Translations under genes and position numbers: made by a program
From: Pyrinomonadaceae bacterium
GTDB taxonomy: Bacteria > Acidobacteriota > Blastocatellia > Pyrinomonadales > Pyrinomonadaceae
Assembly: GCA_044867735.1 (NCBI GenBank)
Contig: JBIOVO010000286.1
Span: 1,666-65,665 of the forward strand
DNA: 64,000 bases
Reading direction: 5' to 3'
Shown: piece by piece, positions 1-64,000 of the stretch
Numbering within the stretch: the stretch's first letter is position 1
How the letters are laid out: every line of letters begins with the position of its first letter
Notes under the pieces: generated by a model
Databases searched by the model: none
What the model was told of the DNA's origin: nothing
The model's input: the letters and a program-made list of their open reading frames with translations, nothing else

Positions 1-3000
1 TACGCGGGCAGCCGCTCGCCCAGGTACTGCCGCAAATCACTCTGCGATAGACCTGCGCCTTCTGCGGTCACTACATATCCAACCAACCGCTGATCCACTG
101 CCAGCACCGCCGCACTCGCCTTAATCCCCTCGTACCCATTAAGCACTTGCTCAACTTCTTCCAACTCGATCCGGTGCCCTCTTATCTTTACCTGCTGGTC
201 CAGCCGGCCCAGATATTCGAGTCGCCCGTCGGCGGCATAACGCACTTCATCTCCGGTGCGGTAAAGTCGTTCCCCGACTCGTCCACTAACGCCGTCCGGC
301 ACGAAACGCTCCGCCGTCAAATCCGGACGCTCGAGATAGCCTCGCGCCAGACCTGATCCGCCTAAATGCAACTCACCTCTTGCTCTCAACGGCACTAGCT
401 GTTGCTCCTGGCCCAACACGTACGCTCGCGTATTGCTGATTGGTTTTCCGATGGCCACCGCTTGTTGGGCCTCGTCGAACCGGCAGTTCCAGTAGGTCGC
501 ATCGATACTCGACTCCGTTGGCCCATACAAGTTGCACAACTCTGCGTTCAGGTGTTGGCGGAAAGCATCCTGGAGACTGCGCGGCAACACTTCTCCTCCG
601 CAGAAGACGAGCCTCAGATCGCGACAATCACCGACACCCGCAGTCTGCAAAAACACAGTAAGCATGGCCGGGACGAGTTGCAGGATAGTGATCTTCTCCC
701 GCGCAACTGTTTTCACCAGATAGTCAGCGTTGTGATGTTCCCAGGGTTGGGCCACGACGAGTTCGGCGCCCGACAACAGCGGAGCGAAGAACTCCCAGAC
801 AGAAGCGTCGAAGCTGAACGATGTTTTTAGGAGAACGCGATCGCTTGAAGAGAACCCAAAAGTCTCCTGCATCCACAGCATGTGATTGCAGATGGCGCGA
901 TGCGAAATCATCACGCCTTTGGGACGGCCAGTCGAGCCTGAGGTGTACATCACATAAGCGAGATGCTCAGACGCAACGTAGCAGTTCGGATCTGTTTCAG
1001 CTTGCTTTGCAATCTCATCCCAGTCTTCGTCGAGTCGCAGCAATGCGACCGGATGTTCCTGTAATGCGGGTGCGTTGTTTTGCCGGGTGAGCACCAACTC
1101 CAGTCCGGCATCATCGATCATGTAACGCAACCGCTCGACCGGGTAGGAAGGATCCAATGGCACATAAGCACCACCCGCCTTGAGGATGCCCAACAGACCC
1201 ACGACCATCTCGATTGATCGATCAAGACAGATACCTACTCTCGAGTCGGCTCCCACACCCAGGGCTCTAAGATGGCGGGCCAGTTGATTCGCACGCCGGT
1301 TGAGCTCCTCATAGGTGAGTCGCTCTTTCCCGAAGGCAAGCGCGTACGCGTCAGGAGTTCGCGCCACTTGCGCTGCGAACAAAGAGTGGAGAGTTAGCTC
1401 GGCCGGGTAAGCCGCGGCTGTGTCATTGAACATGAACAGCAGTTGTTGCCGTTCATTCTCGTTGAGCATCGGTAGCGCCGAGAGTTCACGATCAGGATCG
1501 GACACAATGCCTTCAACCAGATTGGTGAAGTGCTGGCTCATCCGGCCGATAGTCGCGGTGTCGAATAGCTCATGGTTGTATTCAAATGCGGCGCTGATTT
1601 CATGGTCCGTTTCGGCCATGATCAGTGTGAGATCGAACGGAGTTATTCTTTCTGCTAACTCAAAGCTCTCGAACTCGAGGTCTCCGGCCTTGACGCGCGC
1701 TCCTTGCTGGCCTACGGCGAGTAGCGACAAGTTCTTTTCCTCACGGAGATGGTTCCGCTGCAACACAAACGATGCCTGGTATAGAGGTGAGCGGCTCGGA
1801 TCGCGGGTCGGTTGCAAACGTTCGACGAGCATGGAAAACGGATAATCCTGATGGGCCATCGCACCCAGAACGCGCCGGCGCACCTGATCCAGAAACGCAG
1901 TGAAAGTGGGACGCCCAGAGAGGTCCGCGCGCAACAAGACCGGGTTGACGAAATAACCGATGAGTCCTGCTAACTGAGATCGATTACGCCCGCTCACCGG
2001 AGAACCAATCATTAGATCCTGATCTCCCGTGTAGCGATGAAGGAGCGTCAGGAAAACGGCGACGAGGGTCGTGTAGAGCGTTGTATTGTTCTGCCGGGAA
2101 AACGCTCTCAGCTTCTCGGTTAGTTCGTTATCAAGCTTCCAGCCGAAAGAAAGTCCGCGATAAGTTTGTACAGGAGGGCGAGGTCGATCCGTTGGCAGAT
2201 TCAACACCGGCAACTGGCCCGACAACTGCTCACTCCAGTAGTCCCACTGCCTTTCACCTTCCGGTCCGGCAAGCATGTCAGACTGCCAGTGAACGAAGTC
2301 GGTGTATTCCAGGGCGAGTGGAGCAAGCGTTGTCGTCTGACCGGACTTCTCTGCCGCGTAAAGCTGTCCCAACTCGTCCAACAGCACGCCCAATGACCAG
2401 AAATCAAAAATGATGTGATGGATGGTCAGCAGGATGATGTGCTCGCCTGCTGCTCTTTTATAAAGGCCTACTCGGAACAGTGGTCCACGCTCGAGATCGA
2501 ACGGACGCCGAGCTTCAACGGCAAGACGCTGTCTCAGCCTGAGTTCGTCCCACTCGCTGGTGTTGGCCTGAGTGAACCGAACCTCCATCGACTCGTGTAC
2601 CAACTGGCTGGGTTTGTTATCGACGGTGGTGAACGTCGTGCGCAATGCTGGATGGCGATTCACAAGAGCTTGAAATGCTTTTTTCAGGAGAGCGGGGTCG
2701 AACTTGGATCGGACGCGCACGGCCGCTGCGATGTTGTAGGCACTGCTCTCGGGATTCACTTGCTGGAGGAACCAGAGGCCGGCCTGTCCTTTTGAGAGCG
2801 GATGTTGATTGATTGCCGGACGCGGATACAGTTGGTCCTGCGCTGACGGTGCTTGGGCTTCAAGTTGCCCGGCCAGTTCGGCTACAGAGATTTCACCCAA
2901 CAGAGTCTCTGGTGAGATGACGAACCCCAGAGTGGATTCGATGCGGTGGGTCAGCTCGATCGTTAGTAGCGAATCCAATCCATAAGAAATGATCGGCTGG

Positions 3001-4853
3001 TTGAGATCGATCTCACGCGGATCGATCTTCAGGATCGTGGCTAACTCCAAGACGAGCCGGGTTTCCAGTGGGGTTGAGTCGCTAATAGATTGCTTACTGT
3101 GCGGCTGGATCTGGCCCAGACCTGATTCACGCCATTCGAATACAACCGGAAGCGTGTCTGCCAGGAATAGCTCGCGACAGGTACGACGCTGAATCTTCCC
3201 GCTCGAAGTCTTTGGCAAGCGGCGCTTGCCCGTAAACGCGATCGCATACACCGGTATCTCGTGTTTGCTCAGCACGGCCGTGCGAATCGCTTTCGCTAAC
3301 GCCTCATGGTCGTCAACTTTTCGGTTAAGTTCCTGGACAACAACCAAACGTTCTTCGCCGGCTACCTCTACTGAGAATGCCGCGCAGCCATCGGTTTCCC
3401 AGGCGCCGGAACATTGTCGGACCGTGTCCTCTATGTCCTGTGGATAGTGATTGCGGCCGCGGACGATGATCAGATCCTTGATTCGTCCGGTGAGGAACAG
3501 TTCACCTTCACTGACAAAACCCAGGTCGCCGGTACGCAAAAATGATTCTTGATAACCGGAGAGTTGCGCCTGAAATGTCTCACGAGTCTTTTCAGGTTGG
3601 TTCCAATAACCGTCGGAAACACTCTCGCCCGCCACCCAGATCTCGCCGATGCAATCAGACGGACAAACTCTCAGGTCGTCAGGATTAACGATAACGACCG
3701 TCTGGTCGTTCGAGATCCGACCACAGCTCATGACGGTCTGCGCGTCATCGATACCATCTGCGTCTGCCGGAAGCGCTCGATTTTGTTTCAGCCCCTCTTT
3801 ACTGATTACTGTCGTATGGGCGCTGGAGCTACAGGAAACGAGCAACGTGGCTTCCGCTAATCCATAGCAGGGATGAAACGCCCCGCGGTCAAAGCCACTG
3901 GAAGCGAACACGTCAGCGAATCGTTCCAGTGTTTCAGGGCGCACGGGTTCGGCGCCGTTGAAGGCAGTGGTCCAACTGGATAGATCCAGCGTGGCTCGCT
4001 CATCCTCAGTGATTTTGCGAGCACAGAGATCGTAAGCGAAGTTTGGTCCACCACTGGTCGTCGCTCGATAGTCAGAGATGGCCTTCAGCCAGCGGTAAGG
4101 CTTCTGAAGAAAGCTTACCGGCGACATGAGAATGCAGGAGGCCCCAACATAGAGCGGTTGCAGCACATTACCGATCAGACCCATGTCGTGATAGAGGGGC
4201 AACCAGCCCAGAATGACAGAGCGTTCCGTCTGTCTAAATGCAGCCTGGATGAGTCGTTCGTTGGAAAGAAGATTTCCATGACTCACCATGACGCCGCGTG
4301 GAGTGCCGGTGGAGCCGGACGTGTACTGAAGAAACGCCATAGTGCGGCTATCTAAAACCGGCTCTTGCCATTCGTGGGCCAATTCAGGATCGATACTTTC
4401 AGTGGTTATGCATTGAAGGTTAGCGGGAGCTGGACTGCCGGCGGGGGTCGTGAGCCTGCGTTGAATTCCGTTCGTAGTTAAAGCGATGTCCGCTTGTGCA
4501 TCTCCGATGATCGCGTTCAGACGCAACCAGGAGTGGTTTTGGCGGGGAGGGTAGGCGGGAACAGCCGCAGCTCCTGCATAAAGACAACCAAAGAAAGCAG
4601 CGATGTATTCAAGCGACGGTGGATACAGCAATAGCACTCGTGATCCACCGGCCTGGTTTTTCTGTAAAAGGCTCGCGATACATCGAGCCTGCCGATCCAA
4701 TTCTCCAAAAGTGATAGACACCTTATTCGCGAGATCATCCGACAGGAAGGTATAGGCCACCTGCTCGGGTTGCTCTAATGCCCTCCAACGAAGGAGTTGG
4801 ACCAGAGTTGTAGCTTCCTGAATTTGCAAACGAGTGTCTTCGGTACTGATCAT
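1..4853 (-). CDS. NRPS lipo-initiation protein, 3' end cut by the window edge: fatty acyl-AMP ligase (FAAL) - ACP - starter-type C - A (Gln-like code DAWQFGLIDK) ...
   Basis: This ORF is absent from the ORF track only because no stop codon lies inside the window. The reverse complement of 4851-4853 is ATG, and that frame stays open to position 1. My own translation starts MISTEDTRLQIQEATTLVQLLRWRALEQPEQVAYTFLSDD...SRVLLLYPPSLEYIAAFFGCLYAGAAAVPAYPP, a FAAL-type N-terminus. Further motifs: SSGKIQRR near 3190; carrier motif YGLDSLLTIEL at about 2955-2985; condensation motif HHIIFDFWS at about 2395-2420. A-domain motifs follow: LAYVMYTSGSTGRPKG (about 915-965), FDASVWE, LYGPTESSIDAT, YRTGDEVRY and KIRGHRIELEEVE (about 150-195). 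The short plus-strand ORFs listed for 147-4355 are antisense to it. Confidence 0.85.
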   Translation of the reverse strand, partial: MISTEDTRLQIQEATTLVQLLRWRALEQPEQVAYTFLSDDLANKVSITFGELDRQARCIASLLQKNQAGGSRVLLLYPPSLEYIAAFFGCLYAGAAAVPAYPPRQNHSWLRLNAIIGDAQADIALTTNGIQRRLTTPAGSPAPANLQCITTESIDPELAHEWQEPVLDSRTMAFLQYTSGSTGTPRGVMVSHGNLLSNERLIQAAFRQTERSVILGWLPLYHDMGLIGNVLQPLYVGASCILMSPVSFLQKPYRWLKAISDYRATTSGGPNFAYDLCARKITEDERATLDLSSWTTAFNGAEPVRPETLERFADVFASSGFDRGAFHPCYGLAEATLLVSCSSSAHTTVISKEGLKQNRALPADADGIDDAQTVMSCGRISNDQTVVIVNPDDLRVCPSDCIGEIWVAGESVSDGYWNQPEKTRETFQAQLSGYQESFLRTGDLGFVSEGELFLTGRIKDLIIVRGRNHYPQDIEDTVRQCSGAWETDGCAAFSVEVAGEERLVVVQELNRKVDDHEALAKAIRTAVLSKHEIPVYAIAFTGKRRLPKTSSGKIQRRTCRELFLADTLPVVFEWRESGLGQIQPHSKQSISDSTPLETRLVLELATILKIDPREIDLNQPIISYGLDSLLTIELTHRIESTLGFVISPETLLGEISVAELAGQLEAQAPSAQDQLYPRPAINQHPLSKGQAGLWFLQQVNPESSAYNIAAAVRVRSKFDPALLKKAFQALVNRHPALRTTFTTVDNKPSQLVHESMEVRFTQANTSEWDELRLRQRLAVEARRPFDLERGPLFRVGLYKRAAGEHIILLTIHHIIFDFWSLGVLLDELGQLYAAEKSGQTTTLAPLALEYTDFVHWQSDMLAGPEGERQWDYWSEQLSGQLPVLNLPTDRPRPPVQTYRGLSFGWKLDNELTEKLRAFSRQNNTTLYTTLVAVFLTLLHRYTGDQDLMIGSPVSGRNRSQLAGLIGYFVNPVLLRADLSGRPTFTAFLDQVRRRVLGAMAHQDYPFSMLVERLQPTRDPSRSPLYQASFVLQRNHLREEKNLSLLAVGQQGARVKAGDLEFESFELAERITPFDLTLIMAETDHEISAAFEYNHELFDTATIGRMSQHFTNLVEGIVSDPDRELSALPMLNENERQQLLFMFNDTAAAYPAELTLHSLFAAQVARTPDAYALAFGKERLTYEELNRRANQLARHLRALGVGADSRVGICLDRSIEMVVGLLGILKAGGAYVPLDPSYPVERLRYMIDDAGLELVLTRQNNAPALQEHPVALLRLDEDWDEIAKQAETDPNCYVASEHLAYVMYTSGSTGRPKGVMISHRAICNHMLWMQETFGFSSSDRVLLKTSFSFDASVWEFFAPLLSGAELVVAQPWEHHNADYLVKTVAREKITILQLVPAMLTVFLQTAGVGDCRDLRLVFCGGEVLPRSLQDAFRQHLNAELCNLYGPTESSIDATYWNCRFDEAQQAVAIGKPISNTRAYVLGQEQQLVPLRARGELHLGGSGLARGYLERPDLTAERFVPDGVSGRVGERLYRTGDEVRYAADGRLEYLGRLDQQVKIRGHRIELEEVEQVLNGYEGIKASAAVLAVDQRLVGYVVTAEGAGLSQSDLRQYLGERLPA

Positions 4854-4890
4854 GGGTTTGTAATCGTCAAAAGAAGTTCACTGTCCAGCG

Positions 4891-5147
4891 GCTTTGCACA
4901 AGAAGTCGGGTTTAGCCTGCGAAGCAGGCGTCTGCGTAAAGCCTGGGGCGTCAGCCCCAGGAAACAAGATTAAATAGAGATTGGAGCCCGTGCAGCGGGT
5001 GAAAGCTGCACAAATCGTTGCGCTCTCGCCCGTTGTCACGGGCTGTTGCGTTCTGGTTGAACACGATCCTGGGGCTCACGCCCCAGGCTTCATGCTTTCG
5101 CCTGCTACGCAGGCTAAAAGGACTATCGACGACTTTTTGTGCAAGAC
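4891..5147. mobile_element. MITE-like non-coding element with terminal inverted repeats and a candidate 9-bp target-site duplication
   Basis: Outer inverted repeats are gctttgcacaagaagtcg (4891-4908) and cgactttttgtgcaagac (5130-5147). A long inner pair is tttagcctgcgaagcaggcgtctgcgtaaagcctggggcgtcagccccagg (4911-4961) and cctggggctcacgccccaggcttcatgctttcgcctgctacgcaggctaaa (5068-5118). Each arm contains GC hairpins (CCTGGGGC-n4-GCCCCAGG and GCCTGC-n4-GCAGGC). The direct repeat CTGTCCAGC occurs at 4881-4889 and again at 5148-5156, immediately outside the repeats. The overlapping 89-aa and 107-aa track ORFs look like translated repeat sequence. Confidence 0.6.
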
Positions 5148-5246
5148 CTGTCCAGCCGATCTTCCAGCGAAGCGAAGCGGCAATAATGCGCGACTCTTGA
5201 ATCTCGAGCGTGAGACTCAAGTCATCACAAACTCATTCGTGTTTAC

Positions 5247-5573
5247 TTATGAATTTTGGGAGGATGAACCTGTCTCAGTGGACTGCTGTTCGGGGACGCC
5301 TTGAAAGGCCAGAGTGGTGCGGCAAAACTCTATCCACTCGGAAGTGACGTCACTGAAAATCACGTTCTCGCCAATGAAGATACCGTCGGTCACGGTGAAG
5401 TTCTCCTGCAAGTAGAGATAGTCTGTCTCTTTCAACTCTCTCTGAACTTCCTGAGGCTCGCCGTCGATTTCTTTCCAAACCTTTCTGGCGTTGTGAGCGG
5501 CTTCTTTCCATCCGGGAAACTGCCGGAAAAGTTGAAGCGGGTAAGCCTTACAAATTTTTCCAAGCGTTGACAT
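5247..5573 (-). CDS. hypothetical small protein (108 aa), no family recognised
   Basis: The ATG at 5573 is preceded by GGAGG 7 nt upstream (minus strand ctcttGGAGGattaacgATG). The 154-aa version in the track (start 5711) runs into the hairpin-repeat array and is probably over-extended. The sequence looks like a globular protein (KAYPLQLFRQFPGWKEAAHNARKVWKEIDG...TSEWIEFCRTTLAFQ). It ends in a Ser/Thr-rich tail, PEQQSTETGSSSQNS. Confidence 0.5.
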   Translation of the reverse strand: MSTLGKICKAYPLQLFRQFPGWKEAAHNARKVWKEIDGEPQEVQRELKETDYLYLQENFTVTDGIFIGENVIFSDVTSEWIEFCRTTLAFQGVPEQQSTETGSSSQNS

Positions 5574-5667
5574 CGTTAATCCTCCAAGAGAGTTACTAGA
5601 GTGGTCGTTCATTGAGTTTGAACGACTTCGTTCGAAGACTGAGATCATGACTGGTGACTGCCGCGAA

Positions 5668-5972
5668 GTGCTCCGGAGGAGCAAGAGCCGAGGTGCTCCG
5701 GAGGAGCACAATGTTTATAGCGTTAATGCATTAAGGGTCTGCGCGCTCCAGCGGAGCGCAATGTACTTTGGCACCCACATGCCGCTCCTACGGAGCGGGA
5801 TACATCCATGGATTTGGGGGCTATAAACATGTTGCTCCTTCGGAGCAAGACCCCGAGGTGCTCCGGAGGAGCACGATGTTTATAGCGTTAATGCATTAAG
5901 GGTCTGCGCGCTCCAGCGGAGCGCAATGTACTTTGGGCACTTGGGGGCTAAGTTGTTGCTCCTCCGGAGCAA
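5668..5972. repeat. Array of GCTCC-NNN-GGAGC hairpin units (REP/MITE-like): one solo hairpin, one complete ~156-bp element (5693-5848) and one truncated copy (5858-5972)
   Basis: The complete element is bounded by gtgctccggaggagcacaatgtttatagc (5693-5721) and ggctataaacatgttgctccttcggagcaa (5820-5848), which are inverted. Inside it are the hairpins GCGCTCC-agc-GGAGCGC followed by aatgta, and CCGCTCC-tac-GGAGCGG. The segment 5685-5775 is repeated almost exactly at 5850-5940, with one a/g difference in the TIR. Confidence 0.75.
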
Positions 5973-6015
5973 AGGCCTCGGACAAAGTCGGTGACCGACT
6001 TCTCTTATCGACGGC

Positions 6016-7344
6016 TCACGTCGAGCTCGTTACGGTTGCTCCTGATTGCCGAACCAGCGGCTGCAACTGTCCGTAGCTCATCGTTCGCCAGAGCCACTCC
6101 ACCGGGCCCATCTTGAATCGCTTCAACCACAAGGTACTCAGCATCACTTGCGCGGTATAGATCACGAGAGCGATCAGTACGCACGTTGCCGGACCGGTAC
6201 GCCCGATCAGCCCGCCACCATAGAAGATCACCAAACACAGCACCGTCTGCATGAGGTAATTGGTAAGCGCCATCCGTCCCAGCGGAGCGAGCAACGACAG
6301 TCGTCGCTGCCAGGCCGAACGCTGGTACAACAATGTCAGTGTCGCCACGTAAAATACGCAGAGCGCGAGCGAACTGATCTCCGTCGGTAGTATTAAGAGG
6401 ATCCGCCACACTGAAGTGGGAGCGATGATGTCGGCACGCAACAGCTCTGTCCCGACAACAAAGAGCCCGCTGCTCACCAACCCGATCGGAAGACTCCACC
6501 AGAAAAGCTTCCGAAAGAACGCGAGGTTCGCGGCTACGTCATGTAACAGCCGTCTTCGCCCGGCATAAAAGCCCAGCAAGAACCGGCCTGCCGTCAAGGG
6601 GAAAATGTATAGCAGGCCCACCAAGCCGGAGAAATAGATCTTGGCATTCCATTGCAGGATGTCAGCGTAACCACCATTGGCGAACGCTGCTAATACCTGA
6701 TCGGATAATTGCCTGCGCGTTTCACGTAATATCGTGTCACCTGACCCAGGTCCCAACATCGAGGAGGCTAAAGCCTGAAGCCCTAGTGCCATGATCATCA
6801 AAAGAATCGCGACGAAGCTCACGCCTACAGCGCTCAAAAGCAACGTTCGTCCCTTGCTGCGGACAAAAGGAATCAGGAACAGACCGCACAACGCATACAC
6901 GTGCAGGACGTCGCCGTGCCACAACAACAGCAGGTGAACTACTCCGATAAAAAACAGGATGAGCTGTCGTCGCGAATAGAAGACCGCGATGTTGCCGCCC
7001 TTTTCTTCGGCCCGCATTACTTGAACTGCGAAGCCGATTCCAAAGAGCAGCGAGAAGAGCAGGATGAACTTCTTGTCGATGAAAAAACGAATGAAGTAAA
7101 AGGCCACTGAGTCGATCGGCGACGCCGTTAACTCAAAGCCGCGTTCCGGGGAAACAAAAGTAAAACCACTGAATGACCAAAAGATGTTGGCGAGCAGGAC
7201 GCCAAAGAGCGCAAAGCCTCGCAGCACATCGAGCAATGGTATGCGGTCGGATGAAGCGATCGGATCGAACGGTATAGCGCGTTGGAGATCAAGGTCTTTC
7301 GATATGGCCGGTTGGCCGAAGAGGTTGTTAACAGCTTGTGACAT
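6016..7344 (-). CDS. DUF418 / YeiB-family polytopic membrane protein
   Basis: This 442-aa protein shows the family hallmarks LLDVLRGFALFGVLLANI, LLLWHGDVLHVYALCG, GRMALTNYLMQTVLC and GPVEWLWRTMSYG, and has many hydrophobic segments. An AAGGAG sequence lies just upstream of the ATG at 7344. Confidence 0.85.
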   Translation of the reverse strand: MSQAVNNLFGQPAISKDLDLQRAIPFDPIASSDRIPLLDVLRGFALFGVLLANIFWSFSGFTFVSPERGFELTASPIDSVAFYFIRFFIDKKFILLFSLLFGIGFAVQVMRAEEKGGNIAVFYSRRQLILFFIGVVHLLLLWHGDVLHVYALCGLFLIPFVRSKGRTLLLSAVGVSFVAILLMIMALGLQALASSMLGPGSGDTILRETRRQLSDQVLAAFANGGYADILQWNAKIYFSGLVGLLYIFPLTAGRFLLGFYAGRRRLLHDVAANLAFFRKLFWWSLPIGLVSSGLFVVGTELLRADIIAPTSVWRILLILPTEISSLALCVFYVATLTLLYQRSAWQRRLSLLAPLGRMALTNYLMQTVLCLVIFYGGGLIGRTGPATCVLIALVIYTAQVMLSTLWLKRFKMGPVEWLWRTMSYGQLQPLVRQSGATVTSST

Positions 7345-7467
7345 GAGACTCCTTAGGTACGGTTCGTCCGCAACGAATGTTCGTCGTTGTGCGAGATTGT
7401 GTGGATTAACGAGGCCGGCCCACAGATGAGAGAAGTTTGAGCCGGTTAATTCTTAGAGTCGGTCTTG

Positions 7468-8184
7468 TTAGGTGATCCAGTTGTCAGCGACAACATCGGC
7501 ATTCGATTCAAGTTCCGGAGGCATCAGCAGGCTCTGAGCAATCTCGCCACTCTCAAGAAAGAGTTCAACGGCCGGGTAGCGAATGGATTCAACGGTGTGA
7601 TTGGTGTGATAGATAAGTCCGCCGCCCGCCGGCAGCCCGATACCGTTAACCACACCGTCGCAAAGCTGGAGCGATTGGCGCAGGTTTCGCCATGCGTTCT
7701 TCTCGTCGTGCGCGTCGACCACAAAGGGGACCAACTTAAAGGTCTCGAAGAGTCGATTCGTCGTCAGTTCGCCTGCCGGCCATCCGAGCCAGCCCAGTTG
7801 GACCGACCCGGCGGAGATACCAATCAGCACTGCGCCGTCCAGATATCTTTTGACCACCGCCTCGCGCACGCCGTTCTTCTTAAAAGCTTCCCAACCTTTC
7901 TGCACGTCTCCGCCTGCCAGGAGGATCAGATCCGCTTCATCGAGAAAGGATGCTTCACCTTTAGATAACTGCGAATTGATCATGCAGCAGTCGCGAACTC
8001 CGATGCCCTCCATCGCCCCTTGAAAGAGTGAGTAGAAAGCCGGGTCGTCGCCATTTGAGGCGCCGATATACGCAGCTTTAGGCTGACGCCCCTCGATCAG
8101 GTTTCGAACTGAATCGAGAAACAATCCGTCTTCGTCCTTCCAGAAAAGCAACTGGCTATCGGCAAAGAGGTAGATCGGTTTCAA
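7468..8184 (-). CDS. Peptidase family S51 (dipeptidase E / cyanophycinase-like) protein
   Basis: This 238-aa protein contains ADLILLAGGDVQKGWEAF...GAVLIGISAGSVQLG...LVPFVVDAHDE. That matches the PepE pattern IVGGGNTFxLL...YIGWSAGAN...INPHF, including the Ser nucleophile context. The start codon is TTG at 8184, 22 nt after the upstream stop. Confidence 0.7.
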   Translation of the reverse strand: MKPIYLFADSQLLFWKDEDGLFLDSVRNLIEGRQPKAAYIGASNGDDPAFYSLFQGAMEGIGVRDCCMINSQLSKGEASFLDEADLILLAGGDVQKGWEAFKKNGVREAVVKRYLDGAVLIGISAGSVQLGWLGWPAGELTTNRLFETFKLVPFVVDAHDEKNAWRNLRQSLQLCDGVVNGIGLPAGGGLIYHTNHTVESIRYPAVELFLESGEIAQSLLMPPELESNADVVADNWIT

Positions 8185-8206
8185 GGTAGTACTTCCCTTC
8201 GGTGTT

Positions 8207-11080
8207 TCAAGCCTCGCTTACGAGAACCTTTTCCGTCAAGGCAGCGACTGTCGGCGCTTCATAGAACGCACGGATCGAAAGCGTGCACCCGAATGCAGCA
8301 CGAATGCGAGTCACTAATCGAATCAACATCACGCTGTCGCCTCCGAGATCAAAGAAGCTATCGTCCAAACTAACGCGAGGCACGCCCAGGGCCTGAGCAA
8401 ACAGTGTGCAGAGTAGCTCCTGCTCAGGCCCACTAGGGGCACGCCCACCGGCGCCACTGCCATATTCCGGCGCCGGCAATGATTTGCGATCGAGCTTGCC
8501 GTTCGGTGAAAGCGGAAATTCCTTCAGTTTTACGACCGCGCTCGGCAACATGTAGTCGGGCAACTTCGCCTTTAATCTCTGCCACACTTCCTGAACGATC
8601 TCTCGATCGTCCTGCGGAGCCGGAACCAATTCCTCAACTGTCATGCTGGAAAACAAGCTCTTGTAAAAAGCTGATCCCTGGAATACTCGCTGCACGTAAG
8701 GCAGCCTATAGAAGAACGACTTCGTGTTCGCGTTGCGAAACAAAATGCGGCCTTCGATCGAATAGTCCATGCGCAGCGGATGCCCCTTGCTGGGACGCCT
8801 GACGCTTTTGCCGACAATGCGGTCGCCGGCCTCGACTTTCAGGCCCGGCACAAATGCGGGAACAAATACCGGAGCATCTGTCGTGTAGACGGGATCGATC
8901 TGCTCAGGATCTCCAAAGAGCTCGAGGCTCAGAACGAAACCACAAAGCAGCGCGTCGCGATTAATCGTCAACTCAATTGCATGCTCGGTCGCTTGCGTGC
9001 TGTCTTGATGAGGATCATGACAATCGATCTGTTCAAACACAGATGATCCGGAAATCACACTCTCGGCGGGAAGTTGATGGACGCGCACTCTCAGATCAAA
9101 CGGGTAGCCGACCGCTGAAAAGATTTCCGGTACGTGCTCAAACTCTGCTCGCTCAATCAGACTCTCGGGTAATTCCACCGCTGATATCTGAGTGACGCAA
9201 CGCTGCGGATAAAAGATCGCATCCCGGCGAATCACTGGTCGCAGTTTTTGCAGGCAAACTTCCAGGCCCTTTCCGCCGCCGATATCTCCCAGAAAATCCG
9301 TTATGCACAGATCAATCGGATCTTCGAGACTCAGCACTTCCCCATTCACCGTAAATGCAATCACGCGTTCAGGTTCGTGCTCAAAAATTGTTTGCTCAGT
9401 CGTGGCCAGGGCCTCTAAGTTAGCTTCCGCGACATAAACACGTTTCGCTCCCGCATCAAGACACGCTTTGAGAAGAACGTTCTCCTTGTCAGGGCACACG
9501 ATCAGGACAGTCTTGGCCCGCGCGCTCTCGATTATGGTTTGATAAGAAGGATGAACTCGCGAACCGCTTTCGCACGAAGACGCGACTGGCGTCAGGTCAT
9601 CTTGATAATCGTGAATTGCCGGCGAGAACCAGGTCGTCTCCGAAGACGCTGCCGGCGTTTGCTTACTGGCGGAATCAGCAATCACATAGGCAACGAGGCG
9701 TTGCTGCCCAGGCTGGTCCTCACGAACAGTGACCGCTGCTTCGGCTATTCCGGGACAGCTTTCAAGCGCGGTTTCGATCTCGCGCAGTTCAATTCGGTGT
9801 CCGCGAATCTTTACCTGCTGATCAATGCGGCCGGCGAACTCCAGGTTTCCATTAACGTCCCATCTTGCCAGGTCACCGGTTCGATATAAGCGTTTGCCCT
9901 GCTCCTCACTGAAACAGTCTGGAACAAATCGCTCTGCCGCGAGCTCCGGCCGGTTCAAATAGCCGCGAGCCAATCCTACGCCGCCGATGTACAACTCTCC
10001 GACCTCAGTGAGCAACGGTTCCATCTCATCGTTCACTACGTACAGTTGCACATTCTCGAGCGCCGTCCCAATCGGGGCCACTGTGAGGTGTCTATGTACA
10101 CTCCTGCCCGCGCAGATGATTGCGCCTTCCGTCGGTCCGTACAGGACATGGACCTGAGCATTCGGGAAGACCTCTCTCATTTGATCCAGCAGTTGTATTC
10201 CGACCGCCTCGCCACCGACAAAGATCCGGCGCAATTTTCCGGCGTCAGAGTTGTGCTCCTTCATCCAGTCAACAACCTGCCGCATGAGTGTGGGGACGCA
10301 GTGCAAGAGTGTGAGACTTGAGAAGCTTGCAATCAATTGTTCCACATCAAGGATGTCTTTTTGATCCCAGATCGCTACCGTCCCACCGACACACAAGAGG
10401 TTGCACAATTCAAACAGCGAGATGTCGAAGGAAAAGGATGCAAGACATGGGATCACGTCGGTGTGCGTAAAGCCGAATCTCTCCCGGCTTGCGGCGAGTG
10501 TGTTCGCGAGGGCGCGGTGCTCGACCATCACACCTTTGGGGTTGCCTGTCGAGCCCGAAGTGTAAATTACGTAGGCAAGGTTTTCGCCGTCGATGGTCGG
10601 TTCCGGATTGTCTGTAGACTCGTGGGCAATTTCATTCCACGCATCGTCAAGGCAGATCGTAGTTGAGGCGGCGCCGGCCAGCTTTGCTTTGGTGTCTCGG
10701 CTGGTCACGATAACCGACACCTGCGAGTCCGCCAACATGTATCTGAGTCTTTCGGAGGGATAGTCCGGATCGAGCGGAACGTAGGCTCCGCCCGCTTTGA
10801 AGATTGCGAGCAACGTCACTAACGCTTCTGAGTTTCGCTCGAGGCAAACTCCTACTCGACGCTCCGCGTCTACTCCGAATCTCTTCAAGTAATGGGCCAA
10901 CTGATTGGCTTGCTGATTTAACTGAGCATACGAGAGTTGCCGATCGCCAGAGACAACCGCCGTCGCAAAGGGATCATTCTCGACCTGCTGCTCGAAGAGT
11001 TCGTGGAACAGCAACGTCGAAGAGAGCGCCGTTTGGGCCAGATCGGGATGATCGATCACTATCGCTTGAAGTTGTTGCAT
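8207..11080 (-). CDS. Stand-alone NRPS didomain: A (interrupted between A8 and A9 by a ~365-aa PRMT-fold-like insert with a degenerate SAM motif) - T
   Basis: A-domain motifs are LSYAQLNQQANQLAHYL, LAYVIYTSGSTGNPKGV, SFSFDISLFE, LYGPTEGAIICA, YRTGDLARW and KIRGHRIELREIE. After the insert come LPDYMLPSAVVKLKEFPLSPNGKLDRKSL (A9/A10) and the carrier motif FFDLGGDSVMLIRL. The pocket code read by eye is DIFHFGLIIK. Confidence 0.9.
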   Translation of the reverse strand: MQQLQAIVIDHPDLAQTALSSTLLFHELFEQQVENDPFATAVVSGDRQLSYAQLNQQANQLAHYLKRFGVDAERRVGVCLERNSEALVTLLAIFKAGGAYVPLDPDYPSERLRYMLADSQVSVIVTSRDTKAKLAGAASTTICLDDAWNEIAHESTDNPEPTIDGENLAYVIYTSGSTGNPKGVMVEHRALANTLAASRERFGFTHTDVIPCLASFSFDISLFELCNLLCVGGTVAIWDQKDILDVEQLIASFSSLTLLHCVPTLMRQVVDWMKEHNSDAGKLRRIFVGGEAVGIQLLDQMREVFPNAQVHVLYGPTEGAIICAGRSVHRHLTVAPIGTALENVQLYVVNDEMEPLLTEVGELYIGGVGLARGYLNRPELAAERFVPDCFSEEQGKRLYRTGDLARWDVNGNLEFAGRIDQQVKIRGHRIELREIETALESCPGIAEAAVTVREDQPGQQRLVAYVIADSASKQTPAASSETTWFSPAIHDYQDDLTPVASSCESGSRVHPSYQTIIESARAKTVLIVCPDKENVLLKACLDAGAKRVYVAEANLEALATTEQTIFEHEPERVIAFTVNGEVLSLEDPIDLCITDFLGDIGGGKGLEVCLQKLRPVIRRDAIFYPQRCVTQISAVELPESLIERAEFEHVPEIFSAVGYPFDLRVRVHQLPAESVISGSSVFEQIDCHDPHQDSTQATEHAIELTINRDALLCGFVLSLELFGDPEQIDPVYTTDAPVFVPAFVPGLKVEAGDRIVGKSVRRPSKGHPLRMDYSIEGRILFRNANTKSFFYRLPYVQRVFQGSAFYKSLFSSMTVEELVPAPQDDREIVQEVWQRLKAKLPDYMLPSAVVKLKEFPLSPNGKLDRKSLPAPEYGSGAGGRAPSGPEQELLCTLFAQALGVPRVSLDDSFFDLGGDSVMLIRLVTRIRAAFGCTLSIRAFYEAPTVAALTEKVLVSEA
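8570..9670 (-). other. Insert in the stand-alone A domain (about residues 471-837): paralogue of the PRMT-fold insert of the terminal NRPS, with the glycine-rich SAM motif lost
   Basis: VLIVCPDKENVLLKACLDAGAKRVYVAE aligns to VVDIGTGRDAIQARFCAEAGAKRVYAID in the 22935-37295 protein. LCITDFLGDIGGG aligns to VSVSEVVESIGGA, and IFYPQRCVTQISAVELPE aligns to VIIPERSVTKIVAVSLPD. The GxGxG positions read CPDKE. Confidence 0.6.
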
Positions 11081-11120
11081 GGAGCACCTTACTTGTAGGG
11101 ACGAAGGTCTGACTCAAGAA

Positions 11121-11256
11121 ATCGACAGGATTAACAGAACCAACAGGATGTTTGCTTGTCTTGTTCAATCCTGTAATCCTGTCTAAGCATCGACGGGATT
11201 AACAAAACCAACAGGATGTTTTCTTGTCTTGTTCAATCCTGTAATCCTGTCTAAGG
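11121..11256. repeat. Tandem direct repeat, 2 x 68 bp (about 94% identical), each unit a nested hairpin
   Basis: Unit 1 (11121-11188) is atcgacaggattaacagaaccaacaggatgtttgcttgtcttgttcaatcctgtaatcctgtctaagc. Unit 2 (11189-11256) differs at 4 positions. Within each unit GACAGGATTA pairs with TAATCCTGTC and CAGGAT pairs with ATCCTG. The repeat starts directly after the halogenase stop codon and ends 40 nt before the A-T start codon. Confidence 0.85.
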
Positions 11257-12747
11257 CTAGACCAGGACGGCCTCAGGAACTGTTTCACGCCATCTGAAAC
11301 CATCTGCTGAAGGAATGAGACCACCGTCAAAGAGCGGCTGCTCCTCATCGCCCATGGCTCCGGCGTGGGCTTGTCGCTGCATCTGCGTCGCTTCCTCAAC
11401 CAGGCTATCAAGAAAAGCTTCTTTCTCGCCCGAGAAATAAGGAGCTGCGCTATCGTTACTGTTCTGCAGTTGCTCTAACTCACCTTTGATTCTTTCGACT
11501 TGATCGCTTTCCACGATCAGCTCTTCCTGATGCAAGGTAGAGACACCAGCTACCAAACTAACAAATGCTTGTTGATTCGATTGCTGCGTATTGAGGACCT
11601 TGCGTGCGTTCCAGAAGTAGGAGTCTTCACTCTGATGCATGTCGTAAAACGAGGTGAGAAACTCGTAGAAATTCCTGAATTCGCGACGATATCTTTTTTC
11701 GAATTCTTCGAAGCAGCGAGTCTCGTCCATGCCATCGCTGAGAATGGAATTGATCGAACGCGCGGCCAGCAGAGCGGAGTAGGTTGCCAGATGTACGCCG
11801 GAAGAAAAAACCGGATCGATGAAGCAGGCGGCATCGCCTACCAGCACCAGACCAGGCACCCAAAACCGCTCATTGGAATAGGACCAGTCTTTGCGAACGC
11901 GTATTTGACCGTACTGTCCTTCGGTGACGCGCGTCGCCTTGGACAGCATTTCAGATATCTCCGGGCACGAGGCGATGAAGCGGGCCATAGCTTCCTCATG
12001 ACCAGCCTTAAGGAGACTCGCGTTTTCCTTTGACACGACGGCGCCGACGCTGGTGAGCGTAGCGGAAAGCGGAATATACCAAAACCATCCATCCTTAAAA
12101 GCTGCGCAGAAAATGTTGCCGTCACGTGGTGGAGGAAACCGATACCCGTTCTCGTAGTATCCAAACAGCGCCAGGTTCTGAAAGAAATTCGAATAGATTC
12201 GTTCGCCAACTTTTCTGTGAATCTGACTCGTATTGCCGGAAGCATCGACAATGTATTTTGCGTTGGCTTTACGAGCATTGCCGCCGTCATCCAGGAACTC
12301 AACTCCAGTGGCCCGGCCCGCGTCGAAGATAACGTCCTTCACTGAATGCTGCTCGCGCACGTCCACTCCATTGTGAACTGCATTCTTCAGGAGCATGTGA
12401 TCGAACTTTGATCTTTCAACCTGGTACGCATATGCCTGCGGTGTGGTAATCTCGGAGGCGGTGCTGAAGTGGAACGTCCAGGGCTCAGGATTGGTGCCCC
12501 ATTTGAATGTGCCGCCAAGCTTTCGCACGAACCCGGCCTGCTTCAACTCTTCCGACAGTCCGAGGATCTTGCAGACTCCGTGAATCGTCGCCGGCAATAA
12601 CGACTCGCCGATTTGGTAACGAGGGAACGTCTCACGCTCCAGCAGCAGTACTCGATGATTTTGCATTGCGAGTATCGTGGCCACGGTTGATCCCCCTGGA
12701 CCACCACCAATAACGACCACATCAAAATCTTCAACACTTGAATTCAT
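11257..12747 (-). CDS. Flavin-dependent halogenase (PltA/CndH-like, carrier-protein-substrate type)
   Basis: This 496-aa protein has the FAD motif VVIGGGPGGS, the motif GWFWYIP (WxWxIP), FIDPVFSSGVHLA and the conserved Lys context GFVRKLGGTFKWG. An AGGAGAA ribosome-binding site lies upstream of the ATG at 12747. Confidence 0.85.
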   Translation of the reverse strand: MNSSVEDFDVVVIGGGPGGSTVATILAMQNHRVLLLERETFPRYQIGESLLPATIHGVCKILGLSEELKQAGFVRKLGGTFKWGTNPEPWTFHFSTASEITTPQAYAYQVERSKFDHMLLKNAVHNGVDVREQHSVKDVIFDAGRATGVEFLDDGGNARKANAKYIVDASGNTSQIHRKVGERIYSNFFQNLALFGYYENGYRFPPPRDGNIFCAAFKDGWFWYIPLSATLTSVGAVVSKENASLLKAGHEEAMARFIASCPEISEMLSKATRVTEGQYGQIRVRKDWSYSNERFWVPGLVLVGDAACFIDPVFSSGVHLATYSALLAARSINSILSDGMDETRCFEEFEKRYRREFRNFYEFLTSFYDMHQSEDSYFWNARKVLNTQQSNQQAFVSLVAGVSTLHQEELIVESDQVERIKGELEQLQNSNDSAAPYFSGEKEAFLDSLVEEATQMQRQAHAGAMGDEEQPLFDGGLIPSADGFRWRETVPEAVLV

Positions 12748-12771
12748 TTACCTGTTCTCCTGATTCGTGAT

Positions 12772-12816
12772 CCACAGATTGCGCAGATTCAGGAACACAA
12801 TCTGTGTCATCTGCGG
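12772..12816. repeat. Intercistronic palindrome between the LanB-like and halogenase genes
   Basis: The sequence is ccacagattgcgcagattcaggaacacaatctgtgtcatctgcgg. CACAGATTG pairs with CAATCTGTG, and CGCAGAT pairs with ATCTGCG. The four arms are interleaved, which allows either alternative hairpins or a pseudoknot-like order. Confidence 0.6.
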
Positions 12817-12824
12817 ATAAAGTC

Positions 12825-15413
12825 TCAGGCTTCCACGGCGACGCAGCGGAATTCACTCGTGTAACGATTCCCCTGTGCATCGTGAAGCCACGTTTCGTGT
12901 GGTTGCGGCAGCATCTCCGTCACGCTGAGCAGCGCGCCGGGTTCTCCCTCCTCGTTCATCCGCCGCACAAACTTCGAAAGGATGTCGACATAGATAGGAC
13001 TCCCAAAATCGACGTAGAAGGGCTTAACCTCAATCGGCACTTTGACGAAGACAAAGCGCGGCAGGCCTTGTGAGCGAGCCCATCTTCTCGCTGCGAGGAA
13101 ACGCTCTGACTCATCTTTTGCTTTAGCAAACTTCAACTCTTTCGATTCGAAGCGTCGCGTTTCACGAGCTACTACAAGATTGTCAAAGTTGATGCGCGGG
13201 TTGTAACGTCCCGAACCAAAGAGCCCGAACCGTTGAATGACTTGTCCCACCATCACCGAGGCGCAAGCCTCGAGGATCTCGAAACTCTCCTTGCCATCGC
13301 GCGTGCGCAACCTCAGTCCACAACTGGTGTCCTCGACAACCAGCGAACTGATCGGCAAACTTTTTTCTTCGGGCAATGCATAGGTGTCTCTGTTAACTAA
13401 GAGCCGGAAATCATCCTTTGAATTGATCATCGAATAGGCGCGCGAGAAGGCGTACTCCTTGGTGCCAACCGGTATGAGCTGTGGCTCGGGCATGTCTTTC
13501 CGATGCCACCTGATCAACTCGTCCGGGTCAGGATGCTGGGCCACAAAACAGGAGGCTTTCAACGTGTTGGCGCCGACGTGCACTTCTCCCATCACGAGTT
13601 CATAGTCACCGCGCTGAATGGCCTCAGCGCTGGAGGCCACAATCATGATGTCAGGACTATGATGACCGGCCATGGTCCAACCGGGAGAGGGAGCGTCAAA
13701 TATTTCCTGCAACGGTCCGCGAAGTTCTTCACACGAGTACCTGATCCGCCGCTGTCCCGGGGTGATAGCCAACAGTGTGGCCCAGCGCTGATGGAATTCT
13801 GTGATGGCCGATTCAATGGCCGGCGCTCGGTGCTCTCGGTCGCCGAAGATGGTCTTGAGCTTGTTTAAGTAAGTGATGGCATCAATTGTCGGCGAGCCCG
13901 TGCGCCTGACGAGATCGCAATAGAGTTCGCGCAATCCGTGACGGTAACGTTGGGCCGCCTGATATGTCAGCCAGCGGGCACTGGTCAAAAGCAGCGAAAG
14001 CGGCGGACCGAGCTTTTGCAGAAACTCCGAACCTGCTTCGATCTCTATGTCGCGACGGCAGTCTTCATAAATCAACGTTCTTCCGGCATACGTCTCGCCA
14101 TGCCTTCTCGTTGGTGAAGCGCCCGTAAGACGGGTGAAGGTCGTTTCGAATCCAGCGAGCGCCTGGTCCAGCCGTTCAGGATCGTCGGCAACCTCGACGA
14201 CGAGCGAGCGTGCCTGTTCAAGTTCATTCAGCACGCCGAGGCATTGAGCGCGCAAGGACAAATCGTCGATGATCTCGAGCTTGTGACGCAGGTATTCTTC
14301 TGGTTTGAGTTGCAGCGGCACTGTGAAGTCCCACGCAATGACCTCAAGCCGTTGCAGCTCATCGATCAATGCAAAGATCTCTCTCTCGTTTCGGAAACCG
14401 AGTTTAGTTATTCCCAAAAGACCGACGGCGATCTGCCGGGCCGTGCGCCGCCCATCACAGGCATGCATTACAAACGCCTGTTTGGGTGTGATCTTTATCG
14501 TTTGCTGATCGGCAAAGTGAAGGTTTGTTCCATCCAGGCGGATGTAAGGCATCCGTCGCGGGGCCAGCCAGGGATCCAGTGCCCGTCCCTGCGCCAACGT
14601 CTCTGCTATTCGATCGATACACCAACCTTCAAAACGTACACTGCGTTTGGCGAGGAGAGTCTCGCCTGGCCTTACTTCCACCGAGTGGCCATCTTCCAGA
14701 AACTTTCCCCAACCCATTGGACCAAAGAACCCGATGGTGTCGTTCTTTACGCAATAGCGTTGCAAATAGCTGGCGACCATCTCTTCATGTTGTCGTTGCT
14801 TGGAGCCACGAGGACCGGAGCCGGCAGTTTTGCGCAAGAGTGAATTGATGCTGGTATGTATCGCCTGACGATTCTGCCAGGTCACCGCACAACGAAAGCG
14901 GCTTTCGGCGATCAGATCGCGGATGGCCTGTGAAGTCTCTTCAGTTGCGGCAAGGAAACTTTCACGATAATTCTTCGCGAGCGGATCGAGTTGGGAACGA
15001 GCGTCGCGCAGAATCTCTAAACGTTCCTGGCCTGAACTGCTCGAGTTTAAGGGCTTCGGTAGCTTTCCCTTCTTTAAGGTCTGGATGGCTCGCAAAAGCG
15101 GCTCTCGGTCTTGCGGCTCGGCTGCTTCCAGATCGCTGCGCAGTGCGGTGAGTGTCTTATCCAAAAGCTGTTCCGAGTGCTGCTCGGCGTCGAGTAAAAC
15201 ATCGGCAGCCGCAACACACTGCGGATCTGAAAGTCTGAGCACTTGTTCGGACGAGAATCCCGCCCCTCTGACACCAAAACAACGCCAGAGCTTCCAATTA
15301 CCACCCGGAAGGGGAATCAAGTGATCGGTCGGCGACTCGACAGCATCGAGTCCGGGATAACCAACCGGCGGCGGCGCCGCGACTGATTCTGTTATGTTAG
15401 TGGCTTCATTCAT
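12825..15413 (-). CDS. Lantibiotic-dehydratase (LanB) N-terminal-domain family protein lacking an elimination domain (split-LanB / PEARL-like)
   Basis: This 862-aa protein contains YLQRYCVKNDTIGFFGP, comparable to the NisB segment YKRSYLRSTPFGLF. It also contains YELVMGEVHVGANTLKASCF, comparable to ILGDIVGNNNLGGASGRF. GLPRFVFVKVPIEVKPFYVDFGSPIYVDIL corresponds to IPKEFYIVNGDNKVYLSQKNPLDMEIL of NisB, the segment that precedes the elimination domain. Here the ORF ends about 45 aa later. Confidence 0.75.
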   Translation of the reverse strand: MNEATNITESVAAPPPVGYPGLDAVESPTDHLIPLPGGNWKLWRCFGVRGAGFSSEQVLRLSDPQCVAAADVLLDAEQHSEQLLDKTLTALRSDLEAAEPQDREPLLRAIQTLKKGKLPKPLNSSSSGQERLEILRDARSQLDPLAKNYRESFLAATEETSQAIRDLIAESRFRCAVTWQNRQAIHTSINSLLRKTAGSGPRGSKQRQHEEMVASYLQRYCVKNDTIGFFGPMGWGKFLEDGHSVEVRPGETLLAKRSVRFEGWCIDRIAETLAQGRALDPWLAPRRMPYIRLDGTNLHFADQQTIKITPKQAFVMHACDGRRTARQIAVGLLGITKLGFRNEREIFALIDELQRLEVIAWDFTVPLQLKPEEYLRHKLEIIDDLSLRAQCLGVLNELEQARSLVVEVADDPERLDQALAGFETTFTRLTGASPTRRHGETYAGRTLIYEDCRRDIEIEAGSEFLQKLGPPLSLLLTSARWLTYQAAQRYRHGLRELYCDLVRRTGSPTIDAITYLNKLKTIFGDREHRAPAIESAITEFHQRWATLLAITPGQRRIRYSCEELRGPLQEIFDAPSPGWTMAGHHSPDIMIVASSAEAIQRGDYELVMGEVHVGANTLKASCFVAQHPDPDELIRWHRKDMPEPQLIPVGTKEYAFSRAYSMINSKDDFRLLVNRDTYALPEEKSLPISSLVVEDTSCGLRLRTRDGKESFEILEACASVMVGQVIQRFGLFGSGRYNPRINFDNLVVARETRRFESKELKFAKAKDESERFLAARRWARSQGLPRFVFVKVPIEVKPFYVDFGSPIYVDILSKFVRRMNEEGEPGALLSVTEMLPQPHETWLHDAQGNRYTSEFRCVAVEA

Positions 15414-15478
15414 TTGAGAGTGTCCATCGCTCGAACGAGGTTTGCACGAAAAGTCGTGACCATTGATATCGAGGATTT

Positions 15479-15638
15479 TTGCTCCGGAGGAGCAACATGT
15501 TTATAGCGCCCAGTTCCCTTAGGTACGCCGCTCCGTCAGGAGCGGAATGTGATTTGAGCGCCGACTACATTGCGCGCCGCTGGAGCGCGGAGTTCTGAGC
15601 GGCGTAAGGGCTATAAACATCGTGCTCCTCCGGAGCAC
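15479..15638. mobile_element. Complete ~160-bp copy of the GCTCC-NNN-GGAGC hairpin element, inverted relative to the copy at 5693-5848
   Basis: The termini are ttgctccggaggagcaacatgtttatagc (15479-15507) and ggctataaacatcgtgctcctccggagcac (15609-15638). The reverse complement shows the same module order as the 5693-5848 copy: TIR, GCGCTCCAGCGG-type hairpin followed by aatgta, CCGCTCC-n-GGAGCGG hairpin, then TIR. Confidence 0.75.
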
Positions 15639-15707
15639 TTCGCGACAGAGCCATCAAGCCCATAACCACTTCGTGCAACGCCGTCTCCAAACAGCAACCT
15701 CGGCAAC

Positions 15708-16520
15708 CTACCAGGTCACGGCCACACCTGGAGACATCCGCAAACCTTTGCTGACCACTTGGTTCAATGCGCCGGAAAGCTTTTGCAAAAGTTGATGTTG
15801 ATGGGAATGAATGAAGAAGTGATCCCCGTCAAACATCGTCAAATCAAATGGTCCGCTTGTTTGCTCTTTCCAGGCCTCGTAATCGTCCAGACTGACGTGC
15901 TCATCCTGCGTTCCGCCGTAGACCGTCATCGGACAGTCGAGGCGAGGTCCCGCTATGTATGAATAGGTCTGACAAACTTCGAAGTCAGCTCGCAGTAGCG
16001 GAATCATCAACTGCATCAACTCAGTATTGGCCAGCAACTCCTTTGGCGTTCCGTTCAGATCATTCAGGCTCTCGAGAAACTCCGGCTCGGGCAGGTGGTA
16101 GGTGTGCGGTTTATCGATTGCTACCTGCGGCGCGGTGCGACCGGCAACGAATAGATGGAGCGGCTGCACTCCATATTCGACCTTTAGCAGGCGCGTCAAC
16201 TCGAAGCTGATGATGGCGCCCATGGAGTAACCAAAAAAGCAGAAGGGTTTTTGAAGGTAAGGCAGTATCGCCGTGCTGATAGCTTTTACCAGCGGCGTCA
16301 CGTGGTGAAAGGGGGGATCTTTCATCCGATTACCGCGGCCCGGCAATTGGACCGGACAGACCTCCACCGTCGTGGGCAGCTGCGCCGCCCACTTGTGATA
16401 AAGCTGCGCGCTGCCGCCGGCGTAGGGAAAGCAAAATAAGCGCATCTTTGCCTGCGGATTAGGTTGAATGCATGTCAGCCAGGAACTGGTGACAGTCCTT
16501 TTTAAGAAGCTCGTATTCAT
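15708..16520 (-). CDS. Type II (editing) thioesterase
   Basis: Motifs are MRLFCFPYAGGSAQLY, the GxSxG motif FFGYSMGAIISFE, and the C-terminal FDGDHFFI His motif. I prefer the ATG at 16520, which has GAGGAG 9 nt upstream. The track start at 16712 adds 64 non-homologous residues and overlaps the upstream gene. Confidence 0.85.
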   Translation of the reverse strand: MNTSFLKRTVTSSWLTCIQPNPQAKMRLFCFPYAGGSAQLYHKWAAQLPTTVEVCPVQLPGRGNRMKDPPFHHVTPLVKAISTAILPYLQKPFCFFGYSMGAIISFELTRLLKVEYGVQPLHLFVAGRTAPQVAIDKPHTYHLPEPEFLESLNDLNGTPKELLANTELMQLMIPLLRADFEVCQTYSYIAGPRLDCPMTVYGGTQDEHVSLDDYEAWKEQTSGPFDLTMFDGDHFFIHSHQHQLLQKLSGALNQVVSKGLRMSPGVAVTW

Positions 16521-16660
16521 CGCAATTCGCTCCTCGGTATTTGTGTTTCGTCTTGAAGCTGCGGAGCTGAATGCATGACCACGCTGGGAGTAGCCGGCAG
16601 TGATCTTCGCAATTTCTTCGCGCTGGACGTTGGGAGGGTAGGTGGTCTCTTCAAAACCAC

Positions 16661-17464
16661 TCAGCCCATCGCCGCATTGCTGAGTGCCGACATGCCGATC
16701 CGTACTACGCAACTGATTACCCAGATCGAACCGGCGATGGCCGTGGCCTTGGCGGGAGAAATACGGGCAACTTTATGCAATCCAATGATTGCCAGGACCA
16801 ACCCGTAAATAGCAAACACATCAATCGAACTAACGGCGGTTGTCAGAATCGGATGAGCAGCGGAATCGACGAATACGCCCAGGTTGGCATGTACCAATCC
16901 CGTTCCCGCTCTTGCCAGGTCAATATCATCGGGAGACTTGAGAAAGAGGACCACGATATTTCCGAATAGTGCCAGAATTTCCGGCGGGAAAGACGAATAG
17001 ACCCAAACCGATAGTGCCTGGCGATAACCGATGCTTCCTCCAAAAGCCAGGACACCGAGCAGGTAGAGGGCGCCACCGCCGGCGAACACGATCGTTAGAT
17101 TGATGATCGGAGAGATATATCCAATCGCTTTCATCACCGGCTTGGTCTGCATCTCAATGATTTGCTCTTTCTGCTCCGGCGTGATGTTGGTGCCGCTGCG
17201 TTCCAACTGAGCTCGCAGGATGTTGTCGACGCCGAGGCGCTGATAAATGAGGGCCGAGGTGAAAGACAAGGTCACCACGATGAAGCAAGCCGCCAACAGG
17301 AACCGCGGTTGCTGCCGGAATGATTCGAAGACCCGGGCGGGTTCGAAAAATATTCCGCTCAGGCTGCCGATTGCGGAAGGCGCCTTGTCGTCCGAGACCG
17401 CTGGTGCAGCCACACCGCCCCCCGCGTAAACTGGAATGGGTTGCGCGTTTTTCAATTCATTCAT
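16661..17464 (-). CDS. Yip1-domain-like integral membrane protein
   Basis: This 267-aa protein has an N-terminal soluble stretch, then GIFFEPARVFESFRQQPRFLLAACFIVVTLSF, and about five hydrophobic helices. A GAGGAGAG ribosome-binding site lies upstream of the ATG at 17464. The family call rests on overall pattern only. Confidence 0.55.
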   Translation of the reverse strand: MNELKNAQPIPVYAGGGVAAPAVSDDKAPSAIGSLSGIFFEPARVFESFRQQPRFLLAACFIVVTLSFTSALIYQRLGVDNILRAQLERSGTNITPEQKEQIIEMQTKPVMKAIGYISPIINLTIVFAGGGALYLLGVLAFGGSIGYRQALSVWVYSSFPPEILALFGNIVVLFLKSPDDIDLARAGTGLVHANLGVFVDSAAHPILTTAVSSIDVFAIYGLVLAIIGLHKVARISPAKATAIAGSIWVISCVVRIGMSALSNAAMG

Positions 17465-17488
17465 GTTTCTCTCCTCTCAAGTTCTAAC

Positions 17489-17533
17489 CACGGATCACAC
17501 GGATAAAAATCGGATCTATCCGTGTAATCCGTG
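17489..17533. repeat. Intercistronic palindrome (17-bp arms, 1 mismatch) between MbtH and the Yip1-like gene
   Basis: cacggatcacacggata (17489-17505) pairs with tatccgtgtaatccgtg (17517-17533), leaving an 11-nt loop. The arms are tandem CACGGAT(C/T)A units. No U-tract follows on the minus strand. Confidence 0.7.
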
Positions 17534-17587
17534 TTTCAAATTTTTATCTGGCTTGGCTGAGACTGATCGGGTGGGTGGGATTGTCTT

Positions 17588-17824
17588 CTAATTAATCGCG
17601 CCGGAATGTAGTCCAGCCGCTTCCATTTTTCTCCGCAGGCTTAGTGGTCTCATATCGGTCCAGACCTCTTTGATGTAGTCGAGACAATCAGCCTTCGGAC
17701 CGGACTTGCCGGCGTCGCGCCAACCGAGCGCGTTGTCTCGATGGGCTGGCCAAATCGAGTATTGTTCTTCGTGATTCAGGACCACTTTGTAAATGGTGTT
17801 ATCTTCTCTTTCTTCTCTTGGCAT
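17588..17824 (-). CDS. mbtH: MbtH-like protein
   Basis: This 78-aa protein contains [52 protein letters not shown], including the three signature Trp residues. An AAGGAGAGG ribosome-binding site lies upstream. Confidence 0.95.
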
Positions 17825-17946
17825 TTCTTCCTCTCCTTTTTAGGTTCCAGTGAATTACTCGAGGGACGACTAGTCGCCACGAGGCGACATGCCGGAACTT
17901 CGAAGAAGCTCCGGGTCTTTCCCGCTCGTCCGAGTGACGGGAACGA

Positions 17947-18732
17947 CTAAGTCCAGCGGGTCAAAATAACTTCCCGCTGAAAAATTCGAACTGCAAGACT
18001 TATGGACGCAAGGGCCAACAGGGCGAGGACGACGGCGGCCGCAAGTGCGATGAGCGGACTGAGGACAAGCACGCCCGCTAGCTGGGCAAAGAAAATCGAC
18101 AGGATTGGGATCACTGCGACAGCCGAGATTTGCTGCGCAGTTCGTGGATCGTTAACTCTTGATGAGATCGCCACCATCGCAGTCACCGCGATCAGCACGA
18201 TCAGCGGCACGCAGAGGATCAGGACGATAAACCATCCGGGACCCACTATGGCAACGAATACACGACGAGAAACCGTCACCAAAGACAACCCGGCTACGAA
18301 AATCACGCCGCATATCCAGGTGATGACAACTGCCGGGACTCCCGCAGCCAGACACTTGCCGAAGAGTAACTCTCCCGTAGTCACTGGTGTGGCGAGGACC
18401 GGTTCGAGCGTGCGAGCCACTTTCTCACCAATGATGCTGTAGGAGGCGATGATGCTGGGCACGATCAAAGGAATCAACAACATCATTACTGCAAAGGTCT
18501 GCCCGATGAAAGCTTGTTGCCGTTCCACGGGAGTCATGCCGAAAAACACTGGATTAGCCTTCTCGAACGGCATCGGCTGGTCAACAGACTCGGGCATATA
18601 TTGAACGACGAGAGTGATAATGACCGGAAGAACAGTCATCAGGATAGGCATAAGCGAGATGCCCAACAAGAGTCCTCGTTGGCGTTTTAATTCGAGCCAC
18701 TCTCTTCGCAAAATCACAAGACTCTTTTTCAT
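17947..18732 (-). CDS. ABC-2-type transporter permease
   Basis: This 261-aa protein has six hydrophobic segments. Its ATG overlaps the ATPase stop codon as ATGA (18729-18732). Confidence 0.7.
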   Translation of the reverse strand: MKKSLVILRREWLELKRQRGLLLGISLMPILMTVLPVIITLVVQYMPESVDQPMPFEKANPVFFGMTPVERQQAFIGQTFAVMMLLIPLIVPSIIASYSIIGEKVARTLEPVLATPVTTGELLFGKCLAAGVPAVVITWICGVIFVAGLSLVTVSRRVFVAIVGPGWFIVLILCVPLIVLIAVTAMVAISSRVNDPRTAQQISAVAVIPILSIFFAQLAGVLVLSPLIALAAAVVLALLALASISLAVRIFQREVILTRWT

Positions 18733-19691
18733 GTTAGTGATTGCTTATTCCGGTGTTTGCGCACCAGTCTCAAATAGACTTCTTCGAGCGACGGCTTTAC
18801 CTGCTCAACGTATTGAATGCGAGCCCCGGACGACACCAGTCTCTCCAGAACAAATTGGTTCTGCTCATCCGGATCGTCGAGCCGAATTAACAACGCATGG
18901 TCCTGCGCTTCGACCCCAGTAACGAAAGGCAGCTCGCGCACGATCGGGATCCAACGTTCGGGATCGTCGTTCATGCGAATCCGCGTGCCGCGCCCGAAGA
19001 GTTCGTTGCGCAAATTGGTCGGGCTGTCGAGCCGTAGCAATCGTTGCTTGAAGATGCAGACCAGGTCGCATAGTTCGTCGACTTCCGGCAGGTTATGTGT
19101 CGTCAAAAAGATCGTGCGACCACCTTCGCGCAGATCCTTGATGAAATCGCGGACCATGCGAGCTGTTTCCGGATCGAGGTTGGCTGTCGGCTCATCCAGA
19201 AAAAGCACTGAGGGTTCATGAAGTAACGCGCGAGCGATGGCAAGCTTCTGTCGCATTCCTTTTGAGAGACTACCGACGTCTTCGTGACGGCGATCCCAAA
19301 GTCCAAGCATGCGCAGGTAGCGTTCGACTTGCTGAGCGGCGCGAGTCGCATCCAGGTCATAAAGTTGCGCGAAGAAGAACAGGTTTTGCCAGGGACTCAG
19401 CCGCTCATAAAGTCCCGGCGTCTCGGTAAGGATCCCGGTGGAGCGATGCACGGCATCGTTCTCAGCTCCGAGGCGATGGCCGGCGACGGTCGCGCTCCCG
19501 CTGGTGGTCGCAATCAAGGCGGTCAGGAGTCGCACAGTTGTCGTTTTGCCCGCCCCATTGGGACCGATAAAACCGAACACGCTGCCCGTCGGCACCTGTA
19601 GTGTCAGGTTGTCGACAGCAATGCGTTCGCCAAAGGCGCGCGTCAGTCCCACAGTCTCAATAGCGTTCACGATGTTTTCGTCTCTATCCAC
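18729..19691 (-). CDS. ABC transporter ATP-binding protein
   Basis: Motifs are Walker A GPNGAGKTT, signature LSKGMRQKLAIA, Walker B VLFLDEPTANLD and the H-loop FLTTHN. The listed start is GTG at 19691. An in-frame GTG seven codons downstream is an alternative start. Confidence 0.9.
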   Translation of the reverse strand: MDRDENIVNAIETVGLTRAFGERIAVDNLTLQVPTGSVFGFIGPNGAGKTTTVRLLTALIATTSGSATVAGHRLGAENDAVHRSTGILTETPGLYERLSPWQNLFFFAQLYDLDATRAAQQVERYLRMLGLWDRRHEDVGSLSKGMRQKLAIARALLHEPSVLFLDEPTANLDPETARMVRDFIKDLREGGRTIFLTTHNLPEVDELCDLVCIFKQRLLRLDSPTNLRNELFGRGTRIRMNDDPERWIPIVRELPFVTGVEAQDHALLIRLDDPDEQNQFVLERLVSSGARIQYVEQVKPSLEEVYLRLVRKHRNKQSLT

Positions 19692-19741
19692 AGATTACGC
19701 CGATTGATTAATAGCCTCTGTGTAATCTGTGTAATCTGTGG
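19688..19741. repeat. Palindrome spanning the antiporter stop codon and the ABC-ATPase start codon
   Basis: On the minus strand CCACAGATTAC...(loop)...GTAATCTGTGG. The 3' arm contains both the antiporter TAA stop (19695-19697) and the GTG start at 19689-19691. The 5' arm is part of a tandem TGTGTAATC x2 repeat that encodes the odd antiporter tail RSTDYTDYTEAINQSA. Confidence 0.6.
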
Positions 19742-20963
19742 ATCGCAAATAAATTAGATTAAAAAGAGGAGTTGCCAGCAGCGTTGTGAGTATAGTCATC
19801 ATTACCATGATGGTAAACAAACGCGGCGTGATGATTCCCTTCTCCAGTCCAATATTAAGGATGATCAACTCCATCAACCCGCGAGCGTTCATCAACGCTC
19901 CGATAGCCATCGCATCTTGCCGGGTTTCGCCATTAAGCCTCGCTGCCATGTAACACGCAACGCCCTTTCCAAGACAAGCGCACAAGATGACCAGCAAGGT
20001 GATGCCCAACAAGTACCAACTCGAAACCAGGCCGATGCTTGTGTTCAAACCCGAGTAGACAAAAAACAGTGGCGCGAGAAACGACTTCGTGATCGGCTCG
20101 AGTACACGTCGCAGCTCCGTTGATACCAAGCCTCGCGGCATAGCTATACCGAGAACGAACGCACCAAAGACGGCATGGATCCCTATCACATCGGTCACCC
20201 ACGCGCAGATCATCAACAGCATTAGGACGAACGTCAGCGTCGAGCCGCTGACGCCTCCATCCAGATCCACTTTCTTTTCCAGTGAAACCAACAGACGCTT
20301 GCCGGCAGTCAGAGTCAGGATCGTATAAACTCCGCCGCACCCGATCGCCAGCAGCGCCAACGTCGGATTACCGCTAAAGGTCGCCAGCATGATTGCTAAG
20401 ACACACCAGGCTGCGGCATCGTCCGCCGCACCGGCTGCAAGGACCATCGTCCCCAACGTAGTTCCCGTCAGACCGCAGTCATAAATGATTCTGGCGAGAA
20501 CCGGAAACGCCGTGATTGCCATCGCGGCGCCGGCAAACATCGCCGCTTGCCACGCCGTGACGCGCTCAGTGAAAAAACCACCTTCCTGGACCAGATACAG
20601 CGACAACAAAGCACCCAGCGTGAATGGTACCAATATTCCCGTCAGCGACACGCTTGCAGCGCTGCGTGCTCGTTGTTTCATCAGTTGGGCTTGAAATTCA
20701 AGGCCAACCAGGAACATGTAAAGGACCAAACCCACCTGACTAACAACGTAGATTATCGGCAATGAGGCTTTGGGAAAGATTTGCGCCTGAATGCCGGGCG
20801 CGAACCAACCGAACAACGATGGTCCCATCAACACTCCGGCAACCATTTCCGCGACCACTGCCGGCTGCCCCAACCGTCGGGCAATCGCGCCGACGGTCTT
20901 GCAGATGCCCAGAATGAACGCGACCTGGAAGAAAAAATGAAATGACAGTTCGAAGTTTGTCAT
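19695..20963 (-). CDS. Cation:proton antiporter (CPA/Kef-NapA-type Na+/H+ exchanger family)
   Basis: The N-terminus is MTNFELSFHFFFQVAFILGICKTVGAIARRLGQPAVVAEMVAGVLMGPSLFGW, with about 12 hydrophobic segments. I trimmed the start to the ATG at 20963, because the track start at 21035 lies inside the inverted repeat at 20984-21093. Confidence 0.8.
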   Translation of the reverse strand: MTNFELSFHFFFQVAFILGICKTVGAIARRLGQPAVVAEMVAGVLMGPSLFGWFAPGIQAQIFPKASLPIIYVVSQVGLVLYMFLVGLEFQAQLMKQRARSAASVSLTGILVPFTLGALLSLYLVQEGGFFTERVTAWQAAMFAGAAMAITAFPVLARIIYDCGLTGTTLGTMVLAAGAADDAAAWCVLAIMLATFSGNPTLALLAIGCGGVYTILTLTAGKRLLVSLEKKVDLDGGVSGSTLTFVLMLLMICAWVTDVIGIHAVFGAFVLGIAMPRGLVSTELRRVLEPITKSFLAPLFFVYSGLNTSIGLVSSWYLLGITLLVILCACLGKGVACYMAARLNGETRQDAMAIGALMNARGLMELIILNIGLEKGIITPRLFTIMVMMTILTTLLATPLFNLIYLRSTDYTDYTEAINQSA

Positions 20964-20983
20964 TGGGTCAGTACCACTTTCGT

Positions 20984-21093
20984 AACAGCGGGGGCAAGCC
21001 CCTCTTCCTGACCTGCACGTCTCTAGTGACGCCAACTATTTCAACGAACCAAACGAAAGTCGCAGTTAGGAAGAGGGGCTTGCCCCCGCTGTT
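20984..21093. repeat. Perfect 26-bp inverted repeat with a 58-bp spacer
   Basis: aacagcgggggcaagcccctcttcct (20984-21009) pairs with aggaagaggggcttgcccccgctgtt (21068-21093). Each arm holds a GGGGC-aa-GCCCC mini-hairpin. The repeat lies between the SyrD-like exporter stop codon and the antiporter start codon. Confidence 0.8.
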
Positions 21094-21144
21094 CCGTTGC
21101 GAACCCAGCGAATCAGTGAAGGCGAAGTTGGAAAGGCGGCGTTG

Positions 21145-22803
21145 TTAAGCGAATACTAGTTCGGAACCGATCCGGGAATTACTGGCGGATTCATCTCGGG
21201 CGATCTTTCCGTAGTCCATAGTAATGATGCGGTCAGCCACGTGGTAATAACGATCGTCGTGGCTGATGACAATAACCGTCTTGCCTCTCGCGATGAGCCC
21301 GGGCAATAGCTGGTAATAGAAGACTTCGCGGAACTGTGGATCCTGGTCGGCAGCCCATTCGTCAAAGACATAGATCGGCCGGTTCTCCAAATAGGCAGTA
21401 AGCAACGCGAGACGTTTTTTCTGCCCTTGCGACAGGTCTATAGTCGATAGCACGCCATCTTTGACTTTAACCTTGTGATCGATCTGGAACTGGGCCAGGT
21501 AGTCCTGTGCTTCCTGATCCAATTCCGGCTGATCCAACCCAAGCAGCGTTTCGAATATGAAGCCGTCGGAGAAAACGGTGGAGAAGTGCTGCCGGAAACT
21601 GTCTCTGTTCGCGTCCGTGATGGGCTCGTCGTTGAAGCTGAGCTCGCCGGATTCAGGAACATAAAGACCGGTGATCATCTTGGCCAGCGTGGTCTTGCCG
21701 CTGCCGTTGCCACCCGTCAAGAAGACCAACTCTCCGGCACGCAGATTCAGATCGACAGGACCGAGCACGAAGGTGTGGTCCCCGTCGCCGTAGGAATGTT
21801 TCACTTGCGAGAGAGTCAGGTGGCCCCAGCCTGTCGCGGCGGTCCTGGTGTCATCGGCTTCAGCTTCCGCGGCGAACTTGTCCAGCGAGAGGTCCAGTTC
21901 AGCCAACTTGTTCAACGCGATCTTGGCCTTACCAAACGCCGGAACGGATGACATCACGATCAGCAATGGACCAATCATGAAAAGGAGGATCAGGATGTAA
22001 GCCGTGAGTTGCAAAGGCTCAAGCTTGATCCATGCGTAGGGCACGAAAACAATCAAACCCATCAGCACGAATATCAGCGTCTGCGCCCAACTATTCACCG
22101 CGTTGAAAATCGAACTCGAGATAATGTTATTCCGCTGCAGAGACTCGGTGGTCGATGAGAATAGCTTTGAGAGAAATGCTTCCCGCCGGTTGCGGTGGAT
22201 CTTCAATTCCTTGCTTCCCTCGGTCATCGCCTTGAGTTGCTTCAGGAGCACGTCGTTGGTCTCGCGCACGTTGTTCATGTAACGCATGGCCTTCGCGATG
22301 GGCACCTGACAGGTAATGATTCCAAAAATGATGAAGCCAACCACACCGAGCAACAGCCTTCCGGAGATCATGCCCAGGTAGATTAGACAGCCAACGACAA
22401 TCACTAGATTGGTGCAGATTGCCGGAATGGCGATGACGGCACTCGCGATCGCCGGGACGTCCTCAGTGAAAACGGCGAGGATACGGTTCGCGCCGATTTC
22501 TTCCTGCGCTCGTAGAGGAGAAGTAAGAACGCGACGACCAAGCTTCATTCGTAAGTCGCGCAAGTTTCGCTGAGCAAACCGCGCCATGAGATCTTGAGAA
22601 AGAAATCGGCTGCCCGCCACCACGACACATACGACGATGAACGACAAGATCATCTGGCCTACCAGGTCGCTCGAGCGATGGGCAAGCCCATTGTTCACAA
22701 AACCCAGCAGTAACGTGTTTCCGATACCGGCCACAATGCCCGCTACGACCGCAACGATGCTGAGCCCCAGTGAATCTTTAAGCAGAGAAAGAATTAGTTT
22801 CAT
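21145..22803 (-). CDS. Cyclic-peptide export ABC transporter (SyrD/PvdE-like fused TMD-NBD)
   Basis: This 552-aa protein has an N-terminal six-helix domain, then Walker A GGNGSGKTT, signature LSQGQKKRLALL and the atypical Walker B IYVFDEWAADQD, which is characteristic of this family. Confidence 0.85.
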   Translation of the reverse strand: MKLILSLLKDSLGLSIVAVVAGIVAGIGNTLLLGFVNNGLAHRSSDLVGQMILSFIVVCVVVAGSRFLSQDLMARFAQRNLRDLRMKLGRRVLTSPLRAQEEIGANRILAVFTEDVPAIASAVIAIPAICTNLVIVVGCLIYLGMISGRLLLGVVGFIIFGIITCQVPIAKAMRYMNNVRETNDVLLKQLKAMTEGSKELKIHRNRREAFLSKLFSSTTESLQRNNIISSSIFNAVNSWAQTLIFVLMGLIVFVPYAWIKLEPLQLTAYILILLFMIGPLLIVMSSVPAFGKAKIALNKLAELDLSLDKFAAEAEADDTRTAATGWGHLTLSQVKHSYGDGDHTFVLGPVDLNLRAGELVFLTGGNGSGKTTLAKMITGLYVPESGELSFNDEPITDANRDSFRQHFSTVFSDGFIFETLLGLDQPELDQEAQDYLAQFQIDHKVKVKDGVLSTIDLSQGQKKRLALLTAYLENRPIYVFDEWAADQDPQFREVFYYQLLPGLIARGKTVIVISHDDRYYHVADRIITMDYGKIARDESASNSRIGSELVFA

Positions 22804-22842
22804 TTACAGACACTCCTTGTCGAGTTGTGGTAGGGCGCTTTT

Positions 22843-22931
22843 CTCTGCGTTCCTCTGCGTGACTCTGTGTTCTCTGCGTTCTAGTCATTGATTGAACACA
22901 GAGATCGCAGAGATACGCAGAGCACGCAGAG
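22843..22931. repeat. ~38-bp-arm imperfect palindrome made of four tandem CTCTGYGTN(N) units and their inverse
   Basis: The left arm is ctctgcgttcctctgcgtgactctgtgttctctgcgttc (22843-22881). The right arm is gaacacagagatcgcagagatacgcagagcacgcagag (22894-22931). It sits directly after the terminal NRPS stop codon (22935) and upstream of the exporter start codon. Confidence 0.8.
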
Positions 22932-22934
22932 CAA

Positions 22935-25900
22935 CTAGTTGAGCTTGGAGAAGGACTTGGTGAGACCGGCGGCCAGCTCTTGCACATCAGGCTTCATGAC
23001 GATTGACATGTGATTGCCCGGCACTTCAACAACTTCGACCGGTTGCGCCGAAACCTCGCCCCAACCCAACGTCATGTCGGTTCCGACATCGAAATTGCCT
23101 TTCTGATCTTCACGCATGGCGTGCAGGTAGTAGATGCCGCCCGCAACCGCGCGCAGCGGACGGAAACGAGCTAGTCCGTTCAACTTCTGCGCGGGCGTGT
23201 TCAGTAGATCTTTCGGCGCGATGATGCCTAGCACCACGCAACTCACGACTATCAAGCTAAGCACGCCGGCCAACACGATCGAGGGCAGCACTCCGAAGAA
23301 ACTCAGGCCGCTGAGGACGATTACTAAACTCGCCAGAACCACGGCAGTCCGGTTGGTAATCTTCGACAAGCGCGCAATATTTCGTTCCACCTCAGCAGTC
23401 GTGTGAATAGGTCTGAAGAGCGTGATGGTCCCCGGATAAACTTGCGGTCTATAGGCTTGTGTCGCCTGCTTGAGGGCCTTCATTACATGATAGGTGGCGA
23501 CCAGCTTTTGCTCTTCGACAAACGTTCTGATGAGCCTCGCTTCGCGACCACGCTCAAGCGCGTATTCCACTTGCTTGCCGGATTCAACCTGGCGCAGTTC
23601 CTCAACCGGAAGAATTCGGCCCAGCGTTCTGACGAAGAGAGAGATTAAGTTTGCGTCATCCTTTTCGACCCGCTCTCGATCGGGACTCATTCTGAAGCAG
23701 TCGAGCATGGCGACCACGCCCACTTCCTGGCCCTGCCGCTGGAGTTGTTGGGCCATCTCGAACGCAATGATGCCACCGCTCGAATAGCCACCGACCAGAT
23801 ACGGCCCTTGCGGTTGCTGTTTTCGGATCGCCTCCACATAGAGTGCCGCCATGTCTTCGATTCGATTCAATGGCTCCTGGCCCTCAACTAATCCGGTCGC
23901 CTGGATGCCGTAGAAAGGTTGATCCTCCTCAAAGCACTGCGCGAGGTCATAGAATCCGACCACGTTACCACCGCCGGCATGCACACAATAGAACGGCAGT
24001 TTCGATCCCGAAGGCTTAATGGGCACCAGTGGTGACCACTCGTCATCCTGCTTGTTTTCCTGAATCAGTTCGGCCAGTCCTTTTATTGTGGCGACTGTCA
24101 TCACGTCTGCGAGCTGCAGTTCAACTTCAAACTCTTTCTGAATCTGACCAATCAGGCTAAGCGTCAGCAAAGAGTTGCCGCCGAGTTCGAAAAAGTTATC
24201 CGTGATGCCTATCGGACGAACGTTCAGCATCTCTTCCCAGATCTTCTTCAGCCTGATCTCAGTCGCGTTTCTCGGGGCCACGAATGAACGGACCGAGTAG
24301 CGCATTCCATCCGGCGCCGGAAGAGCACGGCGATCTACCTTGCCGTTCGATGTCAGCGGCAAACTATCCAATTGCACAAACGTCGCCGGCACCATGTATT
24401 CAGGCAGGTACTGCTGAAGATGTCGCTTCAACTGACTGGCGTCGAAGTCTCCGTGACCGTTTTGTCCGTTTGACGGCACGACGTAAGCGACCAACTGCTT
24501 TTCACCATTGGCGTCTGCGCGTGCCGTTACCACGCACTCCCGGATACCCTGATGCTCGCTCAACACCGTCTCAATCTCTTCCGTCTCGACGCGATACCCA
24601 CGAATCTTTACCTGTTGATCGACGCGGCCGGCGAACTCCAGATTGCCGTCTTCGAGATAACGTGCCAGATCGCCCGTGCGGTAGAACCGCTCACCATCGA
24701 TCACCACAAACTTCTCCGCCGTCAGTTCCGGACGATTCAAATAGCCGCGCGCCACGCAACGCCCGCCCAGGTAAAGCTCGCCCACGACACCGACGGGTAC
24801 CAGTTGTCCTTGCTTGTCATAAAGTCGCACGCTCATGTTGGCCAGTGGTTTGCCGAGCGGAGATCTCTTGGGCAGCTGATCGGGCGAGACGTCATAGGCA
24901 GTGCAAATGATGGCGCCTTCAGTCGGTCCATATGCGACCTTCTGCTCAGCCTTTGGAAACACCTGCTGGATCTCACGCAACAGATCTACGGGCACCTGAT
25001 CGCCACCGGTGAAAACTTCGCGAACTCGAGCGCCCGCCGATGATGCCGAGTGATTCTTAAGATGGTTGACGAACTGCCGCATCCATCCCGGAGTCGAATG
25101 CAGGAAAGTCACGTCGCGCAGGATTTCAGTGAGCTGCTTCAGATCCAGAGCTTCCTGCCTCGTGACGATGATTGTGCGGCCGCCTACTAATAAAAGACTC
25201 ATTAACTCGAACAGTGAAATGTCAAACGAGAATGAGGCCATGCAGAGAAGCACATCTGTCGCTACGAAATCGAATACGGATTGAGTAGCCAACAGCGTAT
25301 TACTGAAACTACCCTGCTCAACCATCACTGCCTTGGGTTTGCCCGTTGTCCCAGAGGTGTAAATGAGATATGCCACATCGCTACTCTGGGAAAGATTCTC
25401 GGGGTTTGCCGCAGACTGGAGTGCGACTGTCTCCGCTTCCTTGTCCAGATAAACGATCCGTCCCGAGTGCGGCGGCAATGTGTCACTCAGCCAACTTTGC
25501 GTCAGCACAATAGAGGCTTCAGAATCCGCGAGGACGAAAGTTTGGCGGTCGCGCGGATGTTCGGGATCGAGCGGGACGAGAGTGCCGCCCGCTTTCAAGA
25601 CGGCGATTAAGCTGATGGCGGCATCCAGTGATCGCTCGAAGCAATGAGCAACCCGCACTTCGGGCCCGACACCCAGCGAACGAAGATAATGGGCCAACCT
25701 GTTCGCCTTTTCATTCAGTTCCGAATAGCTGAGTTGTCGATCACCACACGTGAGCGCAACCTGATCCGGCGACTTCGCCGCTTGCGTTTCGAAAAGTTGG
25801 TGGACGCAATCAGCATCGACTGGCGTGGAGTTCGGGCGCCATTGCGTGAGCAATTGCTCGCGCTCTGCGGTCGTCAGCATCGACACTTCGCGGAGCCGTT

Positions 25901-28900
25901 GATCCGGTTTCGTCAGGATGTTCTCGAGCAACACTTCGAGATGGTGCAGAATGCGATCCACAGTTGCATCGTCGAAGCGGGAATCGTAACCGAGCTGCAT
26001 TGCGAGGTTTGGACCAGCAGGCCACGCCATCAGTGAGAGCGGATAACTTGTTCTTTGGAAAAGCTTAACGTCCGGCATCTCAAAGTTTGCGGATCTTGGC
26101 CGGTTAGCCGTCGGACCGTTTACCGGATAGTTCTCAAATGCCAGGATGCTTTCAAACAATGAACCGCGCTGCACTTCGCTCCACGATTGGATTGCCATCA
26201 GCGGAGCGTGCTCATACTGGCGCGCGTCGACCTGCTGTTCCTGCAATTCCTTCAACCAATCGAGGGTCATCTGCTCCGGATCTACCTTGAGGCGAACCGG
26301 CAATGTATTGATGAAGAGACCCAACATGTTCTCCACGCCTTCCAGATCGGCAGGTCGTCCGGAAACCGTCGCACCAAAGACAACGTCTGACTCTCCGGAG
26401 TAGCGGCTTAGCAGAAGACCCCATGCGCCCTGGAACAAAGTGTTCAAGGTCAGTTGATACTGGCGGGCCAGAGATTCGAGCCGCGTGGTCGCTTCCGGCG
26501 AAAGCTTGATTGTTTTTTCTCCCGAGTCGCTGTTCGGTTTCTCATCGGTCAACTTGTAAATACCCAATGAGGTTGGTGAATCGAACCCTTTCAGCAATCC
26601 TCTCCAGAACTCTTCAGCCTTCGTAACCTCCTGCCTTTGCAGCCACGCGATATAATCTCTGAATGGTCGCGTGGTCGCAGGCGGGATATTCTCGCCGCGT
26701 TGCAAAGCGTCATAGAGGGCGGAGAATTCCTTCAGGATGATCGGCATGCACCAGCCGTCCATCAACAAATGATGATGACTCCAAACTACTTGCCACTGAG
26801 CATCGCCCAATTGAATCAAAGCGACTCTCATGAGCGGCGGTTTGGTAAGGTCGAAGCCGCGCGTGCGATCCGCAAGTAAGAACTCTTGAACCTTTCTGGT
26901 CTGCTCTTCCGCCGGAAGCCCGCGAAAGTCGAGCTGCTCCCACGGCAACTCCACCCGGTTAGGCACGATCTGCAAAGGTTGCTTCAAACCGGCCCACACA
27001 AAAGCTGTTCTTAAGATCGGATGCCGGTCGAGGATCTCCTGCCACGCTCGCTTGAAGTTGTCAGAGTTGATTTGTCCGCTGATCGGAGAACTCAATTGAT
27101 TGAAGTAGAGCTGCCCGTCTGGCGCATAGAGGCTATGGAAAAGCATGCCCTGCTGCATCGGCGAGAGTGGATAAAGATCGTCGATGTTTTGCCGGCGCTC
27201 TCTGAGCACTTGATCCAATTCGCTTTGCGACAACCGAGCCAGCGGAAAGTCTGACGGCGTATAACCTCCGGCGTCCTCACTCTGACAATGGCTGATGATT
27301 GCTTCGAGGCAGTTGATGAAGTCCTTCGCCAACTGCTCGATGGTCTCGCGCCGGTGCAGATTTCCGCTGAAGCTCCAACTGAGTTGTAGTTGTCCACCGA
27401 CGACGAGTGAGTTGATGTCGATCAAGTGCTGGCGTGTGCCCTGTTGGCTGCACTGACTGCCGCTTGATTCACGCGCGATACCGAAGACGCCAGTGTCGCC
27501 AAGCATTCCGTCGGTCTGTCCAAGGTAGTTGAAAACAACTTCCGCCGGTGGCTGCGCCTGCAACTGACTCTCGCCGCCCACATACCGAAGCACTCCGTAG
27601 CCGATTCCCTGTCCGGGTATCTCTCGCACCTGCTCCTTTACCTGCTTCAGTACTTCACCGATTCGGTCTTTGCTTCCATGCACTTCCAGCAAGACCGGAT
27701 AGATTGACGTGAACCAACCGACCGTGCGCGAGACGTCAACGCTGTCGCTGATCTGCTCGCGCCCGTGACCTTCCAGATCCACGAGCACTGCGTTCTGCCC
27801 GCTCCACTGTTTGAGCGCCAGAGCAAGCGCGCTAAGTAACACTTCATTGATCTTGGTGTGATACACACCGGGCACTTCCTGTAGCAGTGCCTCTGTATTT
27901 GGGCGGCCCAGGCCCACTACCACTGTCTGCGTGCTGCTCACGAGGTTTTCTCCATCCTCGTAATCGCGCGGCAGGCTTCTCACATGTTTGCGCTCAGCCT
28001 TCTGCCAGTAGTCGATCTGCTGGGCCAGTTCCTCACTGCCCGCATACTCCGTCAGCGCCTGCGACCACTGCTGGAAGGAACTGCTCTTGGGCGGCAACTG
28101 CACTGACTCTCCGTCAGCGAGTGAGCGGTAAGCCTGCTGCAAATCCGCCAAGAGGATGCGCCATGAAACTCCATCCACCACGAGGTGATGACAGACCAGC
28201 ATCAGCCGCGCAGGCCGGCCTTCGCCCAGATCAAAATAGATCACTCGCAGCACTGGACCAGCCGTAAGGTTCAGCTCCGTTTGCGCCTTTGCGGCTGTCG
28301 CTTCGATGACCTTCGATTGCTCGCTCTCGGGCACCGACGTCAGGTCGCAATTAGTAAAACTGATCGGCTCGTCGGCTTCGGCGTGATACTGCCGCCAGCC
28401 TGACTCTGACTGCTCAAAGCGCAACCGCAGCGCATCATGGTGCAACACCAAATGCCGCACCGCTTCAGCCAATAGCACTGGATCAACCGCCTGCCGCAGT
28501 TCCAGTAACATCGACTGGTTGAAGTAATGCGGCTCACTCAACTGTTGCTCGAAGAACCAATGTTGGATCGGTGTCAACGGCGCTTCACCGGTCACCAGAC
28601 CCTGTTCGGCCTGGAACGTGGCACTGGATTTAGCCACGAGCGCGAGTTTGGCGATCGTCTGATGTTGGAAGAGGTCCTTCGGTGTCAGGTGCAGCCCAGC
28701 CTCACGCGCTCGAGCAATAGTCTGAATGCTAAGTATCGAATCGCCGCCGAGTTCGAAGAAGTTGTCGTTAACACCGACACGCTGGAGTCTGAGTACCTCG
28801 GCCCAGATCTTCGTGAGGATCTCTTCGGCCGGTGTACGCGGCGCGACGTATTCATCTTTGCTTTCCAGTCGAACACCATCCGGACCGGGGAGTGCTTTCA

Positions 28901-31900
28901 GATCCACTTTTCCATTCGGAGTCAGCGGAAACGCGTCCATGATCACGAAGTTCGACGGGACCATGTAGTCCGGGAGTTTGTCACTCGCGAAAGCGCGTAA
29001 ACGAGAGACCAGGTTACGCGTCCATTTCACTTGCAACGGATCGCTGGCATACGTTTGCCACGTCAGGGGCATGAGGCTCCCTGACTGCGGGGACTCATTT
29101 TGAGTCGTGATCTTCGGCGCTGATTCAGGCCGTCTGAAAACTACGTCAAAGCTTCCATCGGCTATGTCCAACGCCCAGCTCACATCCACCTGAAACTGTA
29201 ATTCCGAACCCAGTGCGCGAAAGTCATCGGGCTCCTCGCCACTTGTTGCTACCGTTCGAAGCGTTTCCCGAATCTCGGCTACTCTGTCTGGCCCATTCGG
29301 ATCTGCGATCAGTTCAATCAGTTTTGCATCGGCCAATACACGAGCATTTGGTACTCCGCGCAGACCGAGCCCCTCGATACCGTTCGCGGCCAGGGTTTGC
29401 CGGATCGCCGGCAGCGTCAAGCCCTGCTCTTCCCAATCCAACCACTCGATTTCGTTACTTTCACTTTCATTCCCGATGTGCAGGACCACGTCGTAGCGAA
29501 ACTTCGTCAGCTCGTTGTGATGAGGTCCACGCTTCAACTGGATCTCAACCCGACCGATATTTGGAAGGTACTGTTTCAGAGCGTGGAAGAACGCCGGATC
29601 GATTACGAGTTCTTCTTCCTGACTGAGATACCGCTTGGTCCGCTCGCGCAATTCAGACTTTGAGACCGAATCCAAAGCCTGCGACAATTGCACCGAGGCA
29701 TGAAATGTTTCCAGCAGCGGCAGGCTGCGAATGTCGCCGATGAAAATGTGTCCGCCCGGCCGCACTGACTTGACGGCGTTTTCCACTACCTGGACGAAAT
29801 AGTCGATCCCCGGGAAATATTGGGCCACTGAGTTGATGATGACCGTGTCGAACTTCTCCGTCTCGCCGTCGTCGTAATCCGCCGCGTCCTTCCTGACGAG
29901 AGTGACGTGAGAGAAGTCGTCTTCCGACTTGTCCATCACCTGCTGAACCTTCCGCAGGCTCGCGACTGAAAAATCCGTGCCGTGATAACTCTCGCAATGC
30001 GGCGCTATTCGGAACAACAACAGACCCGTTCCGCATCCGATCTCCAGCACGCTCTGCGGGCGCAATGCGAGAATGCGATCGACTGTCTGGTTAACCCAAA
30101 CTTGCATCTCTTCGGCCGCGATTGGTTGATTCGTATAGCTCGAATTCCAGCCGATGATGTTGAACGTCTCATCCGATTGCGTTGAAGGCTGGGCGTAGGT
30201 CTCATCAAAGATCATCTGCCATTCCGAAACCTGATCCTCAGACCATTGGTTTCCGAGATCCTCATCAGACTGGTCCTGCAATCGAGACGTCGGCACGACG
30301 TAAGACACCAATCGTTTATCGCCAGGCTGATCTTCGCGAGCCACAACCAACGCATCGCGCAACGCAGGATGCTGCCTGAGAACAGACTCGATCTCTCCCA
30401 ACTCGATGCGGAAGCCGCGAATCTTTACCTGCTGATCGATACGTCCGAGATACTCGAGTTCGTCTTTGCCTATCCAGCGCGCCAGGTCCCCGGTCCGGTA
30501 AAGGCGTTCGCCGGGAACGGCACTAAACGGATGCGGAATAAAGCGTTCGGCAGTAACATCCGGGCGATTGAGATAGTTGCGCGCCAGACCATCGCCGCCG
30601 ACATACATCTCACCAGCCACACTCTCGGGCGCCAGCTCGAAATTCGAATCGAGCAGATAAGTTTCAAGATCAGGAATCGGACAACCGATAACACTCTTGC
30701 CGGCCTGGTCCAAATCGCTTGAAGACAACGGACGATAGGTGACGTGGACCGTGGTTTCGGTGATGCCGTACATGTTGACCAGTTGGGGTTTGCTGTCACC
30801 ATGGCGATCGAGCCACGGCCTGAGACTTTCAAGTTCCAGTGCCTCACCGCCGAAGATAACGAATCGCAGGCTCAGCTCATCCGTTGACGGCGCGGCTTCA
30901 TCGGCGCGTATCAGTTGTCTGAAGGCCGATGGTGTTTGATTGAGGACGGTGACCTTCTCAGTGCGCAGAAGTTCGTGGAAGGAATCCGGCGAACGGCTGA
31001 CCCAGTGCGGAACGATTACGAGGCGGCCGCCGTACAACAGCGCACCCCAAATCTCCCAGACCGAAAAGTCGAAAGCATATGAATGGAAGAATGACCAGAC
31101 GTCATTCTCGTCGAAGTGGAACCAGGCATCAGTCGCGCGGAACAGGCGAATGACGTTGTCGTGCTGGATCAAGACGCCTTTTGGTTTACCTGTGGAACCG
31201 GAGGTGTAGATCACGTACGCCAGATTTTCAGGAGTCCCTACTTGTACAGGATTATCTTCGGGCTCAACTGCAATATCGGCCCAATCAGCATCCACGCGGA
31301 TAGTCGTGATCGAGATCTCGGGCAAGAGTTCAACCAGCTTCTCCTGCGTCAAGAGAATCGACAATTGCGCATCCTCGAGCATGAAAGCCAAACGCTCTCG
31401 CGGATACGACGGATCCATCGGCACGTAAGCTCCGCCGGCTTTGAGGATGCCCAACACGCTCACGATCATTTCGACGGAGCGCTCCATCAGGACACCGCAC
31501 AAACTATCCGGGCCAATGCCTGATCGCATGAGATGGCGTGCCAGTTGATTGGCGCGGCGATTCAACTCGGCATAAGTAATGTTCTGATCTTCGAATGTCA
31601 GGGCCACTGCGTCGGGGCTGCGATCCACAACCCTTTCAAAAAGATCGGACAAACAAACATCGGCGCCGTAAGTTTCCGGCTTGGAATTGGAGTTAGCGAG
31701 GAGTTGCCTGCGCTCACCTTCTGTCAGCAGTGGCAACTCAGACAGTTTGAGTTCGGGATTTGCTACCGCTGCTTCGAGCAGGCTTTCGAAGTGGCCCAAC
31801 ATTCGCACGATGGTAGACCGCTCAAACAGATCGGTGTTGTACTCGATGGTTCCCATCAACGTCTCGGCTTCGGCCCAGAAGAAGCTCAGATCAAACTTCG

Positions 31901-34900
31901 ACGTCGTACTTTCCACGTCAACCGGTTTAATCGTCAGGCCGGTCGAGACGGAGATGTCCTGCGGCAGGTTCTGCAAGATGAACATCACCTGGAAGAGTGG
32001 CTGGCGACTCAGATCCCGTTCGGGTTGCAACTCTTCAACCAGTTGTTCGAAAGGCACATCCTGATGCGCATACGCGCCGAGACAAACCTCGCGCACTCGC
32101 GCAATCATCTGTCGCACAGTGAGATCGCCATCGACTTTGGTTCGCAGCACCAGTGCATTCACAAAGAACCCGATCAGACCTTCGATCTCACTCCGGGTCC
32201 GGTTCGCTATGGGAGAGCCCGTGACGATGTCAGTTTGGCCGGAATAGCGATACAAAAGCGTCTGGAAGATCGCGAGCAGGCACATGTAGATCGTGCTGCC
32301 TTGCTTGTAACTGAGCGCGCGCAGTTTTTCCGTTAACTCCTGGCTGAGGGTGATTGATTCAGTGGCCCCGCGGAATTGCTGCACTGCGGGACGTGGTTTG
32401 TCGATCGGCAGTTCGAGTTGATCCGGGATATTCGCCAGTTGCTTGCGCCAGTAGTTGAGTTGCTGCTCCAATGCCGCACCTTGAAGCCAGCCTCTTTGCC
32501 AGGTCGCAAAATCCGCGTATTGGATCTTGAGTTCGGGAAACGGGGAAGCCTCGCCTCGGCTGAAAGCATCGTAGAGGACACCCAATTCTTTTGTTAGCAC
32601 TGTGAAAGACCAGCCGTCGCCGATGATGTGGTGCATCGTAAACAACACCACATGCTCTGACTCATCCAGCCGCAAAACCTTTACTCGTATCTGCGGGACC
32701 TGGCTCAGATCGAACGGTTCGTGCGCTTCCGCCAACGCCAGCCGCGCAACTTCCGCTTCTCGCTCATCAGGCGGAAGTGACCTCAGATCTATAACCGGTA
32801 TCTCGAACGGATATGGGTCGCAGATTTCCTGTCTGCCCTGTCCGTCCTTCAACACAAAGCGGGTACGCAACGACTCATGCCGCCGAATGATCTCTCGTAA
32901 GCTCTTCTCAAATACGTCGACTTGCAGTGGGCCGGCAAGACGCAAGACAGCCGGCATGTTGTAGGCGGTGCTAAGAGGTTCGAGTTGGTTGAGAAACCAG
33001 AGCCGCTGCTGCGCAAATGAGAGTGGCAGCGGTTCATCGCGCGACACGACGGTGATCGGCGGAGCGCTGGTGCCGTGCTCGGATGTCAGTTCGGCCTCAA
33101 TGCGTGCACTCAAAGTGGCGATCGTTTGGTTCTCGAAAATCGCCCGCAGTGGTATCTCGAGTTGAAAGCTCTCGCGAATGCGCGAGATCACTTGAGTAGC
33201 AAGTAACGAGTGTCCGCCCAACTCGAAGAAATTGTCGTGGATGCCGACTCGCTCCACCTTCAACACCGCGATCCAGGTGGCGACGAGGATTTCCTGAACG
33301 AGCGTTTGCGGCTCAGCGAAATCTGCTGCACCGCCGAAGCCAGGCAACTCAGGCGCGGGCAGCGCTCGGCGGTCAATCTTGCCGTTAGCAGTCAGCGGCA
33401 GATCTTCCAGCAGCACAAACGACGTCGGAATCATGTAATCAGGCAACGACTTCTGAAGATGTGCCCGCAGCAGGAAGGGTTCAAGGGCCGCACGCTCTTC
33501 GCGTACCGGAATGGTGTCGTTCGCAAACAACTGCGCATGATACGGACTCTTCCGATAGTCTGGACGATGATGGAACGATTCATGTTTGAAATCGATGGCT
33601 TCACCATTCTGCCGGACTATCGTGCCTTCAATCGTGTAATCAGGATTAAGCCCGTTCTCGCAAACGGCGCCGCGACACACCAGCTTGACCACGTCCCCGG
33701 CAGTTACTTCAAGGCCCGGATGAAAGACCGGGAAGTAGACAGGAAACCAGGAAGACCTGCCCTTCATAATGTCGATCACTTCGTCCTCTGCGGTGTGCAG
33801 ATTCAGCCACAGCAGAAAGCCGTTCAGGTTGGCGTCCTGAGTGATCACGAGCTCTTCGTGACGGCAGAAGTTCTGCTCGGCGTGTCGGCGGAAGTCGAGA
33901 TCCTCAAATACGCCGCTGGTTGAGACGATGTTTGACGAAGGGAAATTCTTGATGCACAACCTGAGGTCGAATTTGTAACCGGTCTGAGCAAAGATCTGCT
34001 CGACGTAGTGAGCGGCCGTACTGGTGAAAGCCGGATTGTGCAACAGCTCATCCGGAAGAGAAACGGCGACGATTTTCGTGACGCTTCTCTCGGGAATTAT
34101 GACGGCGTCTTCCTTAAGCAGTCTCCTCGACTTGTTGATGATGTGCGCGGCTCCCTGCGCGCCGCCAATGCTCTCCACTACTTCCGAGACACTAACATCA
34201 GCTTTTTCCGGTAACTCGATTTTTGTCGCATCGCCGTGCAGCACGACGATCTGCTCTTGCAGTCCCAGGGCCCGAACCTGTTCACTGGCTGCGCGAAACG
34301 ACTCCTCGACGATGTCTATCGCATAGACTCTTTTGGCGCCGGCTTCCGCGCAAAACCTCGCCTGAATGGCATCACGTCCGGTACCGATGTCTACTACTAT
34401 CTTGTCCTTGACGGCCCTTTCAATTGCGACTTTATAACTGTCGTTTCGTTCTTCGTCATTCGTCAGTCCGTAGTAAACAAGCTCGTCAAAGACAAAGAAC
34501 TCTCCGATAGACGGCCACAATAGAATCCCTTCATCGACGTTCGTAGCTACGTTTTCGGGAACTACATACGCCACGAGTTGCTTTTCACCCGGACGATCCG
34601 CCCGAGCCATCACCACACACTCTTTGACGCCGGGGAGTTCGTTAATCACCGATTCGATCTCTTCCACTTCGACACGGTATCCACGAATCTTTACCTGCTG
34701 GTCCACACGGCCGATAAACTCCAGATTGCCGTCCTCGAGATAACGCGCCAGGTCTCCCGTGCGGTAGAACCGCTCGCCATCGATAACCACAAACTTCTCA
34801 GCCGTCAGCTCCGGATGCCCTAAATAACCACGCGCCACGCTCTGCCCACCAAGGTAGATCTCACCCGCGACGCCGATCGGTACGAGTTGTCCCTGCTTGT

Positions 34901-37295
34901 CATAAAGCCGGACGTTCATGTTGGCGAGCGGCTTGCCGATGATGTCGCCCGGCACAATCTCGTCATGCGCCAACTTGTAGTTGGTGCACATGATCGTGCC
35001 TTCCGTTGGTCCATAACCGATATAGCGCTGGGCCTGCGGAAACACCTCTTTCATCTTCTTCATTACATCCGCGGTAACCACGTCTCCGCCGACAAACAGT
35101 TTGCGAATTCGGTAACGATGCTCGATCCCTTTCTCTCTTACGTAGTCAAGAAAGTGGGACATGACGAACGGCAGCAGGTGTACGAAGGTGGTGTCTTCCA
35201 ACAACTTCGCGAACTTCTCCTGATCGAGCACATCCTGCTTGCGGATGACGCGCGCACTGCCGCCGGCGAGCAACGGACTCAGGAACTCGAAGATGGAAAT
35301 GTCGAACGAGAACGACGCCACGCAGGGGATCACATCGTCAGCGCCGATTCCAAACTGAATCTGACTGGCGAGGAGTGAATTCGTAAGATTTCCATGATCG
35401 ATCATGACGCCTTTGGGCGTGCCGGTCGTTCCGGAAGTGTAGATGATGTAAGCAAGATCCTCTGCGTCGCTGATGTGTTCGAGATTGTCTTCGCTATGTC
35501 GAGCGATGGCCGGCCAATCAGCATCGATACAAATAGACTCGATCTCTTGTTCCGGTAATAACTCCAGTAGCTCTTTCTGAGTAAGCAGAATCTGAGCGGA
35601 AGAGTCATTCAGCATGAAAGCAATCCTGTCCCGCGGATACTCAGGATCGACTGGCAGGTAAGCGCCGCCGGCTTTAAGAACAGCCAGGATTCCAACGACC
35701 ATGTCGAAGGAGCGTTGCATCATGATGCCGACCAGTACTTCTGGTCCAACGCCGGCCGATCGCAAGTGGCGGGCGAGTTGGTTGGCCCTGCGGTTTAGTT
35801 CGCCATAGGTCAGTGTTTGACCTTGAAAAATCAAAGCCGTTGCATCAGGGGTTCGTCCTGCTTGCGTTTCGAACAAATGCTGGACGCAGTCCTGGCTCGG
35901 AAGCTCAGTGGCAGTCTGATTCCAATCGACCACCAACTGCTGCCGCTCGGCTTCCGTCAGTAACGAGATCCGCGAGATCCGTTGCATGGGATCGCGCGCC
36001 ATCTGGTCCAGGATGTTGCCGAAGTGTTCAAGCAGCCGCTGAATAGCCTGCCCCTGGAATCGATGAGCGTCGTAGGTGATTCCGGTGGACCAGTGCTGAT
36101 CGATTCCGAATCTGATCGTGATGGGATAATTTGTGGTTTGGTACCGGCCAACTTGCGGTGCGTTTGCACCACTATTCGATTCACCATTTTTGGGAGAAGC
36201 GCTGCCGGGGAAAGTCTCAAATACCAGGAGACTTTCAAATAACGGAACGCCTCGCTCTACGTCACTCCAGCCCTGCACCTCCACCAGCGGGCTGTGCTCG
36301 TACTGTCGCATCTCGGTCTGTTCGACCTGTAAACGCTTCAGCCATGGTCCTACCTTCTCTTCGGTGTCAACCTGCACGCGTACCGGAAGAGTATTGATGA
36401 ACAGCCCCACCATCTGATCAACCCCCTCCAGCTCGGTGGGCCGGCCTGAAACGGTCGCTCCGAAGAGTACGTCTGTCTCACCGCTGTACCGCCACATCAC
36501 GAGCGCCCAGGCTCCCTGAATCAGCGTGTTCATTGTCACCTGCTGATAGCGTGCCAGCGCTTCCAGACCACGACTCGTCTGGTCGCTAAGCATGAGACTC
36601 TTTATTGCGTAATCCGGTGCGCCACCATTTTGGTGGGGCGTTTCCGGAATGCCTAGTTGGGTTGGCGAGGTAAAGCCCTGGAGTCTCTTTCTCCAGTAAG
36701 CCTCGGCGGCATTTAGATCTTGCTTTTGCAGCCAACTGATGTAATCGCGATATGGCCGCGGCTGTGAGAGTTCCAGTTGCCTGCCGTTGGAATAGGCTTC
36801 ATAAAAAGTAAAGACCTCATTCAACAGCAGCAAGGAACCCCAGCCATCAAGCAGGATGTGATGAAAGCTCCAGACAAAGTGCCAGGCGTCATCCGCAAGA
36901 CGCATCAAGGCGAAGCGCATCAACGGAGGTTCTGAAAGCTCGAAGCCGCGGGCGCGATCAGCTACGACATAAGCTTCCAGTTGTTGCTGCTGATCTTCCG
37001 GCGCCATGTCACGCCAGTCATCTACTTCCCACGGCAGGTCCACTCGTCGACGAACGATTTGGAGTGGCTTGTCGCGTCGTTCCCAGAGGAATGCAGTGCG
37101 GAGAATCGGATGGCGCTCGACTACCTGTGCCCAGGCTCGCCGGAAAGCTTCAACGTTCATATCCGCCTGAATCGTCCAGCTCGCCTGATCGAAGTACACC
37201 TCTGACTGAGGAGCCAGCAGGGTGTGAAAGAGCATTCCCTGCTGCATGTGTGAGAGCGGATAGATTGCTTCGATGTTGATATTCGATGTGCTCAT
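22935..37295 (-). CDS. NRPS, 3 modules + TE: C(DCL-type)-A[PRMT-fold MT insert]-T / C(LCL-type)-A[N-MT insert]-T-E / C(DCL-type)-A-T-TE
   Basis: This 4786-aa protein carries these motifs in order: YPLSHMQQGMLFH, HHILLDGWG, YIIYTSGTTGTPKG, FFELGGHSL, LPLSFAQQRLWFL, MHHIIGDGWS, YVIYTSGSTGKPKG, VLEIGCGTG, FFELGGDSI, HHLVVDGVSWRI, YPLSPMQQGMLFH, HHHLLMDGWC, YLIYTSGTTGKPKA, FFELGGNSL and GGYSSGG. Pocket codes read by eye are DIFHFGGIMK, DFWNIGMVHK (Thr) and DIFHFGAIIK. Confidence 0.95.
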   Translation of the reverse strand: MSTSNINIEAIYPLSHMQQGMLFHTLLAPQSEVYFDQASWTIQADMNVEAFRRAWAQVVERHPILRTAFLWERRDKPLQIVRRRVDLPWEVDDWRDMAPEDQQQQLEAYVVADRARGFELSEPPLMRFALMRLADDAWHFVWSFHHILLDGWGSLLLLNEVFTFYEAYSNGRQLELSQPRPYRDYISWLQKQDLNAAEAYWRKRLQGFTSPTQLGIPETPHQNGGAPDYAIKSLMLSDQTSRGLEALARYQQVTMNTLIQGAWALVMWRYSGETDVLFGATVSGRPTELEGVDQMVGLFINTLPVRVQVDTEEKVGPWLKRLQVEQTEMRQYEHSPLVEVQGWSDVERGVPLFESLLVFETFPGSASPKNGESNSGANAPQVGRYQTTNYPITIRFGIDQHWSTGITYDAHRFQGQAIQRLLEHFGNILDQMARDPMQRISRISLLTEAERQQLVVDWNQTATELPSQDCVQHLFETQAGRTPDATALIFQGQTLTYGELNRRANQLARHLRSAGVGPEVLVGIMMQRSFDMVVGILAVLKAGGAYLPVDPEYPRDRIAFMLNDSSAQILLTQKELLELLPEQEIESICIDADWPAIARHSEDNLEHISDAEDLAYIIYTSGTTGTPKGVMIDHGNLTNSLLASQIQFGIGADDVIPCVASFSFDISIFEFLSPLLAGGSARVIRKQDVLDQEKFAKLLEDTTFVHLLPFVMSHFLDYVREKGIEHRYRIRKLFVGGDVVTADVMKKMKEVFPQAQRYIGYGPTEGTIMCTNYKLAHDEIVPGDIIGKPLANMNVRLYDKQGQLVPIGVAGEIYLGGQSVARGYLGHPELTAEKFVVIDGERFYRTGDLARYLEDGNLEFIGRVDQQVKIRGYRVEVEEIESVINELPGVKECVVMARADRPGEKQLVAYVVPENVATNVDEGILLWPSIGEFFVFDELVYYGLTNDEERNDSYKVAIERAVKDKIVVDIGTGRDAIQARFCAEAGAKRVYAIDIVEESFRAASEQVRALGLQEQIVVLHGDATKIELPEKADVSVSEVVESIGGAQGAAHIINKSRRLLKEDAVIIPERSVTKIVAVSLPDELLHNPAFTSTAAHYVEQIFAQTGYKFDLRLCIKNFPSSNIVSTSGVFEDLDFRRHAEQNFCRHEELVITQDANLNGFLLWLNLHTAEDEVIDIMKGRSSWFPVYFPVFHPGLEVTAGDVVKLVCRGAVCENGLNPDYTIEGTIVRQNGEAIDFKHESFHHRPDYRKSPYHAQLFANDTIPVREERAALEPFLLRAHLQKSLPDYMIPTSFVLLEDLPLTANGKIDRRALPAPELPGFGGAADFAEPQTLVQEILVATWIAVLKVERVGIHDNFFELGGHSLLATQVISRIRESFQLEIPLRAIFENQTIATLSARIEAELTSEHGTSAPPITVVSRDEPLPLSFAQQRLWFLNQLEPLSTAYNMPAVLRLAGPLQVDVFEKSLREIIRRHESLRTRFVLKDGQGRQEICDPYPFEIPVIDLRSLPPDEREAEVARLALAEAHEPFDLSQVPQIRVKVLRLDESEHVVLFTMHHIIGDGWSFTVLTKELGVLYDAFSRGEASPFPELKIQYADFATWQRGWLQGAALEQQLNYWRKQLANIPDQLELPIDKPRPAVQQFRGATESITLSQELTEKLRALSYKQGSTIYMCLLAIFQTLLYRYSGQTDIVTGSPIANRTRSEIEGLIGFFVNALVLRTKVDGDLTVRQMIARVREVCLGAYAHQDVPFEQLVEELQPERDLSRQPLFQVMFILQNLPQDISVSTGLTIKPVDVESTTSKFDLSFFWAEAETLMGTIEYNTDLFERSTIVRMLGHFESLLEAAVANPELKLSELPLLTEGERRQLLANSNSKPETYGADVCLSDLFERVVDRSPDAVALTFEDQNITYAELNRRANQLARHLMRSGIGPDSLCGVLMERSVEMIVSVLGILKAGGAYVPMDPSYPRERLAFMLEDAQLSILLTQEKLVELLPEISITTIRVDADWADIAVEPEDNPVQVGTPENLAYVIYTSGSTGKPKGVLIQHDNVIRLFRATDAWFHFDENDVWSFFHSYAFDFSVWEIWGALLYGGRLVIVPHWVSRSPDSFHELLRTEKVTVLNQTPSAFRQLIRADEAAPSTDELSLRFVIFGGEALELESLRPWLDRHGDSKPQLVNMYGITETTVHVTYRPLSSSDLDQAGKSVIGCPIPDLETYLLDSNFELAPESVAGEMYVGGDGLARNYLNRPDVTAERFIPHPFSAVPGERLYRTGDLARWIGKDELEYLGRIDQQVKIRGFRIELGEIESVLRQHPALRDALVVAREDQPGDKRLVSYVVPTSRLQDQSDEDLGNQWSEDQVSEWQMIFDETYAQPSTQSDETFNIIGWNSSYTNQPIAAEEMQVWVNQTVDRILALRPQSVLEIGCGTGLLLFRIAPHCESYHGTDFSVASLRKVQQVMDKSEDDFSHVTLVRKDAADYDDGETEKFDTVIINSVAQYFPGIDYFVQVVENAVKSVRPGGHIFIGDIRSLPLLETFHASVQLSQALDSVSKSELRERTKRYLSQEEELVIDPAFFHALKQYLPNIGRVEIQLKRGPHHNELTKFRYDVVLHIGNESESNEIEWLDWEEQGLTLPAIRQTLAANGIEGLGLRGVPNARVLADAKLIELIADPNGPDRVAEIRETLRTVATSGEEPDDFRALGSELQFQVDVSWALDIADGSFDVVFRRPESAPKITTQNESPQSGSLMPLTWQTYASDPLQVKWTRNLVSRLRAFASDKLPDYMVPSNFVIMDAFPLTPNGKVDLKALPGPDGVRLESKDEYVAPRTPAEEILTKIWAEVLRLQRVGVNDNFFELGGDSILSIQTIARAREAGLHLTPKDLFQHQTIAKLALVAKSSATFQAEQGLVTGEAPLTPIQHWFFEQQLSEPHYFNQSMLLELRQAVDPVLLAEAVRHLVLHHDALRLRFEQSESGWRQYHAEADEPISFTNCDLTSVPESEQSKVIEATAAKAQTELNLTAGPVLRVIYFDLGEGRPARLMLVCHHLVVDGVSWRILLADLQQAYRSLADGESVQLPPKSSSFQQWSQALTEYAGSEELAQQIDYWQKAERKHVRSLPRDYEDGENLVSSTQTVVVGLGRPNTEALLQEVPGVYHTKINEVLLSALALALKQWSGQNAVLVDLEGHGREQISDSVDVSRTVGWFTSIYPVLLEVHGSKDRIGEVLKQVKEQVREIPGQGIGYGVLRYVGGESQLQAQPPAEVVFNYLGQTDGMLGDTGVFGIARESSGSQCSQQGTRQHLIDINSLVVGGQLQLSWSFSGNLHRRETIEQLAKDFINCLEAIISHCQSEDAGGYTPSDFPLARLSQSELDQVLRERRQNIDDLYPLSPMQQGMLFHSLYAPDGQLYFNQLSSPISGQINSDNFKRAWQEILDRHPILRTAFVWAGLKQPLQIVPNRVELPWEQLDFRGLPAEEQTRKVQEFLLADRTRGFDLTKPPLMRVALIQLGDAQWQVVWSHHHLLMDGWCMPIILKEFSALYDALQRGENIPPATTRPFRDYIAWLQRQEVTKAEEFWRGLLKGFDSPTSLGIYKLTDEKPNSDSGEKTIKLSPEATTRLESLARQYQLTLNTLFQGAWGLLLSRYSGESDVVFGATVSGRPADLEGVENMLGLFINTLPVRLKVDPEQMTLDWLKELQEQQVDARQYEHAPLMAIQSWSEVQRGSLFESILAFENYPVNGPTANRPRSANFEMPDVKLFQRTSYPLSLMAWPAGPNLAMQLGYDSRFDDATVDRILHHLEVLLENILTKPDQRLREVSMLTTAEREQLLTQWRPNSTPVDADCVHQLFETQAAKSPDQVALTCGDRQLSYSELNEKANRLAHYLRSLGVGPEVRVAHCFERSLDAAISLIAVLKAGGTLVPLDPEHPRDRQTFVLADSEASIVLTQSWLSDTLPPHSGRIVYLDKEAETVALQSAANPENLSQSSDVAYLIYTSGTTGKPKAVMVEQGSFSNTLLATQSVFDFVATDVLLCMASFSFDISLFELMSLLLVGGRTIIVTRQEALDLKQLTEILRDVTFLHSTPGWMRQFVNHLKNHSASSAGARVREVFTGGDQVPVDLLREIQQVFPKAEQKVAYGPTEGAIICTAYDVSPDQLPKRSPLGKPLANMSVRLYDKQGQLVPVGVVGELYLGGRCVARGYLNRPELTAEKFVVIDGERFYRTGDLARYLEDGNLEFAGRVDQQVKIRGYRVETEEIETVLSEHQGIRECVVTARADANGEKQLVAYVVPSNGQNGHGDFDASQLKRHLQQYLPEYMVPATFVQLDSLPLTSNGKVDRRALPAPDGMRYSVRSFVAPRNATEIRLKKIWEEMLNVRPIGITDNFFELGGNSLLTLSLIGQIQKEFEVELQLADVMTVATIKGLAELIQENKQDDEWSPLVPIKPSGSKLPFYCVHAGGGNVVGFYDLAQCFEEDQPFYGIQATGLVEGQEPLNRIEDMAALYVEAIRKQQPQGPYLVGGYSSGGIIAFEMAQQLQRQGQEVGVVAMLDCFRMSPDRERVEKDDANLISLFVRTLGRILPVEELRQVESGKQVEYALERGREARLIRTFVEEQKLVATYHVMKALKQATQAYRPQVYPGTITLFRPIHTTAEVERNIARLSKITNRTAVVLASLVIVLSGLSFFGVLPSIVLAGVLSLIVVSCVVLGIIAPKDLLNTPAQKLNGLARFRPLRAVAGGIYYLHAMREDQKGNFDVGTDMTLGWGEVSAQPVEVVEVPGNHMSIVMKPDVQELAAGLTKSFSKLN
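22938..24047 (-). other. Terminal thioesterase domain carrying an ~85-aa insertion with two predicted membrane helices (23214-23348)
   Basis: TE motifs are LPFYCVHAGGGNVVGFYDLA, GGYSSGG (Ser at about 23781-23783), VVAMLD and VPGNHMSIV. An insertion lies between ITLFRP and LGWGE. It is TAVVLASLVIVLSGLSFFGVLPSIVLAGVLSLIVVSCVVLGIIAP (45 uninterrupted hydrophobic or small residues, with Pro mid-way), plus a basic stretch. Confidence 0.7.
28990..30290 (-). other. Canonical NRPS N-methyltransferase (M) domain inserted between A8 and A9 of module 2 (Thr code)
   Basis: Motifs are VLEIGCGTGLLLF (about 30011-30051), FDTVIINSVAQYFP and GGHIFIGDIRS. The insert is followed by LPDYMVPSNFVIMDAFPLTPNGKVD (about 28958). 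Confidence 0.85.
33450..34560 (-). other. PRMT-fold (protein-arginine-methyltransferase-like, Rossmann + beta-barrel) domain inserted between A8 and A9 of module 1
   Basis: This covers about residues 912-1282. By-eye alignment to PRMT1 gives these pairs:
- LTNDEERNDSYKVAI to MLKDEVRTLTYRNSM
- KDKIVVDIGTGRDAI to KDKVVLDVGSGTGIL
- CAEAGAKRVYAID to AAKAGARKVIGIE
- IVVLHGDATKIELPEKADVSVSEVVESIGG to [28 protein letters not shown]
- LKEDAVIIPERSVTKIVAVSLPD to [21 protein letters not shown]
- SSWFPVYFP to THWKQTVFY. Confidence 0.65.
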
Positions 37296-37310
37296 TTAGA
37301 CCCCGTCTGG

Positions 37311-40300
37311 TTACGAAAGTTCAGCCACGAGTTCGTCCAGCTCCTGCTGACTCAATTCTGCTTCCGGGAAATCCGAGGGAGTGAAACCAGCGACTTCTCC
37401 CCACTGACATTGCTCAATCAACTGCTGCAACGCCGTGATGAAGTCGGCCGCTACGCCTTCCACTGTCTCTCGCTTGTGTGTCTGTTGGGAGTAGATCCAC
37501 GTAAGCTGTAATCGTCCGCCTGCTACTCCGCCGGAGATCTCCAACAAGTGCTTCCGCTGGTTCTTCGCACTGCGACCCATTCCCGGATTCTCGCCCGCCT
37601 GCGCTAACATCGCACCGTCGCTCAGCGTTTGATCAAACTGCCCGCTGTAGTTGAATAACACTTCTGCCTGCGGCATCTCGCGCAAGCGATCTCGCACGCC
37701 TTCTGCTCCCAGGTACCGCAGAATTCCATAGCCCGTTCCCTGCTCCGGTATCCGTCGAATCTGCTCCTTCACTTGCTTCAGTACTTCGCCGACCGTTTCG
37801 TTTCCGGGCACTTCCAGCAACACCGGATAGATCGTGGTAAACCAGCCAACCGTCCGCGACGCATCCACGCGTTCGCTGATCGGATCTCGTCCGTGCCCCT
37901 CCATGTCGATCAACAACAGCCGCTGCGAGCTCCACTGCTTCAGCGCCACGGCCACCGCGCTCAACAACACTTCATTGATCTGCGTGTAGTAAGCCGCCGG
38001 CACTTCCTGTAGCAGCGCTTCGGTCTCCGCCTGACTCAGACTCACGGTCACCATACCCGCGCTGCTCACCAGGTTTTCTTCTCGACTCTCGTAATCGCGC
38101 GGTAAGCGCTGCACTTGCTCACGATCCGCGTGCAGCCAGTAATCCTCTTGCTCTTTGGCTGCGTCACTTTCTGCATACGCTGCCACTTCTTCGGCCCACT
38201 GCTGATACGACGTGCTCTTGAGTGACAACGGCACCTCCTCGCCGGCAACCAGCGACCGGTAACTCTGCTGCAAGTCTTCCAGGATTATTCGCCACGACAC
38301 TCCATCAACGACCAGGTGATGACACACCACCAGCAACCGCGCTGTTTGTCCTGCACCCGGGTCGAAGTACACGAAACGAACCAGTGGTCCTTCACTCAAG
38401 TTCAAACTCGCCTGCACTGCCGCTGCCTCTGCCTCGATGGCCGCGCGATGCTCGTTCTCTGGCACCGTACTCAGATCAAATCTGGTGAAGCTGACTGGCT
38501 CTGCCGCATCCGCGTGATACTGACTCCAACCTGACTCCGTTCGCTCGAAGCGCAACCGCAGCGCATCATGCTGAAGCACCACTTGCTGCGCCGCCCTCTG
38601 CAACAACTCCGCATCCACTTCCTCAAGCACTTCGAACATCAGACTCTGGTTGAAATGTTCAGGCTCGCTCAGTTCCTGCTCGAAGAACCACGCTTGTGAA
38701 GGCGTCAACCGCACTGGACCAGTCACCAACCCTTGTTCGGCGTCAATAACGCCGCCGGATCCGATGGCCTCCAGCAAAGTAGCGATCGTCTGGTGTTGGA
38801 ATAGATCCTTCGGTGTGAACTGGAACCCGCGCTCTCTGGAGATCGCGATGATCTGAATACTGATGATCGAGTCGCCGCCGAGCTCAAAGAAGTTGTCATT
38901 TATCCCGACTCGCTCAACACCCAGCGCGCGCTGCCAGATCTCCGCCAACATCGCTTCGCTCATCGACCTCGGCGCGACGTATTCATTCAGAATCAGCGAC
39001 ATGCCCTCGAGGCTGGGCAGCTTCTTTCGATCCACTTTTCCATTAGGCGTCAAAGGCAGCGCTTCGATCTTCATCAACTGCGTTGGCACCATGTATTCCG
39101 GCAGCTTCTCTCTCAGGTTCTCTCGCAGCTCGCGTGCGCTGACCCCACTTCCGGGTTCTTCCACGACGTAAGCCACGAGTCTCTTATTGCCGGCTCCATC
39201 CTCTTTCACCGCTGCGACGCTCACCATCACTGAAGGATGTTCGTTGAGTGCCGTTTCAACCTCTCCCAACTCAATTCGGAATCCGCGGACTTTCACCTGC
39301 TGATCTCGTCGCTCGACATATTCCAGCTCTCCTTCAGCTTTCCACTTCACTACGTCACCGGTGCGGTACAATCTCGATCCTTTGTCGTTACCGAATGGGT
39401 TCGCTATGAACCGATCGGCCGTCAGTTCCGGCCGGTTCATGTAACCTCGACCCACGCCGTCTCCACCGATGTACAACTCACCAGGCACGCCGATCGGCGC
39501 CGGTCTCAGTTGTTCGTCGAGAACATAAAACTGCGTGTTTGCGATTGGTTTTCCAATCAACACTGAGCCGCTGCCGGGTGCTACGCGCCACAGTCCCGAC
39601 CAGATTGTTGTTTCGGTTGGACCATACAGATTCCACAACACGCTTCCTTCGCCGATCAGGTCGTTTGCGAGTTCACGATTCAAGGCTTCGCCGCCACACC
39701 AGCGTTGCAGGTTATCGAGTCCTTCCAGTCCGGCGCCTGCTAAGATCCTCCAGGTAGCGGGAGTTGCTTGCATGACGGTGGCGTTGCCGGCGATCAGTCG
39801 CTCCTTGAGTAGCTGACCTTGAGCCGCCAGCTCGCGGCTAACAACTTCAACTTGAGCGCCACAGATCAGTGGCAGGAAGATTTCCAGTGCTGCTATGTCG
39901 AAGGATAGAGACGTAACTGCCACCAGGTAATCGTTTGCGGTGAGTCCAGGCTCGCGCCGCATTGAGTGTAAGAAGTTGACCAGCGCGCGATGCTGGATCT
40001 GGACGCCTTTAGGATTACCTGTCGAACCTGAGGTGTAGATTAGATATGCCAGGTTGAACGGGCCGACGTTGGCTTCCGGGTTTTCGTCGGAGTAGTTGAA
40101 GAAGAGAGGCTGATCCGCGTCGAGGCAGAGAACACGAGCAGCGCTCTGAGGCAACGAAGTAATCAAAGAATCTTTCGTGAGTAGGATTGAAGGCGCAGCG
40201 TCACTGAGCATGAAAGAAAGTCGCTGCTGTGGATAGGTCGGATCCAGCGGCAGATAAGCGCCGCCTGCTTTCAAGATCCCCAACAAGCCAACCACCATCT

Positions 40301-43300
40301 CCACGCTGCGGTCCATGCACAACCCAACCACCACTTCCGGACCAACACCGAGCTCTCGTAGGAAATGCGCGAGTTGATTGCTTCGCCGGTTCAACTCGCC
40401 ATAGGACACCTGCTCACCTTCGCAGACCAGCGCCACTGCTTGCGGTCGCTCTGCTGCGCGCGCTTCAAACAACTGCTGCACACAGATCTCATCCGCATAC
40501 TCGCGCGCCGTCTCGTTCCACTGATTCAGCAGTTGATCCTGCTCCGCTCCACTCAGCAGTTCTAACCTCCTCACCTGCTGTTTGACGTCAGCCACCATCC
40601 CTTGAAGCACTCGCTCCAAATGCTCCAGGATGCGAGCGATCGTCGCTTCTTCGAATAAGTCCTGCTTGTACTCAATTGCGAGTTCCCAGCCTTCCTGTCC
40701 CTGCCTCACGCGTAACGTCAAATCAAACTTCGATATTTCGCCTTCGACGCCTTCCAACTCAACCTGCATGTCACCAATCTGCCAGCCCTTTTCATCTCCT
40801 CCGCCCTCCAATTCATACATGACCTGAAACAGCGGCTGGTGACTGAGGTCTCGCTCCGGCTGCAACTCTTCCACCAATTGTTCAAACGGCACTTCCTGAT
40901 GCGTGTATGCGCCCAAACACACTTCACGAACGCGCTCCAGCAGTTGCCGCACACTCTCTTGCTCTTCGACTCGCGTTCGCAGGACGAGTGTGTTCACGAA
41001 AAATCCGATCAGCCCTTCGATCTCCTGACGCGTCCGCCCCGCGATCGGTGTTCCAACTACGATCTCCTGCTGTCCGCTGTAGCGCGCCAGCACCACTGCA
41101 AACGCCGCCAGCACACTCATATAGAGCGTCACTCCTTCGCGCCGGCTGAGCGCCTCGATCTGATGCAACAACTCCCCTGACAAGCGGCGATGCAAAACGC
41201 CACCACGGAAACTCTGCACTGCCGGTCGCGGATGGTCCGTCGGCAACTCCAACACCGGCGGCGCTCCCTGCAACTGCTCTCGCCAGTACTTCATCTGCTG
41301 ATCCAGCACTTCTCCCTGCAACCACTCTCTCTGCCACACGGCATAGTCCGCATACTGAATCGGCAACTCCGGCAACGGCGACAACTCTCGCCGGCTGAAA
41401 GCGTCGTAGAGCACCGTCAGCTCGCGCATCAGCACGCCCATCGACCACCCGTCACTCACGATGTGGTGCATGGTCAACATCAACACATGCTCGTTCTCCG
41501 ACAGTTGCAACACCGTCAACCGCACCAGTGGTCCAACCGTCAGGTCAAACGGCTTGCGCACTTCCACCGTTGCCAGCCGCCGCACTTCCTCCGCCTGCTC
41601 GACTCCCTCGTATGACCTCAGATCGATGATCGGCACTTCCAGTTCCGTCGCCGCGCTGATCTCCTGTCGCGCACGTCCGCGTTCCGTGACAAACCGTGTA
41701 CGCAACGATTCGTGTCGTCGCATTACTTCTTCAACTGCCTTTGTGAAGACTTCCGGATCGAACGGCCCGTGCAGACGAACCACTGCCGGGACGTTGTAGG
41801 CGTTTGACATCGGTTCAAGTTGGTCCAGGAACCACAGGCGCTGTTGGGCGAACGACAACGGCAGCACTCTCTCGCGGCTGACCGGCGCCATCGGCGGCGC
41901 CTCGACCTGCTGCTCTTCCCGCATTCCCTGTTCGACGGCTTCCGCGAAGCTGCTCAACTGCGGTGCTTCGAACAAACTACGCAGCGGCAGTTCCAATATG
42001 AACGTCTCTCGGACTCGCGAGATCACCTGCGTCGCCAGCAATGAATGACCGCCGAGTTCGAAGAAATTGTCGTGTATACCGACGCGCTCCACGCCCAATA
42101 CTTCCGCCCAGATCCCAGCCAGCAACTCTTCCACGGCCGTTCGCGGCGCCTCATACTCTTGCTTTCCTTTCAACTCTAGATCGGCAGCCTCCAGCGCCTT
42201 TCGATCTACTTTTCCATTGGCAGTCAGCGGCAGTTCCGTCAACTCCACAAACACGCTCGGGATCATGTACTCAGGCAGCTTCGTCTCCAGATATGCGCGC
42301 AGCTCATTCACTTCCAGCTCCGCTCCGCCAGCCGTCACCACATATCCCACCAGCCGCTTCTCGCTTTCGCCCTCCGCCCGAACTATCACCACGCTCTCGC
42401 TGATCCCTTCATAACCAGCCAGCGCTTCTTCCACTTCACCCAACTCGACCCGGTATCCACGTACCTTCACTTGCTGGTCCGCACGTCCGATGAACTCCAA
42501 CTCTCCGGCTGCATTCCACCGCACGACGTCTCCCGTGCGATACAACCGCTCTCCGGCTCTTCCACTCACGACGTCCGGCACAAACCGCTCGGCGGTCAAC
42601 TCAGCGCGTCCCACATACCCACGCGCCAGCCCGTCGCCGCCCAAGTACAACTCACCGCGCACACCCACCGGCGCGGGCCGCATTTGCTCATCCAGCACAT
42701 ACACGCGCGTGTTGGTGATCGCTTTTCCGATCGGCACACTCTCTCCAGCCACCACCTCGCCCGCTCGCATCACATGACAGCAACTGAACGTCGTGTTCTC
42801 CGTTGGCCCATACCCATTGATCAGCACGCGCTCTTTGGGTCCTTCGCCGTCCAGCACAGCTTGCACTGCTCGAACGCCCAGCACATCGCCACCAGCCAGC
42901 AGTTGCTTCACTTCTCTCAAGCTCTCCAGTTGCTCCGTCGCCATCACCTGGAACAAACCCGCCGTCAGCCACATCGTGCTCACGCTGTGACGCGCCATGG
43001 TCGCTGCGATCTCCGCCAAACTCGGCTGTCCCGCCGCCATCACCACCAGCCGCGCTCCGTTCAGCAGCGCACCCCAGATCTCTAATGTCGAGGCATCGAA
43101 ACTCACCGGCGCCATTTGCAGCACCACTTCTTTTTCGTCCAGCGTCACGTAGTTGCTATGCTGCACCAGCCGCACTACGCCGCGATGCGGCACCGCCACG
43201 CCTTTCGGCTGTCCTGTCGAGCCTGACGTGTAGATCACATAGCAGAGCGTCTCCGCACTCGCTCCGCTCTCCGGATTACTGCTCCATTCGAAGCCTGCCT

Positions 43301-45086
43301 CACTCTCAAACCATTCGCTGTCAATCTCCACACATTGCACGTCCGCCGCTTCCGGCAACCGTTCGCGCAACTCGCTTTGCGTCAGCACCACCTTCACGCC
43401 GGCGTCGGCGATCATGTACTCCAGACGCTCGCGCGGATACTCCGCATCCAGCGGCAGATACGCGCCGCCTGCTTTCAGAATTCCCAGCAGTCCCGCAACC
43501 ATCGCGACACTTCGCTCGACGCAAATACCCACTACCACTTCCGGTCCGACACCGAGTTCCAGGAGCCGACGCGCAACCTGGTTCGCACGCTGGTTCAGTT
43601 CTGCATAACTAACTTCCTCACCTTCAGCGATCACTGCTACTGCTTCCGGTCGCCGCGCCGCCTGCTCCGCAAACAGTTCATGAATACAAGACTCTCGCGC
43701 ATATTCACGCTCTGTGTCGTTCCATTCCACTACTACCTGCCGCTCTTCTTCAGCACCCAGCATGCGCAGCTCGCCCACTTGCTGTTGCACACCCGCGGCC
43801 ATGCTCTCGAGTACCTGCTCCAGATGGCCCAACACTCGCTCGATCGTCTCTGCGTCGTACCGCTGCTCCTGATAAAGCGCCTTCAATATCAGTCGCTCCC
43901 CTGGCCCAACCATGACAGTCAGCGGATAGTTAGTCCGCTCGACGCTCTGTGCGCCCGCCACGCTCAAGCTACCGACAGCAGTCTCGGTCCCGTTGGTTAT
44001 CACCGGAGCTACGGGGTAGTTCTCGAAGGCCAGCAGCGTCTCGAACAAACCCACGCCGCGCTCGACTTCACTCCAACCCTGCACCTCTACCAGCGGGCTG
44101 TATTCGTACTGCCGCATCTCCGCCTGCTCTGCCTGCAACCGCTGCAACCACGGCCCCAACTCCGCGCCGCTCTCGATCTCTACTCGCAACGGCAGCGTGT
44201 TGATGAACAATCCCACCATCTGCTCCACGCCTGCCAACTCTGCCGGCCGCCCAGAAACCGTTACGCCATAGACCACGTCCTGCTCGCTGCTGTAGCGACT
44301 CAACAACACTGCCCACGCTCCCTGGACCACCGTGTTGAGTGTCACCTGTTGCTCTCGCGCCAATGTCTCGAGAGCCTTCGTGCTCTTCTCAGTCAGATAA
44401 CGCTCACTCTTTCCATCACCACCTTCCGGCCGCTCGCCACTCGGCGGCTCGAGCTCCAACCCCGCCGGCCTCTTGAACCCTTGGAGTCTCTTTCTCCAGT
44501 AGCTTTCCGCTGCACTCAGATCCTGTTGCTGTAACCAGCCGATGTAGTCGCGATACGATCGCGGCCGCGGCAACTCGACGACGTCGCCCTTCTGATACCC
44601 TTCATAGAAGTGGAACACTTCCTGTAACAGCAGCGACGTGCACCAGCCGTCCAGCAGGATGTGGTGAAAGCTCCACACGAACTGCCAGTCACTCTCGCCG
44701 AGGCGCAACAGCGTCATGCGCATCAACGGCGCCTGTTCGACTTCGAAACCACGCTGTCTGTCGGCACGCAGAAACGACTCGAGTTGGACCGTCTGTTCTT
44801 CATCGGTGACTCCGCGCCAATCCTGCTCTTCCCACGGGAGGGTTGCCTGTTGCCGCACCACCTGAAGCGATTCATTCAAGCCTTGGTGAACAAAAGCGGT
44901 TCGCAAGACGGAATGGCGATCGATCACTCGTTGCCAGGCCTGCCGAAACGCTTCAACGTTGAAGTCGCCTTGAACACGACAGCTCGCCTGGTCGATGTAA
45001 ACTTCAGAGTTCGGCGCGTAGAGAGAATGAAAGAGCATCCCCTGTTGCATAGGGGTAAGTGGATACACGTCTTCGACATTCTTCAT
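37311..45086 (-). CDS. NRPS, 2 modules: C(DCL-type)-A-T / C(LCL-type)-A-T-E
   Basis: This 2591-aa protein carries YPLTPMQQGMLFH, HHILLDGWC, YVIYTSGSTGQPKG, FFELGGHSL, LPLSFAQQRLWFL, MHHIVSDGWS, YLIYTSGSTGNPKG, FFELGGDSI and HHLVVDGVSWRI. It ends in the acidic tail TPSDFPEAELSQQELDELVAELS. Codes read by eye are DALWLGGTFK (Val-like) and DILQWGLIWK (Gly-like). Confidence 0.95.
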   Translation of the reverse strand: MKNVEDVYPLTPMQQGMLFHSLYAPNSEVYIDQASCRVQGDFNVEAFRQAWQRVIDRHSVLRTAFVHQGLNESLQVVRQQATLPWEEQDWRGVTDEEQTVQLESFLRADRQRGFEVEQAPLMRMTLLRLGESDWQFVWSFHHILLDGWCTSLLLQEVFHFYEGYQKGDVVELPRPRSYRDYIGWLQQQDLSAAESYWRKRLQGFKRPAGLELEPPSGERPEGGDGKSERYLTEKSTKALETLAREQQVTLNTVVQGAWAVLLSRYSSEQDVVYGVTVSGRPAELAGVEQMVGLFINTLPLRVEIESGAELGPWLQRLQAEQAEMRQYEYSPLVEVQGWSEVERGVGLFETLLAFENYPVAPVITNGTETAVGSLSVAGAQSVERTNYPLTVMVGPGERLILKALYQEQRYDAETIERVLGHLEQVLESMAAGVQQQVGELRMLGAEEERQVVVEWNDTEREYARESCIHELFAEQAARRPEAVAVIAEGEEVSYAELNQRANQVARRLLELGVGPEVVVGICVERSVAMVAGLLGILKAGGAYLPLDAEYPRERLEYMIADAGVKVVLTQSELRERLPEAADVQCVEIDSEWFESEAGFEWSSNPESGASAETLCYVIYTSGSTGQPKGVAVPHRGVVRLVQHSNYVTLDEKEVVLQMAPVSFDASTLEIWGALLNGARLVVMAAGQPSLAEIAATMARHSVSTMWLTAGLFQVMATEQLESLREVKQLLAGGDVLGVRAVQAVLDGEGPKERVLINGYGPTENTTFSCCHVMRAGEVVAGESVPIGKAITNTRVYVLDEQMRPAPVGVRGELYLGGDGLARGYVGRAELTAERFVPDVVSGRAGERLYRTGDVVRWNAAGELEFIGRADQQVKVRGYRVELGEVEEALAGYEGISESVVIVRAEGESEKRLVGYVVTAGGAELEVNELRAYLETKLPEYMIPSVFVELTELPLTANGKVDRKALEAADLELKGKQEYEAPRTAVEELLAGIWAEVLGVERVGIHDNFFELGGHSLLATQVISRVRETFILELPLRSLFEAPQLSSFAEAVEQGMREEQQVEAPPMAPVSRERVLPLSFAQQRLWFLDQLEPMSNAYNVPAVVRLHGPFDPEVFTKAVEEVMRRHESLRTRFVTERGRARQEISAATELEVPIIDLRSYEGVEQAEEVRRLATVEVRKPFDLTVGPLVRLTVLQLSENEHVLMLTMHHIVSDGWSMGVLMRELTVLYDAFSRRELSPLPELPIQYADYAVWQREWLQGEVLDQQMKYWREQLQGAPPVLELPTDHPRPAVQSFRGGVLHRRLSGELLHQIEALSRREGVTLYMSVLAAFAVVLARYSGQQEIVVGTPIAGRTRQEIEGLIGFFVNTLVLRTRVEEQESVRQLLERVREVCLGAYTHQEVPFEQLVEELQPERDLSHQPLFQVMYELEGGGDEKGWQIGDMQVELEGVEGEISKFDLTLRVRQGQEGWELAIEYKQDLFEEATIARILEHLERVLQGMVADVKQQVRRLELLSGAEQDQLLNQWNETAREYADEICVQQLFEARAAERPQAVALVCEGEQVSYGELNRRSNQLAHFLRELGVGPEVVVGLCMDRSVEMVVGLLGILKAGGAYLPLDPTYPQQRLSFMLSDAAPSILLTKDSLITSLPQSAARVLCLDADQPLFFNYSDENPEANVGPFNLAYLIYTSGSTGNPKGVQIQHRALVNFLHSMRREPGLTANDYLVAVTSLSFDIAALEIFLPLICGAQVEVVSRELAAQGQLLKERLIAGNATVMQATPATWRILAGAGLEGLDNLQRWCGGEALNRELANDLIGEGSVLWNLYGPTETTIWSGLWRVAPGSGSVLIGKPIANTQFYVLDEQLRPAPIGVPGELYIGGDGVGRGYMNRPELTADRFIANPFGNDKGSRLYRTGDVVKWKAEGELEYVERRDQQVKVRGFRIELGEVETALNEHPSVMVSVAAVKEDGAGNKRLVAYVVEEPGSGVSARELRENLREKLPEYMVPTQLMKIEALPLTPNGKVDRKKLPSLEGMSLILNEYVAPRSMSEAMLAEIWQRALGVERVGINDNFFELGGDSIISIQIIAISRERGFQFTPKDLFQHQTIATLLEAIGSGGVIDAEQGLVTGPVRLTPSQAWFFEQELSEPEHFNQSLMFEVLEEVDAELLQRAAQQVVLQHDALRLRFERTESGWSQYHADAAEPVSFTRFDLSTVPENEHRAAIEAEAAAVQASLNLSEGPLVRFVYFDPGAGQTARLLVVCHHLVVDGVSWRIILEDLQQSYRSLVAGEEVPLSLKSTSYQQWAEEVAAYAESDAAKEQEDYWLHADREQVQRLPRDYESREENLVSSAGMVTVSLSQAETEALLQEVPAAYYTQINEVLLSAVAVALKQWSSQRLLLIDMEGHGRDPISERVDASRTVGWFTTIYPVLLEVPGNETVGEVLKQVKEQIRRIPEQGTGYGILRYLGAEGVRDRLREMPQAEVLFNYSGQFDQTLSDGAMLAQAGENPGMGRSAKNQRKHLLEISGGVAGGRLQLTWIYSQQTHKRETVEGVAADFITALQQLIEQCQWGEVAGFTPSDFPEAELSQQELDELVAELS

Positions 45087-45130
45087 TTCAGTAACTTTTC
45101 CTTTTAGCGAGGTTGCGGTGATGGTGCTGT

Positions 45131-45174
45131 CCGCAGATTACACTGATTCAGATATCAATCTGCGTAATCTGTGG
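45131..45174. repeat. Intercistronic palindrome in the only sizeable gap (115 nt) between NRPS genes
   Basis: ccgcagattacac (45131-45143) pairs with gcgtaatctgtgg (45162-45174), with an inner GATT-cagatatc-AATC palindrome. It uses the same CRCAGATTAC word as the 12.8-kb and 19.7-kb palindromes. Confidence 0.6.
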
Positions 45175-45201
45175 ATGATTTGTTTTCGGAAAGATGTAGG
45201 A

Positions 45202-48200
45202 CTATAAATTTTGACTAAGCGCGGCGTTATCGATGTTCTTGAGCAAGAGCGACAGCTTTTCCAACTTATCGCTATCAAGCTGTGCCAGCGGAAAATCTGA
45301 CGGTGTGTAGCCGCCCGCGTCTTCACTCGTGCAGTGCTGGATGATGGCCCTTAAACTCTGCACATACGCCGCCGCCAGTCCAGCGATCGTTTCCTCGTCG
45401 TGAACCCGTGTGCTGTAGCCGAAACTCACTTGCAACCGCCCGGCGGCGATCATCGAGTTGATCTCGAGGAGGTACATCCGCCGGCCTAACGCTGCGCGGT
45501 ATGGTCCACTCGACTCGGAAGCCACTCCAAAGATCGTATCTTCACTAAGCACTCGATCCATCTGGCCGAGGTAGTTGAAGCTCACCTCCGCCTGCGGCAA
45601 CTCACGAAATTGATTTCCTAACTCGCCGCCAAGGTAACGCAGCGCGCCATATCCGATCCCCTGCCCTGGTATCCCGCGCACCTGCTCCTTGACCTGCTTC
45701 ACGACTTCGCCGATCTCTTCTCGCTTGCCAACGACTTCCAACAACACCGGATAGATCGACGTGAACCAACCCACCGTACGCGACACATCCACGCGCTCGC
45801 TGATCGGTTCGCGCCCGTGACCCTCGACATCTACCAGCACCACGCGCGACCCACTCCACTCTCCCAGCGCCAGCGCCAACCCACTCAGCAGCACTTCATT
45901 GATCTGCGTGTGATAGACACCAGGGACTTCCTGCAACAGCGCCTCTGTCTCCTCACGGCTCAACGTCTCCACCACAACCGCCGCGCTGCTCACAGAGTTC
46001 TCGCCTTCGTAATCGCGCGGGATGCTCAGCACCTGCTCTCGCTCAGCACGCAGCCAGTACTCCGCCTGCCCACGAACCACGGCACTCTGCACATATTCGG
46101 CCAACGCCTGCGACCACTGCTGGAACGAACTGCTCTTGCTTGGCAACTGCACTGCTTCAGCCGCTGCCAGCGCCCGATACGCCTCCTGCAGGTCGGCCAA
46201 CAGAATTCGCCACGACACTCCATCCACCACGAGGTGATGACAAACCAGCAGCAACCGCGCTGCTTGTCCGGATCCCAACTCGAAGTACACCACTCGCAGC
46301 AACGGTCCTTCACTAAGGTTCAGACTCGCCTGCACTGCCGCCGCCTCTGCTTCGATCGCTGCACTCTGCTCAATGGTCGGCACGGCACTCAGATCAAATC
46401 TGGTGAAACTCTCTTGCCCTTCCGCACCGGCGTGATATTGCCGCCAACCTGATTCCGATCGTTCGAACCGCAACCGCAGCGCATCGTGATGCAGCACAAT
46501 CTGCCGCACTGCCTCGCCCAGCACTTCCGGATCCAACGCCTCTCTCACTTCCAGCAACAGGCTTTGATTGAAGTGATGCGGCTCGCTGATCTCCTGCTCG
46601 AAGAACCAGTGCTGAATCGGAGTCAATGCCACCGGGCCCATCACAAGTCCCTGCTCCGCCACGACCTCAGCCGCTGTTCCCGCAACCGCCGCCAACTTCG
46701 CCACGGTCTGATGCTGGAAAAGATCCTTCGGCGAAAGCCGCAGACCAGCCTGGTTAGCACGAGAGATCACTTGAATGCTGAGAATCGAATCGCCACCCAA
46801 CTCGAAGAAGTTGTCGTGAATGCCGACTCGCTCAACTCCCAACATCTTCGCCCAAATAGCGGCGAGCGTTTCTTCGATCTCCGTCTGTGGCATCACATAC
46901 TCGTGCTCAAATTCCGGTTGCACTCCGGTTGGCACTGGTAGTGATTTGCGGTCCACTTTTCCACTCGGCGTCAATGGCAGTTCATCCAAGATCATGAACA
47001 CCGAAGGAACCATGTACTCGGGAAGATGCTGCTGTAGAAAACGCCGCAACCCACTCGTAGAAACCTCTGGACCATCATGCGGTACGACATAAGCCACCAG
47101 GCTCTTAACACTTTCACGTTCCTGTAGACTCACTGCGGCTACCGCAACATCCGGATGACCAAGCAACAGGTTCTCGATCTCGCTTAACTCGATGCGGAAG
47201 CCGCGAACCTTAACCTGCTGATCGATTCGACCGGCAAACTCAACATCGCCATTCGGCAAGTATCTTGCGACATCTCCGGTACGGTACAAGCGCGCCCCGG
47301 GCTCATCGCTAAACGGATTCGGAATGAACTTCTCGGCAGTGAATTCGGGACGATTGAGATATCCTCTGGCCACGCCTGCGCCGCCGATATAGAGTTCGCC
47401 GAACACGCGAGCCGGAACTACCTTCAAGTCAGCGTCAAGAATATAAAGGCGAGTATTGTTTATAGGCCGGCCTATCGGGATCCGGCTGAGCGAACCGAGC
47501 TCATCCTGAACGAGAGGCATTTCGTACAGAGTCGTCAGCACGGTCGCTTCTGTTGGTCCATAGGCGTTGAAGACCTGCATCGGATGATGTACGGCTGCGA
47601 CAAACGCTTTAGCTTTTTCTATCGAAGGACTATCACCGCCGGCAACGATGGTGCGAATTGACTGCGGCACAGTGCCTCCCGATTGGCTCAGTTCGTCCGC
47701 CATCTGGTGCCAGTAGCTAACCGGCAGGTCCATCTTGGTGACACCTAACCGGCCGCATTCGTCGAGCAGCTCAGCAGCGGAGAGATCTTTAATATTTTGA
47801 CGCAGCACCAAGGCAGCGCCGCAGCACAGCGTCGGGAAAATCTCTTCCACGGACGCGTCAAAACTCAACGAGATAAACTGGAACTGTCGATCGCTGCTCT
47901 GCATTCCATACTGATCGATCATCGTCAGAGCGCGATTCGTCAGTCCTTTGTGATAGAGCATTACGCCTTTGGGAATGCCCGTCGAGCCAGACGTATAGAT
48001 GACATAGGCCAGGTTTGCACTATCAACAGCCGGCGGCAGATTCTCTTCGGTTTGCTCGGCGATCGTGTTCCAATCACTATCAAGACTGACGGTTTGAATC
48101 CCAGGCGCGGCTACTTTGTCCCGCAACCGCTTTTGCGTGATCAAAACATGCGCGGCAGCGTCATCGAGCATGAAGGAAAGTCTCTGCTGCGGATACTCAG

Positions 48201-51200
48201 GATCCAGCGGCAAGTACGCGCCGCCTGCCTTCAAGATTCCGAGCAGTCCCACCACCATCTCCACGCTTTTCTCCACACACAACCCGACCACCACTTCCGG
48301 ACCAACTCCCAACTCCTGTAAATGACGCGCCAGTTGATTGCTGCGCCGGTTCAACTCGCCATAACTAACCTGATCGCCTTCGCATACCACCGCCACCGTT
48401 TCCGGCTGCGCCGCCGCGCGCGCTTCAAACAACTGCTGCACACACACTTCATCTTCATAGTCGCGCTCCGTCTTATTCCATTGCTCCAGCAGTTGGTCCT
48501 GCTCAGAGGCACTCAGCAGTTCTAACCTGCTTACCTCCTGCCGGACGTCCGCCGCCATTCCTTCCAACACTCGCTCCACATGCTCCAGCATCCGCGCGAT
48601 CGTCGCTTCTTCAAACAGGTCCTGCTTGTACTCCATTGCCAGTTCCCAACCGGCCTGCCCCTGCTTCACGCGCAACGACAAATCAAACTTCGCGACTCCG
48701 CTCTCGAGTTCCTCCGACCCCACTTGCAGCTCGCCGATCTTCCATCCGTGTTCGTCGCCCCCGCCTTCCAGAGCAAACATCACCTGAAACAGTGGCTGAT
48801 GACTTAAGTCGCGCTCCGGCTGCAACTCTTCCACCAATTGCTCAAACGCCACGTCCTGGTGCGTGTATGCGCCCAAACACACTTCACGCACCCGCGACAG
48901 CAATTGCCGCACACTGTCCTGCTCTTCGACTCGCGTTCGCAGTACCAACGTGTTCACGAAAAATCCGATGAGCTCTTCTATCTCACGCCGCGTCCGTCCT
49001 GCGATCGGCGTTCCTACCGTGATATCGCGCTCTCCGCTGTACCGCGCCAGCACTACCACAAACGCCGCCAGGACGCTCATGTACATGGTCAATCCTTCAC
49101 GCCGGCTGAGCGCCTCGATCTGATGCAGCAACTCTCCTGACAAGCGTCGCTTCAGCATTCGCCCGCGAAGACTCTGCACCGCCGGTCGCGGATGATCGGT
49201 TGGCAACTCGAGCACCGGCGGTGCTCCCTGTAACTGCTCGCGCCAATATTTCAGTTGCTGTTCCAGCACTTCGCCCTGGAGCCACGCTCGTTGCCAGTTC
49301 GCATAGTCAGCATACTGAATCGGCAACTCTGGCAGTGGCGACGCCTCTCCCCGGCTGAAAGCATGGTAAAGAACTATCAGTTCCCGCATCAGCACGGTCA
49401 TGGACCAGCCGTCGCTCACGATGTGATGCATCGTGAGCATCAACACATGCTCGTTCTCAGCCAGTTGCACCACCGTCAACCGCAGCAATGGTCCACCGGC
49501 CAGGTCAAACGGTTTCTGCATATCCAGCCCCGCCAGCCGCCGCACTTCGCTCTCCTGCTCATCCGCAGTCATCTGCCTTAAATCAAACAGCGGCACGTCC
49601 AGCGCGACGCTTTCATCGATCACTTGCGAGGCCCGTCCCTCGTCCGTTACAAACCGCGTGCGCAACGACTCATGTCGTCGCATGACTTCTTCCACTGCCT
49701 GCTTGAACACACTCGGAATGAACGGCCCATGCAGACGAACAACCGACGGTATGTTGTAAGCGTTCGACATCGGCTCCAGTTGGTCCAGGAACCACAGTCG
49801 CTGCTGTGAGAACGACAATGGCAACTCTTGCTCGCGGCTGACTGCAACCAACGGAGGCGCGGCTATGGCGTGTTGTGAGCGCAGGGCATCATCGACATAG
49901 AGGGCCAGCGCTTCGATAGTTGGCGCATCGAAAAAGACCCGGAAAGGAAGTTCGATTCTGAACGTCTCAGAGATCCTGGAGATGACTTGCGTTGCCACCA
50001 GCGAGTGTCCGCCCAGGTCAAAGAAGTTATCGCTGACGCTGAGTTGCTTAACTCCGAGCACTTCTCCCCAGATGCCGATCAGTAACTCTTCGACAGGATT
50101 CCGCGCTCGAGCTACTTCACCTTCAGGTTCGTCTGTATCGGTTTCCTCGTACGAGAGCAACGCCTGCCTGTCGACTTTTCCGTTCGGCGTCAACGGCAAT
50201 TGGTCCAGTTGCACAAAGTTGGATGGGACCATGTACTCCGGGATTCGTTCCGCCAGATACTTTCGCAGCTCGCTCGAGCCGATACGTGCTTCTTCACTCA
50301 CCACGTATGCTACGAGTCGCTTGTCTCCGGACGGATCGTCCTGCGCCACTACCACGCTTTCTCGCACTGCCGGATACTCGTTCAGCGCAGTTTCGATCTC
50401 ACCGATCTCGATTCTGAAACCTCTGACTTTGATCTGGTGATCGCTGCGTCCCAGGAACTCTATGTTTCCGTCCGGCAGATAGCGCGCTCTGTCACCGGTT
50501 CGATAAAGCCGCGCTTCGGAACTAAACGGATGCGGCACAAACTTCTCTGCTGTTAAGCGAATGTCATTGATATACCCGGCGCCAACACCATCTCCACCGA
50601 TGCACAACTCGCCCGCCACACCAACCGGCAACACATTGAGATCTCGATCCAGGATGTAAAGTTCTGCATTAAAGATCGGCTTGCCAATCGGAACTGTCGC
50701 ATCCTGGGATTGCTGAGTATCGAGACGATGGAAAGCTACTATGTCGGTGCATTCGGTCGGACCGTAGGTATTTACGATGCTGGTCTTGAATTCAAAAAAC
50801 TCTGTCCACGAGGACAACCGCTGACGCGAGATAGGTTCCCCGCCCAAAAACAAGTGTCTTAAAGAAACCAGCTTGATGAGCGAATCGTAATCGCCGTTAT
50901 CAATGAGCGGATAAAACGCACTCGGCGTGCAATTGAGCAGCGTGATTTCGTGTTCTGCGATCAAGTCAGCTATCAACGTCGGGTCGTAGCCGGCTTCCAC
51001 GGGAGTCAAATACAAAGTGCCGCCGACCATGAGTGGAGTAAAGATGTTCTTTTGCGTGAGATCGAAACTGAGCGACGTCATCAGGAGTATTCGATCCGCG
51101 GCGGTGATCTGGAAGTCGTTGATGAACCAATTGAACGTGTTTACGAGACCCTGATGATAAACGCCCGCGCCTTTTGGCGTTCCGGTCGAACCTGACGTGT

Positions 51201-53055
51201 AAATCACATACGCGAGGTTCTGACTATTCACTTGAACGTCGGGATTGAGTTCACTTCGCTGACTAATAGTGGGCCAGTCTGAGTCGAGACACACGACCTT
51301 GGCGCTGTGTTCGGGCAGGACGGAGAGTAGTTTGTGTTGGGTCAACAACACCGGCACGCGCGCCTCACTCAACATCAACGCCAATCGTTCCTGAGGGTAA
51401 GACGGATCGAGTGGAACGTATGCACCACCCGCTTTCCAGATACCCATTAAGCCGATCAGCATCTCCACACTTCGTTCGACGCAGATACCGACCAACGTGT
51501 TTGGTCCGACTCCGAGTGACCGGAGTTGATGGGCCAGTTGATTGGCTTTGCGGTCCAGTTCCGCGTAGCTGATCTGCTCGTTACCGGAAACTACCGCGAT
51601 TGCGTCCGGTGTTCTGGCCACTTGTGCTTCGATCAACTCATGAACACAACTCTCGTGAGGATAAAGCGTTTGCGTACTGTTCAAATCGACGAGTAGCTGA
51701 TGCTCTTCCGCTTCCGTCAACAACTGCAATTCGGAAACGTGTTGCTGAGCATTGGCCGCCATGCTGGCCAGCACTTGCTCGAAATGCCGGAGCATATGAC
51801 CGACGGCGCCTGCTGAGAATTTGTGCTCCTCATACATGGCTCGCACATTCATACACACACCGGGAGTGACGACGACTGAGAGTGGGTAGTTGGTTCGCTC
51901 GAGGTTGCGGCCCTGTGTAATGCTCAGAGAAACTGCCGCCGAATTTGAGTCGCCGCTTTGCGCCTGGATAGTCGGAAAGTTTTCATAGGCCAGCAGAATG
52001 TCGAACAAACTCACGCCACGCTCGACTTCACTCCAGCCCTGCACCTCAACCAGCGGACTGTACTCATACTGCCTCATCTCCGCCTGCTCTACCTGCAACC
52101 TCTGGAGCCAGTTTCCTACTTCCTTTTCGCTCTCGACTTGCACACGCATCGGCAGTGCGTTGATGAACAACCCCACCATCTGCTCAACGCCAGCCAGCTC
52201 CGCGGGCCGTCCCGACACCGTCACGCCGTAAAGCACATCCCGTTCGCCACTGTAGCGACTCATCAACACCGCCCACGCTCCCTGAATCACGGTGTTCACT
52301 GTCACCTGCTGCTGGCGCGCCAATACCTCTACCGCACGGCTCGTTTGCTCGCTGATCTCTCTGCTCTGCTCTCCATAACTATTGGCACTGTCCTGCGGCT
52401 GTCGGAGTTCGCCGAAATCCAGCGTCGTCGGCGCCGTCAAACCCTTCAGTCTCTTTCTCCAATAGGTTTCCGCAGCTCCGAGATCCTGTCGCTGGAGCCA
52501 GCGAATGTAATCGCGATACGGTCGTGGTCGCGGCAGTAGCAGTTTCTCTCCGCGCGTGTATGCGTCGTAGAAACCGAAGACTTCTTGCAACAATAAAGAC
52601 AGGCACCAACCGTCGAGGAGGATGTGATGAAAGGTCCAAACGAAGTGCCAGCGATCGTCGCCCAATCGCAAGAGGGCGAAGCGCATCAGGGGAGGCTTGG
52701 AAAGATCGAAGCCGCGTGCGCGATCGGAAAGAAGGAAGTCATGAAGTTGTTGTTGTTGGTCGGATGGTGAGAGTTCACGCCAGTCGAGTACTTCCCAGGG
52801 CAGAGTTGTCTGTCTGTAGACAAACTGCAAGGGTTGCTTAAGGCCGTCTTTAACAAAGATGCTGCGTAGAGCCTGATGACGATTTACTATCTGTTGCCAG
52901 GCGTGCTGGAACGCCGAGACATTCAACTCTCCTTGTAGCCCATTGCTAAAGGTGTTGATATAGGTCCCCACCTCCGGCGCATACAGGCCGTGAAAGAGCA
53001 TTCCCTCCTGTAAAGGGGAAAGGGGATAGAAATCTTCTATATCTTTTAGATTCAT
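45202..53055 (-). CDS. NRPS, 2 modules: C(DCL-type)-A-T / C(LCL-type)-A-T-E
   Basis: This 2617-aa protein carries YPLSPLQEGMLFH, HHILLDGWC, YVIYTSGSTGTPKG, FFDLGGHSL, LPLSFSQQRLWFL, MHHIVSDGWS, YVIYTSGSTGIPKG, FFELGGDSI and HHLVVDGVSWRI. Codes read by eye are DLKNFGTDIK (unassigned) and DAEDVGAVLK (an acidic pocket, suggesting a cationic side chain). Confidence 0.95.
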   Translation of the reverse strand: MNLKDIEDFYPLSPLQEGMLFHGLYAPEVGTYINTFSNGLQGELNVSAFQHAWQQIVNRHQALRSIFVKDGLKQPLQFVYRQTTLPWEVLDWRELSPSDQQQQLHDFLLSDRARGFDLSKPPLMRFALLRLGDDRWHFVWTFHHILLDGWCLSLLLQEVFGFYDAYTRGEKLLLPRPRPYRDYIRWLQRQDLGAAETYWRKRLKGLTAPTTLDFGELRQPQDSANSYGEQSREISEQTSRAVEVLARQQQVTVNTVIQGAWAVLMSRYSGERDVLYGVTVSGRPAELAGVEQMVGLFINALPMRVQVESEKEVGNWLQRLQVEQAEMRQYEYSPLVEVQGWSEVERGVSLFDILLAYENFPTIQAQSGDSNSAAVSLSITQGRNLERTNYPLSVVVTPGVCMNVRAMYEEHKFSAGAVGHMLRHFEQVLASMAANAQQHVSELQLLTEAEEHQLLVDLNSTQTLYPHESCVHELIEAQVARTPDAIAVVSGNEQISYAELDRKANQLAHQLRSLGVGPNTLVGICVERSVEMLIGLMGIWKAGGAYVPLDPSYPQERLALMLSEARVPVLLTQHKLLSVLPEHSAKVVCLDSDWPTISQRSELNPDVQVNSQNLAYVIYTSGSTGTPKGAGVYHQGLVNTFNWFINDFQITAADRILLMTSLSFDLTQKNIFTPLMVGGTLYLTPVEAGYDPTLIADLIAEHEITLLNCTPSAFYPLIDNGDYDSLIKLVSLRHLFLGGEPISRQRLSSWTEFFEFKTSIVNTYGPTECTDIVAFHRLDTQQSQDATVPIGKPIFNAELYILDRDLNVLPVGVAGELCIGGDGVGAGYINDIRLTAEKFVPHPFSSEARLYRTGDRARYLPDGNIEFLGRSDHQIKVRGFRIEIGEIETALNEYPAVRESVVVAQDDPSGDKRLVAYVVSEEARIGSSELRKYLAERIPEYMVPSNFVQLDQLPLTPNGKVDRQALLSYEETDTDEPEGEVARARNPVEELLIGIWGEVLGVKQLSVSDNFFDLGGHSLVATQVISRISETFRIELPFRVFFDAPTIEALALYVDDALRSQHAIAAPPLVAVSREQELPLSFSQQRLWFLDQLEPMSNAYNIPSVVRLHGPFIPSVFKQAVEEVMRRHESLRTRFVTDEGRASQVIDESVALDVPLFDLRQMTADEQESEVRRLAGLDMQKPFDLAGGPLLRLTVVQLAENEHVLMLTMHHIVSDGWSMTVLMRELIVLYHAFSRGEASPLPELPIQYADYANWQRAWLQGEVLEQQLKYWREQLQGAPPVLELPTDHPRPAVQSLRGRMLKRRLSGELLHQIEALSRREGLTMYMSVLAAFVVVLARYSGERDITVGTPIAGRTRREIEELIGFFVNTLVLRTRVEEQDSVRQLLSRVREVCLGAYTHQDVAFEQLVEELQPERDLSHQPLFQVMFALEGGGDEHGWKIGELQVGSEELESGVAKFDLSLRVKQGQAGWELAMEYKQDLFEEATIARMLEHVERVLEGMAADVRQEVSRLELLSASEQDQLLEQWNKTERDYEDEVCVQQLFEARAAAQPETVAVVCEGDQVSYGELNRRSNQLARHLQELGVGPEVVVGLCVEKSVEMVVGLLGILKAGGAYLPLDPEYPQQRLSFMLDDAAAHVLITQKRLRDKVAAPGIQTVSLDSDWNTIAEQTEENLPPAVDSANLAYVIYTSGSTGIPKGVMLYHKGLTNRALTMIDQYGMQSSDRQFQFISLSFDASVEEIFPTLCCGAALVLRQNIKDLSAAELLDECGRLGVTKMDLPVSYWHQMADELSQSGGTVPQSIRTIVAGGDSPSIEKAKAFVAAVHHPMQVFNAYGPTEATVLTTLYEMPLVQDELGSLSRIPIGRPINNTRLYILDADLKVVPARVFGELYIGGAGVARGYLNRPEFTAEKFIPNPFSDEPGARLYRTGDVARYLPNGDVEFAGRIDQQVKVRGFRIELSEIENLLLGHPDVAVAAVSLQERESVKSLVAYVVPHDGPEVSTSGLRRFLQQHLPEYMVPSVFMILDELPLTPSGKVDRKSLPVPTGVQPEFEHEYVMPQTEIEETLAAIWAKMLGVERVGIHDNFFELGGDSILSIQVISRANQAGLRLSPKDLFQHQTVAKLAAVAGTAAEVVAEQGLVMGPVALTPIQHWFFEQEISEPHHFNQSLLLEVREALDPEVLGEAVRQIVLHHDALRLRFERSESGWRQYHAGAEGQESFTRFDLSAVPTIEQSAAIEAEAAAVQASLNLSEGPLLRVVYFELGSGQAARLLLVCHHLVVDGVSWRILLADLQEAYRALAAAEAVQLPSKSSSFQQWSQALAEYVQSAVVRGQAEYWLRAEREQVLSIPRDYEGENSVSSAAVVVETLSREETEALLQEVPGVYHTQINEVLLSGLALALGEWSGSRVVLVDVEGHGREPISERVDVSRTVGWFTSIYPVLLEVVGKREEIGEVVKQVKEQVRGIPGQGIGYGALRYLGGELGNQFRELPQAEVSFNYLGQMDRVLSEDTIFGVASESSGPYRAALGRRMYLLEINSMIAAGRLQVSFGYSTRVHDEETIAGLAAAYVQSLRAIIQHCTSEDAGGYTPSDFPLAQLDSDKLEKLSLLLKNIDNAALSQNL

Positions 53056-53065
53056 CGTGATGTTC

Positions 53066-56000
53066 CTAAAGACTTCGGATCACTTCGGTGATGTCGTCCA
53101 GCTCGTGTTGGCTCCATTGAAAGTCTTCGAAATCCGACGGCGTGAAACCAGCCACTTCACCCCACTGACACTGTTGAATCAGTTCTCGCAGCGCCTCAAT
53201 GAAGTATTCGGCTACTCGTTCTACTGTCTCTCGCTTGTGCACCTGCTCGCTGTAGGACCATGTCAACTGCAACTGTCCGCCGGCCACTCCGCCAGTCACC
53301 TCCAACAGATGCCCTCGCTGGTTCGCCCCACTGCGCCCGTCGCCGCGCTCCTCGCGGCCCACTCGAAACAGCCCACTCTCACTCAGCGTTTGATCAAACT
53401 GTCCCGTGTAGTTGAACACCACCTCCGCCTGCGGCAGCTCTCGCAAACGTCTCCGGTTCTCGGTCTCCGCGCTGAGGTGCTTCAGCAGTCCATAGCCAAT
53501 TCCCTGCTCCGGTATCGCGCGCACCTGCTCTTTCACCTGTTTGACTACTTCGCCGACTTCCGTTAATCGTCCCTTCACTTCCAGCAACACCGGATAGATC
53601 GAGGTGAACCAGCCCACTGTCCGCGATACATCTACCTGCTCGCTGATCGGCTGCCGCCCGTGACCTTCCATGTCTACCAGCACCACCTGCTGTCCGGTCC
53701 ACTGTCCCAGGGCCACCGCCAACGCGCTCAACAGCACTTCATTGATCTGCGTGTGATAGACCCCGGGCACGTCCTGCAACAACGCTTCCGTCTCCTCCCG
53801 GCTCAAACTCACTCCCACCGCTCCAGTGTTCCGCAGCAGGTTCTCGCCTCCGGCGTAATCGCGCGGTAGTTGTCTCACTTGCTCCGCGCGCAGCCAGTAC
53901 TCCCACTGCTCCTGCACCGTCGCACTCGCGGCGTAACTCGCCAGCGCCTCTGACCACTGCTGGTACGACGTGCTCTTAGCGGGCAGTTGGACTTCCTCGC
54001 CTGCTATCAGGGCGTCGCACGCTCGTTGCAAGTCTTCCATCAGGATGCGCCACGACACGCCATCGACCACCAGGTGATGACACACCAACAACAACCTTGC
54101 GGCCTGGCCTGTACCGAGGTCGAAGTACACCACTCGCACCACCGGTCCATCTGTCAGGTTCAGACTCGCCTGCACCGCCGCGGCCTCTGCCTCAATCGCC
54201 GCACTCTGCTCACTCGCAGGCACATTAGTTAAATCAATTTTGGTGAAGCTGACTGGATCGGCTGCGTCCGCGTGATACTGTTGCCAACCTGAATCTGACC
54301 GTTCGAAGCGCAATCGCAGCGCATCATGCTGGACCACTATCTGCCGCACGGCTTCTTCGAGCAGTTCCGGCTCGACCGCCTGCCGCAATTCCAGCAGCAC
54401 GCTCTGGTTGAAATGATGCGGTTCGTTCAGTTCCTGTTCGAAGAACCAGTGTTGAATCGGAGTCAATGACGCCGGCCCCATCACGATCCCCTGCTCCGCC
54501 ACAATCGCTGCGGCCGTTCCAGCTACCGCTGCCAGCTTCGCCACTGTCTGATGCTGGAAGACATCTTTCGGCGAAAGCCGTACACCAACCTGATTGGCAC
54601 GTGAGATCACTTGAATGCCCAGGATCGAGTCGCCACCGATCTCGAAGAAGTTGTCGTGGATACCAACGCGCTCCACTCCCAACACCTGCGCCCATATCCC
54701 TGCCAGCAGTCTCTCCACTTCACTCCGCGGCGCTTCATACTCTCGACTTTGGCCCAACCCCAACTCGGCAGCCCCCAGCGCCTTGCGATCTACTTTTCCA
54801 TTGGCAGTCAGCGGCAGTTCCGTCAGCTCTACAAACACACTCGGAATCATGTAAGCCGGCAGCTTCGTCTCCAAATACTCGCGCAGCTCACTCACTTCCA
54901 ACTCCGCTCCGGCAGCCAACACCACGTAGCCAACCAATCGCTTCTCGCCTTCGCCTTCCGTCCGCACTACTACCACGCTCTCGCTGATGCCTTCATAGCC
55001 AGCCAGCGCTTCTTCCACTTCTCCCAACTCTATCCGGTAACCGCGCACCTTCACCTGCTGGTCTGCACGTCCAATGAACTCCACCACTCCTTCAGCATTC
55101 CATCTGACTACATCGCCAGTCCGATACAATCGCGATCCTGGCTCCGCGCTAAACGGGTTCGGAATGAACTTCTCCGCCGTCATCTCCGCGCGTCCCACAT
55201 ACCCACGCGCCAACCCATCGCCGCCCAAATACAACTCGCCTCTCACGCCTACCGGTACCGGCCGTTGTTGTTCATCCAAGACATAAGCAGTCGAGTTCGT
55301 GATCGGCTTTCCGATCGGCACACTCTCGCCAACACTCTCCCCCGCTCGCATCACGTGACAGCAACTGAACGTCGTGTTCTCCGTTGGCCCATAACCATTT
55401 ATCAGCACACGCCCTTCTGTTCCTGCTCTTGCCTCACCTGCTCCTGCCTCTGCTCCTGGCTCCAGTACTGCCTGCACCGCGCGCACGCCCAACACATCGC
55501 CGCCAGCCAGAAGCTGCTTCACTTCTCTTAGGATCTCGAGTTGCTCCGTCGCCATCACCTGGAACAATCCGCCTGTCAGCCACATCGTGCTCACACCCTG
55601 CTTCGTTATCGTCTCGGCTATCTCTGCCAAACTCGGTCGCCCTGCTTTCATCACCACCAGCCGCGCACCGTTCAGCAGCGCGCCCCAGATCTCAAACGTC
55701 GAGGCATCGAAACTCACCGGCGCCATTTGCAGCACCACTTCTGCTTCGTCCAGCTTCACGTAGTTGCTCTGCTGCACCAGTCGCACTACACCCCGATGCG
55801 GCACCGCCACGCCTTTCGGCTGTCCCGTCGAACCCGACGTGTAGATCACATAGCAGAGCGTCTCTGCACTCGCGCCACTCTCCGGTGCGTGACTACACTC
55901 AACTGCGCCCCAATCCTCGCCTAACTCCAGACACGTCACTTCTGCACTCACCGGCAGCCGTTCACGCAACTCACTTTGCGTAAGCAGCACATTGACACCC

Positions 56001-59000
56001 GCATCCGCGAGCATGTACTCCAACCGCTCCTGCGGATACTCGGCATCCAGCGGCAAATACGCGCCACCGGCTTTCAGGATTCCCAACAGCCCCACTATCA
56101 ACTCAACACTGCGCTCGACACAGATCCCCACGACTACTTCCGGACCGACACCCAGTTCCTGCAGCCGCCACGCTAACTGGTTCGCACGCTGGTTCAGTTC
56201 TCCATAACTCACCTGCTCACCTTCTGCGATCACCGCGATCGCTTCCGGACGCCGCGCCGCCTGCTCTGCGAACAGTTCATGAATACAGGCTTCGCGCGCA
56301 TACTCGCGCTCTGTGTCATTCCACGCCACCACCACCTGCTGCTCTTCCGCCGCACTCAACATCCGCAGCTCGCCCACTCGCTGCTGCGGGTTGAAAACCA
56401 TCTCTTCCAGAATCCGTTCATAGTGGCTGAGCATTCGTTTGATCGTTACTTCATCAAACAAATCAGTGCTGTATTGCAGACCTCCCACCAACCCGTCGTT
56501 TGTCTCCGCGATTGACAGGGTCAAATCAAATTTCGCCGTGCCACTCGTTACATCGAGCGGAAGCACTTTCAGGCTTTGTGCGGCAACAGCTTCCTGCGGA
56601 GTGTTCTGCAAAGTAAACATCACCTGGACCAGGGGATTAGCGCCCGGCTGCCTTACGACTTTTAGCGCGTCAATCAACTGCTCGAATGGAATGTCCTGGT
56701 GTGAATAGGCGCCCAGCGCGGTCTCTCTTACTCGCCGCATTAATTGCTGAATGGTGAGATTGCGGGCGACCTGTGTCCTTAAAACCAGTGTATTAACAAA
56801 AAAGCCGATAAGATTTTCAACTTCTTTTCTACTTCGGCCCGCAATAGGAGAGCCGATTGCGATATCTTCTTTCCCCGCGTAACGAGCAAGCAATATTTGA
56901 AACGCTGTTAGCAGCGTCATGTAGAGCGTCAGATCTTCACTGGCACTGAGGCTTTTTAGCGCTTGCGAAAGACGACGCGATAACTTCACTTGTTCGGTAG
57001 CGCCACGGAAACTTTGCACGTTTGGCCGCGCGCGATCCACCGGCAATTCCAACACGGGCGCAACGCCTTGCAACTGCTCTCGCCAGTAGCCCATCTGTTG
57101 CTCGAGCATCTCGCCCCGCAGCCACGTGCGTTGCCACACCGCATAATCGGCGTACTGAATCTCCAAGTCAGCCAGCGGTGATTCTTTTCCTTGCCGGTAC
57201 GCCTCGTACAAGCTGCTAATCTCTTTCACCAGTACGCCCATGGACCAGGCATCGCTGATGATGTGGTGCATGGTGAACAGCAACACATGCTCGCCTTCCG
57301 ACAGTTGCAGGACACTCAGCCTCATCAATGGACCAGTTCTCAGATTGAAAGGCCGTTGCGCTTCCCGCAAAGCATGCTCGCGCACACGTTTTTCCTGCTC
57401 TCCGTCCTGCCGCAAATCTACGATCGTCACGTTGAGTGCAACTTCCGGAAGGATGACTTGTTTTGGTTGACCGTGCTCGGCTACGAAGACGGTTCGCAAC
57501 ACTTCATGACGTTTAACAATTTCACTGACGCTTCGCTCCAATGCCGGGATATCGAGTTCACCGCTGAGGCAAATGGCGCCGGGAATGTTGTACGCGGACC
57601 CGGTACCTTCCAGTTGGTCCAGGAACCACAACCGCTGCTGCGCAAACGAAAGAGGCAAATCTCGATCGCGATCGACTCGCGCTATGTCCGGAGCTATAAA
57701 TTGCTCCACTCCCAACGCCGTTTCGATCTGACTGCTGAATTCGCTAAGCGTCGGCGCTTCAAACACACTCTGCAGCGGCAACTCCACCTTGAAGCTCTCT
57801 CGCACTCGCGAGATCACCTGCATCGCCAGCAGTGAGTGTCCGCCCAACTCGAAGAAGCTGTCGTGGATGCCAACGCGCTCCACTCCCAACACTTCACTCC
57901 AGATTCCTGCCAGCAATTCTTCCACTGCCGTCCGTGGTCCAACGTACTCGCCTGCCGAGTCCATCTGTCCCGGCTCCGGCAACGCTTTCCGATCCACTTT
58001 TCCATTGGCGGTCAACGGCAACGCCGCCATCTCAACCAGCACGCCCGGGATCATGTAGCTCGGCAACTGCTCGCCCAGGTACGCGCGCAGTTCATTCACT
58101 TCTACCGTCGCTCCCTCTGCCGCCACCACATAGCCCACGAGCTGCTCATCTCGCACCACCACCACACTCTGCTGGATTGACTCATGCCGCTGAAGTGCTT
58201 CTTCAACTTCACCCAACTCAATCCGGTAACCCCGCACCTTTACCTGCTGGTCCAACCTGCCTACATACTCCAGCCGCCCGTCCGCCCCGTACCGCACCTC
58301 GTCTCCCGTCCGGTACAGCCGCTCGCCACTTCGCCCACTCACGCCGTCCGGCACAAAGCGCTCGGCAGTCAACTCCGGTCGTCCCCAGTACCCGCGGCCC
58401 AACCCGTCGCCGCCCAAATACAACTCACCGCGCACGCCCACCGGCACTACCTGCTGCTCCCCATCCAGCACATAAGCGCGCGTGTTTGCTATCGGTCTAC
58501 CGATCCGCACCGCTTCCCCGCGCTCCACCTTTTCCCAGGTCGAGTACGTCGTGTCCTCGGTTGGCCCATACAGGTTATTGACCTCTTGCACCTGCTCCAA
58601 CGCGTAGATCTCTTCCACCAAACTGCGACTCAACGCTTCACCGGCAAGGTTCACCACCCGGACTGACTCCGGCACCCGCCCGCTGCGCACCAACTCACGC
58701 ATCGCACTCGGCACCGTGTTGATCAGCCGCACTTCCTCGCGTCTTGTCAGTTCGCCAAGTTGCAACGCATTCGCAGCCACGATCACCTTCCCACCACGGC
58801 TCAACGGCACGAACAATTCAAACACCGACAGATCGAAGTTAATCGACGTCGAGAACAAGACTCCATCCAGCGCTTCTTCCGTAAACACTGTCTCGGCCCA
58901 GCTCAGCAGCGCCACTGCGCTCCGGTGCTCCACTGCTACCGCCTTCGGTCGTCCTGTCGATCCGGACGTGTACAGCAGGTACGCCAGGTTGCCGCTATTC

Positions 59001-60814
59001 ACACTGCTCAGTGGCTCTTCAACCGAACCCGCTACACTATCGAGGTACAGCATTTCCGCACTCACCTGCTGCGGCAGCCGCTCGCGCAACTCTCTCTGCG
59101 TCAGCAGCACGCTCACACCAGCATCCTCGATCATGTATTCCAGCCGCTCGCGCGGATACTCCGCATCAAGGGGCAGATAAGCACCACCAGCTTTCAGGAT
59201 CCCCAGTAGTCCCACCACCATTGCAACACTACGCTCGACACAGATCCCAACGACAACTTCCGGTCCCACACCCAATGATTGCAGGTGATTCGCTACCTGG
59301 TTCGCACGCTGGTCCAACTCTGCATAACTCACCTGCTCACCTTCCGAGATCACTGCAATCGATTCCGGTGTCCGCCGCGCCTGCTCCGCAAACAACTCAT
59401 GGATACAAACCTCTTGCGGATACTCACGCTCCGTGTCATTCCACTCCGCAACTATCTGCCGCTCTTCCGCGGCACTCAGCATGCGCAACTCAGCCACTCG
59501 CTGCTGTCCACCCGCCGTCATACTCACGAGTACCTGCTCGAAGTGGACCAACACTCTCTCGATCGTCTCCGCGCTGTAACGCTGCTTGTCATACGGCGCC
59601 CGCAACATCAGCCGCTCACCCGGGCCAACCAGCATCGTCAACGGATAATTCGTCCGCTCTATCGAGCTTAGCTGGTCGTACTTCACCTCTTGCTCGGGGT
59701 CATTCTGCTCGCCTGTCGCCTGCTTGATCGGATAGTTCTCGTACGCCAGCAACGTCTCGAACAATCCCACTCCGCGCTCGATTTCACTCCAACCCTGCAC
59801 CTCTACGAGCGGGCTATACTCGTACTGCCGCATCTCCGCCTGCTCTGCCTGCAAACGCTGCAGCCAACTGCCTACTTCCGCGTCGCTCTCAACCTGCACC
59901 CGCATCGGCAGCGTGTTGATGAACAACCCGATCATCTGGTCCACTCCGGCCAACTCCGCCGGACGCCCTGATACGGTCACGCCATAAACCACATCACGTT
60001 CGCCGCTGTAGCGACTCATCAACACTGCCCACGCTCCCTGAATTACGGTGTTGAGTGTCACTTGCTGCTCTCGCGCCAGTGCTTCAAGCGCCCTCGTGTT
60101 CGACGCTGTCAGATAACGCTCGCTCTGTCCGTAGCCCGCTTCGCGTTGCTCACCACGCGCCAGTTCCACCCCCAGCATCGTTGGCTTCGTAAAGCCCGCC
60201 AGTCTGTTTCTCCAGTAGCTCTCCGCGGCCTTCAGATCCTGTTGCTGTAGCCAGCCGATGTAGTCGCGATACGGACGCGACCGCGGCAATTCAACAACCT
60301 CGCCCTGCTGGTACGCTTCATAAAACCGGGACACTTCCTGCAACAACAACGATGCGCACCATCCGTCCAGCAGGATGTGATGAAAGCTCCACACCAGTTG
60401 CCAGTCACTCTCACCGAGTCGCAACAGTGTCATGCGCATTAATGGAGATTTGGAGAGTTCGAAACCGCGTGCGCGATCGGCGTGCAGAAAAGCGTCTTTT
60501 CGTTGCTGCAGATCAGCCGCTGAGAGTCCGCGCCAGTCCTCCTCGGCCCACGGCAGACTGACTCGCTCATTTACTACCTGCAAAGGCTTTTGAACTTCTT
60601 CCCAGTAAAACGAGGTGCGCAGAATTGGATGGCGGTCCACAACCTTCTGCCACGCATGCTGCAGAGCGGCGCTGTTCAGCGTTCCACGAAAGTCGAGGCT
60701 CACCTGCTCGAAATACACGCCCGACTCCGGCGCGAGCAGGCTGTGAAACAACATTCCCTGTTGGATCGGGGAAAGTTCGTAGATATCTAAAATTTTTCCG
60801 CTGACCGCTTTCAT
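53066..60814 (-). CDS. NRPS, 2 modules: C(DCL-type)-A-T / C(LCL-type)-A-T-E
   Basis: This 2582-aa protein carries YELSPIQQGMLFH, HHILLDGWC, YLLYTSGSTGRPKA, FFELGGHSL, LPLSFAQQRLWFL, MHHIISDAWS, YVIYTSGSTGQPKG, FFEIGGDSI and HHLVVDGVSWRI. Codes read by eye are DLFNNALTYK (Ala) and DAFWLGGTFK (Val). Its ATG overlaps the upstream stop codon as ATGA (60811-60814). Confidence 0.95.
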   Translation of the reverse strand: MKAVSGKILDIYELSPIQQGMLFHSLLAPESGVYFEQVSLDFRGTLNSAALQHAWQKVVDRHPILRTSFYWEEVQKPLQVVNERVSLPWAEEDWRGLSAADLQQRKDAFLHADRARGFELSKSPLMRMTLLRLGESDWQLVWSFHHILLDGWCASLLLQEVSRFYEAYQQGEVVELPRSRPYRDYIGWLQQQDLKAAESYWRNRLAGFTKPTMLGVELARGEQREAGYGQSERYLTASNTRALEALAREQQVTLNTVIQGAWAVLMSRYSGERDVVYGVTVSGRPAELAGVDQMIGLFINTLPMRVQVESDAEVGSWLQRLQAEQAEMRQYEYSPLVEVQGWSEIERGVGLFETLLAYENYPIKQATGEQNDPEQEVKYDQLSSIERTNYPLTMLVGPGERLMLRAPYDKQRYSAETIERVLVHFEQVLVSMTAGGQQRVAELRMLSAAEERQIVAEWNDTEREYPQEVCIHELFAEQARRTPESIAVISEGEQVSYAELDQRANQVANHLQSLGVGPEVVVGICVERSVAMVVGLLGILKAGGAYLPLDAEYPRERLEYMIEDAGVSVLLTQRELRERLPQQVSAEMLYLDSVAGSVEEPLSSVNSGNLAYLLYTSGSTGRPKAVAVEHRSAVALLSWAETVFTEEALDGVLFSTSINFDLSVFELFVPLSRGGKVIVAANALQLGELTRREEVRLINTVPSAMRELVRSGRVPESVRVVNLAGEALSRSLVEEIYALEQVQEVNNLYGPTEDTTYSTWEKVERGEAVRIGRPIANTRAYVLDGEQQVVPVGVRGELYLGGDGLGRGYWGRPELTAERFVPDGVSGRSGERLYRTGDEVRYGADGRLEYVGRLDQQVKVRGYRIELGEVEEALQRHESIQQSVVVVRDEQLVGYVVAAEGATVEVNELRAYLGEQLPSYMIPGVLVEMAALPLTANGKVDRKALPEPGQMDSAGEYVGPRTAVEELLAGIWSEVLGVERVGIHDSFFELGGHSLLAMQVISRVRESFKVELPLQSVFEAPTLSEFSSQIETALGVEQFIAPDIARVDRDRDLPLSFAQQRLWFLDQLEGTGSAYNIPGAICLSGELDIPALERSVSEIVKRHEVLRTVFVAEHGQPKQVILPEVALNVTIVDLRQDGEQEKRVREHALREAQRPFNLRTGPLMRLSVLQLSEGEHVLLFTMHHIISDAWSMGVLVKEISSLYEAYRQGKESPLADLEIQYADYAVWQRTWLRGEMLEQQMGYWREQLQGVAPVLELPVDRARPNVQSFRGATEQVKLSRRLSQALKSLSASEDLTLYMTLLTAFQILLARYAGKEDIAIGSPIAGRSRKEVENLIGFFVNTLVLRTQVARNLTIQQLMRRVRETALGAYSHQDIPFEQLIDALKVVRQPGANPLVQVMFTLQNTPQEAVAAQSLKVLPLDVTSGTAKFDLTLSIAETNDGLVGGLQYSTDLFDEVTIKRMLSHYERILEEMVFNPQQRVGELRMLSAAEEQQVVVAWNDTEREYAREACIHELFAEQAARRPEAIAVIAEGEQVSYGELNQRANQLAWRLQELGVGPEVVVGICVERSVELIVGLLGILKAGGAYLPLDAEYPQERLEYMLADAGVNVLLTQSELRERLPVSAEVTCLELGEDWGAVECSHAPESGASAETLCYVIYTSGSTGQPKGVAVPHRGVVRLVQQSNYVKLDEAEVVLQMAPVSFDASTFEIWGALLNGARLVVMKAGRPSLAEIAETITKQGVSTMWLTGGLFQVMATEQLEILREVKQLLAGGDVLGVRAVQAVLEPGAEAGAGEARAGTEGRVLINGYGPTENTTFSCCHVMRAGESVGESVPIGKPITNSTAYVLDEQQRPVPVGVRGELYLGGDGLARGYVGRAEMTAEKFIPNPFSAEPGSRLYRTGDVVRWNAEGVVEFIGRADQQVKVRGYRIELGEVEEALAGYEGISESVVVVRTEGEGEKRLVGYVVLAAGAELEVSELREYLETKLPAYMIPSVFVELTELPLTANGKVDRKALGAAELGLGQSREYEAPRSEVERLLAGIWAQVLGVERVGIHDNFFEIGGDSILGIQVISRANQVGVRLSPKDVFQHQTVAKLAAVAGTAAAIVAEQGIVMGPASLTPIQHWFFEQELNEPHHFNQSVLLELRQAVEPELLEEAVRQIVVQHDALRLRFERSDSGWQQYHADAADPVSFTKIDLTNVPASEQSAAIEAEAAAVQASLNLTDGPVVRVVYFDLGTGQAARLLLVCHHLVVDGVSWRILMEDLQRACDALIAGEEVQLPAKSTSYQQWSEALASYAASATVQEQWEYWLRAEQVRQLPRDYAGGENLLRNTGAVGVSLSREETEALLQDVPGVYHTQINEVLLSALAVALGQWTGQQVVLVDMEGHGRQPISEQVDVSRTVGWFTSIYPVLLEVKGRLTEVGEVVKQVKEQVRAIPEQGIGYGLLKHLSAETENRRRLRELPQAEVVFNYTGQFDQTLSESGLFRVGREERGDGRSGANQRGHLLEVTGGVAGGQLQLTWSYSEQVHKRETVERVAEYFIEALRELIQQCQWGEVAGFTPSDFEDFQWSQHELDDITEVIRSL

Positions 60815-63800
60815 ATAAGCGCACCCTCACTGGTTTCGGTAAGTCGAGTAAGAAACTTGTCGAGATCTTTTTGACTCAATCTGGCTTCCGGAAAATCCGA
60901 TGGAGTGAAACCAGCCACTTCACCCCACTGACACTGTTGGATCAATTCTCGCAGCGCCTCGATGAAGTCTGCCGCTACTCGCTCCACTGTCTCCCGCTTG
61001 TGTACCTGCTCGCTGTAGGACCAAGTCATCTGCAACTGCCCGCCGGCAACGCAGCCAGTTACCTCCAACAGATGCGCGCGTTGGTTTGCTCCACTGCGTC
61101 CTTCGCCTCGATCTTCGCGGCCCGATCTAAACAGCCCGTTCTCACCCAACGTTTGATCAAACTGACCCGTGTAGTTGAAGACCACTTCTGCCTGCGGCAA
61201 CGCTCGCAAGCGCTCGCCGGCTTGGCCCAGGTACCGCAGCATTCCATAGCCCATGCCCTGCTCCGGTATCGCGCGTACCTGCTCCTTCACTTGCTTCACG
61301 ACTTCGCCGACCGCGGTTAGTCGTCCTTTCACTTCCAGCAGCACCGGATAGATCGTCGTGAACCAGCCCACCGTGCGCGACACATCTACCTGCTCACTGA
61401 TCGCTTCGCGCCCGTGTCCTTCCATGTCTACCAGCACCACCTGCTGCCCGCTCCACCGGCCCAACGCCACCGTCAACGCGCTCAGCAACACTTCGTTGAT
61501 CTGCGTGTGATAGACGCCGGGCACTTCCTGCAGCAATGCTTCTGTCTCTTCACGGCTCAAACTCACTCCGACAACTCCGGTGTCGCAGATCCGGTTTTCG
61601 CCACCGTCGTAATCTCGCGGCACAGGCTTCACCTGTTGTCGCTCTGCACTCAGCCAGTACGCCAATTGCTGCTGCACTGCGGGAGTCGCTGCGTAGACCG
61701 CAATCGCTTCCGACCACTGCTGGTACGACGTGCTCTTCGAAGGCAGTTGCACTGCTTGACCTGCTAGCAGCGCATCGCATGCGCGTTGCAAATCTTCCAG
61801 CAGAATGCGCCACGAGACGCCGTCGATCACCAGGTGATGGCACACAGCAAGCAGCCGCGCCGGCTGGCTTTCACCTAAGTCGAAGTAGACGAATCGGACC
61901 AGCGGTCCTTCACTTAGGTTCAGACTCGCCTGCACCGCCACCGCCTCTGCTTCGATCGCTGCACTCTGTTCGCTTGCGGGCGCCGTACTCAGATCGAATG
62001 TGGTGAAACTAACCGGCTCCGCCGCATCTGCGTGATATTGATTCCAGCCTGATTCTGATCGTTCGAAGCGCAGTCGCAGCGCATCATGGTGCAACACCAG
62101 TTGCTGCGCCGCTTCCGCCAGCAGTCCCGGTTCAACTGCCTGCTGCAATTCGAGCAGCACGCTTTGATTGAAATACTGCGGCTCGTCTAGCTCCTGCTCG
62201 AAGAACCAGTGCTGAATCGGAGTCAACGACACCGAGCCCATCACCAAACCCTGCTCCGCGCCAATGATGGCGCTCGATCCGATGGCCTCGAGCAAAGTAG
62301 CAATCGTCTGATGTTGGAATAGATCCTTTGGCGTGAATTGCAACCCAAGCTCTTTGGCCAGGGCGATGATCTGAATACTGACGATGGAGTCGCCGCCGAG
62401 CTCGAAGAAGTTATCGTTGATGCCCACTCGGTCCACCATCAGCACTCGTTTCCAGATCTCTGCGAGTCTTGCTTCCGTCGTCGATCGCGGTGCTATGTAT
62501 TCGTTAACCACCAGCGCCGTCCCCTCTACGTCGGGTAACCTCTTGCGGTCCACCTTTCCGTTCGGCGTCAATGGAATCGACTCCAGTTTGATCAACTGCG
62601 ATGGCACCATGTATTCCGGCAGCTTCTCTCTTACACTCTGTCGCAATTCGCCGGCGCTCACTTCACTGCCTTCGTGCTGCACGACATAGGCCACGAGGCG
62701 CTTATTTCCATCAGCGTCATCTCTGACCGCAGCTACGCTCTCTTTTACTGACGAATGCTCGTTCAGGACGGCTTCGATCTCTCCCAACTCGATCCGGTAT
62801 CCGCGCACCTTCACCTGCTGATCGCGTCGCTCCAGATACTCCAGTTCTCCTTCAGCTTTCCATTTCACCGTGTCGCCTGTGCGGTACAACCTGGTTCCCG
62901 GGCCAAATGGATTTGCTACAAAACGTTCGGCTGTGAGTTCTGGCCGGTTCATATAACCGCGGGCCACGCCGTCGCCGCCGATGTACAACTCTCCGGGAAC
63001 GCCGACAGGCGCCGGTCGCAGGTGTTCGTCCAAAACATAGAACTGTGTGTTTGCGATTGGTTTTCCAATCAACACTGAGTCGGTCTTGGGAGCCACTCGC
63101 CACAGTCCGGACCAGATTGTTGTTTCGGTTGGTCCATACAGGTTCCAAACCACCGACTGATCACTCGCGAGTTGATTGGCGAGTTCACGATTCAATGCTT
63201 CGCCGCCGCACCAACGCTGCAAGCCGTCGAGTCCGTCCAGACCAGCGCCGGCTAACAGTCTCCAGGTAGCAGGTGTCGCTTGCATGACGGTGGCTCGGCT
63301 CGTGATCAAGCGTTCTTTGAGCAACATGCCCTGGGCCGCCATCTCACGGCTGACGACTTCCACTCGAGCGCCGCAGACGAGGGGTAGAAAGATTTCGAGG
63401 GCGGCGATGTCGAAGGACAGAGAAGTAACTGCAAGCAAGTAGTCGCCTGCGGTTAGTCCCGGCTCGCGCCGCATTGAGTCTAAGAAGTTGACGAGAGCGC
63501 GATGCTGAATCTGCACGCCCTTGGGAATGCCGGTCGAACCCGACGTGTAGATCAAGTAAGCCAGGTTGAACGGGTTGATGTTCGCGTGCGGGTTCTCATC
63601 CGAGTGGCTGAAGAACAGGTGCTGATCTGCATCGAGACAGAGAATGTGAGCAGCACTCAAAGGCAACGATGGCAGCAGCGATTGCTTAGTGAGCAGGATT
63701 GCAGGTGCAGCGTCATTGAGCATGAAAGAAAGCCGTTGCTGCGGGTAGGTAGGATCGAGCGGCAAATAAGCGCCGCCGGCTTTCAGGATCCCCAGCAAGC

Positions 63801-64000
63801 CCACCACCATCTCCACGCTGCGGTCCATGCACAACCCAACCACCACTTCCGGTCCGGCGCCGAGTTCTTGTAAGTAATGCGCCAGTTGATTGCTGCGCCG
63901 GTTCAACTCGCCATAGCTCACCTGCTCGCCTTCGCAGACCAACGCCACTGCTTCCGGTTGCTCCGCCGCGCGCGCTTCAAACAACTGCTGCACACAAATC
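60811..64000 (-). CDS. NRPS, 5' end cut by the window edge: ...A-T-E
   Basis: The track start at 63993 is an internal GTG. The frame stays open to 64000 (..ICVQQLFEARAAEQ, as at the C-A junctions of the other genes). Motifs are YLIYTSGSTGIPKG, SLSFDIAALE, LYGPTETTIWSG, FFELGGDSI and HHLVIDGVSWRI. The tail is TPSDFPEARLSQKDLDKFLTRLTETSEGALI. The code read by eye is DILQWGLIWK. Confidence 0.9.
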   Translation of the reverse strand, partial: ICVQQLFEARAAEQPEAVALVCEGEQVSYGELNRRSNQLAHYLQELGAGPEVVVGLCMDRSVEMVVGLLGILKAGGAYLPLDPTYPQQRLSFMLNDAAPAILLTKQSLLPSLPLSAAHILCLDADQHLFFSHSDENPHANINPFNLAYLIYTSGSTGIPKGVQIQHRALVNFLDSMRREPGLTAGDYLLAVTSLSFDIAALEIFLPLVCGARVEVVSREMAAQGMLLKERLITSRATVMQATPATWRLLAGAGLDGLDGLQRWCGGEALNRELANQLASDQSVVWNLYGPTETTIWSGLWRVAPKTDSVLIGKPIANTQFYVLDEHLRPAPVGVPGELYIGGDGVARGYMNRPELTAERFVANPFGPGTRLYRTGDTVKWKAEGELEYLERRDQQVKVRGYRIELGEIEAVLNEHSSVKESVAAVRDDADGNKRLVAYVVQHEGSEVSAGELRQSVREKLPEYMVPSQLIKLESIPLTPNGKVDRKRLPDVEGTALVVNEYIAPRSTTEARLAEIWKRVLMVDRVGINDNFFELGGDSIVSIQIIALAKELGLQFTPKDLFQHQTIATLLEAIGSSAIIGAEQGLVMGSVSLTPIQHWFFEQELDEPQYFNQSVLLELQQAVEPGLLAEAAQQLVLHHDALRLRFERSESGWNQYHADAAEPVSFTTFDLSTAPASEQSAAIEAEAVAVQASLNLSEGPLVRFVYFDLGESQPARLLAVCHHLVIDGVSWRILLEDLQRACDALLAGQAVQLPSKSTSYQQWSEAIAVYAATPAVQQQLAYWLSAERQQVKPVPRDYDGGENRICDTGVVGVSLSREETEALLQEVPGVYHTQINEVLLSALTVALGRWSGQQVVLVDMEGHGREAISEQVDVSRTVGWFTTIYPVLLEVKGRLTAVGEVVKQVKEQVRAIPEQGMGYGMLRYLGQAGERLRALPQAEVVFNYTGQFDQTLGENGLFRSGREDRGEGRSGANQRAHLLEVTGCVAGGQLQMTWSYSEQVHKRETVERVAADFIEALRELIQQCQWGEVAGFTPSDFPEARLSQKDLDKFLTRLTETSEGALI

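Follow-up and report, generated by a model that had tools for sequence, protein, structure and literature searches.

SnaE of Stackebrandtia nassauensis (ADD43711.1), encoded in the sna NRPS-PKS cluster (threopeptin), adds Thr to a nonribosomal peptide (Yu and van der Donk, 2024, ACS Cent Sci; PMC11212132). It was named the founding member of the PEARLs (peptide aminoacyl-tRNA ligases) of nonribosomal peptide (NRP) pathways (PMC11212132), and its mechanism is itself inferred from homology. SnaE was the sole characterised PEARL from an NRP pathway that a literature search brought up. The PEARLs TglB (3-thiaglutamate), BhaB1, BhaB7 and AmmB2 (pyrroloiminoquinones) act on ribosomal scaffold peptides encoded alongside. 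The stand-alone (split LanB) glutamylation enzymes TbtB (thiomuracin) and GodF (goadsporin) and the full-length class I dehydratases (LanBs) NisB, MibB and MadB use Glu-tRNA without ATP, and a PF14028 eliminase is always found in cis or nearby. PEARLs are distinguished from dehydratases by a set of PEARL residues and by the lack of a PF14028 neighbour (PMC11212132; PMC11117183; PMC11962472). Asp542 and Arg803 (TglB numbering) are missing from dehydratases, and Glu801 completes the phosphorylation triad. According to the authors of the SnaE paper, sequence cannot tell NRP-acting from RiPP-acting PEARLs (PMC11212132).

We analysed a 64-kb stretch of DNA from a Pyrinomonadaceae bacterium, referred to here as the window. 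The gene under study occupies positions 12825-15413 on the minus strand, starts with ATG and encodes 862 aa, exactly as given in a first-pass annotation, which had called the product a LanB-type enzyme without elimination domain. Pfam searches bear this description out: the protein matches PF04738 (Lant_dehydr_N) from end to end of the profile (E 6.7e-33, profile positions 3-649 of 649, aa 171-812), which is far beyond chance, and has no match to the elimination domain PF14028. NCBIfam has no model for the protein. All three segments read earlier as LanB N-domain landmarks can be located: aa 216-232 read YLQRYCVKNDTIGFFGP, aa 609-623 GEVHVGANTLKASCF and aa 784-812 LPRFVFVKVPIEVKPFYVDFGSPIYVDIL. 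The early stop after the last of them is real, although the distance is 50 aa and not about 45; only 6 aa follow the E-x-R motif. The region of about aa 295-365 forms an RRE-like subdomain.

An AF2 model of the protein (pLDDT 85.8, pTM 0.83) has the LanB glutamylation fold, and its best Foldseek match is TbtB (6EC8, E 8e-26, TM 0.65/0.69). Among PDB structures, TbtB, GodF, NisB, MibB and MadB, which share this fold, match best. The full-length LanBs superpose over the N-domain only, so that in NisB, MibB and MadB the elimination domain stays unaligned. A single-sequence phmmer search of the 862-aa protein against the PDB returned nothing, and a family profile aligned TbtB over about 90 residues only. 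The shared tRNA- and adenine-binding residues are kept. Common to the window enzyme and this group are the Arg/Phe adenine pair, the Glu corresponding to TbtB E851 and the Arg/Lys residues that bind the tRNA 5'-phosphate. TbtB and its relatives lack the PEARL Asp and Arg; the window enzyme has both residues, has no eliminase and is only marginally similar to TbtB in BLASTP (E 0.007).

The key residues of the window enzyme are R49, Y216, R219, K223-N-D-T226, R445, D588, E610, R750, F789 and E854-F-R856. Alignment with the references (alignment A2) places R49, D588, E610, E854 and R856 at TglB R10, D542, E564, E801 and R803, and Y216, R219, R445, R750 and F789 at BhaB7 Y205, R208, R429, R715 and F755; BhaB7 D558, E813 and R815 correspond to D588, E854 and R856. 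TbtB carries E553 at the PEARL Asp position and L853 at the position of R856, and its adenine pair R743/F783 corresponds to R715/F755 of BhaB7 and R750/F789 of the window enzyme. These aligned residues are invariant across 26 family members (alignment A1), and the PEARL residues also across 95-97 homologue ORFs from genome loci; the C-terminal tail is at most 62 aa long in every homologue. The N-motif, which had been taken for a LanB landmark, is actually the PEARL/SnaE form QRxxxKNDTIGFF, present as QRYCVKNDTIGFF. The dehydratase N-motif R-x3-(R/K)-(S/T)-(S/T)-P-(F/Y) and the Leu/Val after the conserved Glu are both lacking. Of the two options left open in the first-pass annotation, split LanB or PEARL, the residue pattern selects the second: D588, E854, R856, the N-motif and the lack of an eliminase in the window all point to a PEARL and away from a split LanB or dehydratase half.

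Reference sequences for SnaE, TglB, BhaB1, BhaB7, AmmB2 and TbtB were recovered from a protein database using a chimeric query of published alignment fragments; MibB and NisB were not among the sequences recovered. Of the characterised enzymes, SnaE is the closest (BLASTP, E 9e-102, 30% identity over 790 aa); the E values for TglB and BhaB7 are 5e-51 and 5e-36. An unbootstrapped NJ tree groups SnaE with the window family in a single clade and leaves TglB, BhaB1, BhaB7 and AmmB2 outside it; TbtB is the most distant reference enzyme. The four PEARLs outside the clade have in common with the window enzyme the fold, the triad of D and E-x-R, the Arg for aminoacyl transfer and the residues that bind CCA and adenine; they have no elimination domain either, and are 20-25% identical to the window enzyme; no ribosomal scaffold peptide such as theirs is evident in the window.

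The likeness to SnaE extends beyond the sequence. Both proteins match PF04738 only, have about 850 aa and are encoded inside an NRPS cluster; both clusters are without precursor peptide, eliminase and LanC, and both have MbtH, a stand-alone thioesterase and ABC exporters nearby. The signature blocks, VASY(L/A)QRY..KNDTIGFF and YTSE(F/L)R.VAV, are nearly identical. SnaE differs in that its N-terminal helical region is shorter by about 90 residues and in having a Pro-rich insert of about 100 aa. The assembly lines differ as well: that of sna is a short NRPS-PKS, while the window line, an NRPS associated with FAAL, has at least 10 modules, E and MT domains and an in-line TE.

The NRPS genes flank the PEARL gene on both sides, and all genes of the cluster lie on the minus strand. 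The terminal NRPS (22935-37295, 4786 aa) has the organisation C-A(MT-like)-T-C-A(MT)-T-E-C-A-T-TE, with a Thr code in module 2, and thus ends in a TE domain. Four further NRPS genes lie upstream of it (37311-45086, 45202-53055, 53066-60814 and 60811-64000), of which the three complete ones are each C-A-T-C-A-T-E and the rightmost, cut by the window edge, is A-T-E. At the other end, a second NRPS gene is cut by the left window edge, so that only its start (FAAL-T-C-A..., 3-4853; Pfam and tblastn) is present, and it is missing from the ORF list for that reason; it is 72% identical over 1465 aa to the downstream NRPS of the related locus L001 (tblastn) and 59% identical to the equivalent in L002. 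Positions 1-6000 are therefore not an ORF-poor stretch, as they had appeared; no rRNA or tRNA was found there, and the short plus-strand ORFs of this region have no Pfam domains. The assembly line appears to be lipo-initiated.

Directly upstream of the PEARL gene lies a stand-alone type II thioesterase gene (15708-16712, PF00975, E 7.9e-51), whose true start is probably downstream of the maximal ORF start since the L001 orthologue has 270 aa. It is followed upstream by genes for a Yip1/YknW-family membrane protein (16661-17464, PF04893, E 4e-17; kept in L001 and L002), an MbtH-like protein of 78 aa (17588-17824; orthologues with PF03621 in L001 and L002) and an export block of ABC-2 permease, DrrA-type ATPase, Na+/H+ exchanger-family protein and fused ABC transporter (17947-22803). 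On the downstream side, a CmlS/PltA-like flavin-dependent halogenase of 496 aa is encoded at 11257-12747 (PF04820, E 8.9e-70); its match to the NCBIfam CmlS-like model (9.5e-94) is under the equivalog cut-off. Next come a stand-alone A-T didomain of 957 aa (8207-11080; Pfam AMP-binding and PP-binding) and a peptidase of family S51 (dipeptidase E/cyanophycinase-like, 238 aa, 7468-8184, PF03575, E 6.8e-10). In the A-T protein, core motifs A8 and A9 are separated by a methyltransferase-like insert of some 400 aa, which shows 32% identity over 394 aa with the insert in module 1 of NRPS-E; the protein's approximate specificity code is DIFHFGLII (aryl-glycine-like). The halogenase, A-T protein, type II TE and MbtH named earlier as neighbours were thus all recovered, MbtH by sequence and the others by Pfam, and the placing of the gene in an NRPS tailoring block was correct. 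Halogenase, stand-alone A-T and type II TE are most simply read as a separate cassette for carrier-tethered halogenation of an aryl amino acid.

Homologous loci show which of these genes stay with the PEARL. In L001 (76% identity) and L002 (56% identity) the TE and PEARL genes are arranged alike within an NRPS architecture that is also kept, with the type II TE in the same position; a thioesterase match is also present in L020. The halogenase is found in L001 and L020 and is missing from L002, and the S51 peptidase is kept in L001 and missing from L002. The L002 cluster retains the PEARL with no halogenase, A-T or S51 genes, and the link to an ammosamide-type pathway that had been drawn from the halogenase is weak for this reason. 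The whole family comprises at least 569 loci in species-representative genomes of Acidobacteriota, Chloroflexota, Myxococcota, Actinomycetota and Cyanobacteria. Co-occurrence was counted in 64 genome loci with a length of at least 12 kb: an A domain lies within 10 kb of the PEARL gene in 49 of them (77%) and a C domain in 47. A C domain of the ureido type (EHHxxHDG) is present in three of the 45 family loci that have C domains.

Pfam scans of the substantial genes of the 64-kb window detected no LanC and no PF14028 protein, and the intergenic gaps of the window contain no precursor-like small ORF, in agreement with the first-pass annotation. Likewise, neither PF14028 nor LanC occurs in eight Pfam-annotated neighbourhoods of homologues (L001-L004 and L084-L087). 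The gap of 294 bp upstream of the PEARL gene (15414-15707) carries REP-like palindromic repeats, which recur at 5688-5971, and has no credible peptide gene. Peptide-like strings in this gap were rejected as precursors: they are translations of the palindromic repeat, which is found elsewhere in the window, and the ORFs are short and non-conserved. A conserved 92-aa protein without Pfam match is encoded at 5298-5573 (minus strand), and its ORF accompanies the PEARL in five loci. It was also rejected, having a conserved globular core and being unsuited as a scaffold with a defined C-terminus, since its C-terminal tails vary and in L021 it forms part of a larger fusion protein. An adjacent ribosomal scaffold with a conserved C-terminus, which would be expected for a RiPP-type PEARL, was not found within the window.

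Taken together, the ORF probably encodes a PEARL of the SnaE-related, assembly-line-associated clade that acts on a carboxylate of the cluster's NRPS product. The most likely reaction is one that depends on ATP and aminoacyl-tRNA and amidates a free carboxylate of the cluster's lipopeptide, a mechanism proposed by homology to TglB, BhaB7 and SnaE. ATP would sit in an ATP-grasp-like pocket, where R750 and F789 would stack the adenine and D588, E854 and R856 would hold Mg-ATP and the carboxylate, so that the free carboxylate of the NRPS-made small molecule could be phosphorylated. The tRNA 3' CCA end would be gripped by Y216, R219 and R445, and the alpha-amine of the aminoacyl-tRNA would attack the acyl phosphate, with R49 assisting the transfer. 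Hydrolysis of the tRNA ester would come last and give a product longer by one amino acid, the new amide bond being one that the thiotemplate cannot make.

The source of the acceptor carboxylate probably differs from the SnaE case. The carboxylate acted on by SnaE is made through chain reversal by a ureido-forming C domain with the signature EHHxxHDG, and none of the 14 C/E active-site motifs in the five right-hand NRPS genes carries this signature; all are DCL, LCL or E. Ureido chain reversal was rejected for the window cluster on this ground, and SnaE's carboxylate logic does not apply here because the window's C domains include no ureido-forming one. A side-chain carboxylate finds little support among the modules of the window, which show no clear Asp/Glu code, a soft result because the A-domain codes, read in a GrsA register, are approximate, two of them have no assigned substrate, and the assembly line extends beyond the window. 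The earlier suggestion of tRNA chemistry on a thiotemplate product is likely to be right, and a carboxylate released by the TE fits. Acylation of the Thr of module 2, which had been named with it, is disfavoured, as this would be dehydratase-type chemistry and no eliminase is present in the window or in the eight neighbourhoods.

It is possible, though rather doubtful, that the enzyme is a PEARL ligase with another target than the C-terminus of the released peptide, that is a free building block or a side-chain or vinylogous carboxylate. The building block could be a halogenated aryl amino acid freed from the stand-alone T domain by the adjacent type II TE, and a vinylogous carboxylate would undergo an amine transfer like those of AmmB3 and BhaB5. 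PEARL activity on electrophiles other than a C-terminus has precedent (PMC11117183), and in the window and in L001 the PEARL gene is enclosed by the type II TE directly upstream and the halogenase and A-T genes directly downstream. TE and halogenase matches occur together in L020, in L085 the start of the PEARL gene and a Trp-halogenase gene share 4 bp, and two A-domain codes are without substrate assignment. However, L002 and most family loci are without the halogenase/A-T cassette, yet the PEARL stays with the NRPS, so that what is conserved alongside the PEARL is the assembly line rather than the cassette. The approximate codes, with no Asp/Glu among the window modules, also speak against a side-chain carboxylate.

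A canonical RiPP-type PEARL of a pearlin pathway that merely lies inside or beside the NRPS cluster, its added residue being modified, e.g. halogenated, and clipped by the S51 peptidase, is unlikely. This explanation draws on the adjoining halogenase and peptidase, which recall the amm/bha and tgl pathways, on the 92-aa ORF travelling with the PEARL in five loci, and on family members such as the multi-PEARL locus L083, which have no NRPS within 10 kb. The RRE/PqqD-like subdomain at about aa 295-365 is kept too, as in RiPP enzymes, but SnaE aligns through this region and retains it while acting on an NRP, and SnaE is the nearest characterised relative. Halogenase and S51 peptidase are dispensable in L002, where the PEARL persists, the precursor searches gave no precursor-like intergenic ORF and a 92-aa protein with variable C-tails and a fusion in L021, and the co-occurrence with NRPS domains (77%) holds across phyla.

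A further reading brings the two pathway types together, and we regard it as improbable as a whole. Here a nonribosomal peptide or a carrier-released building block would be the scaffold of a pearlin-like pathway, to which the PEARL would append a tRNA-borne residue; the halogenase and other enzymes would then tailor the added residue, and the S51 peptidase would clip or edit it. Its milder form, covered by the same low estimate, is a ureido-independent C-terminal elongation of TE-released lipopeptides from tRNA, in hundreds of clusters and at least five phyla.

Finally, a split LanB that esterifies Thr or Ser of the NRP from Glu-tRNA, with elimination occurring spontaneously or by an eliminase encoded elsewhere, agrees with the glutamylation fold, the PF04738 match and the Thr-specific module of the terminal NRPS, but is very improbable given R856 where dehydratases carry Leu/Val, the PEARL-only D588, KNDT in place of (S/T)(S/T)P(F/Y), the lack of PF14028 in the window and eight neighbourhoods, and the position of TbtB as the farthest reference enzyme.

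For the SnaE-related PEARL that we favour, the enzyme class is already known, and the pairing of a PEARL with an NRPS was first described in 2024 (PMC11212132), which makes the earlier statement that this combination fits no described pathway type out of date. Many assembly-line pathways probably use charged tRNA in a second way, apart from the ureido-supplied way of SnaE, since ureido-forming C domains are missing from the window locus and from most of the related loci, which number at least 569. In such clusters, structure prediction from NRPS collinearity would miss one residue, and annotation pipelines would keep calling them lanthipeptide hybrids. PEARLs of the window type may also be candidate tools for C-terminal ligation on small non-ribosomal substrates driven by ATP and tRNA.

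The open reading frame at 12825-15413 on the minus strand starts with ATG and encodes 862 amino acids, and all three segments that the first-pass annotation had listed as LanB landmarks are present. The Pfam search proposed there yielded PF04738 (Lant_dehydr_N) as the sole match (profile positions 3-649 of 649, E 6.7e-33); the elimination domain PF14028 was not matched, and an NCBIfam search of the protein returned no model. AlphaFold2 gave a confident model (pLDDT 85.8, pTM 0.83), for which the top PDB match was the stand-alone glutamylation enzyme TbtB (E 8e-26, TM 0.65/0.69), followed by MibB, GodF, MadB and NisB. The full-length dehydratases have a lower target-normalised TM (~0.5), as nothing in the model corresponds to their elimination domains.

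The tRNA-binding residues and an adenine-stacking Arg/Phe pair are common to peptide aminoacyl-tRNA ligases (PEARLs) and dehydratases (PMC11117183; PMC11962472; PMC11212132 discussion, Figure S12). Of the phosphorylation triad (TglB D542, E801 and R803), Asp and Arg occur only in PEARLs, split LanBs have Tyr and Leu at these two positions, and PF14028 does not accompany PEARLs (PMC11117183; PMC11962472; PMC11212132). SnaE, TglB, BhaB1, BhaB7, AmmB2 and TbtB were fetched from the protein database with a chimeric query of published alignment fragments and aligned jointly with five members of the family and the window protein. The numerical residue map unambiguously equates window R49, D588, E610, E854 and R856 with TglB R10, D542, E564, E801 and R803; Y216, R219, R445, R750 and F789 correspond to BhaB7 Y205, R208, R429, R715 and F755, among them the tRNA-binding residues. 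At the R856 position TbtB carries Leu853, and it has no Asp opposite D588. The N-terminal motif YLQRYCVKNDTIGFF, previously taken for a LanB landmark, proved to be the PEARL form (SnaE YAQRYFTKNDTIGFF, TglB YAQRFCSKNDTSSFF), unlike R-x3-(R/K)-(S/T)-(S/T)-P-(F/Y) of NisB, MibB, SpaB, EpiB and TbtB (PMC11212132 Figure S12), and the C-terminus YTSEFRCVAV nearly repeats SnaE YTSELRFVAV. Neither triad nor tRNA residues vary across a family alignment of 26 sequences or across 95-97 homologue ORFs from genome loci. In all of these ORFs the tail after the E-x-R motif comprises at most 62 residues, thus no homologue conceals an elimination domain.

BLASTP aligned the window protein with SnaE, the PEARL of the Stackebrandtia nassauensis sna NRPS-PKS cluster, over 790 positions (30% identity, E 9e-102); the E values were 5e-51 for TglB, 5e-36 for BhaB7 and 0.007 for TbtB. 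In a TbtB-rooted neighbour-joining tree, which without bootstrap is indicative only, the 92 family sequences group with SnaE in a single clade, outside which lie TglB, BhaB1, BhaB7 and AmmB2. SnaE adds Thr to the free carboxylate of a nonribosomal ureido-peptide, as shown by gene inactivation in a heterologous host (PMC11212132), so the earlier view that no described pathway type accommodates the combination is out of date. A literature search found no other characterized PEARL of a nonribosomal peptide pathway. The window enzyme belongs to the PEARLs, namely to this recently described type.

More than 1700 database proteins match the window protein at E <= 0.001. The best 120 are all ~860 aa long with PF04738 only, and the named sources among the best matches are mostly Pyrinomonadaceae and Herpetosiphonaceae; the closest named relatives (81-82% identical) come from Pyrinomonadaceae (Blastocatellia) MAGs, which makes an origin of the window in this family probable. 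Species-representative genomes contain at least 569 loci, from Acidobacteriota, Chloroflexota, Myxococcota, Actinomycetota, Cyanobacteria, Gemmatimonadota and others. The suggested neighbourhood survey for NRPS genes, in which domains within 10 kb were scored for 64 loci covered by 12 kb of sequence or more, revealed an adenylation domain in 49 and a condensation domain in 47; halogenase, S51 and Yip1 genes were each present in only two of the 64. NRPS or PKS genes were found in seven of eight Pfam-annotated neighbourhoods, sna among them, and PF14028 and LanC in none of the eight. MbtH and a stand-alone thioesterase (TE) lie beside the PEARL gene in the window, in locus L084 and in sna alike.

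Several loci show other arrangements. In Myxococcales, L083 (5125-21330; also L062, L068 and L082) contains five paralogous PEARL genes (~820-857 aa) with no NRPS domains detected within 10 kb and resembles multi-PEARL pearlin clusters, which shows that family membership alone does not tell a ribosomal from a nonribosomal substrate. In L086 (7948-12637), inside an NRPS operon, an SbnA/SbnB-like pair (PALP and ornithine cyclodeaminase) directly precedes the PEARL gene, and in L003 (10001-15237) an S15 peptidase and a DDAH-like enzyme adjoin two tandem PEARLs. In an 11-Mb Chloroflexia genome (L004, 12568-18601), ~6 kb after the PEARL gene hold no called gene and only ORFs of at most 260 aa; MFS and MacB efflux genes flank the PEARL gene, and no NRPS lies within 10 kb of it.

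The neighbours named in the first-pass annotation were all found on the minus strand: a flavin halogenase of the CmlS/PltA type (11257-12747), an A-T protein (8207-11080) and a TE (15708-16712), both stand-alone, and MbtH (17588-17824). Also on this strand are genes for an S51 peptidase, a Yip1-family membrane protein and ABC exporters, together with five NRPS genes; a TE domain closes the last of the five. At 3-4853 (minus strand), running past the left window edge, an NRPS gene starts with a fatty-acyl-AMP ligase (FAAL) followed by T, C and A domains. Its identity is 72% to the downstream NRPS of L001 and 59% to that of L002. The PEARL gene is therefore flanked by a TE-terminated NRPS set on one side and a lipo-initiation NRPS on the other. 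Locus L001 (76% identity) retains the whole order MbtH, Yip1, TE, PEARL, halogenase, A-T, S51, small protein, FAAL-NRPS, while L002 (56% identity), with NRPS-TE, exporters, MbtH, Yip1, TE, PEARL, small protein and FAAL-NRPS, has none of the genes for halogenase, A-T and S51, so the PEARL's conserved partner is the assembly line rather than the halogenation cassette. Between S51 peptidase and small protein, a gene for a DUF418/YeiB-family membrane protein (6016-7344, minus strand) is missing in the otherwise syntenic L001 and is therefore probably an insertion unrelated to the cluster. REP-like palindromic repeats (core TGCTCCGGAGGAGCA...ATGTTTATAGC), possibly a small element with a mobile or regulatory role, occur in both orientations at 5688-5971 and 15479-15642, and one set fills the unusually long 294-bp gap upstream of the PEARL gene (43 bp in L001). 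Two tandem 68-nt units (94% identical) fill the space between halogenase and A-T genes (11121-11256).

In sna, the acceptor carboxylate stems from a C domain with EHHxxHDG, which forms the ureido linkage and reverses the chain (PMC11212132). In contrast, this motif was absent from all 14 C/E active-site motifs of the five right-hand NRPS genes, which are ordinary DCL (SFHHILLDGW), LCL (TMHHIVSDGW) and E (VCHHLVVDGVSW) types in repeated C-A-T-C-A-T-E units with a final C-A-T-TE; among family loci with C domains in their flanks, 3 of 45 have it. The window enzyme is a variant whose substrate logic is unlike that of SnaE, the sole characterized example. Adenylation codes were read in a GrsA register that was checked only against known code positions, and are approximate. 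They suggest Gly, Ala, Val, two unassigned codes (one possibly basic), Val, Gly, DIFHFG-type, Thr and DIFHFG-type, with Gln for the FAAL-NRPS and DIFHFGLII, similar to aryl-glycine codes, for the stand-alone A-T; none of these approximate codes points clearly to Asp or Glu. Three A domains have the unusual code DIFHFG(G/A/L)I(M/I) in common. Oddly for an achiral residue, epimerisation domains come after the modules in 60811-64000 and 37311-45086 (minus strand) whose approximate code in the same register reads Gly (DILQWGLIW). Paralogous inserts (~400 aa each, 32% identity) split two A domains between core motifs A8 and A9: the stand-alone A-T (8207-11080, aa ~475-890) and module 1 of the terminal NRPS (22935-37295, minus strand, aa ~953-1337). 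The NRPS copy has weak methyltransferase matches, and from the A-T copy the glycine-rich SAM motif (VLIVCPDKEN) is apparently lost.

By homology, ATP would phosphorylate a free carboxylate, the amine of an aminoacyl-tRNA would attack the acyl phosphate, and the tRNA ester would then be hydrolysed. The released lipopeptide's C-terminal carboxylate is proposed as acceptor because the N-terminus is probably acylated through FAAL initiation, intermediates are held as thioesters without a free C-terminus, a ureido carboxylate is absent, and the approximate codes predict no acidic residue. The simplest reading of halogenase, interrupted A-T didomain and type II TE is a cassette that would halogenate an aryl amino acid tethered to a carrier. 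Less probable acceptors are a free building block, a side chain or a vinylogous carboxylate, though they are worth keeping in mind since halogenases recur next to PEARLs; in a PKS-NRPS cluster (L085, 8364-12607), the gene of a Trp-halogenase has a 4-bp overlap with the PEARL start.

Action on a ribosomal scaffold peptide is more doubtful still. The enzyme has kept an RRE/PqqD-like subdomain, but SnaE aligns over the same region. A 92-aa protein (core ...DYLYLQENFTVTDGIF...EWIEFC...; 5298-5573, minus strand; no Pfam match) accompanies the PEARL in five loci: in L002 and L014 it is the PEARL's direct neighbour, in L001 and L003 it lies nearby, and the fifth is L021. However, its conserved core is globular, its C-terminal tails vary, and in L021 it forms part of a larger fusion protein. 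ORFs in the intergenic gaps of the window do not look like precursors, and the reported absence of eliminase, LanC and precursor was borne out within the 64 kb. A split LanB, the other class first considered, is very improbable, since N-motif, Arg and Asp positions and the lack of an eliminase in the window and the eight neighbourhoods, each tested, all contradict it; the original observations hold, and of their interpretation the PEARL half stands on triad (D588/E854/R856) and N-motif, while split LanB and undescribed pathway fall.

The enzyme class is not new. The window enzyme stands for a large, cross-phylum and essentially unstudied group, and the locus offers a testable entry to the role of tRNA-dependent ligases in ordinary, ureido-free NRPS pathways.

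Follow-up and report, generated by a model that had tools for sequence, protein, structure and literature searches.

Methyltransferases (MTs) nested in adenylation (A) domains, such as KtzH, ColG and TioN, O- or S-methylate a carrier-bound residue, and some of them lie between motifs a2 and a3. In TioS, the MT of the A4a–M4–A4b structure (PDB 5WMM) is nested in the C-terminal subdomain of the A domain at the a8–a9 site. LynB3 and LynB5 of the lyngbyapeptin B synthetase from Moorena bouillonii carry an A-domain-embedded MT that resembles protein arginine methyltransferases (PRMTs) and is postulated to methylate the side-chain hydroxyl group of Tyr; it is distinct from the accompanying TioS-like backbone N-MT, and together the two yield N,O-diMe-Tyr (PMC10127204). 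The O-MT domain of LynB3 was called PRMT-like in 2023, with a likeness to arginine methyltransferases of about 30% (PMC10127204). For one module of the floridanemamide (fma) synthetase, N-methyl-Htyr was predicted, but NMR gave an O-methyl group (PMC13252402).

We compared these systems with an interrupted A domain in the window, which is the whole stretch of 64,000 nucleotides of Pyrinomonadaceae DNA analysed here. All features described below lie on the minus strand. A gene at 22935..37295 encodes a nonribosomal peptide synthetase (NRPS) of 4786 aa, and the open reading frame list with its translation, Pfam and the positions of the His, A10, T and TE motifs give the architecture C-A(PRMT-like MT)-T-C-A(N-MT)-T-E-C-A-T-TE. 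The first insert occupies the same a8–a9 site, in the same subdomain, as the M domain of TioS. In LynB3, which we compared by its description only, both MTs share one Tyr-specific A domain, whereas here the PRMT-like MT stands alone in a host with the code DIFHFGGIMK.

Position and fold of the insert

The A1 core (a1–a8; aa 456–915; 34551..35930) was assigned from Pfam AMP-binding and PDB A-domain matches, and its specificity code, DIFHFGGIMK, was read from alignments. The A8 motif QVKIRGYRVEVEEIE (aa 867–881; 34653..34697) ends 34 residues upstream of the MT insert, and the insert is bordered by ..KQLVAYVVPEN before and LPDYMIPTSF after. The initial annotation placed about 370 residues at 33450–34560 (aa 912–1282); the insert, supported by Pfam, phmmer, AlphaFold2 (AF2), Foldseek and profile evidence, spans 368 residues (aa 916–1283; 33447..34550), and all of the motifs quoted there are present, including SEVVESIGG (insert residues 122–130), IIPERS and SSWFP (266–270). 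The rest of the A1 C-terminal subdomain (33366..33446) starts with motif A9 (LPDYMIP) directly downstream of the insert and contains A10 (NGKIDR) at aa 1304. The carrier domain T1 (GGHSL; aa 1337–1399; 33099..33287; Pfam PP-binding) is presumably the domain that hands the substrate to the embedded MT.

The full-length likeness to type I PRMTs, first proposed by eye, holds in every search. The phmmer search against the PDB gave PRMT6 with an E-value of 3.7e-15, and the best 60 matches were nearly all PRMTs; the family profile gave 1.5e-27. The C-terminal half of the insert alone matched only PRMT9, PRMT5 and PRMT2 (best E-value 8e-6). An AF2 model of the insert has a pLDDT of 92.2, and its top 50 Foldseek matches were PRMTs in 50 of 50 cases (E-value 6e-24 over about 330 columns; TM-score 0.63–0.77; alignments of 320–366 columns), none of them placing it in the NRPS M-domain family. 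Since the phmmer, profile, C-terminal-half and Foldseek matches all lead to PRMTs, the likeness goes far beyond chance, and the insert is, as judged from sequence and model, a Rossmann domain followed by a β-barrel in the two-domain fold of type I PRMTs.

The SAM-binding residues are intact in a proper alignment. Motif I, VVDIGTGRD (insert residues 52–60; 34371..34397), and the post-I strand, RVYAID (74–79; 34314..34331), align with VLDVGAGTG and RVYAVE of PRMT6. Gly56 and Gly58 are invariant in the MT family, the third Gly position is Asp or Glu throughout it, and the acidic residue that ends the post-I strand is Glu or Asp in 146 of 147 relatives. The double-E loop shows a distinct difference. 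Its equivalent, SEVVESIGGAQGA (34149..34187), was located by residue frequencies and by a profile alignment in which the family consensus SEivgsigsseG pairs with PRMT6 SEWMGYGLLHES with no gaps. The first Glu is kept (E123, conserved among the relatives) and there is an extra Glu at 126, but Q132 replaces the second Glu, so the loop lacks the pair; position 132 is Glu in 137 of 147 relatives, and Q132 is itself kept in three orthologues of 85–87% identity. The second Glu of this loop is essential in PRMT1. The THW-loop equivalent, SSWFPVYFPVF (33723..33755), was found with the C-terminal-half profile, in which eeysWlPv is aligned to EETCWEQ / EASHWKQ of PRMT9. Its Trp is kept (W268; 143 of 147 relatives), and the place of the His is taken by Ser in this copy and by Cys or Ser across the family.

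Compared with the type I enzymes PRMT6, CARM1, PRMT2 and PRMT8, the insert thus has in common the Rossmann domain, the β-barrel, an N-terminal YFxxY-like helix, motif I, the post-I acid, the first Glu of the double-E loop and the Trp of the THW loop. However, those enzymes are free-standing, whereas the insert is about 20% identical to them and is embedded in an NRPS domain. They carry the second Glu and the THW His in place of Gln and Ser, and they methylate a guanidino nitrogen, whereas the characterised relatives of the insert act on a phenolic oxygen and its host pocket is not Arg-like. A fold best known in eukaryotic PRMTs is reused to tailor small molecules within a bacterial assembly line and keeps most of the double-E loop; the A1 copy offers a natural Glu-to-Gln variant together with an uncharacterised combination of MT and host pocket.

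Against Pyrinomonadaceae orthologues of 85% identity, the dN/dS values of the MT are 0.105 and 0.115; for the same orthologues they are 0.128 and 0.096 in the A core and 0.080 and 0.104 in C2. The value of about 0.11 equals those of the A core and C2, and the domain is therefore taken to be functional.

The next module provides an internal comparison. The canonical backbone N-MT insert of A2 (aa 2338–2773; 28977..30284; A2 code DFWNIGMVH, Thr) carries VLEIGCGTG and NSVAQYFP and matches 5WMM at 7.2e-52 and Methyltransf_12 at 1.2e-20. BLASTP found no similarity between it and the A1 insert (E-value 0.36), and 5WMM was not among the PDB matches listed for the A1 insert in the phmmer search. By these comparisons the two inserts belong to unrelated families, in agreement with the initial annotation, and the M domain of TioS falls with the module 2 insert and not with that of A1. 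In a structure model of the whole A-MT-A-T unit the individual domains are well folded (pLDDT 86.3) and the geometry between them is uncertain; its pTM of 0.61 does not allow the MT to be positioned relative to T1. Its third-best Foldseek match is 5WMM over 976 columns, with a TM-score of only 0.44–0.47 and an rmsd of 18.7.

The embedded methyltransferase family and its host pockets

The A1 insert belongs to a family of at least 598 clusters at 50% identity (E ≤ 1e-30), found mostly within NRPS A domains of cyanobacteria, Acidobacteriota, Chloroflexota and Bacteroidota, and hundreds of relatives embedded in NRPSs share 43–60% identity with it across more than 90% of its length. Homologous interrupted A domains are thus plentiful in public sequence, and the MT is nested at a8–a9 in 66 of 80 related loci. 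Pfam and NCBIfam hold no dedicated model for the family, and no structure of a member has been solved; the closest PDB entries are eukaryotic PRMTs. The novelty implied by the initial annotation was overstated, because the family is large and published work has already likened it to arginine methyltransferases. As a member of this widespread family, which had been noticed before and whose targets for O-methylation are tyrosine-like residues, the insert is an unusual variant rather than an enzyme of a new kind.

One product-linked relative is the MT of Floridaenema flaviceps BLCC-F50 (L011), which is 53% identical to the A1 insert over residues 11–367 and occupies the same a8–a9 site. The A domains of this locus are ordered Thr, Thr, the MT-bearing domain, Pro, Pro. 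Because this module order matches the residue order in floridanemamide, its MT is linked to phenol O-methylation in the O-methyl-homotyrosine module (PMC13252402). Compared with the A1 insert, its host has the homotyrosine code DLGFTGCVTK and the MT has the majority signature of Gly126, Glu132 and W-L-P, in place of E126, Q132 and W-F-P. The misprediction of this member as a backbone N-MT (PMC13252402), in a family common in NRPS genes, illustrates how recognizing the family and its subclades would improve sequence-based structure prediction for non-ribosomal peptides.

Regarding the hosts, about half of 190 A domains have Tyr codes (DASTIAAVCK, DASTVAAVCK, DGTITAEVM) or DLGFTGCVTK. Basic-type codes (DVENVGAITK and similar) account for 18 of 122 hosts and the D[IA]xH.G class for about 14 of 122, and the Gln-type code DAWQFGLID is also found. 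In two loci on frameshifted long-read contigs, L081 and L084, the host codes are only partly readable. The A1 insert falls in a subclade of 20 among 148 representatives, marked by an acidic residue at 126 and by W-F-P instead of W-L-P. Its hosts are of the D[IA]xH.G type in 12 of 13 readable cases and are not Tyr hosts, and the A1 insert shows 51% identity to the Tyr-hosted majority, compared with 64% within that majority. Only four columns separate Tyr-hosted from basic-hosted MTs, too few for classifying the A1 insert. There is a low probability that the subclade is functionally distinct, acting not on Tyr or Hty but on an arylglycine or on some non-phenolic side chain, with the Q132 copy performing altered chemistry, for example on nitrogen or on an acceptor that needs no deprotonation.

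The DIFHFGGIMK pocket is hydrophobic, has one His and offers no acidic partner to a basic side chain. The earlier reading of this code as not Arg-like, with the target left unclear, is upheld; it is neither a Tyr nor a Hty code and is a member of the D[IA]xH.G class. We take this class to resemble arylglycine codes such as DIFHLGLLCK, and we assume that DIFHFGGIMK also resembles Gly and Glu codes; a literature search gave no usable match for DIFHFGGIMK or for DIFHLGLLCK. A search with the pocket segment of A1 was uninformative. A Gly-type assignment of the A1 core, from a 671-bit PDB match to LgrA, was rejected, because the score adds up two unremarkable A-domain matches (332 + 339 bits).

Cluster neighbourhood

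A degenerate paralogue of the PRMT-like insert lies at 8564..9670 (31% identity over 314 aa, E-value 2.5e-42), inside a stand-alone A-T protein (8207–11080) with the code DIFHFGLIIK. In this copy GTG is changed to CPD, and GDAT and the loop Trp are lost; a metagenome scan found no relatives of it. A CndH-like FAD-dependent halogenase (11257..12747; 3E1T at 3.1e-183; Pfam Trp_halogenase) lies 177 bp from the stand-alone A-T protein, the code of which is of the same type as DIFHFGGIMK. This context points to a phenolic substrate. No other aromatic-type codes are found among the A domains in the window, and a search for Hpg biosynthesis genes in the window and in the flanks, mostly NRPS genes, of five subclade loci (P0064, P0075, P0078, P0070 and P0079) revealed none. 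Rfam and tandem-repeat checks of window positions 1–8000 were negative, and a scan with the upstream NRPS edge returned only relatives of at most 57% identity and no extension of the cluster past the window end. The acidobacterial cluster likely makes a halogenated, methylated peptide.

Proposed reaction and its alternatives

In the mechanism that we propose, the insert would be an active SAM-dependent MT of the PRMT fold within the C-terminal subdomain of A1. A1 would charge T1 with its amino acid, and the phosphopantetheine arm would then carry the residue, bound as a thioester, to the MT, so that methylation would probably occur on T1. The MT would methylate a heteroatom of the side chain and not the α-amine. 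The most likely reaction would be O-methylation of the phenolic hydroxyl group of an arylglycine-like residue, of the Hpg type or, failing that, of the Tyr type, selected by DIFHFGGIMK. We give this best explanation a probability of roughly 0.5; its inferred parts are the acceptor atom, which amino acid is loaded and that methylation takes place on T1. It is supported by the insertion site, the PRMT fold, the intact SAM motifs, the purifying selection and the membership of a family whose characterised members lie in modules for O-methyl-Tyr or O-methyl-Hty. That the target is not the α-amine, as the initial annotation had suggested, is supported by the TioS-type N-MT that the same protein uses for the backbone one module later, and it agrees with the floridanemamide relative and with five of 80 related loci in which a PRMT-like MT and a canonical N-MT occur together in one A domain, as in LynB3.

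Several observations sit against phenolic O-methylation: Q132 in place of the second Glu, the Hpg genes not seen in the window or beside four subclade relatives, a code that matches no verified code, and the uncertain geometry of the A-MT-A-T model.

A counterpoint is that the subclade is separate from the Tyr-hosted majority, so the acceptor may differ. The MT could act on another nucleophile of a non-phenolic side chain, such as an amide, amine or imidazole nitrogen, which would be nearer to PRMT chemistry, the acid-enriched subclade (E123, E126) having evolved for a new acceptor; we regard this as possible but rather unlikely. The subclade does have its own active-site signature, nearly confined to D[IA]xH.G hosts, and the Hpg genes not seen in the window and the subclade flanks point the same way. 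The family also resides in basic-type and Gln-type A domains, and non-phenol acceptors are therefore plausible. However, the sole product-linked relatives are O-methyltransferases (PMC13252402; PMC10127204), the hydrophobic single-His pocket lacks an acid for a basic side chain, and the CndH-like halogenase beside an A domain of the same type argues for an electron-rich aromatic ring.

It is improbable that the insert resembles the degenerate copy of the stand-alone A-T protein in being a remnant with impaired catalysis or a purely structural role. The Gln at the second double-E position would fit such a loss, as would a decayed insert in the same cluster whose host A-T gene stays open. However, the A1 insert is very unlike that paralogue, which has lost GTG, GDAT and the Trp: the A1 insert's SAM-binding motifs are all intact, its dN/dS is level with those of the flanking catalytic domains, and its Q132 is conserved in the three close orthologues.

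Finally, a backbone α-N-methyltransferase, suggested by the a8–a9 site shared with canonical N-MT domains and by the N-methyl-Htyr predicted for the corresponding floridanemamide module before NMR (PMC13252402), is very improbable, since the TioS-type N-MT of the next module and the A1 insert are of unrelated families, the relative of the latter in the floridanemamide module yields O-methyl and not N-methyl (PMC13252402), and the presence of the two MT types within a single A domain, as found at five loci, would be redundant.

Host synthetase and fold of the nested domain

The minus strand of the window carries a series of NRPS genes in the ORF listing, and the final one (22935–37295, minus strand) encodes a 4786-residue protein with the architecture C-A-T-C-A-T-E-C-A-T-TE. 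In its first adenylation domain (A1), an insert of 368 residues (aa 916–1283; 33447–34550, minus strand) lies between KQLVAYVVPEN and LPDYMIPTSF. Thirty-four residues separate the end of A8 from the insert, and A9 abuts its C-terminal side, with A10 at aa 1304; thus, the insert occupies the classical a8–a9 site, where the initial annotation had placed it, and all of the motifs quoted there are found in it. The terminal TE domain of the same protein is split by a strongly hydrophobic stretch of ~50 residues (aa 4649–4700; 23166–23345, minus strand), which separates the Pfam TE match from the C-terminal GNH motif and resembles two transmembrane helices (Kyte–Doolittle >1.8, 19-residue windows).

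For the insert, Pfam returns only generic class I methyltransferase (MT) models and a sub-threshold PRMT5 match, and NCBIfam gives no match above its cut-offs. A single-sequence search against the PDB finds PRMT6 (3.7e-15), and PRMT1–9, CARM1 or Hsl7 account for nearly all of the top 60 chains. A profile built from 24 members of the family gives 1.5e-27 with an alignment extending into the barrel, and that of the C-terminal half (16 sequences) retrieves only PRMT9, PRMT5 and PRMT2 (best E 8e-6). The AF2 model has a pLDDT of 92.2 and a pTM of 0.89; in Foldseek, every one of its top 50 matches is PRMT6, CARM1, PRMT2 or PRMT8 (E ~1e-23, TM 0.63–0.77, 320–366 aligned columns). These comparisons confirm the proposed PRMT fold over the full length of the insert. 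In the profile alignment, SEWMGYGLLHES of PRMT6 pairs gap-free with SEivgsigsseG of the family, so in the family as a whole the double-E loop still has its two glutamates. In the THW loop, the family keeps the Trp, which aligns with TCW and SHW of PRMT9.

The insert in the second adenylation domain (A2; aa 2338–2773, minus strand), whose host has a Thr code, matches Pfam Methyltransf_12 and the TioS M domain (5WMM, 7.2e-52). BLASTP between the two inserts detects no significant similarity (E 0.36), which bears out their assignment to different families. Modelling of the whole interrupted domain, which the initial annotation had recommended, succeeded in part: each domain of the A-MT-A-T model is well folded (pLDDT 86.3), but the inter-domain geometry is not interpretable, since the pTM is 0.61 and TioS 5WMM, the third-best Foldseek match, aligns over 976 columns with a TM of about 0.45.

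A large family with precedents

The search for homologous interrupted domains was productive. At least 256 relatives were confirmed in a pattern scan that took one genome per species. HMMER, run exhaustively over 1.84 billion representatives, gave 598 clusters (E≤1e-30), and in nearly all of them the MT lies within proteins of 1000–5800 residues. The best 80 of the at least 256 relatives, to which all locus figures refer, come from cyanobacteria, Acidobacteriota, Chloroflexota, Bacteroidota, Herbaspirillum, Methylobacter and Thiomargarita; those from Pyrinomonadaceae are 85% identical to the insert. An A8 motif precedes the MT by 34–74 residues in 66 of the 80 loci, and about nine contain a stand-alone form (~440 residues) with a TubC-type docking domain. 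The Nostocales stand-alone MTs (P0002–P0015; loci L027, L029, L030, L044 and L048–L050), of ~430–450 residues with this domain N-terminal, are situated between NRPS genes and look like trans-acting forms.

The prevailing host codes are those for Tyr (DASTIAAVCK, DASTVAAVCK, DGTITAEVM) and DLGFTGCVTK. In hosts with the basic-type codes DVENVGAITK and DVEDIGAITK (L018, L022, L032, L046, L052, L059, L061, L064, L073 and L079; P0102, P0109, P0127, P0146 and others), the MT has KGFS or HGFS for HGDAT and the loop SEIIGTIGSSEG; judged by sequence, such MTs are candidate enzymes of genuine side-chain N-methylation. The MTs of L045, L057, L060, L072 and L074 lie in ORFs of 1900–3600 residues without a preceding A8 motif or readable code, and thus in a differing host context, possibly PKS or another domain. 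One protein (P0060, 2785 residues) contains two copies, one with the divergent loop CALVGNMGSSDGC.

In lyngbyapeptin B biosynthesis, LynB3 and LynB5 carry an MT "similar to arginine methyltransferases" alongside a backbone N-MT, and the product contains N,O-dimethyl-Tyr (PMC10127204). A floridanemamide module was predicted to yield N-methyl-homotyrosine, and NMR identified O-methyl-homotyrosine (PMC13252402). The MT of the locus from the producer strain (L011) is 53% identical to our insert. This kind of element is therefore already known, and because the family is large and previously noticed, the insert is less novel than first assumed.

A distinct variant and its probable acceptor

Beyond the host of the insert itself, the code DIFHFGGIMK is found only in close orthologues (L001, L002 and P0058), and the literature search confirmed no published code equal or close to it. 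About 14 of the 122 representative hosts have related codes of the class D[IA]xH.G (DIFHFGLII, DILHLGLII, DAWHLGHVV, DAWHLGCTF). A neighbour-joining tree places the insert in a clade of 20 of the 148 representatives, where the host can be read for 13 members and 12 of these have this class. Two features mark the clade: position 126 of the insert is acidic (Gly in 127 of 147 relatives), and W-F-P is present (W-L-P in 111 of 147). At position 132, which corresponds to the second double-E-loop Glu, Gln is confined to the insert, its orthologues and a few isolated relatives (5 of 147). The insert is thus a distinct variant within a large known family.

The insertion site, fold, motifs, selection and family membership are shown by the data above and below; we infer the amino acid, the acceptor and the timing of methylation as follows. 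A1 would adenylate its amino acid and load T1, and the pantetheine arm would bring the thioester within reach of the nested MT, and the MT would move a methyl group from SAM onto a side-chain heteroatom. The acceptor is most likely the phenolic oxygen of an arylglycine-like or Tyr-like residue, by analogy with the family and from the halogenase context. The FAD-dependent halogenase (11257–12747, minus strand; CndH, 3E1T, 3.1e-183) lies 177 bp upstream of a stand-alone A-T gene (8207–11080, minus strand). CndH is a chlorinase acting on a carrier-bound tyrosyl intermediate, and this very close match suggests that an aromatic residue is chlorinated while bound to a carrier. DIFHFG-type codes are also present in A3 of the 4786-residue NRPS (DIFHFGAIIK) and in the A-T protein (DIFHFGLIIK). 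The remaining eight A domains of the window have no aromatic-type code, so the DIFHFG domains are the sole visible candidates for supplying an electron-rich aromatic ring. A weakness of this reading is that no Hpg genes were seen, either in the window or around four relatives from the clade.

The separate clade and Gln132 leave room for side-chain N-methylation or another nucleophile, a possible but clearly less probable outcome than phenolic O-methylation. That the insert is an impaired domain is unlikely: its SAM-binding motifs are intact, and its dN/dS (0.105–0.115) resembles that of the A core (0.096–0.128) and the condensation domain C2 (0.080–0.104), so that the MT is under purifying selection equal to that of the surrounding catalytic domains. 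Backbone N-methylation is highly improbable; a canonical N-MT directly follows the PRMT-like MT in 5 of the best 80 loci.

Cluster neighbourhood

The A-T protein has a second PRMT-like insert (8564–9670), which is 31% identical to that of A1 (E 2.5e-42). Motif I has CPD for GTG, GDAT and the loop Trp are gone, and the double-E loop is TDFLGDIGGGKGL; by these residues the insert is clearly decayed, although the ORF is still open. Close relatives of this insert were not found in metagenome contigs. The NRPS cluster also encodes an 862-residue protein (12825–15413, minus strand), flanked by the halogenase on one side and a type II thioesterase on the other, that has only the N-terminal (glutamylation-type) domain of lantibiotic dehydratases and no NCBIfam match. 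Although GC content is normal at positions 1–5200, neither strand has an ORF >150 residues there, and Rfam and tandem-repeat searches of this region are empty; it may hold decayed genes. Upstream, four more NRPS genes (37311–63993, minus strand), the first truncated at the edge of the window, have codes suggesting Gly, Ala-like, Val-like, acidic-type, basic-type, Val/Ile-like and Gly residues; thus, the assembly line comprises at least ten modules and starts beyond the window.
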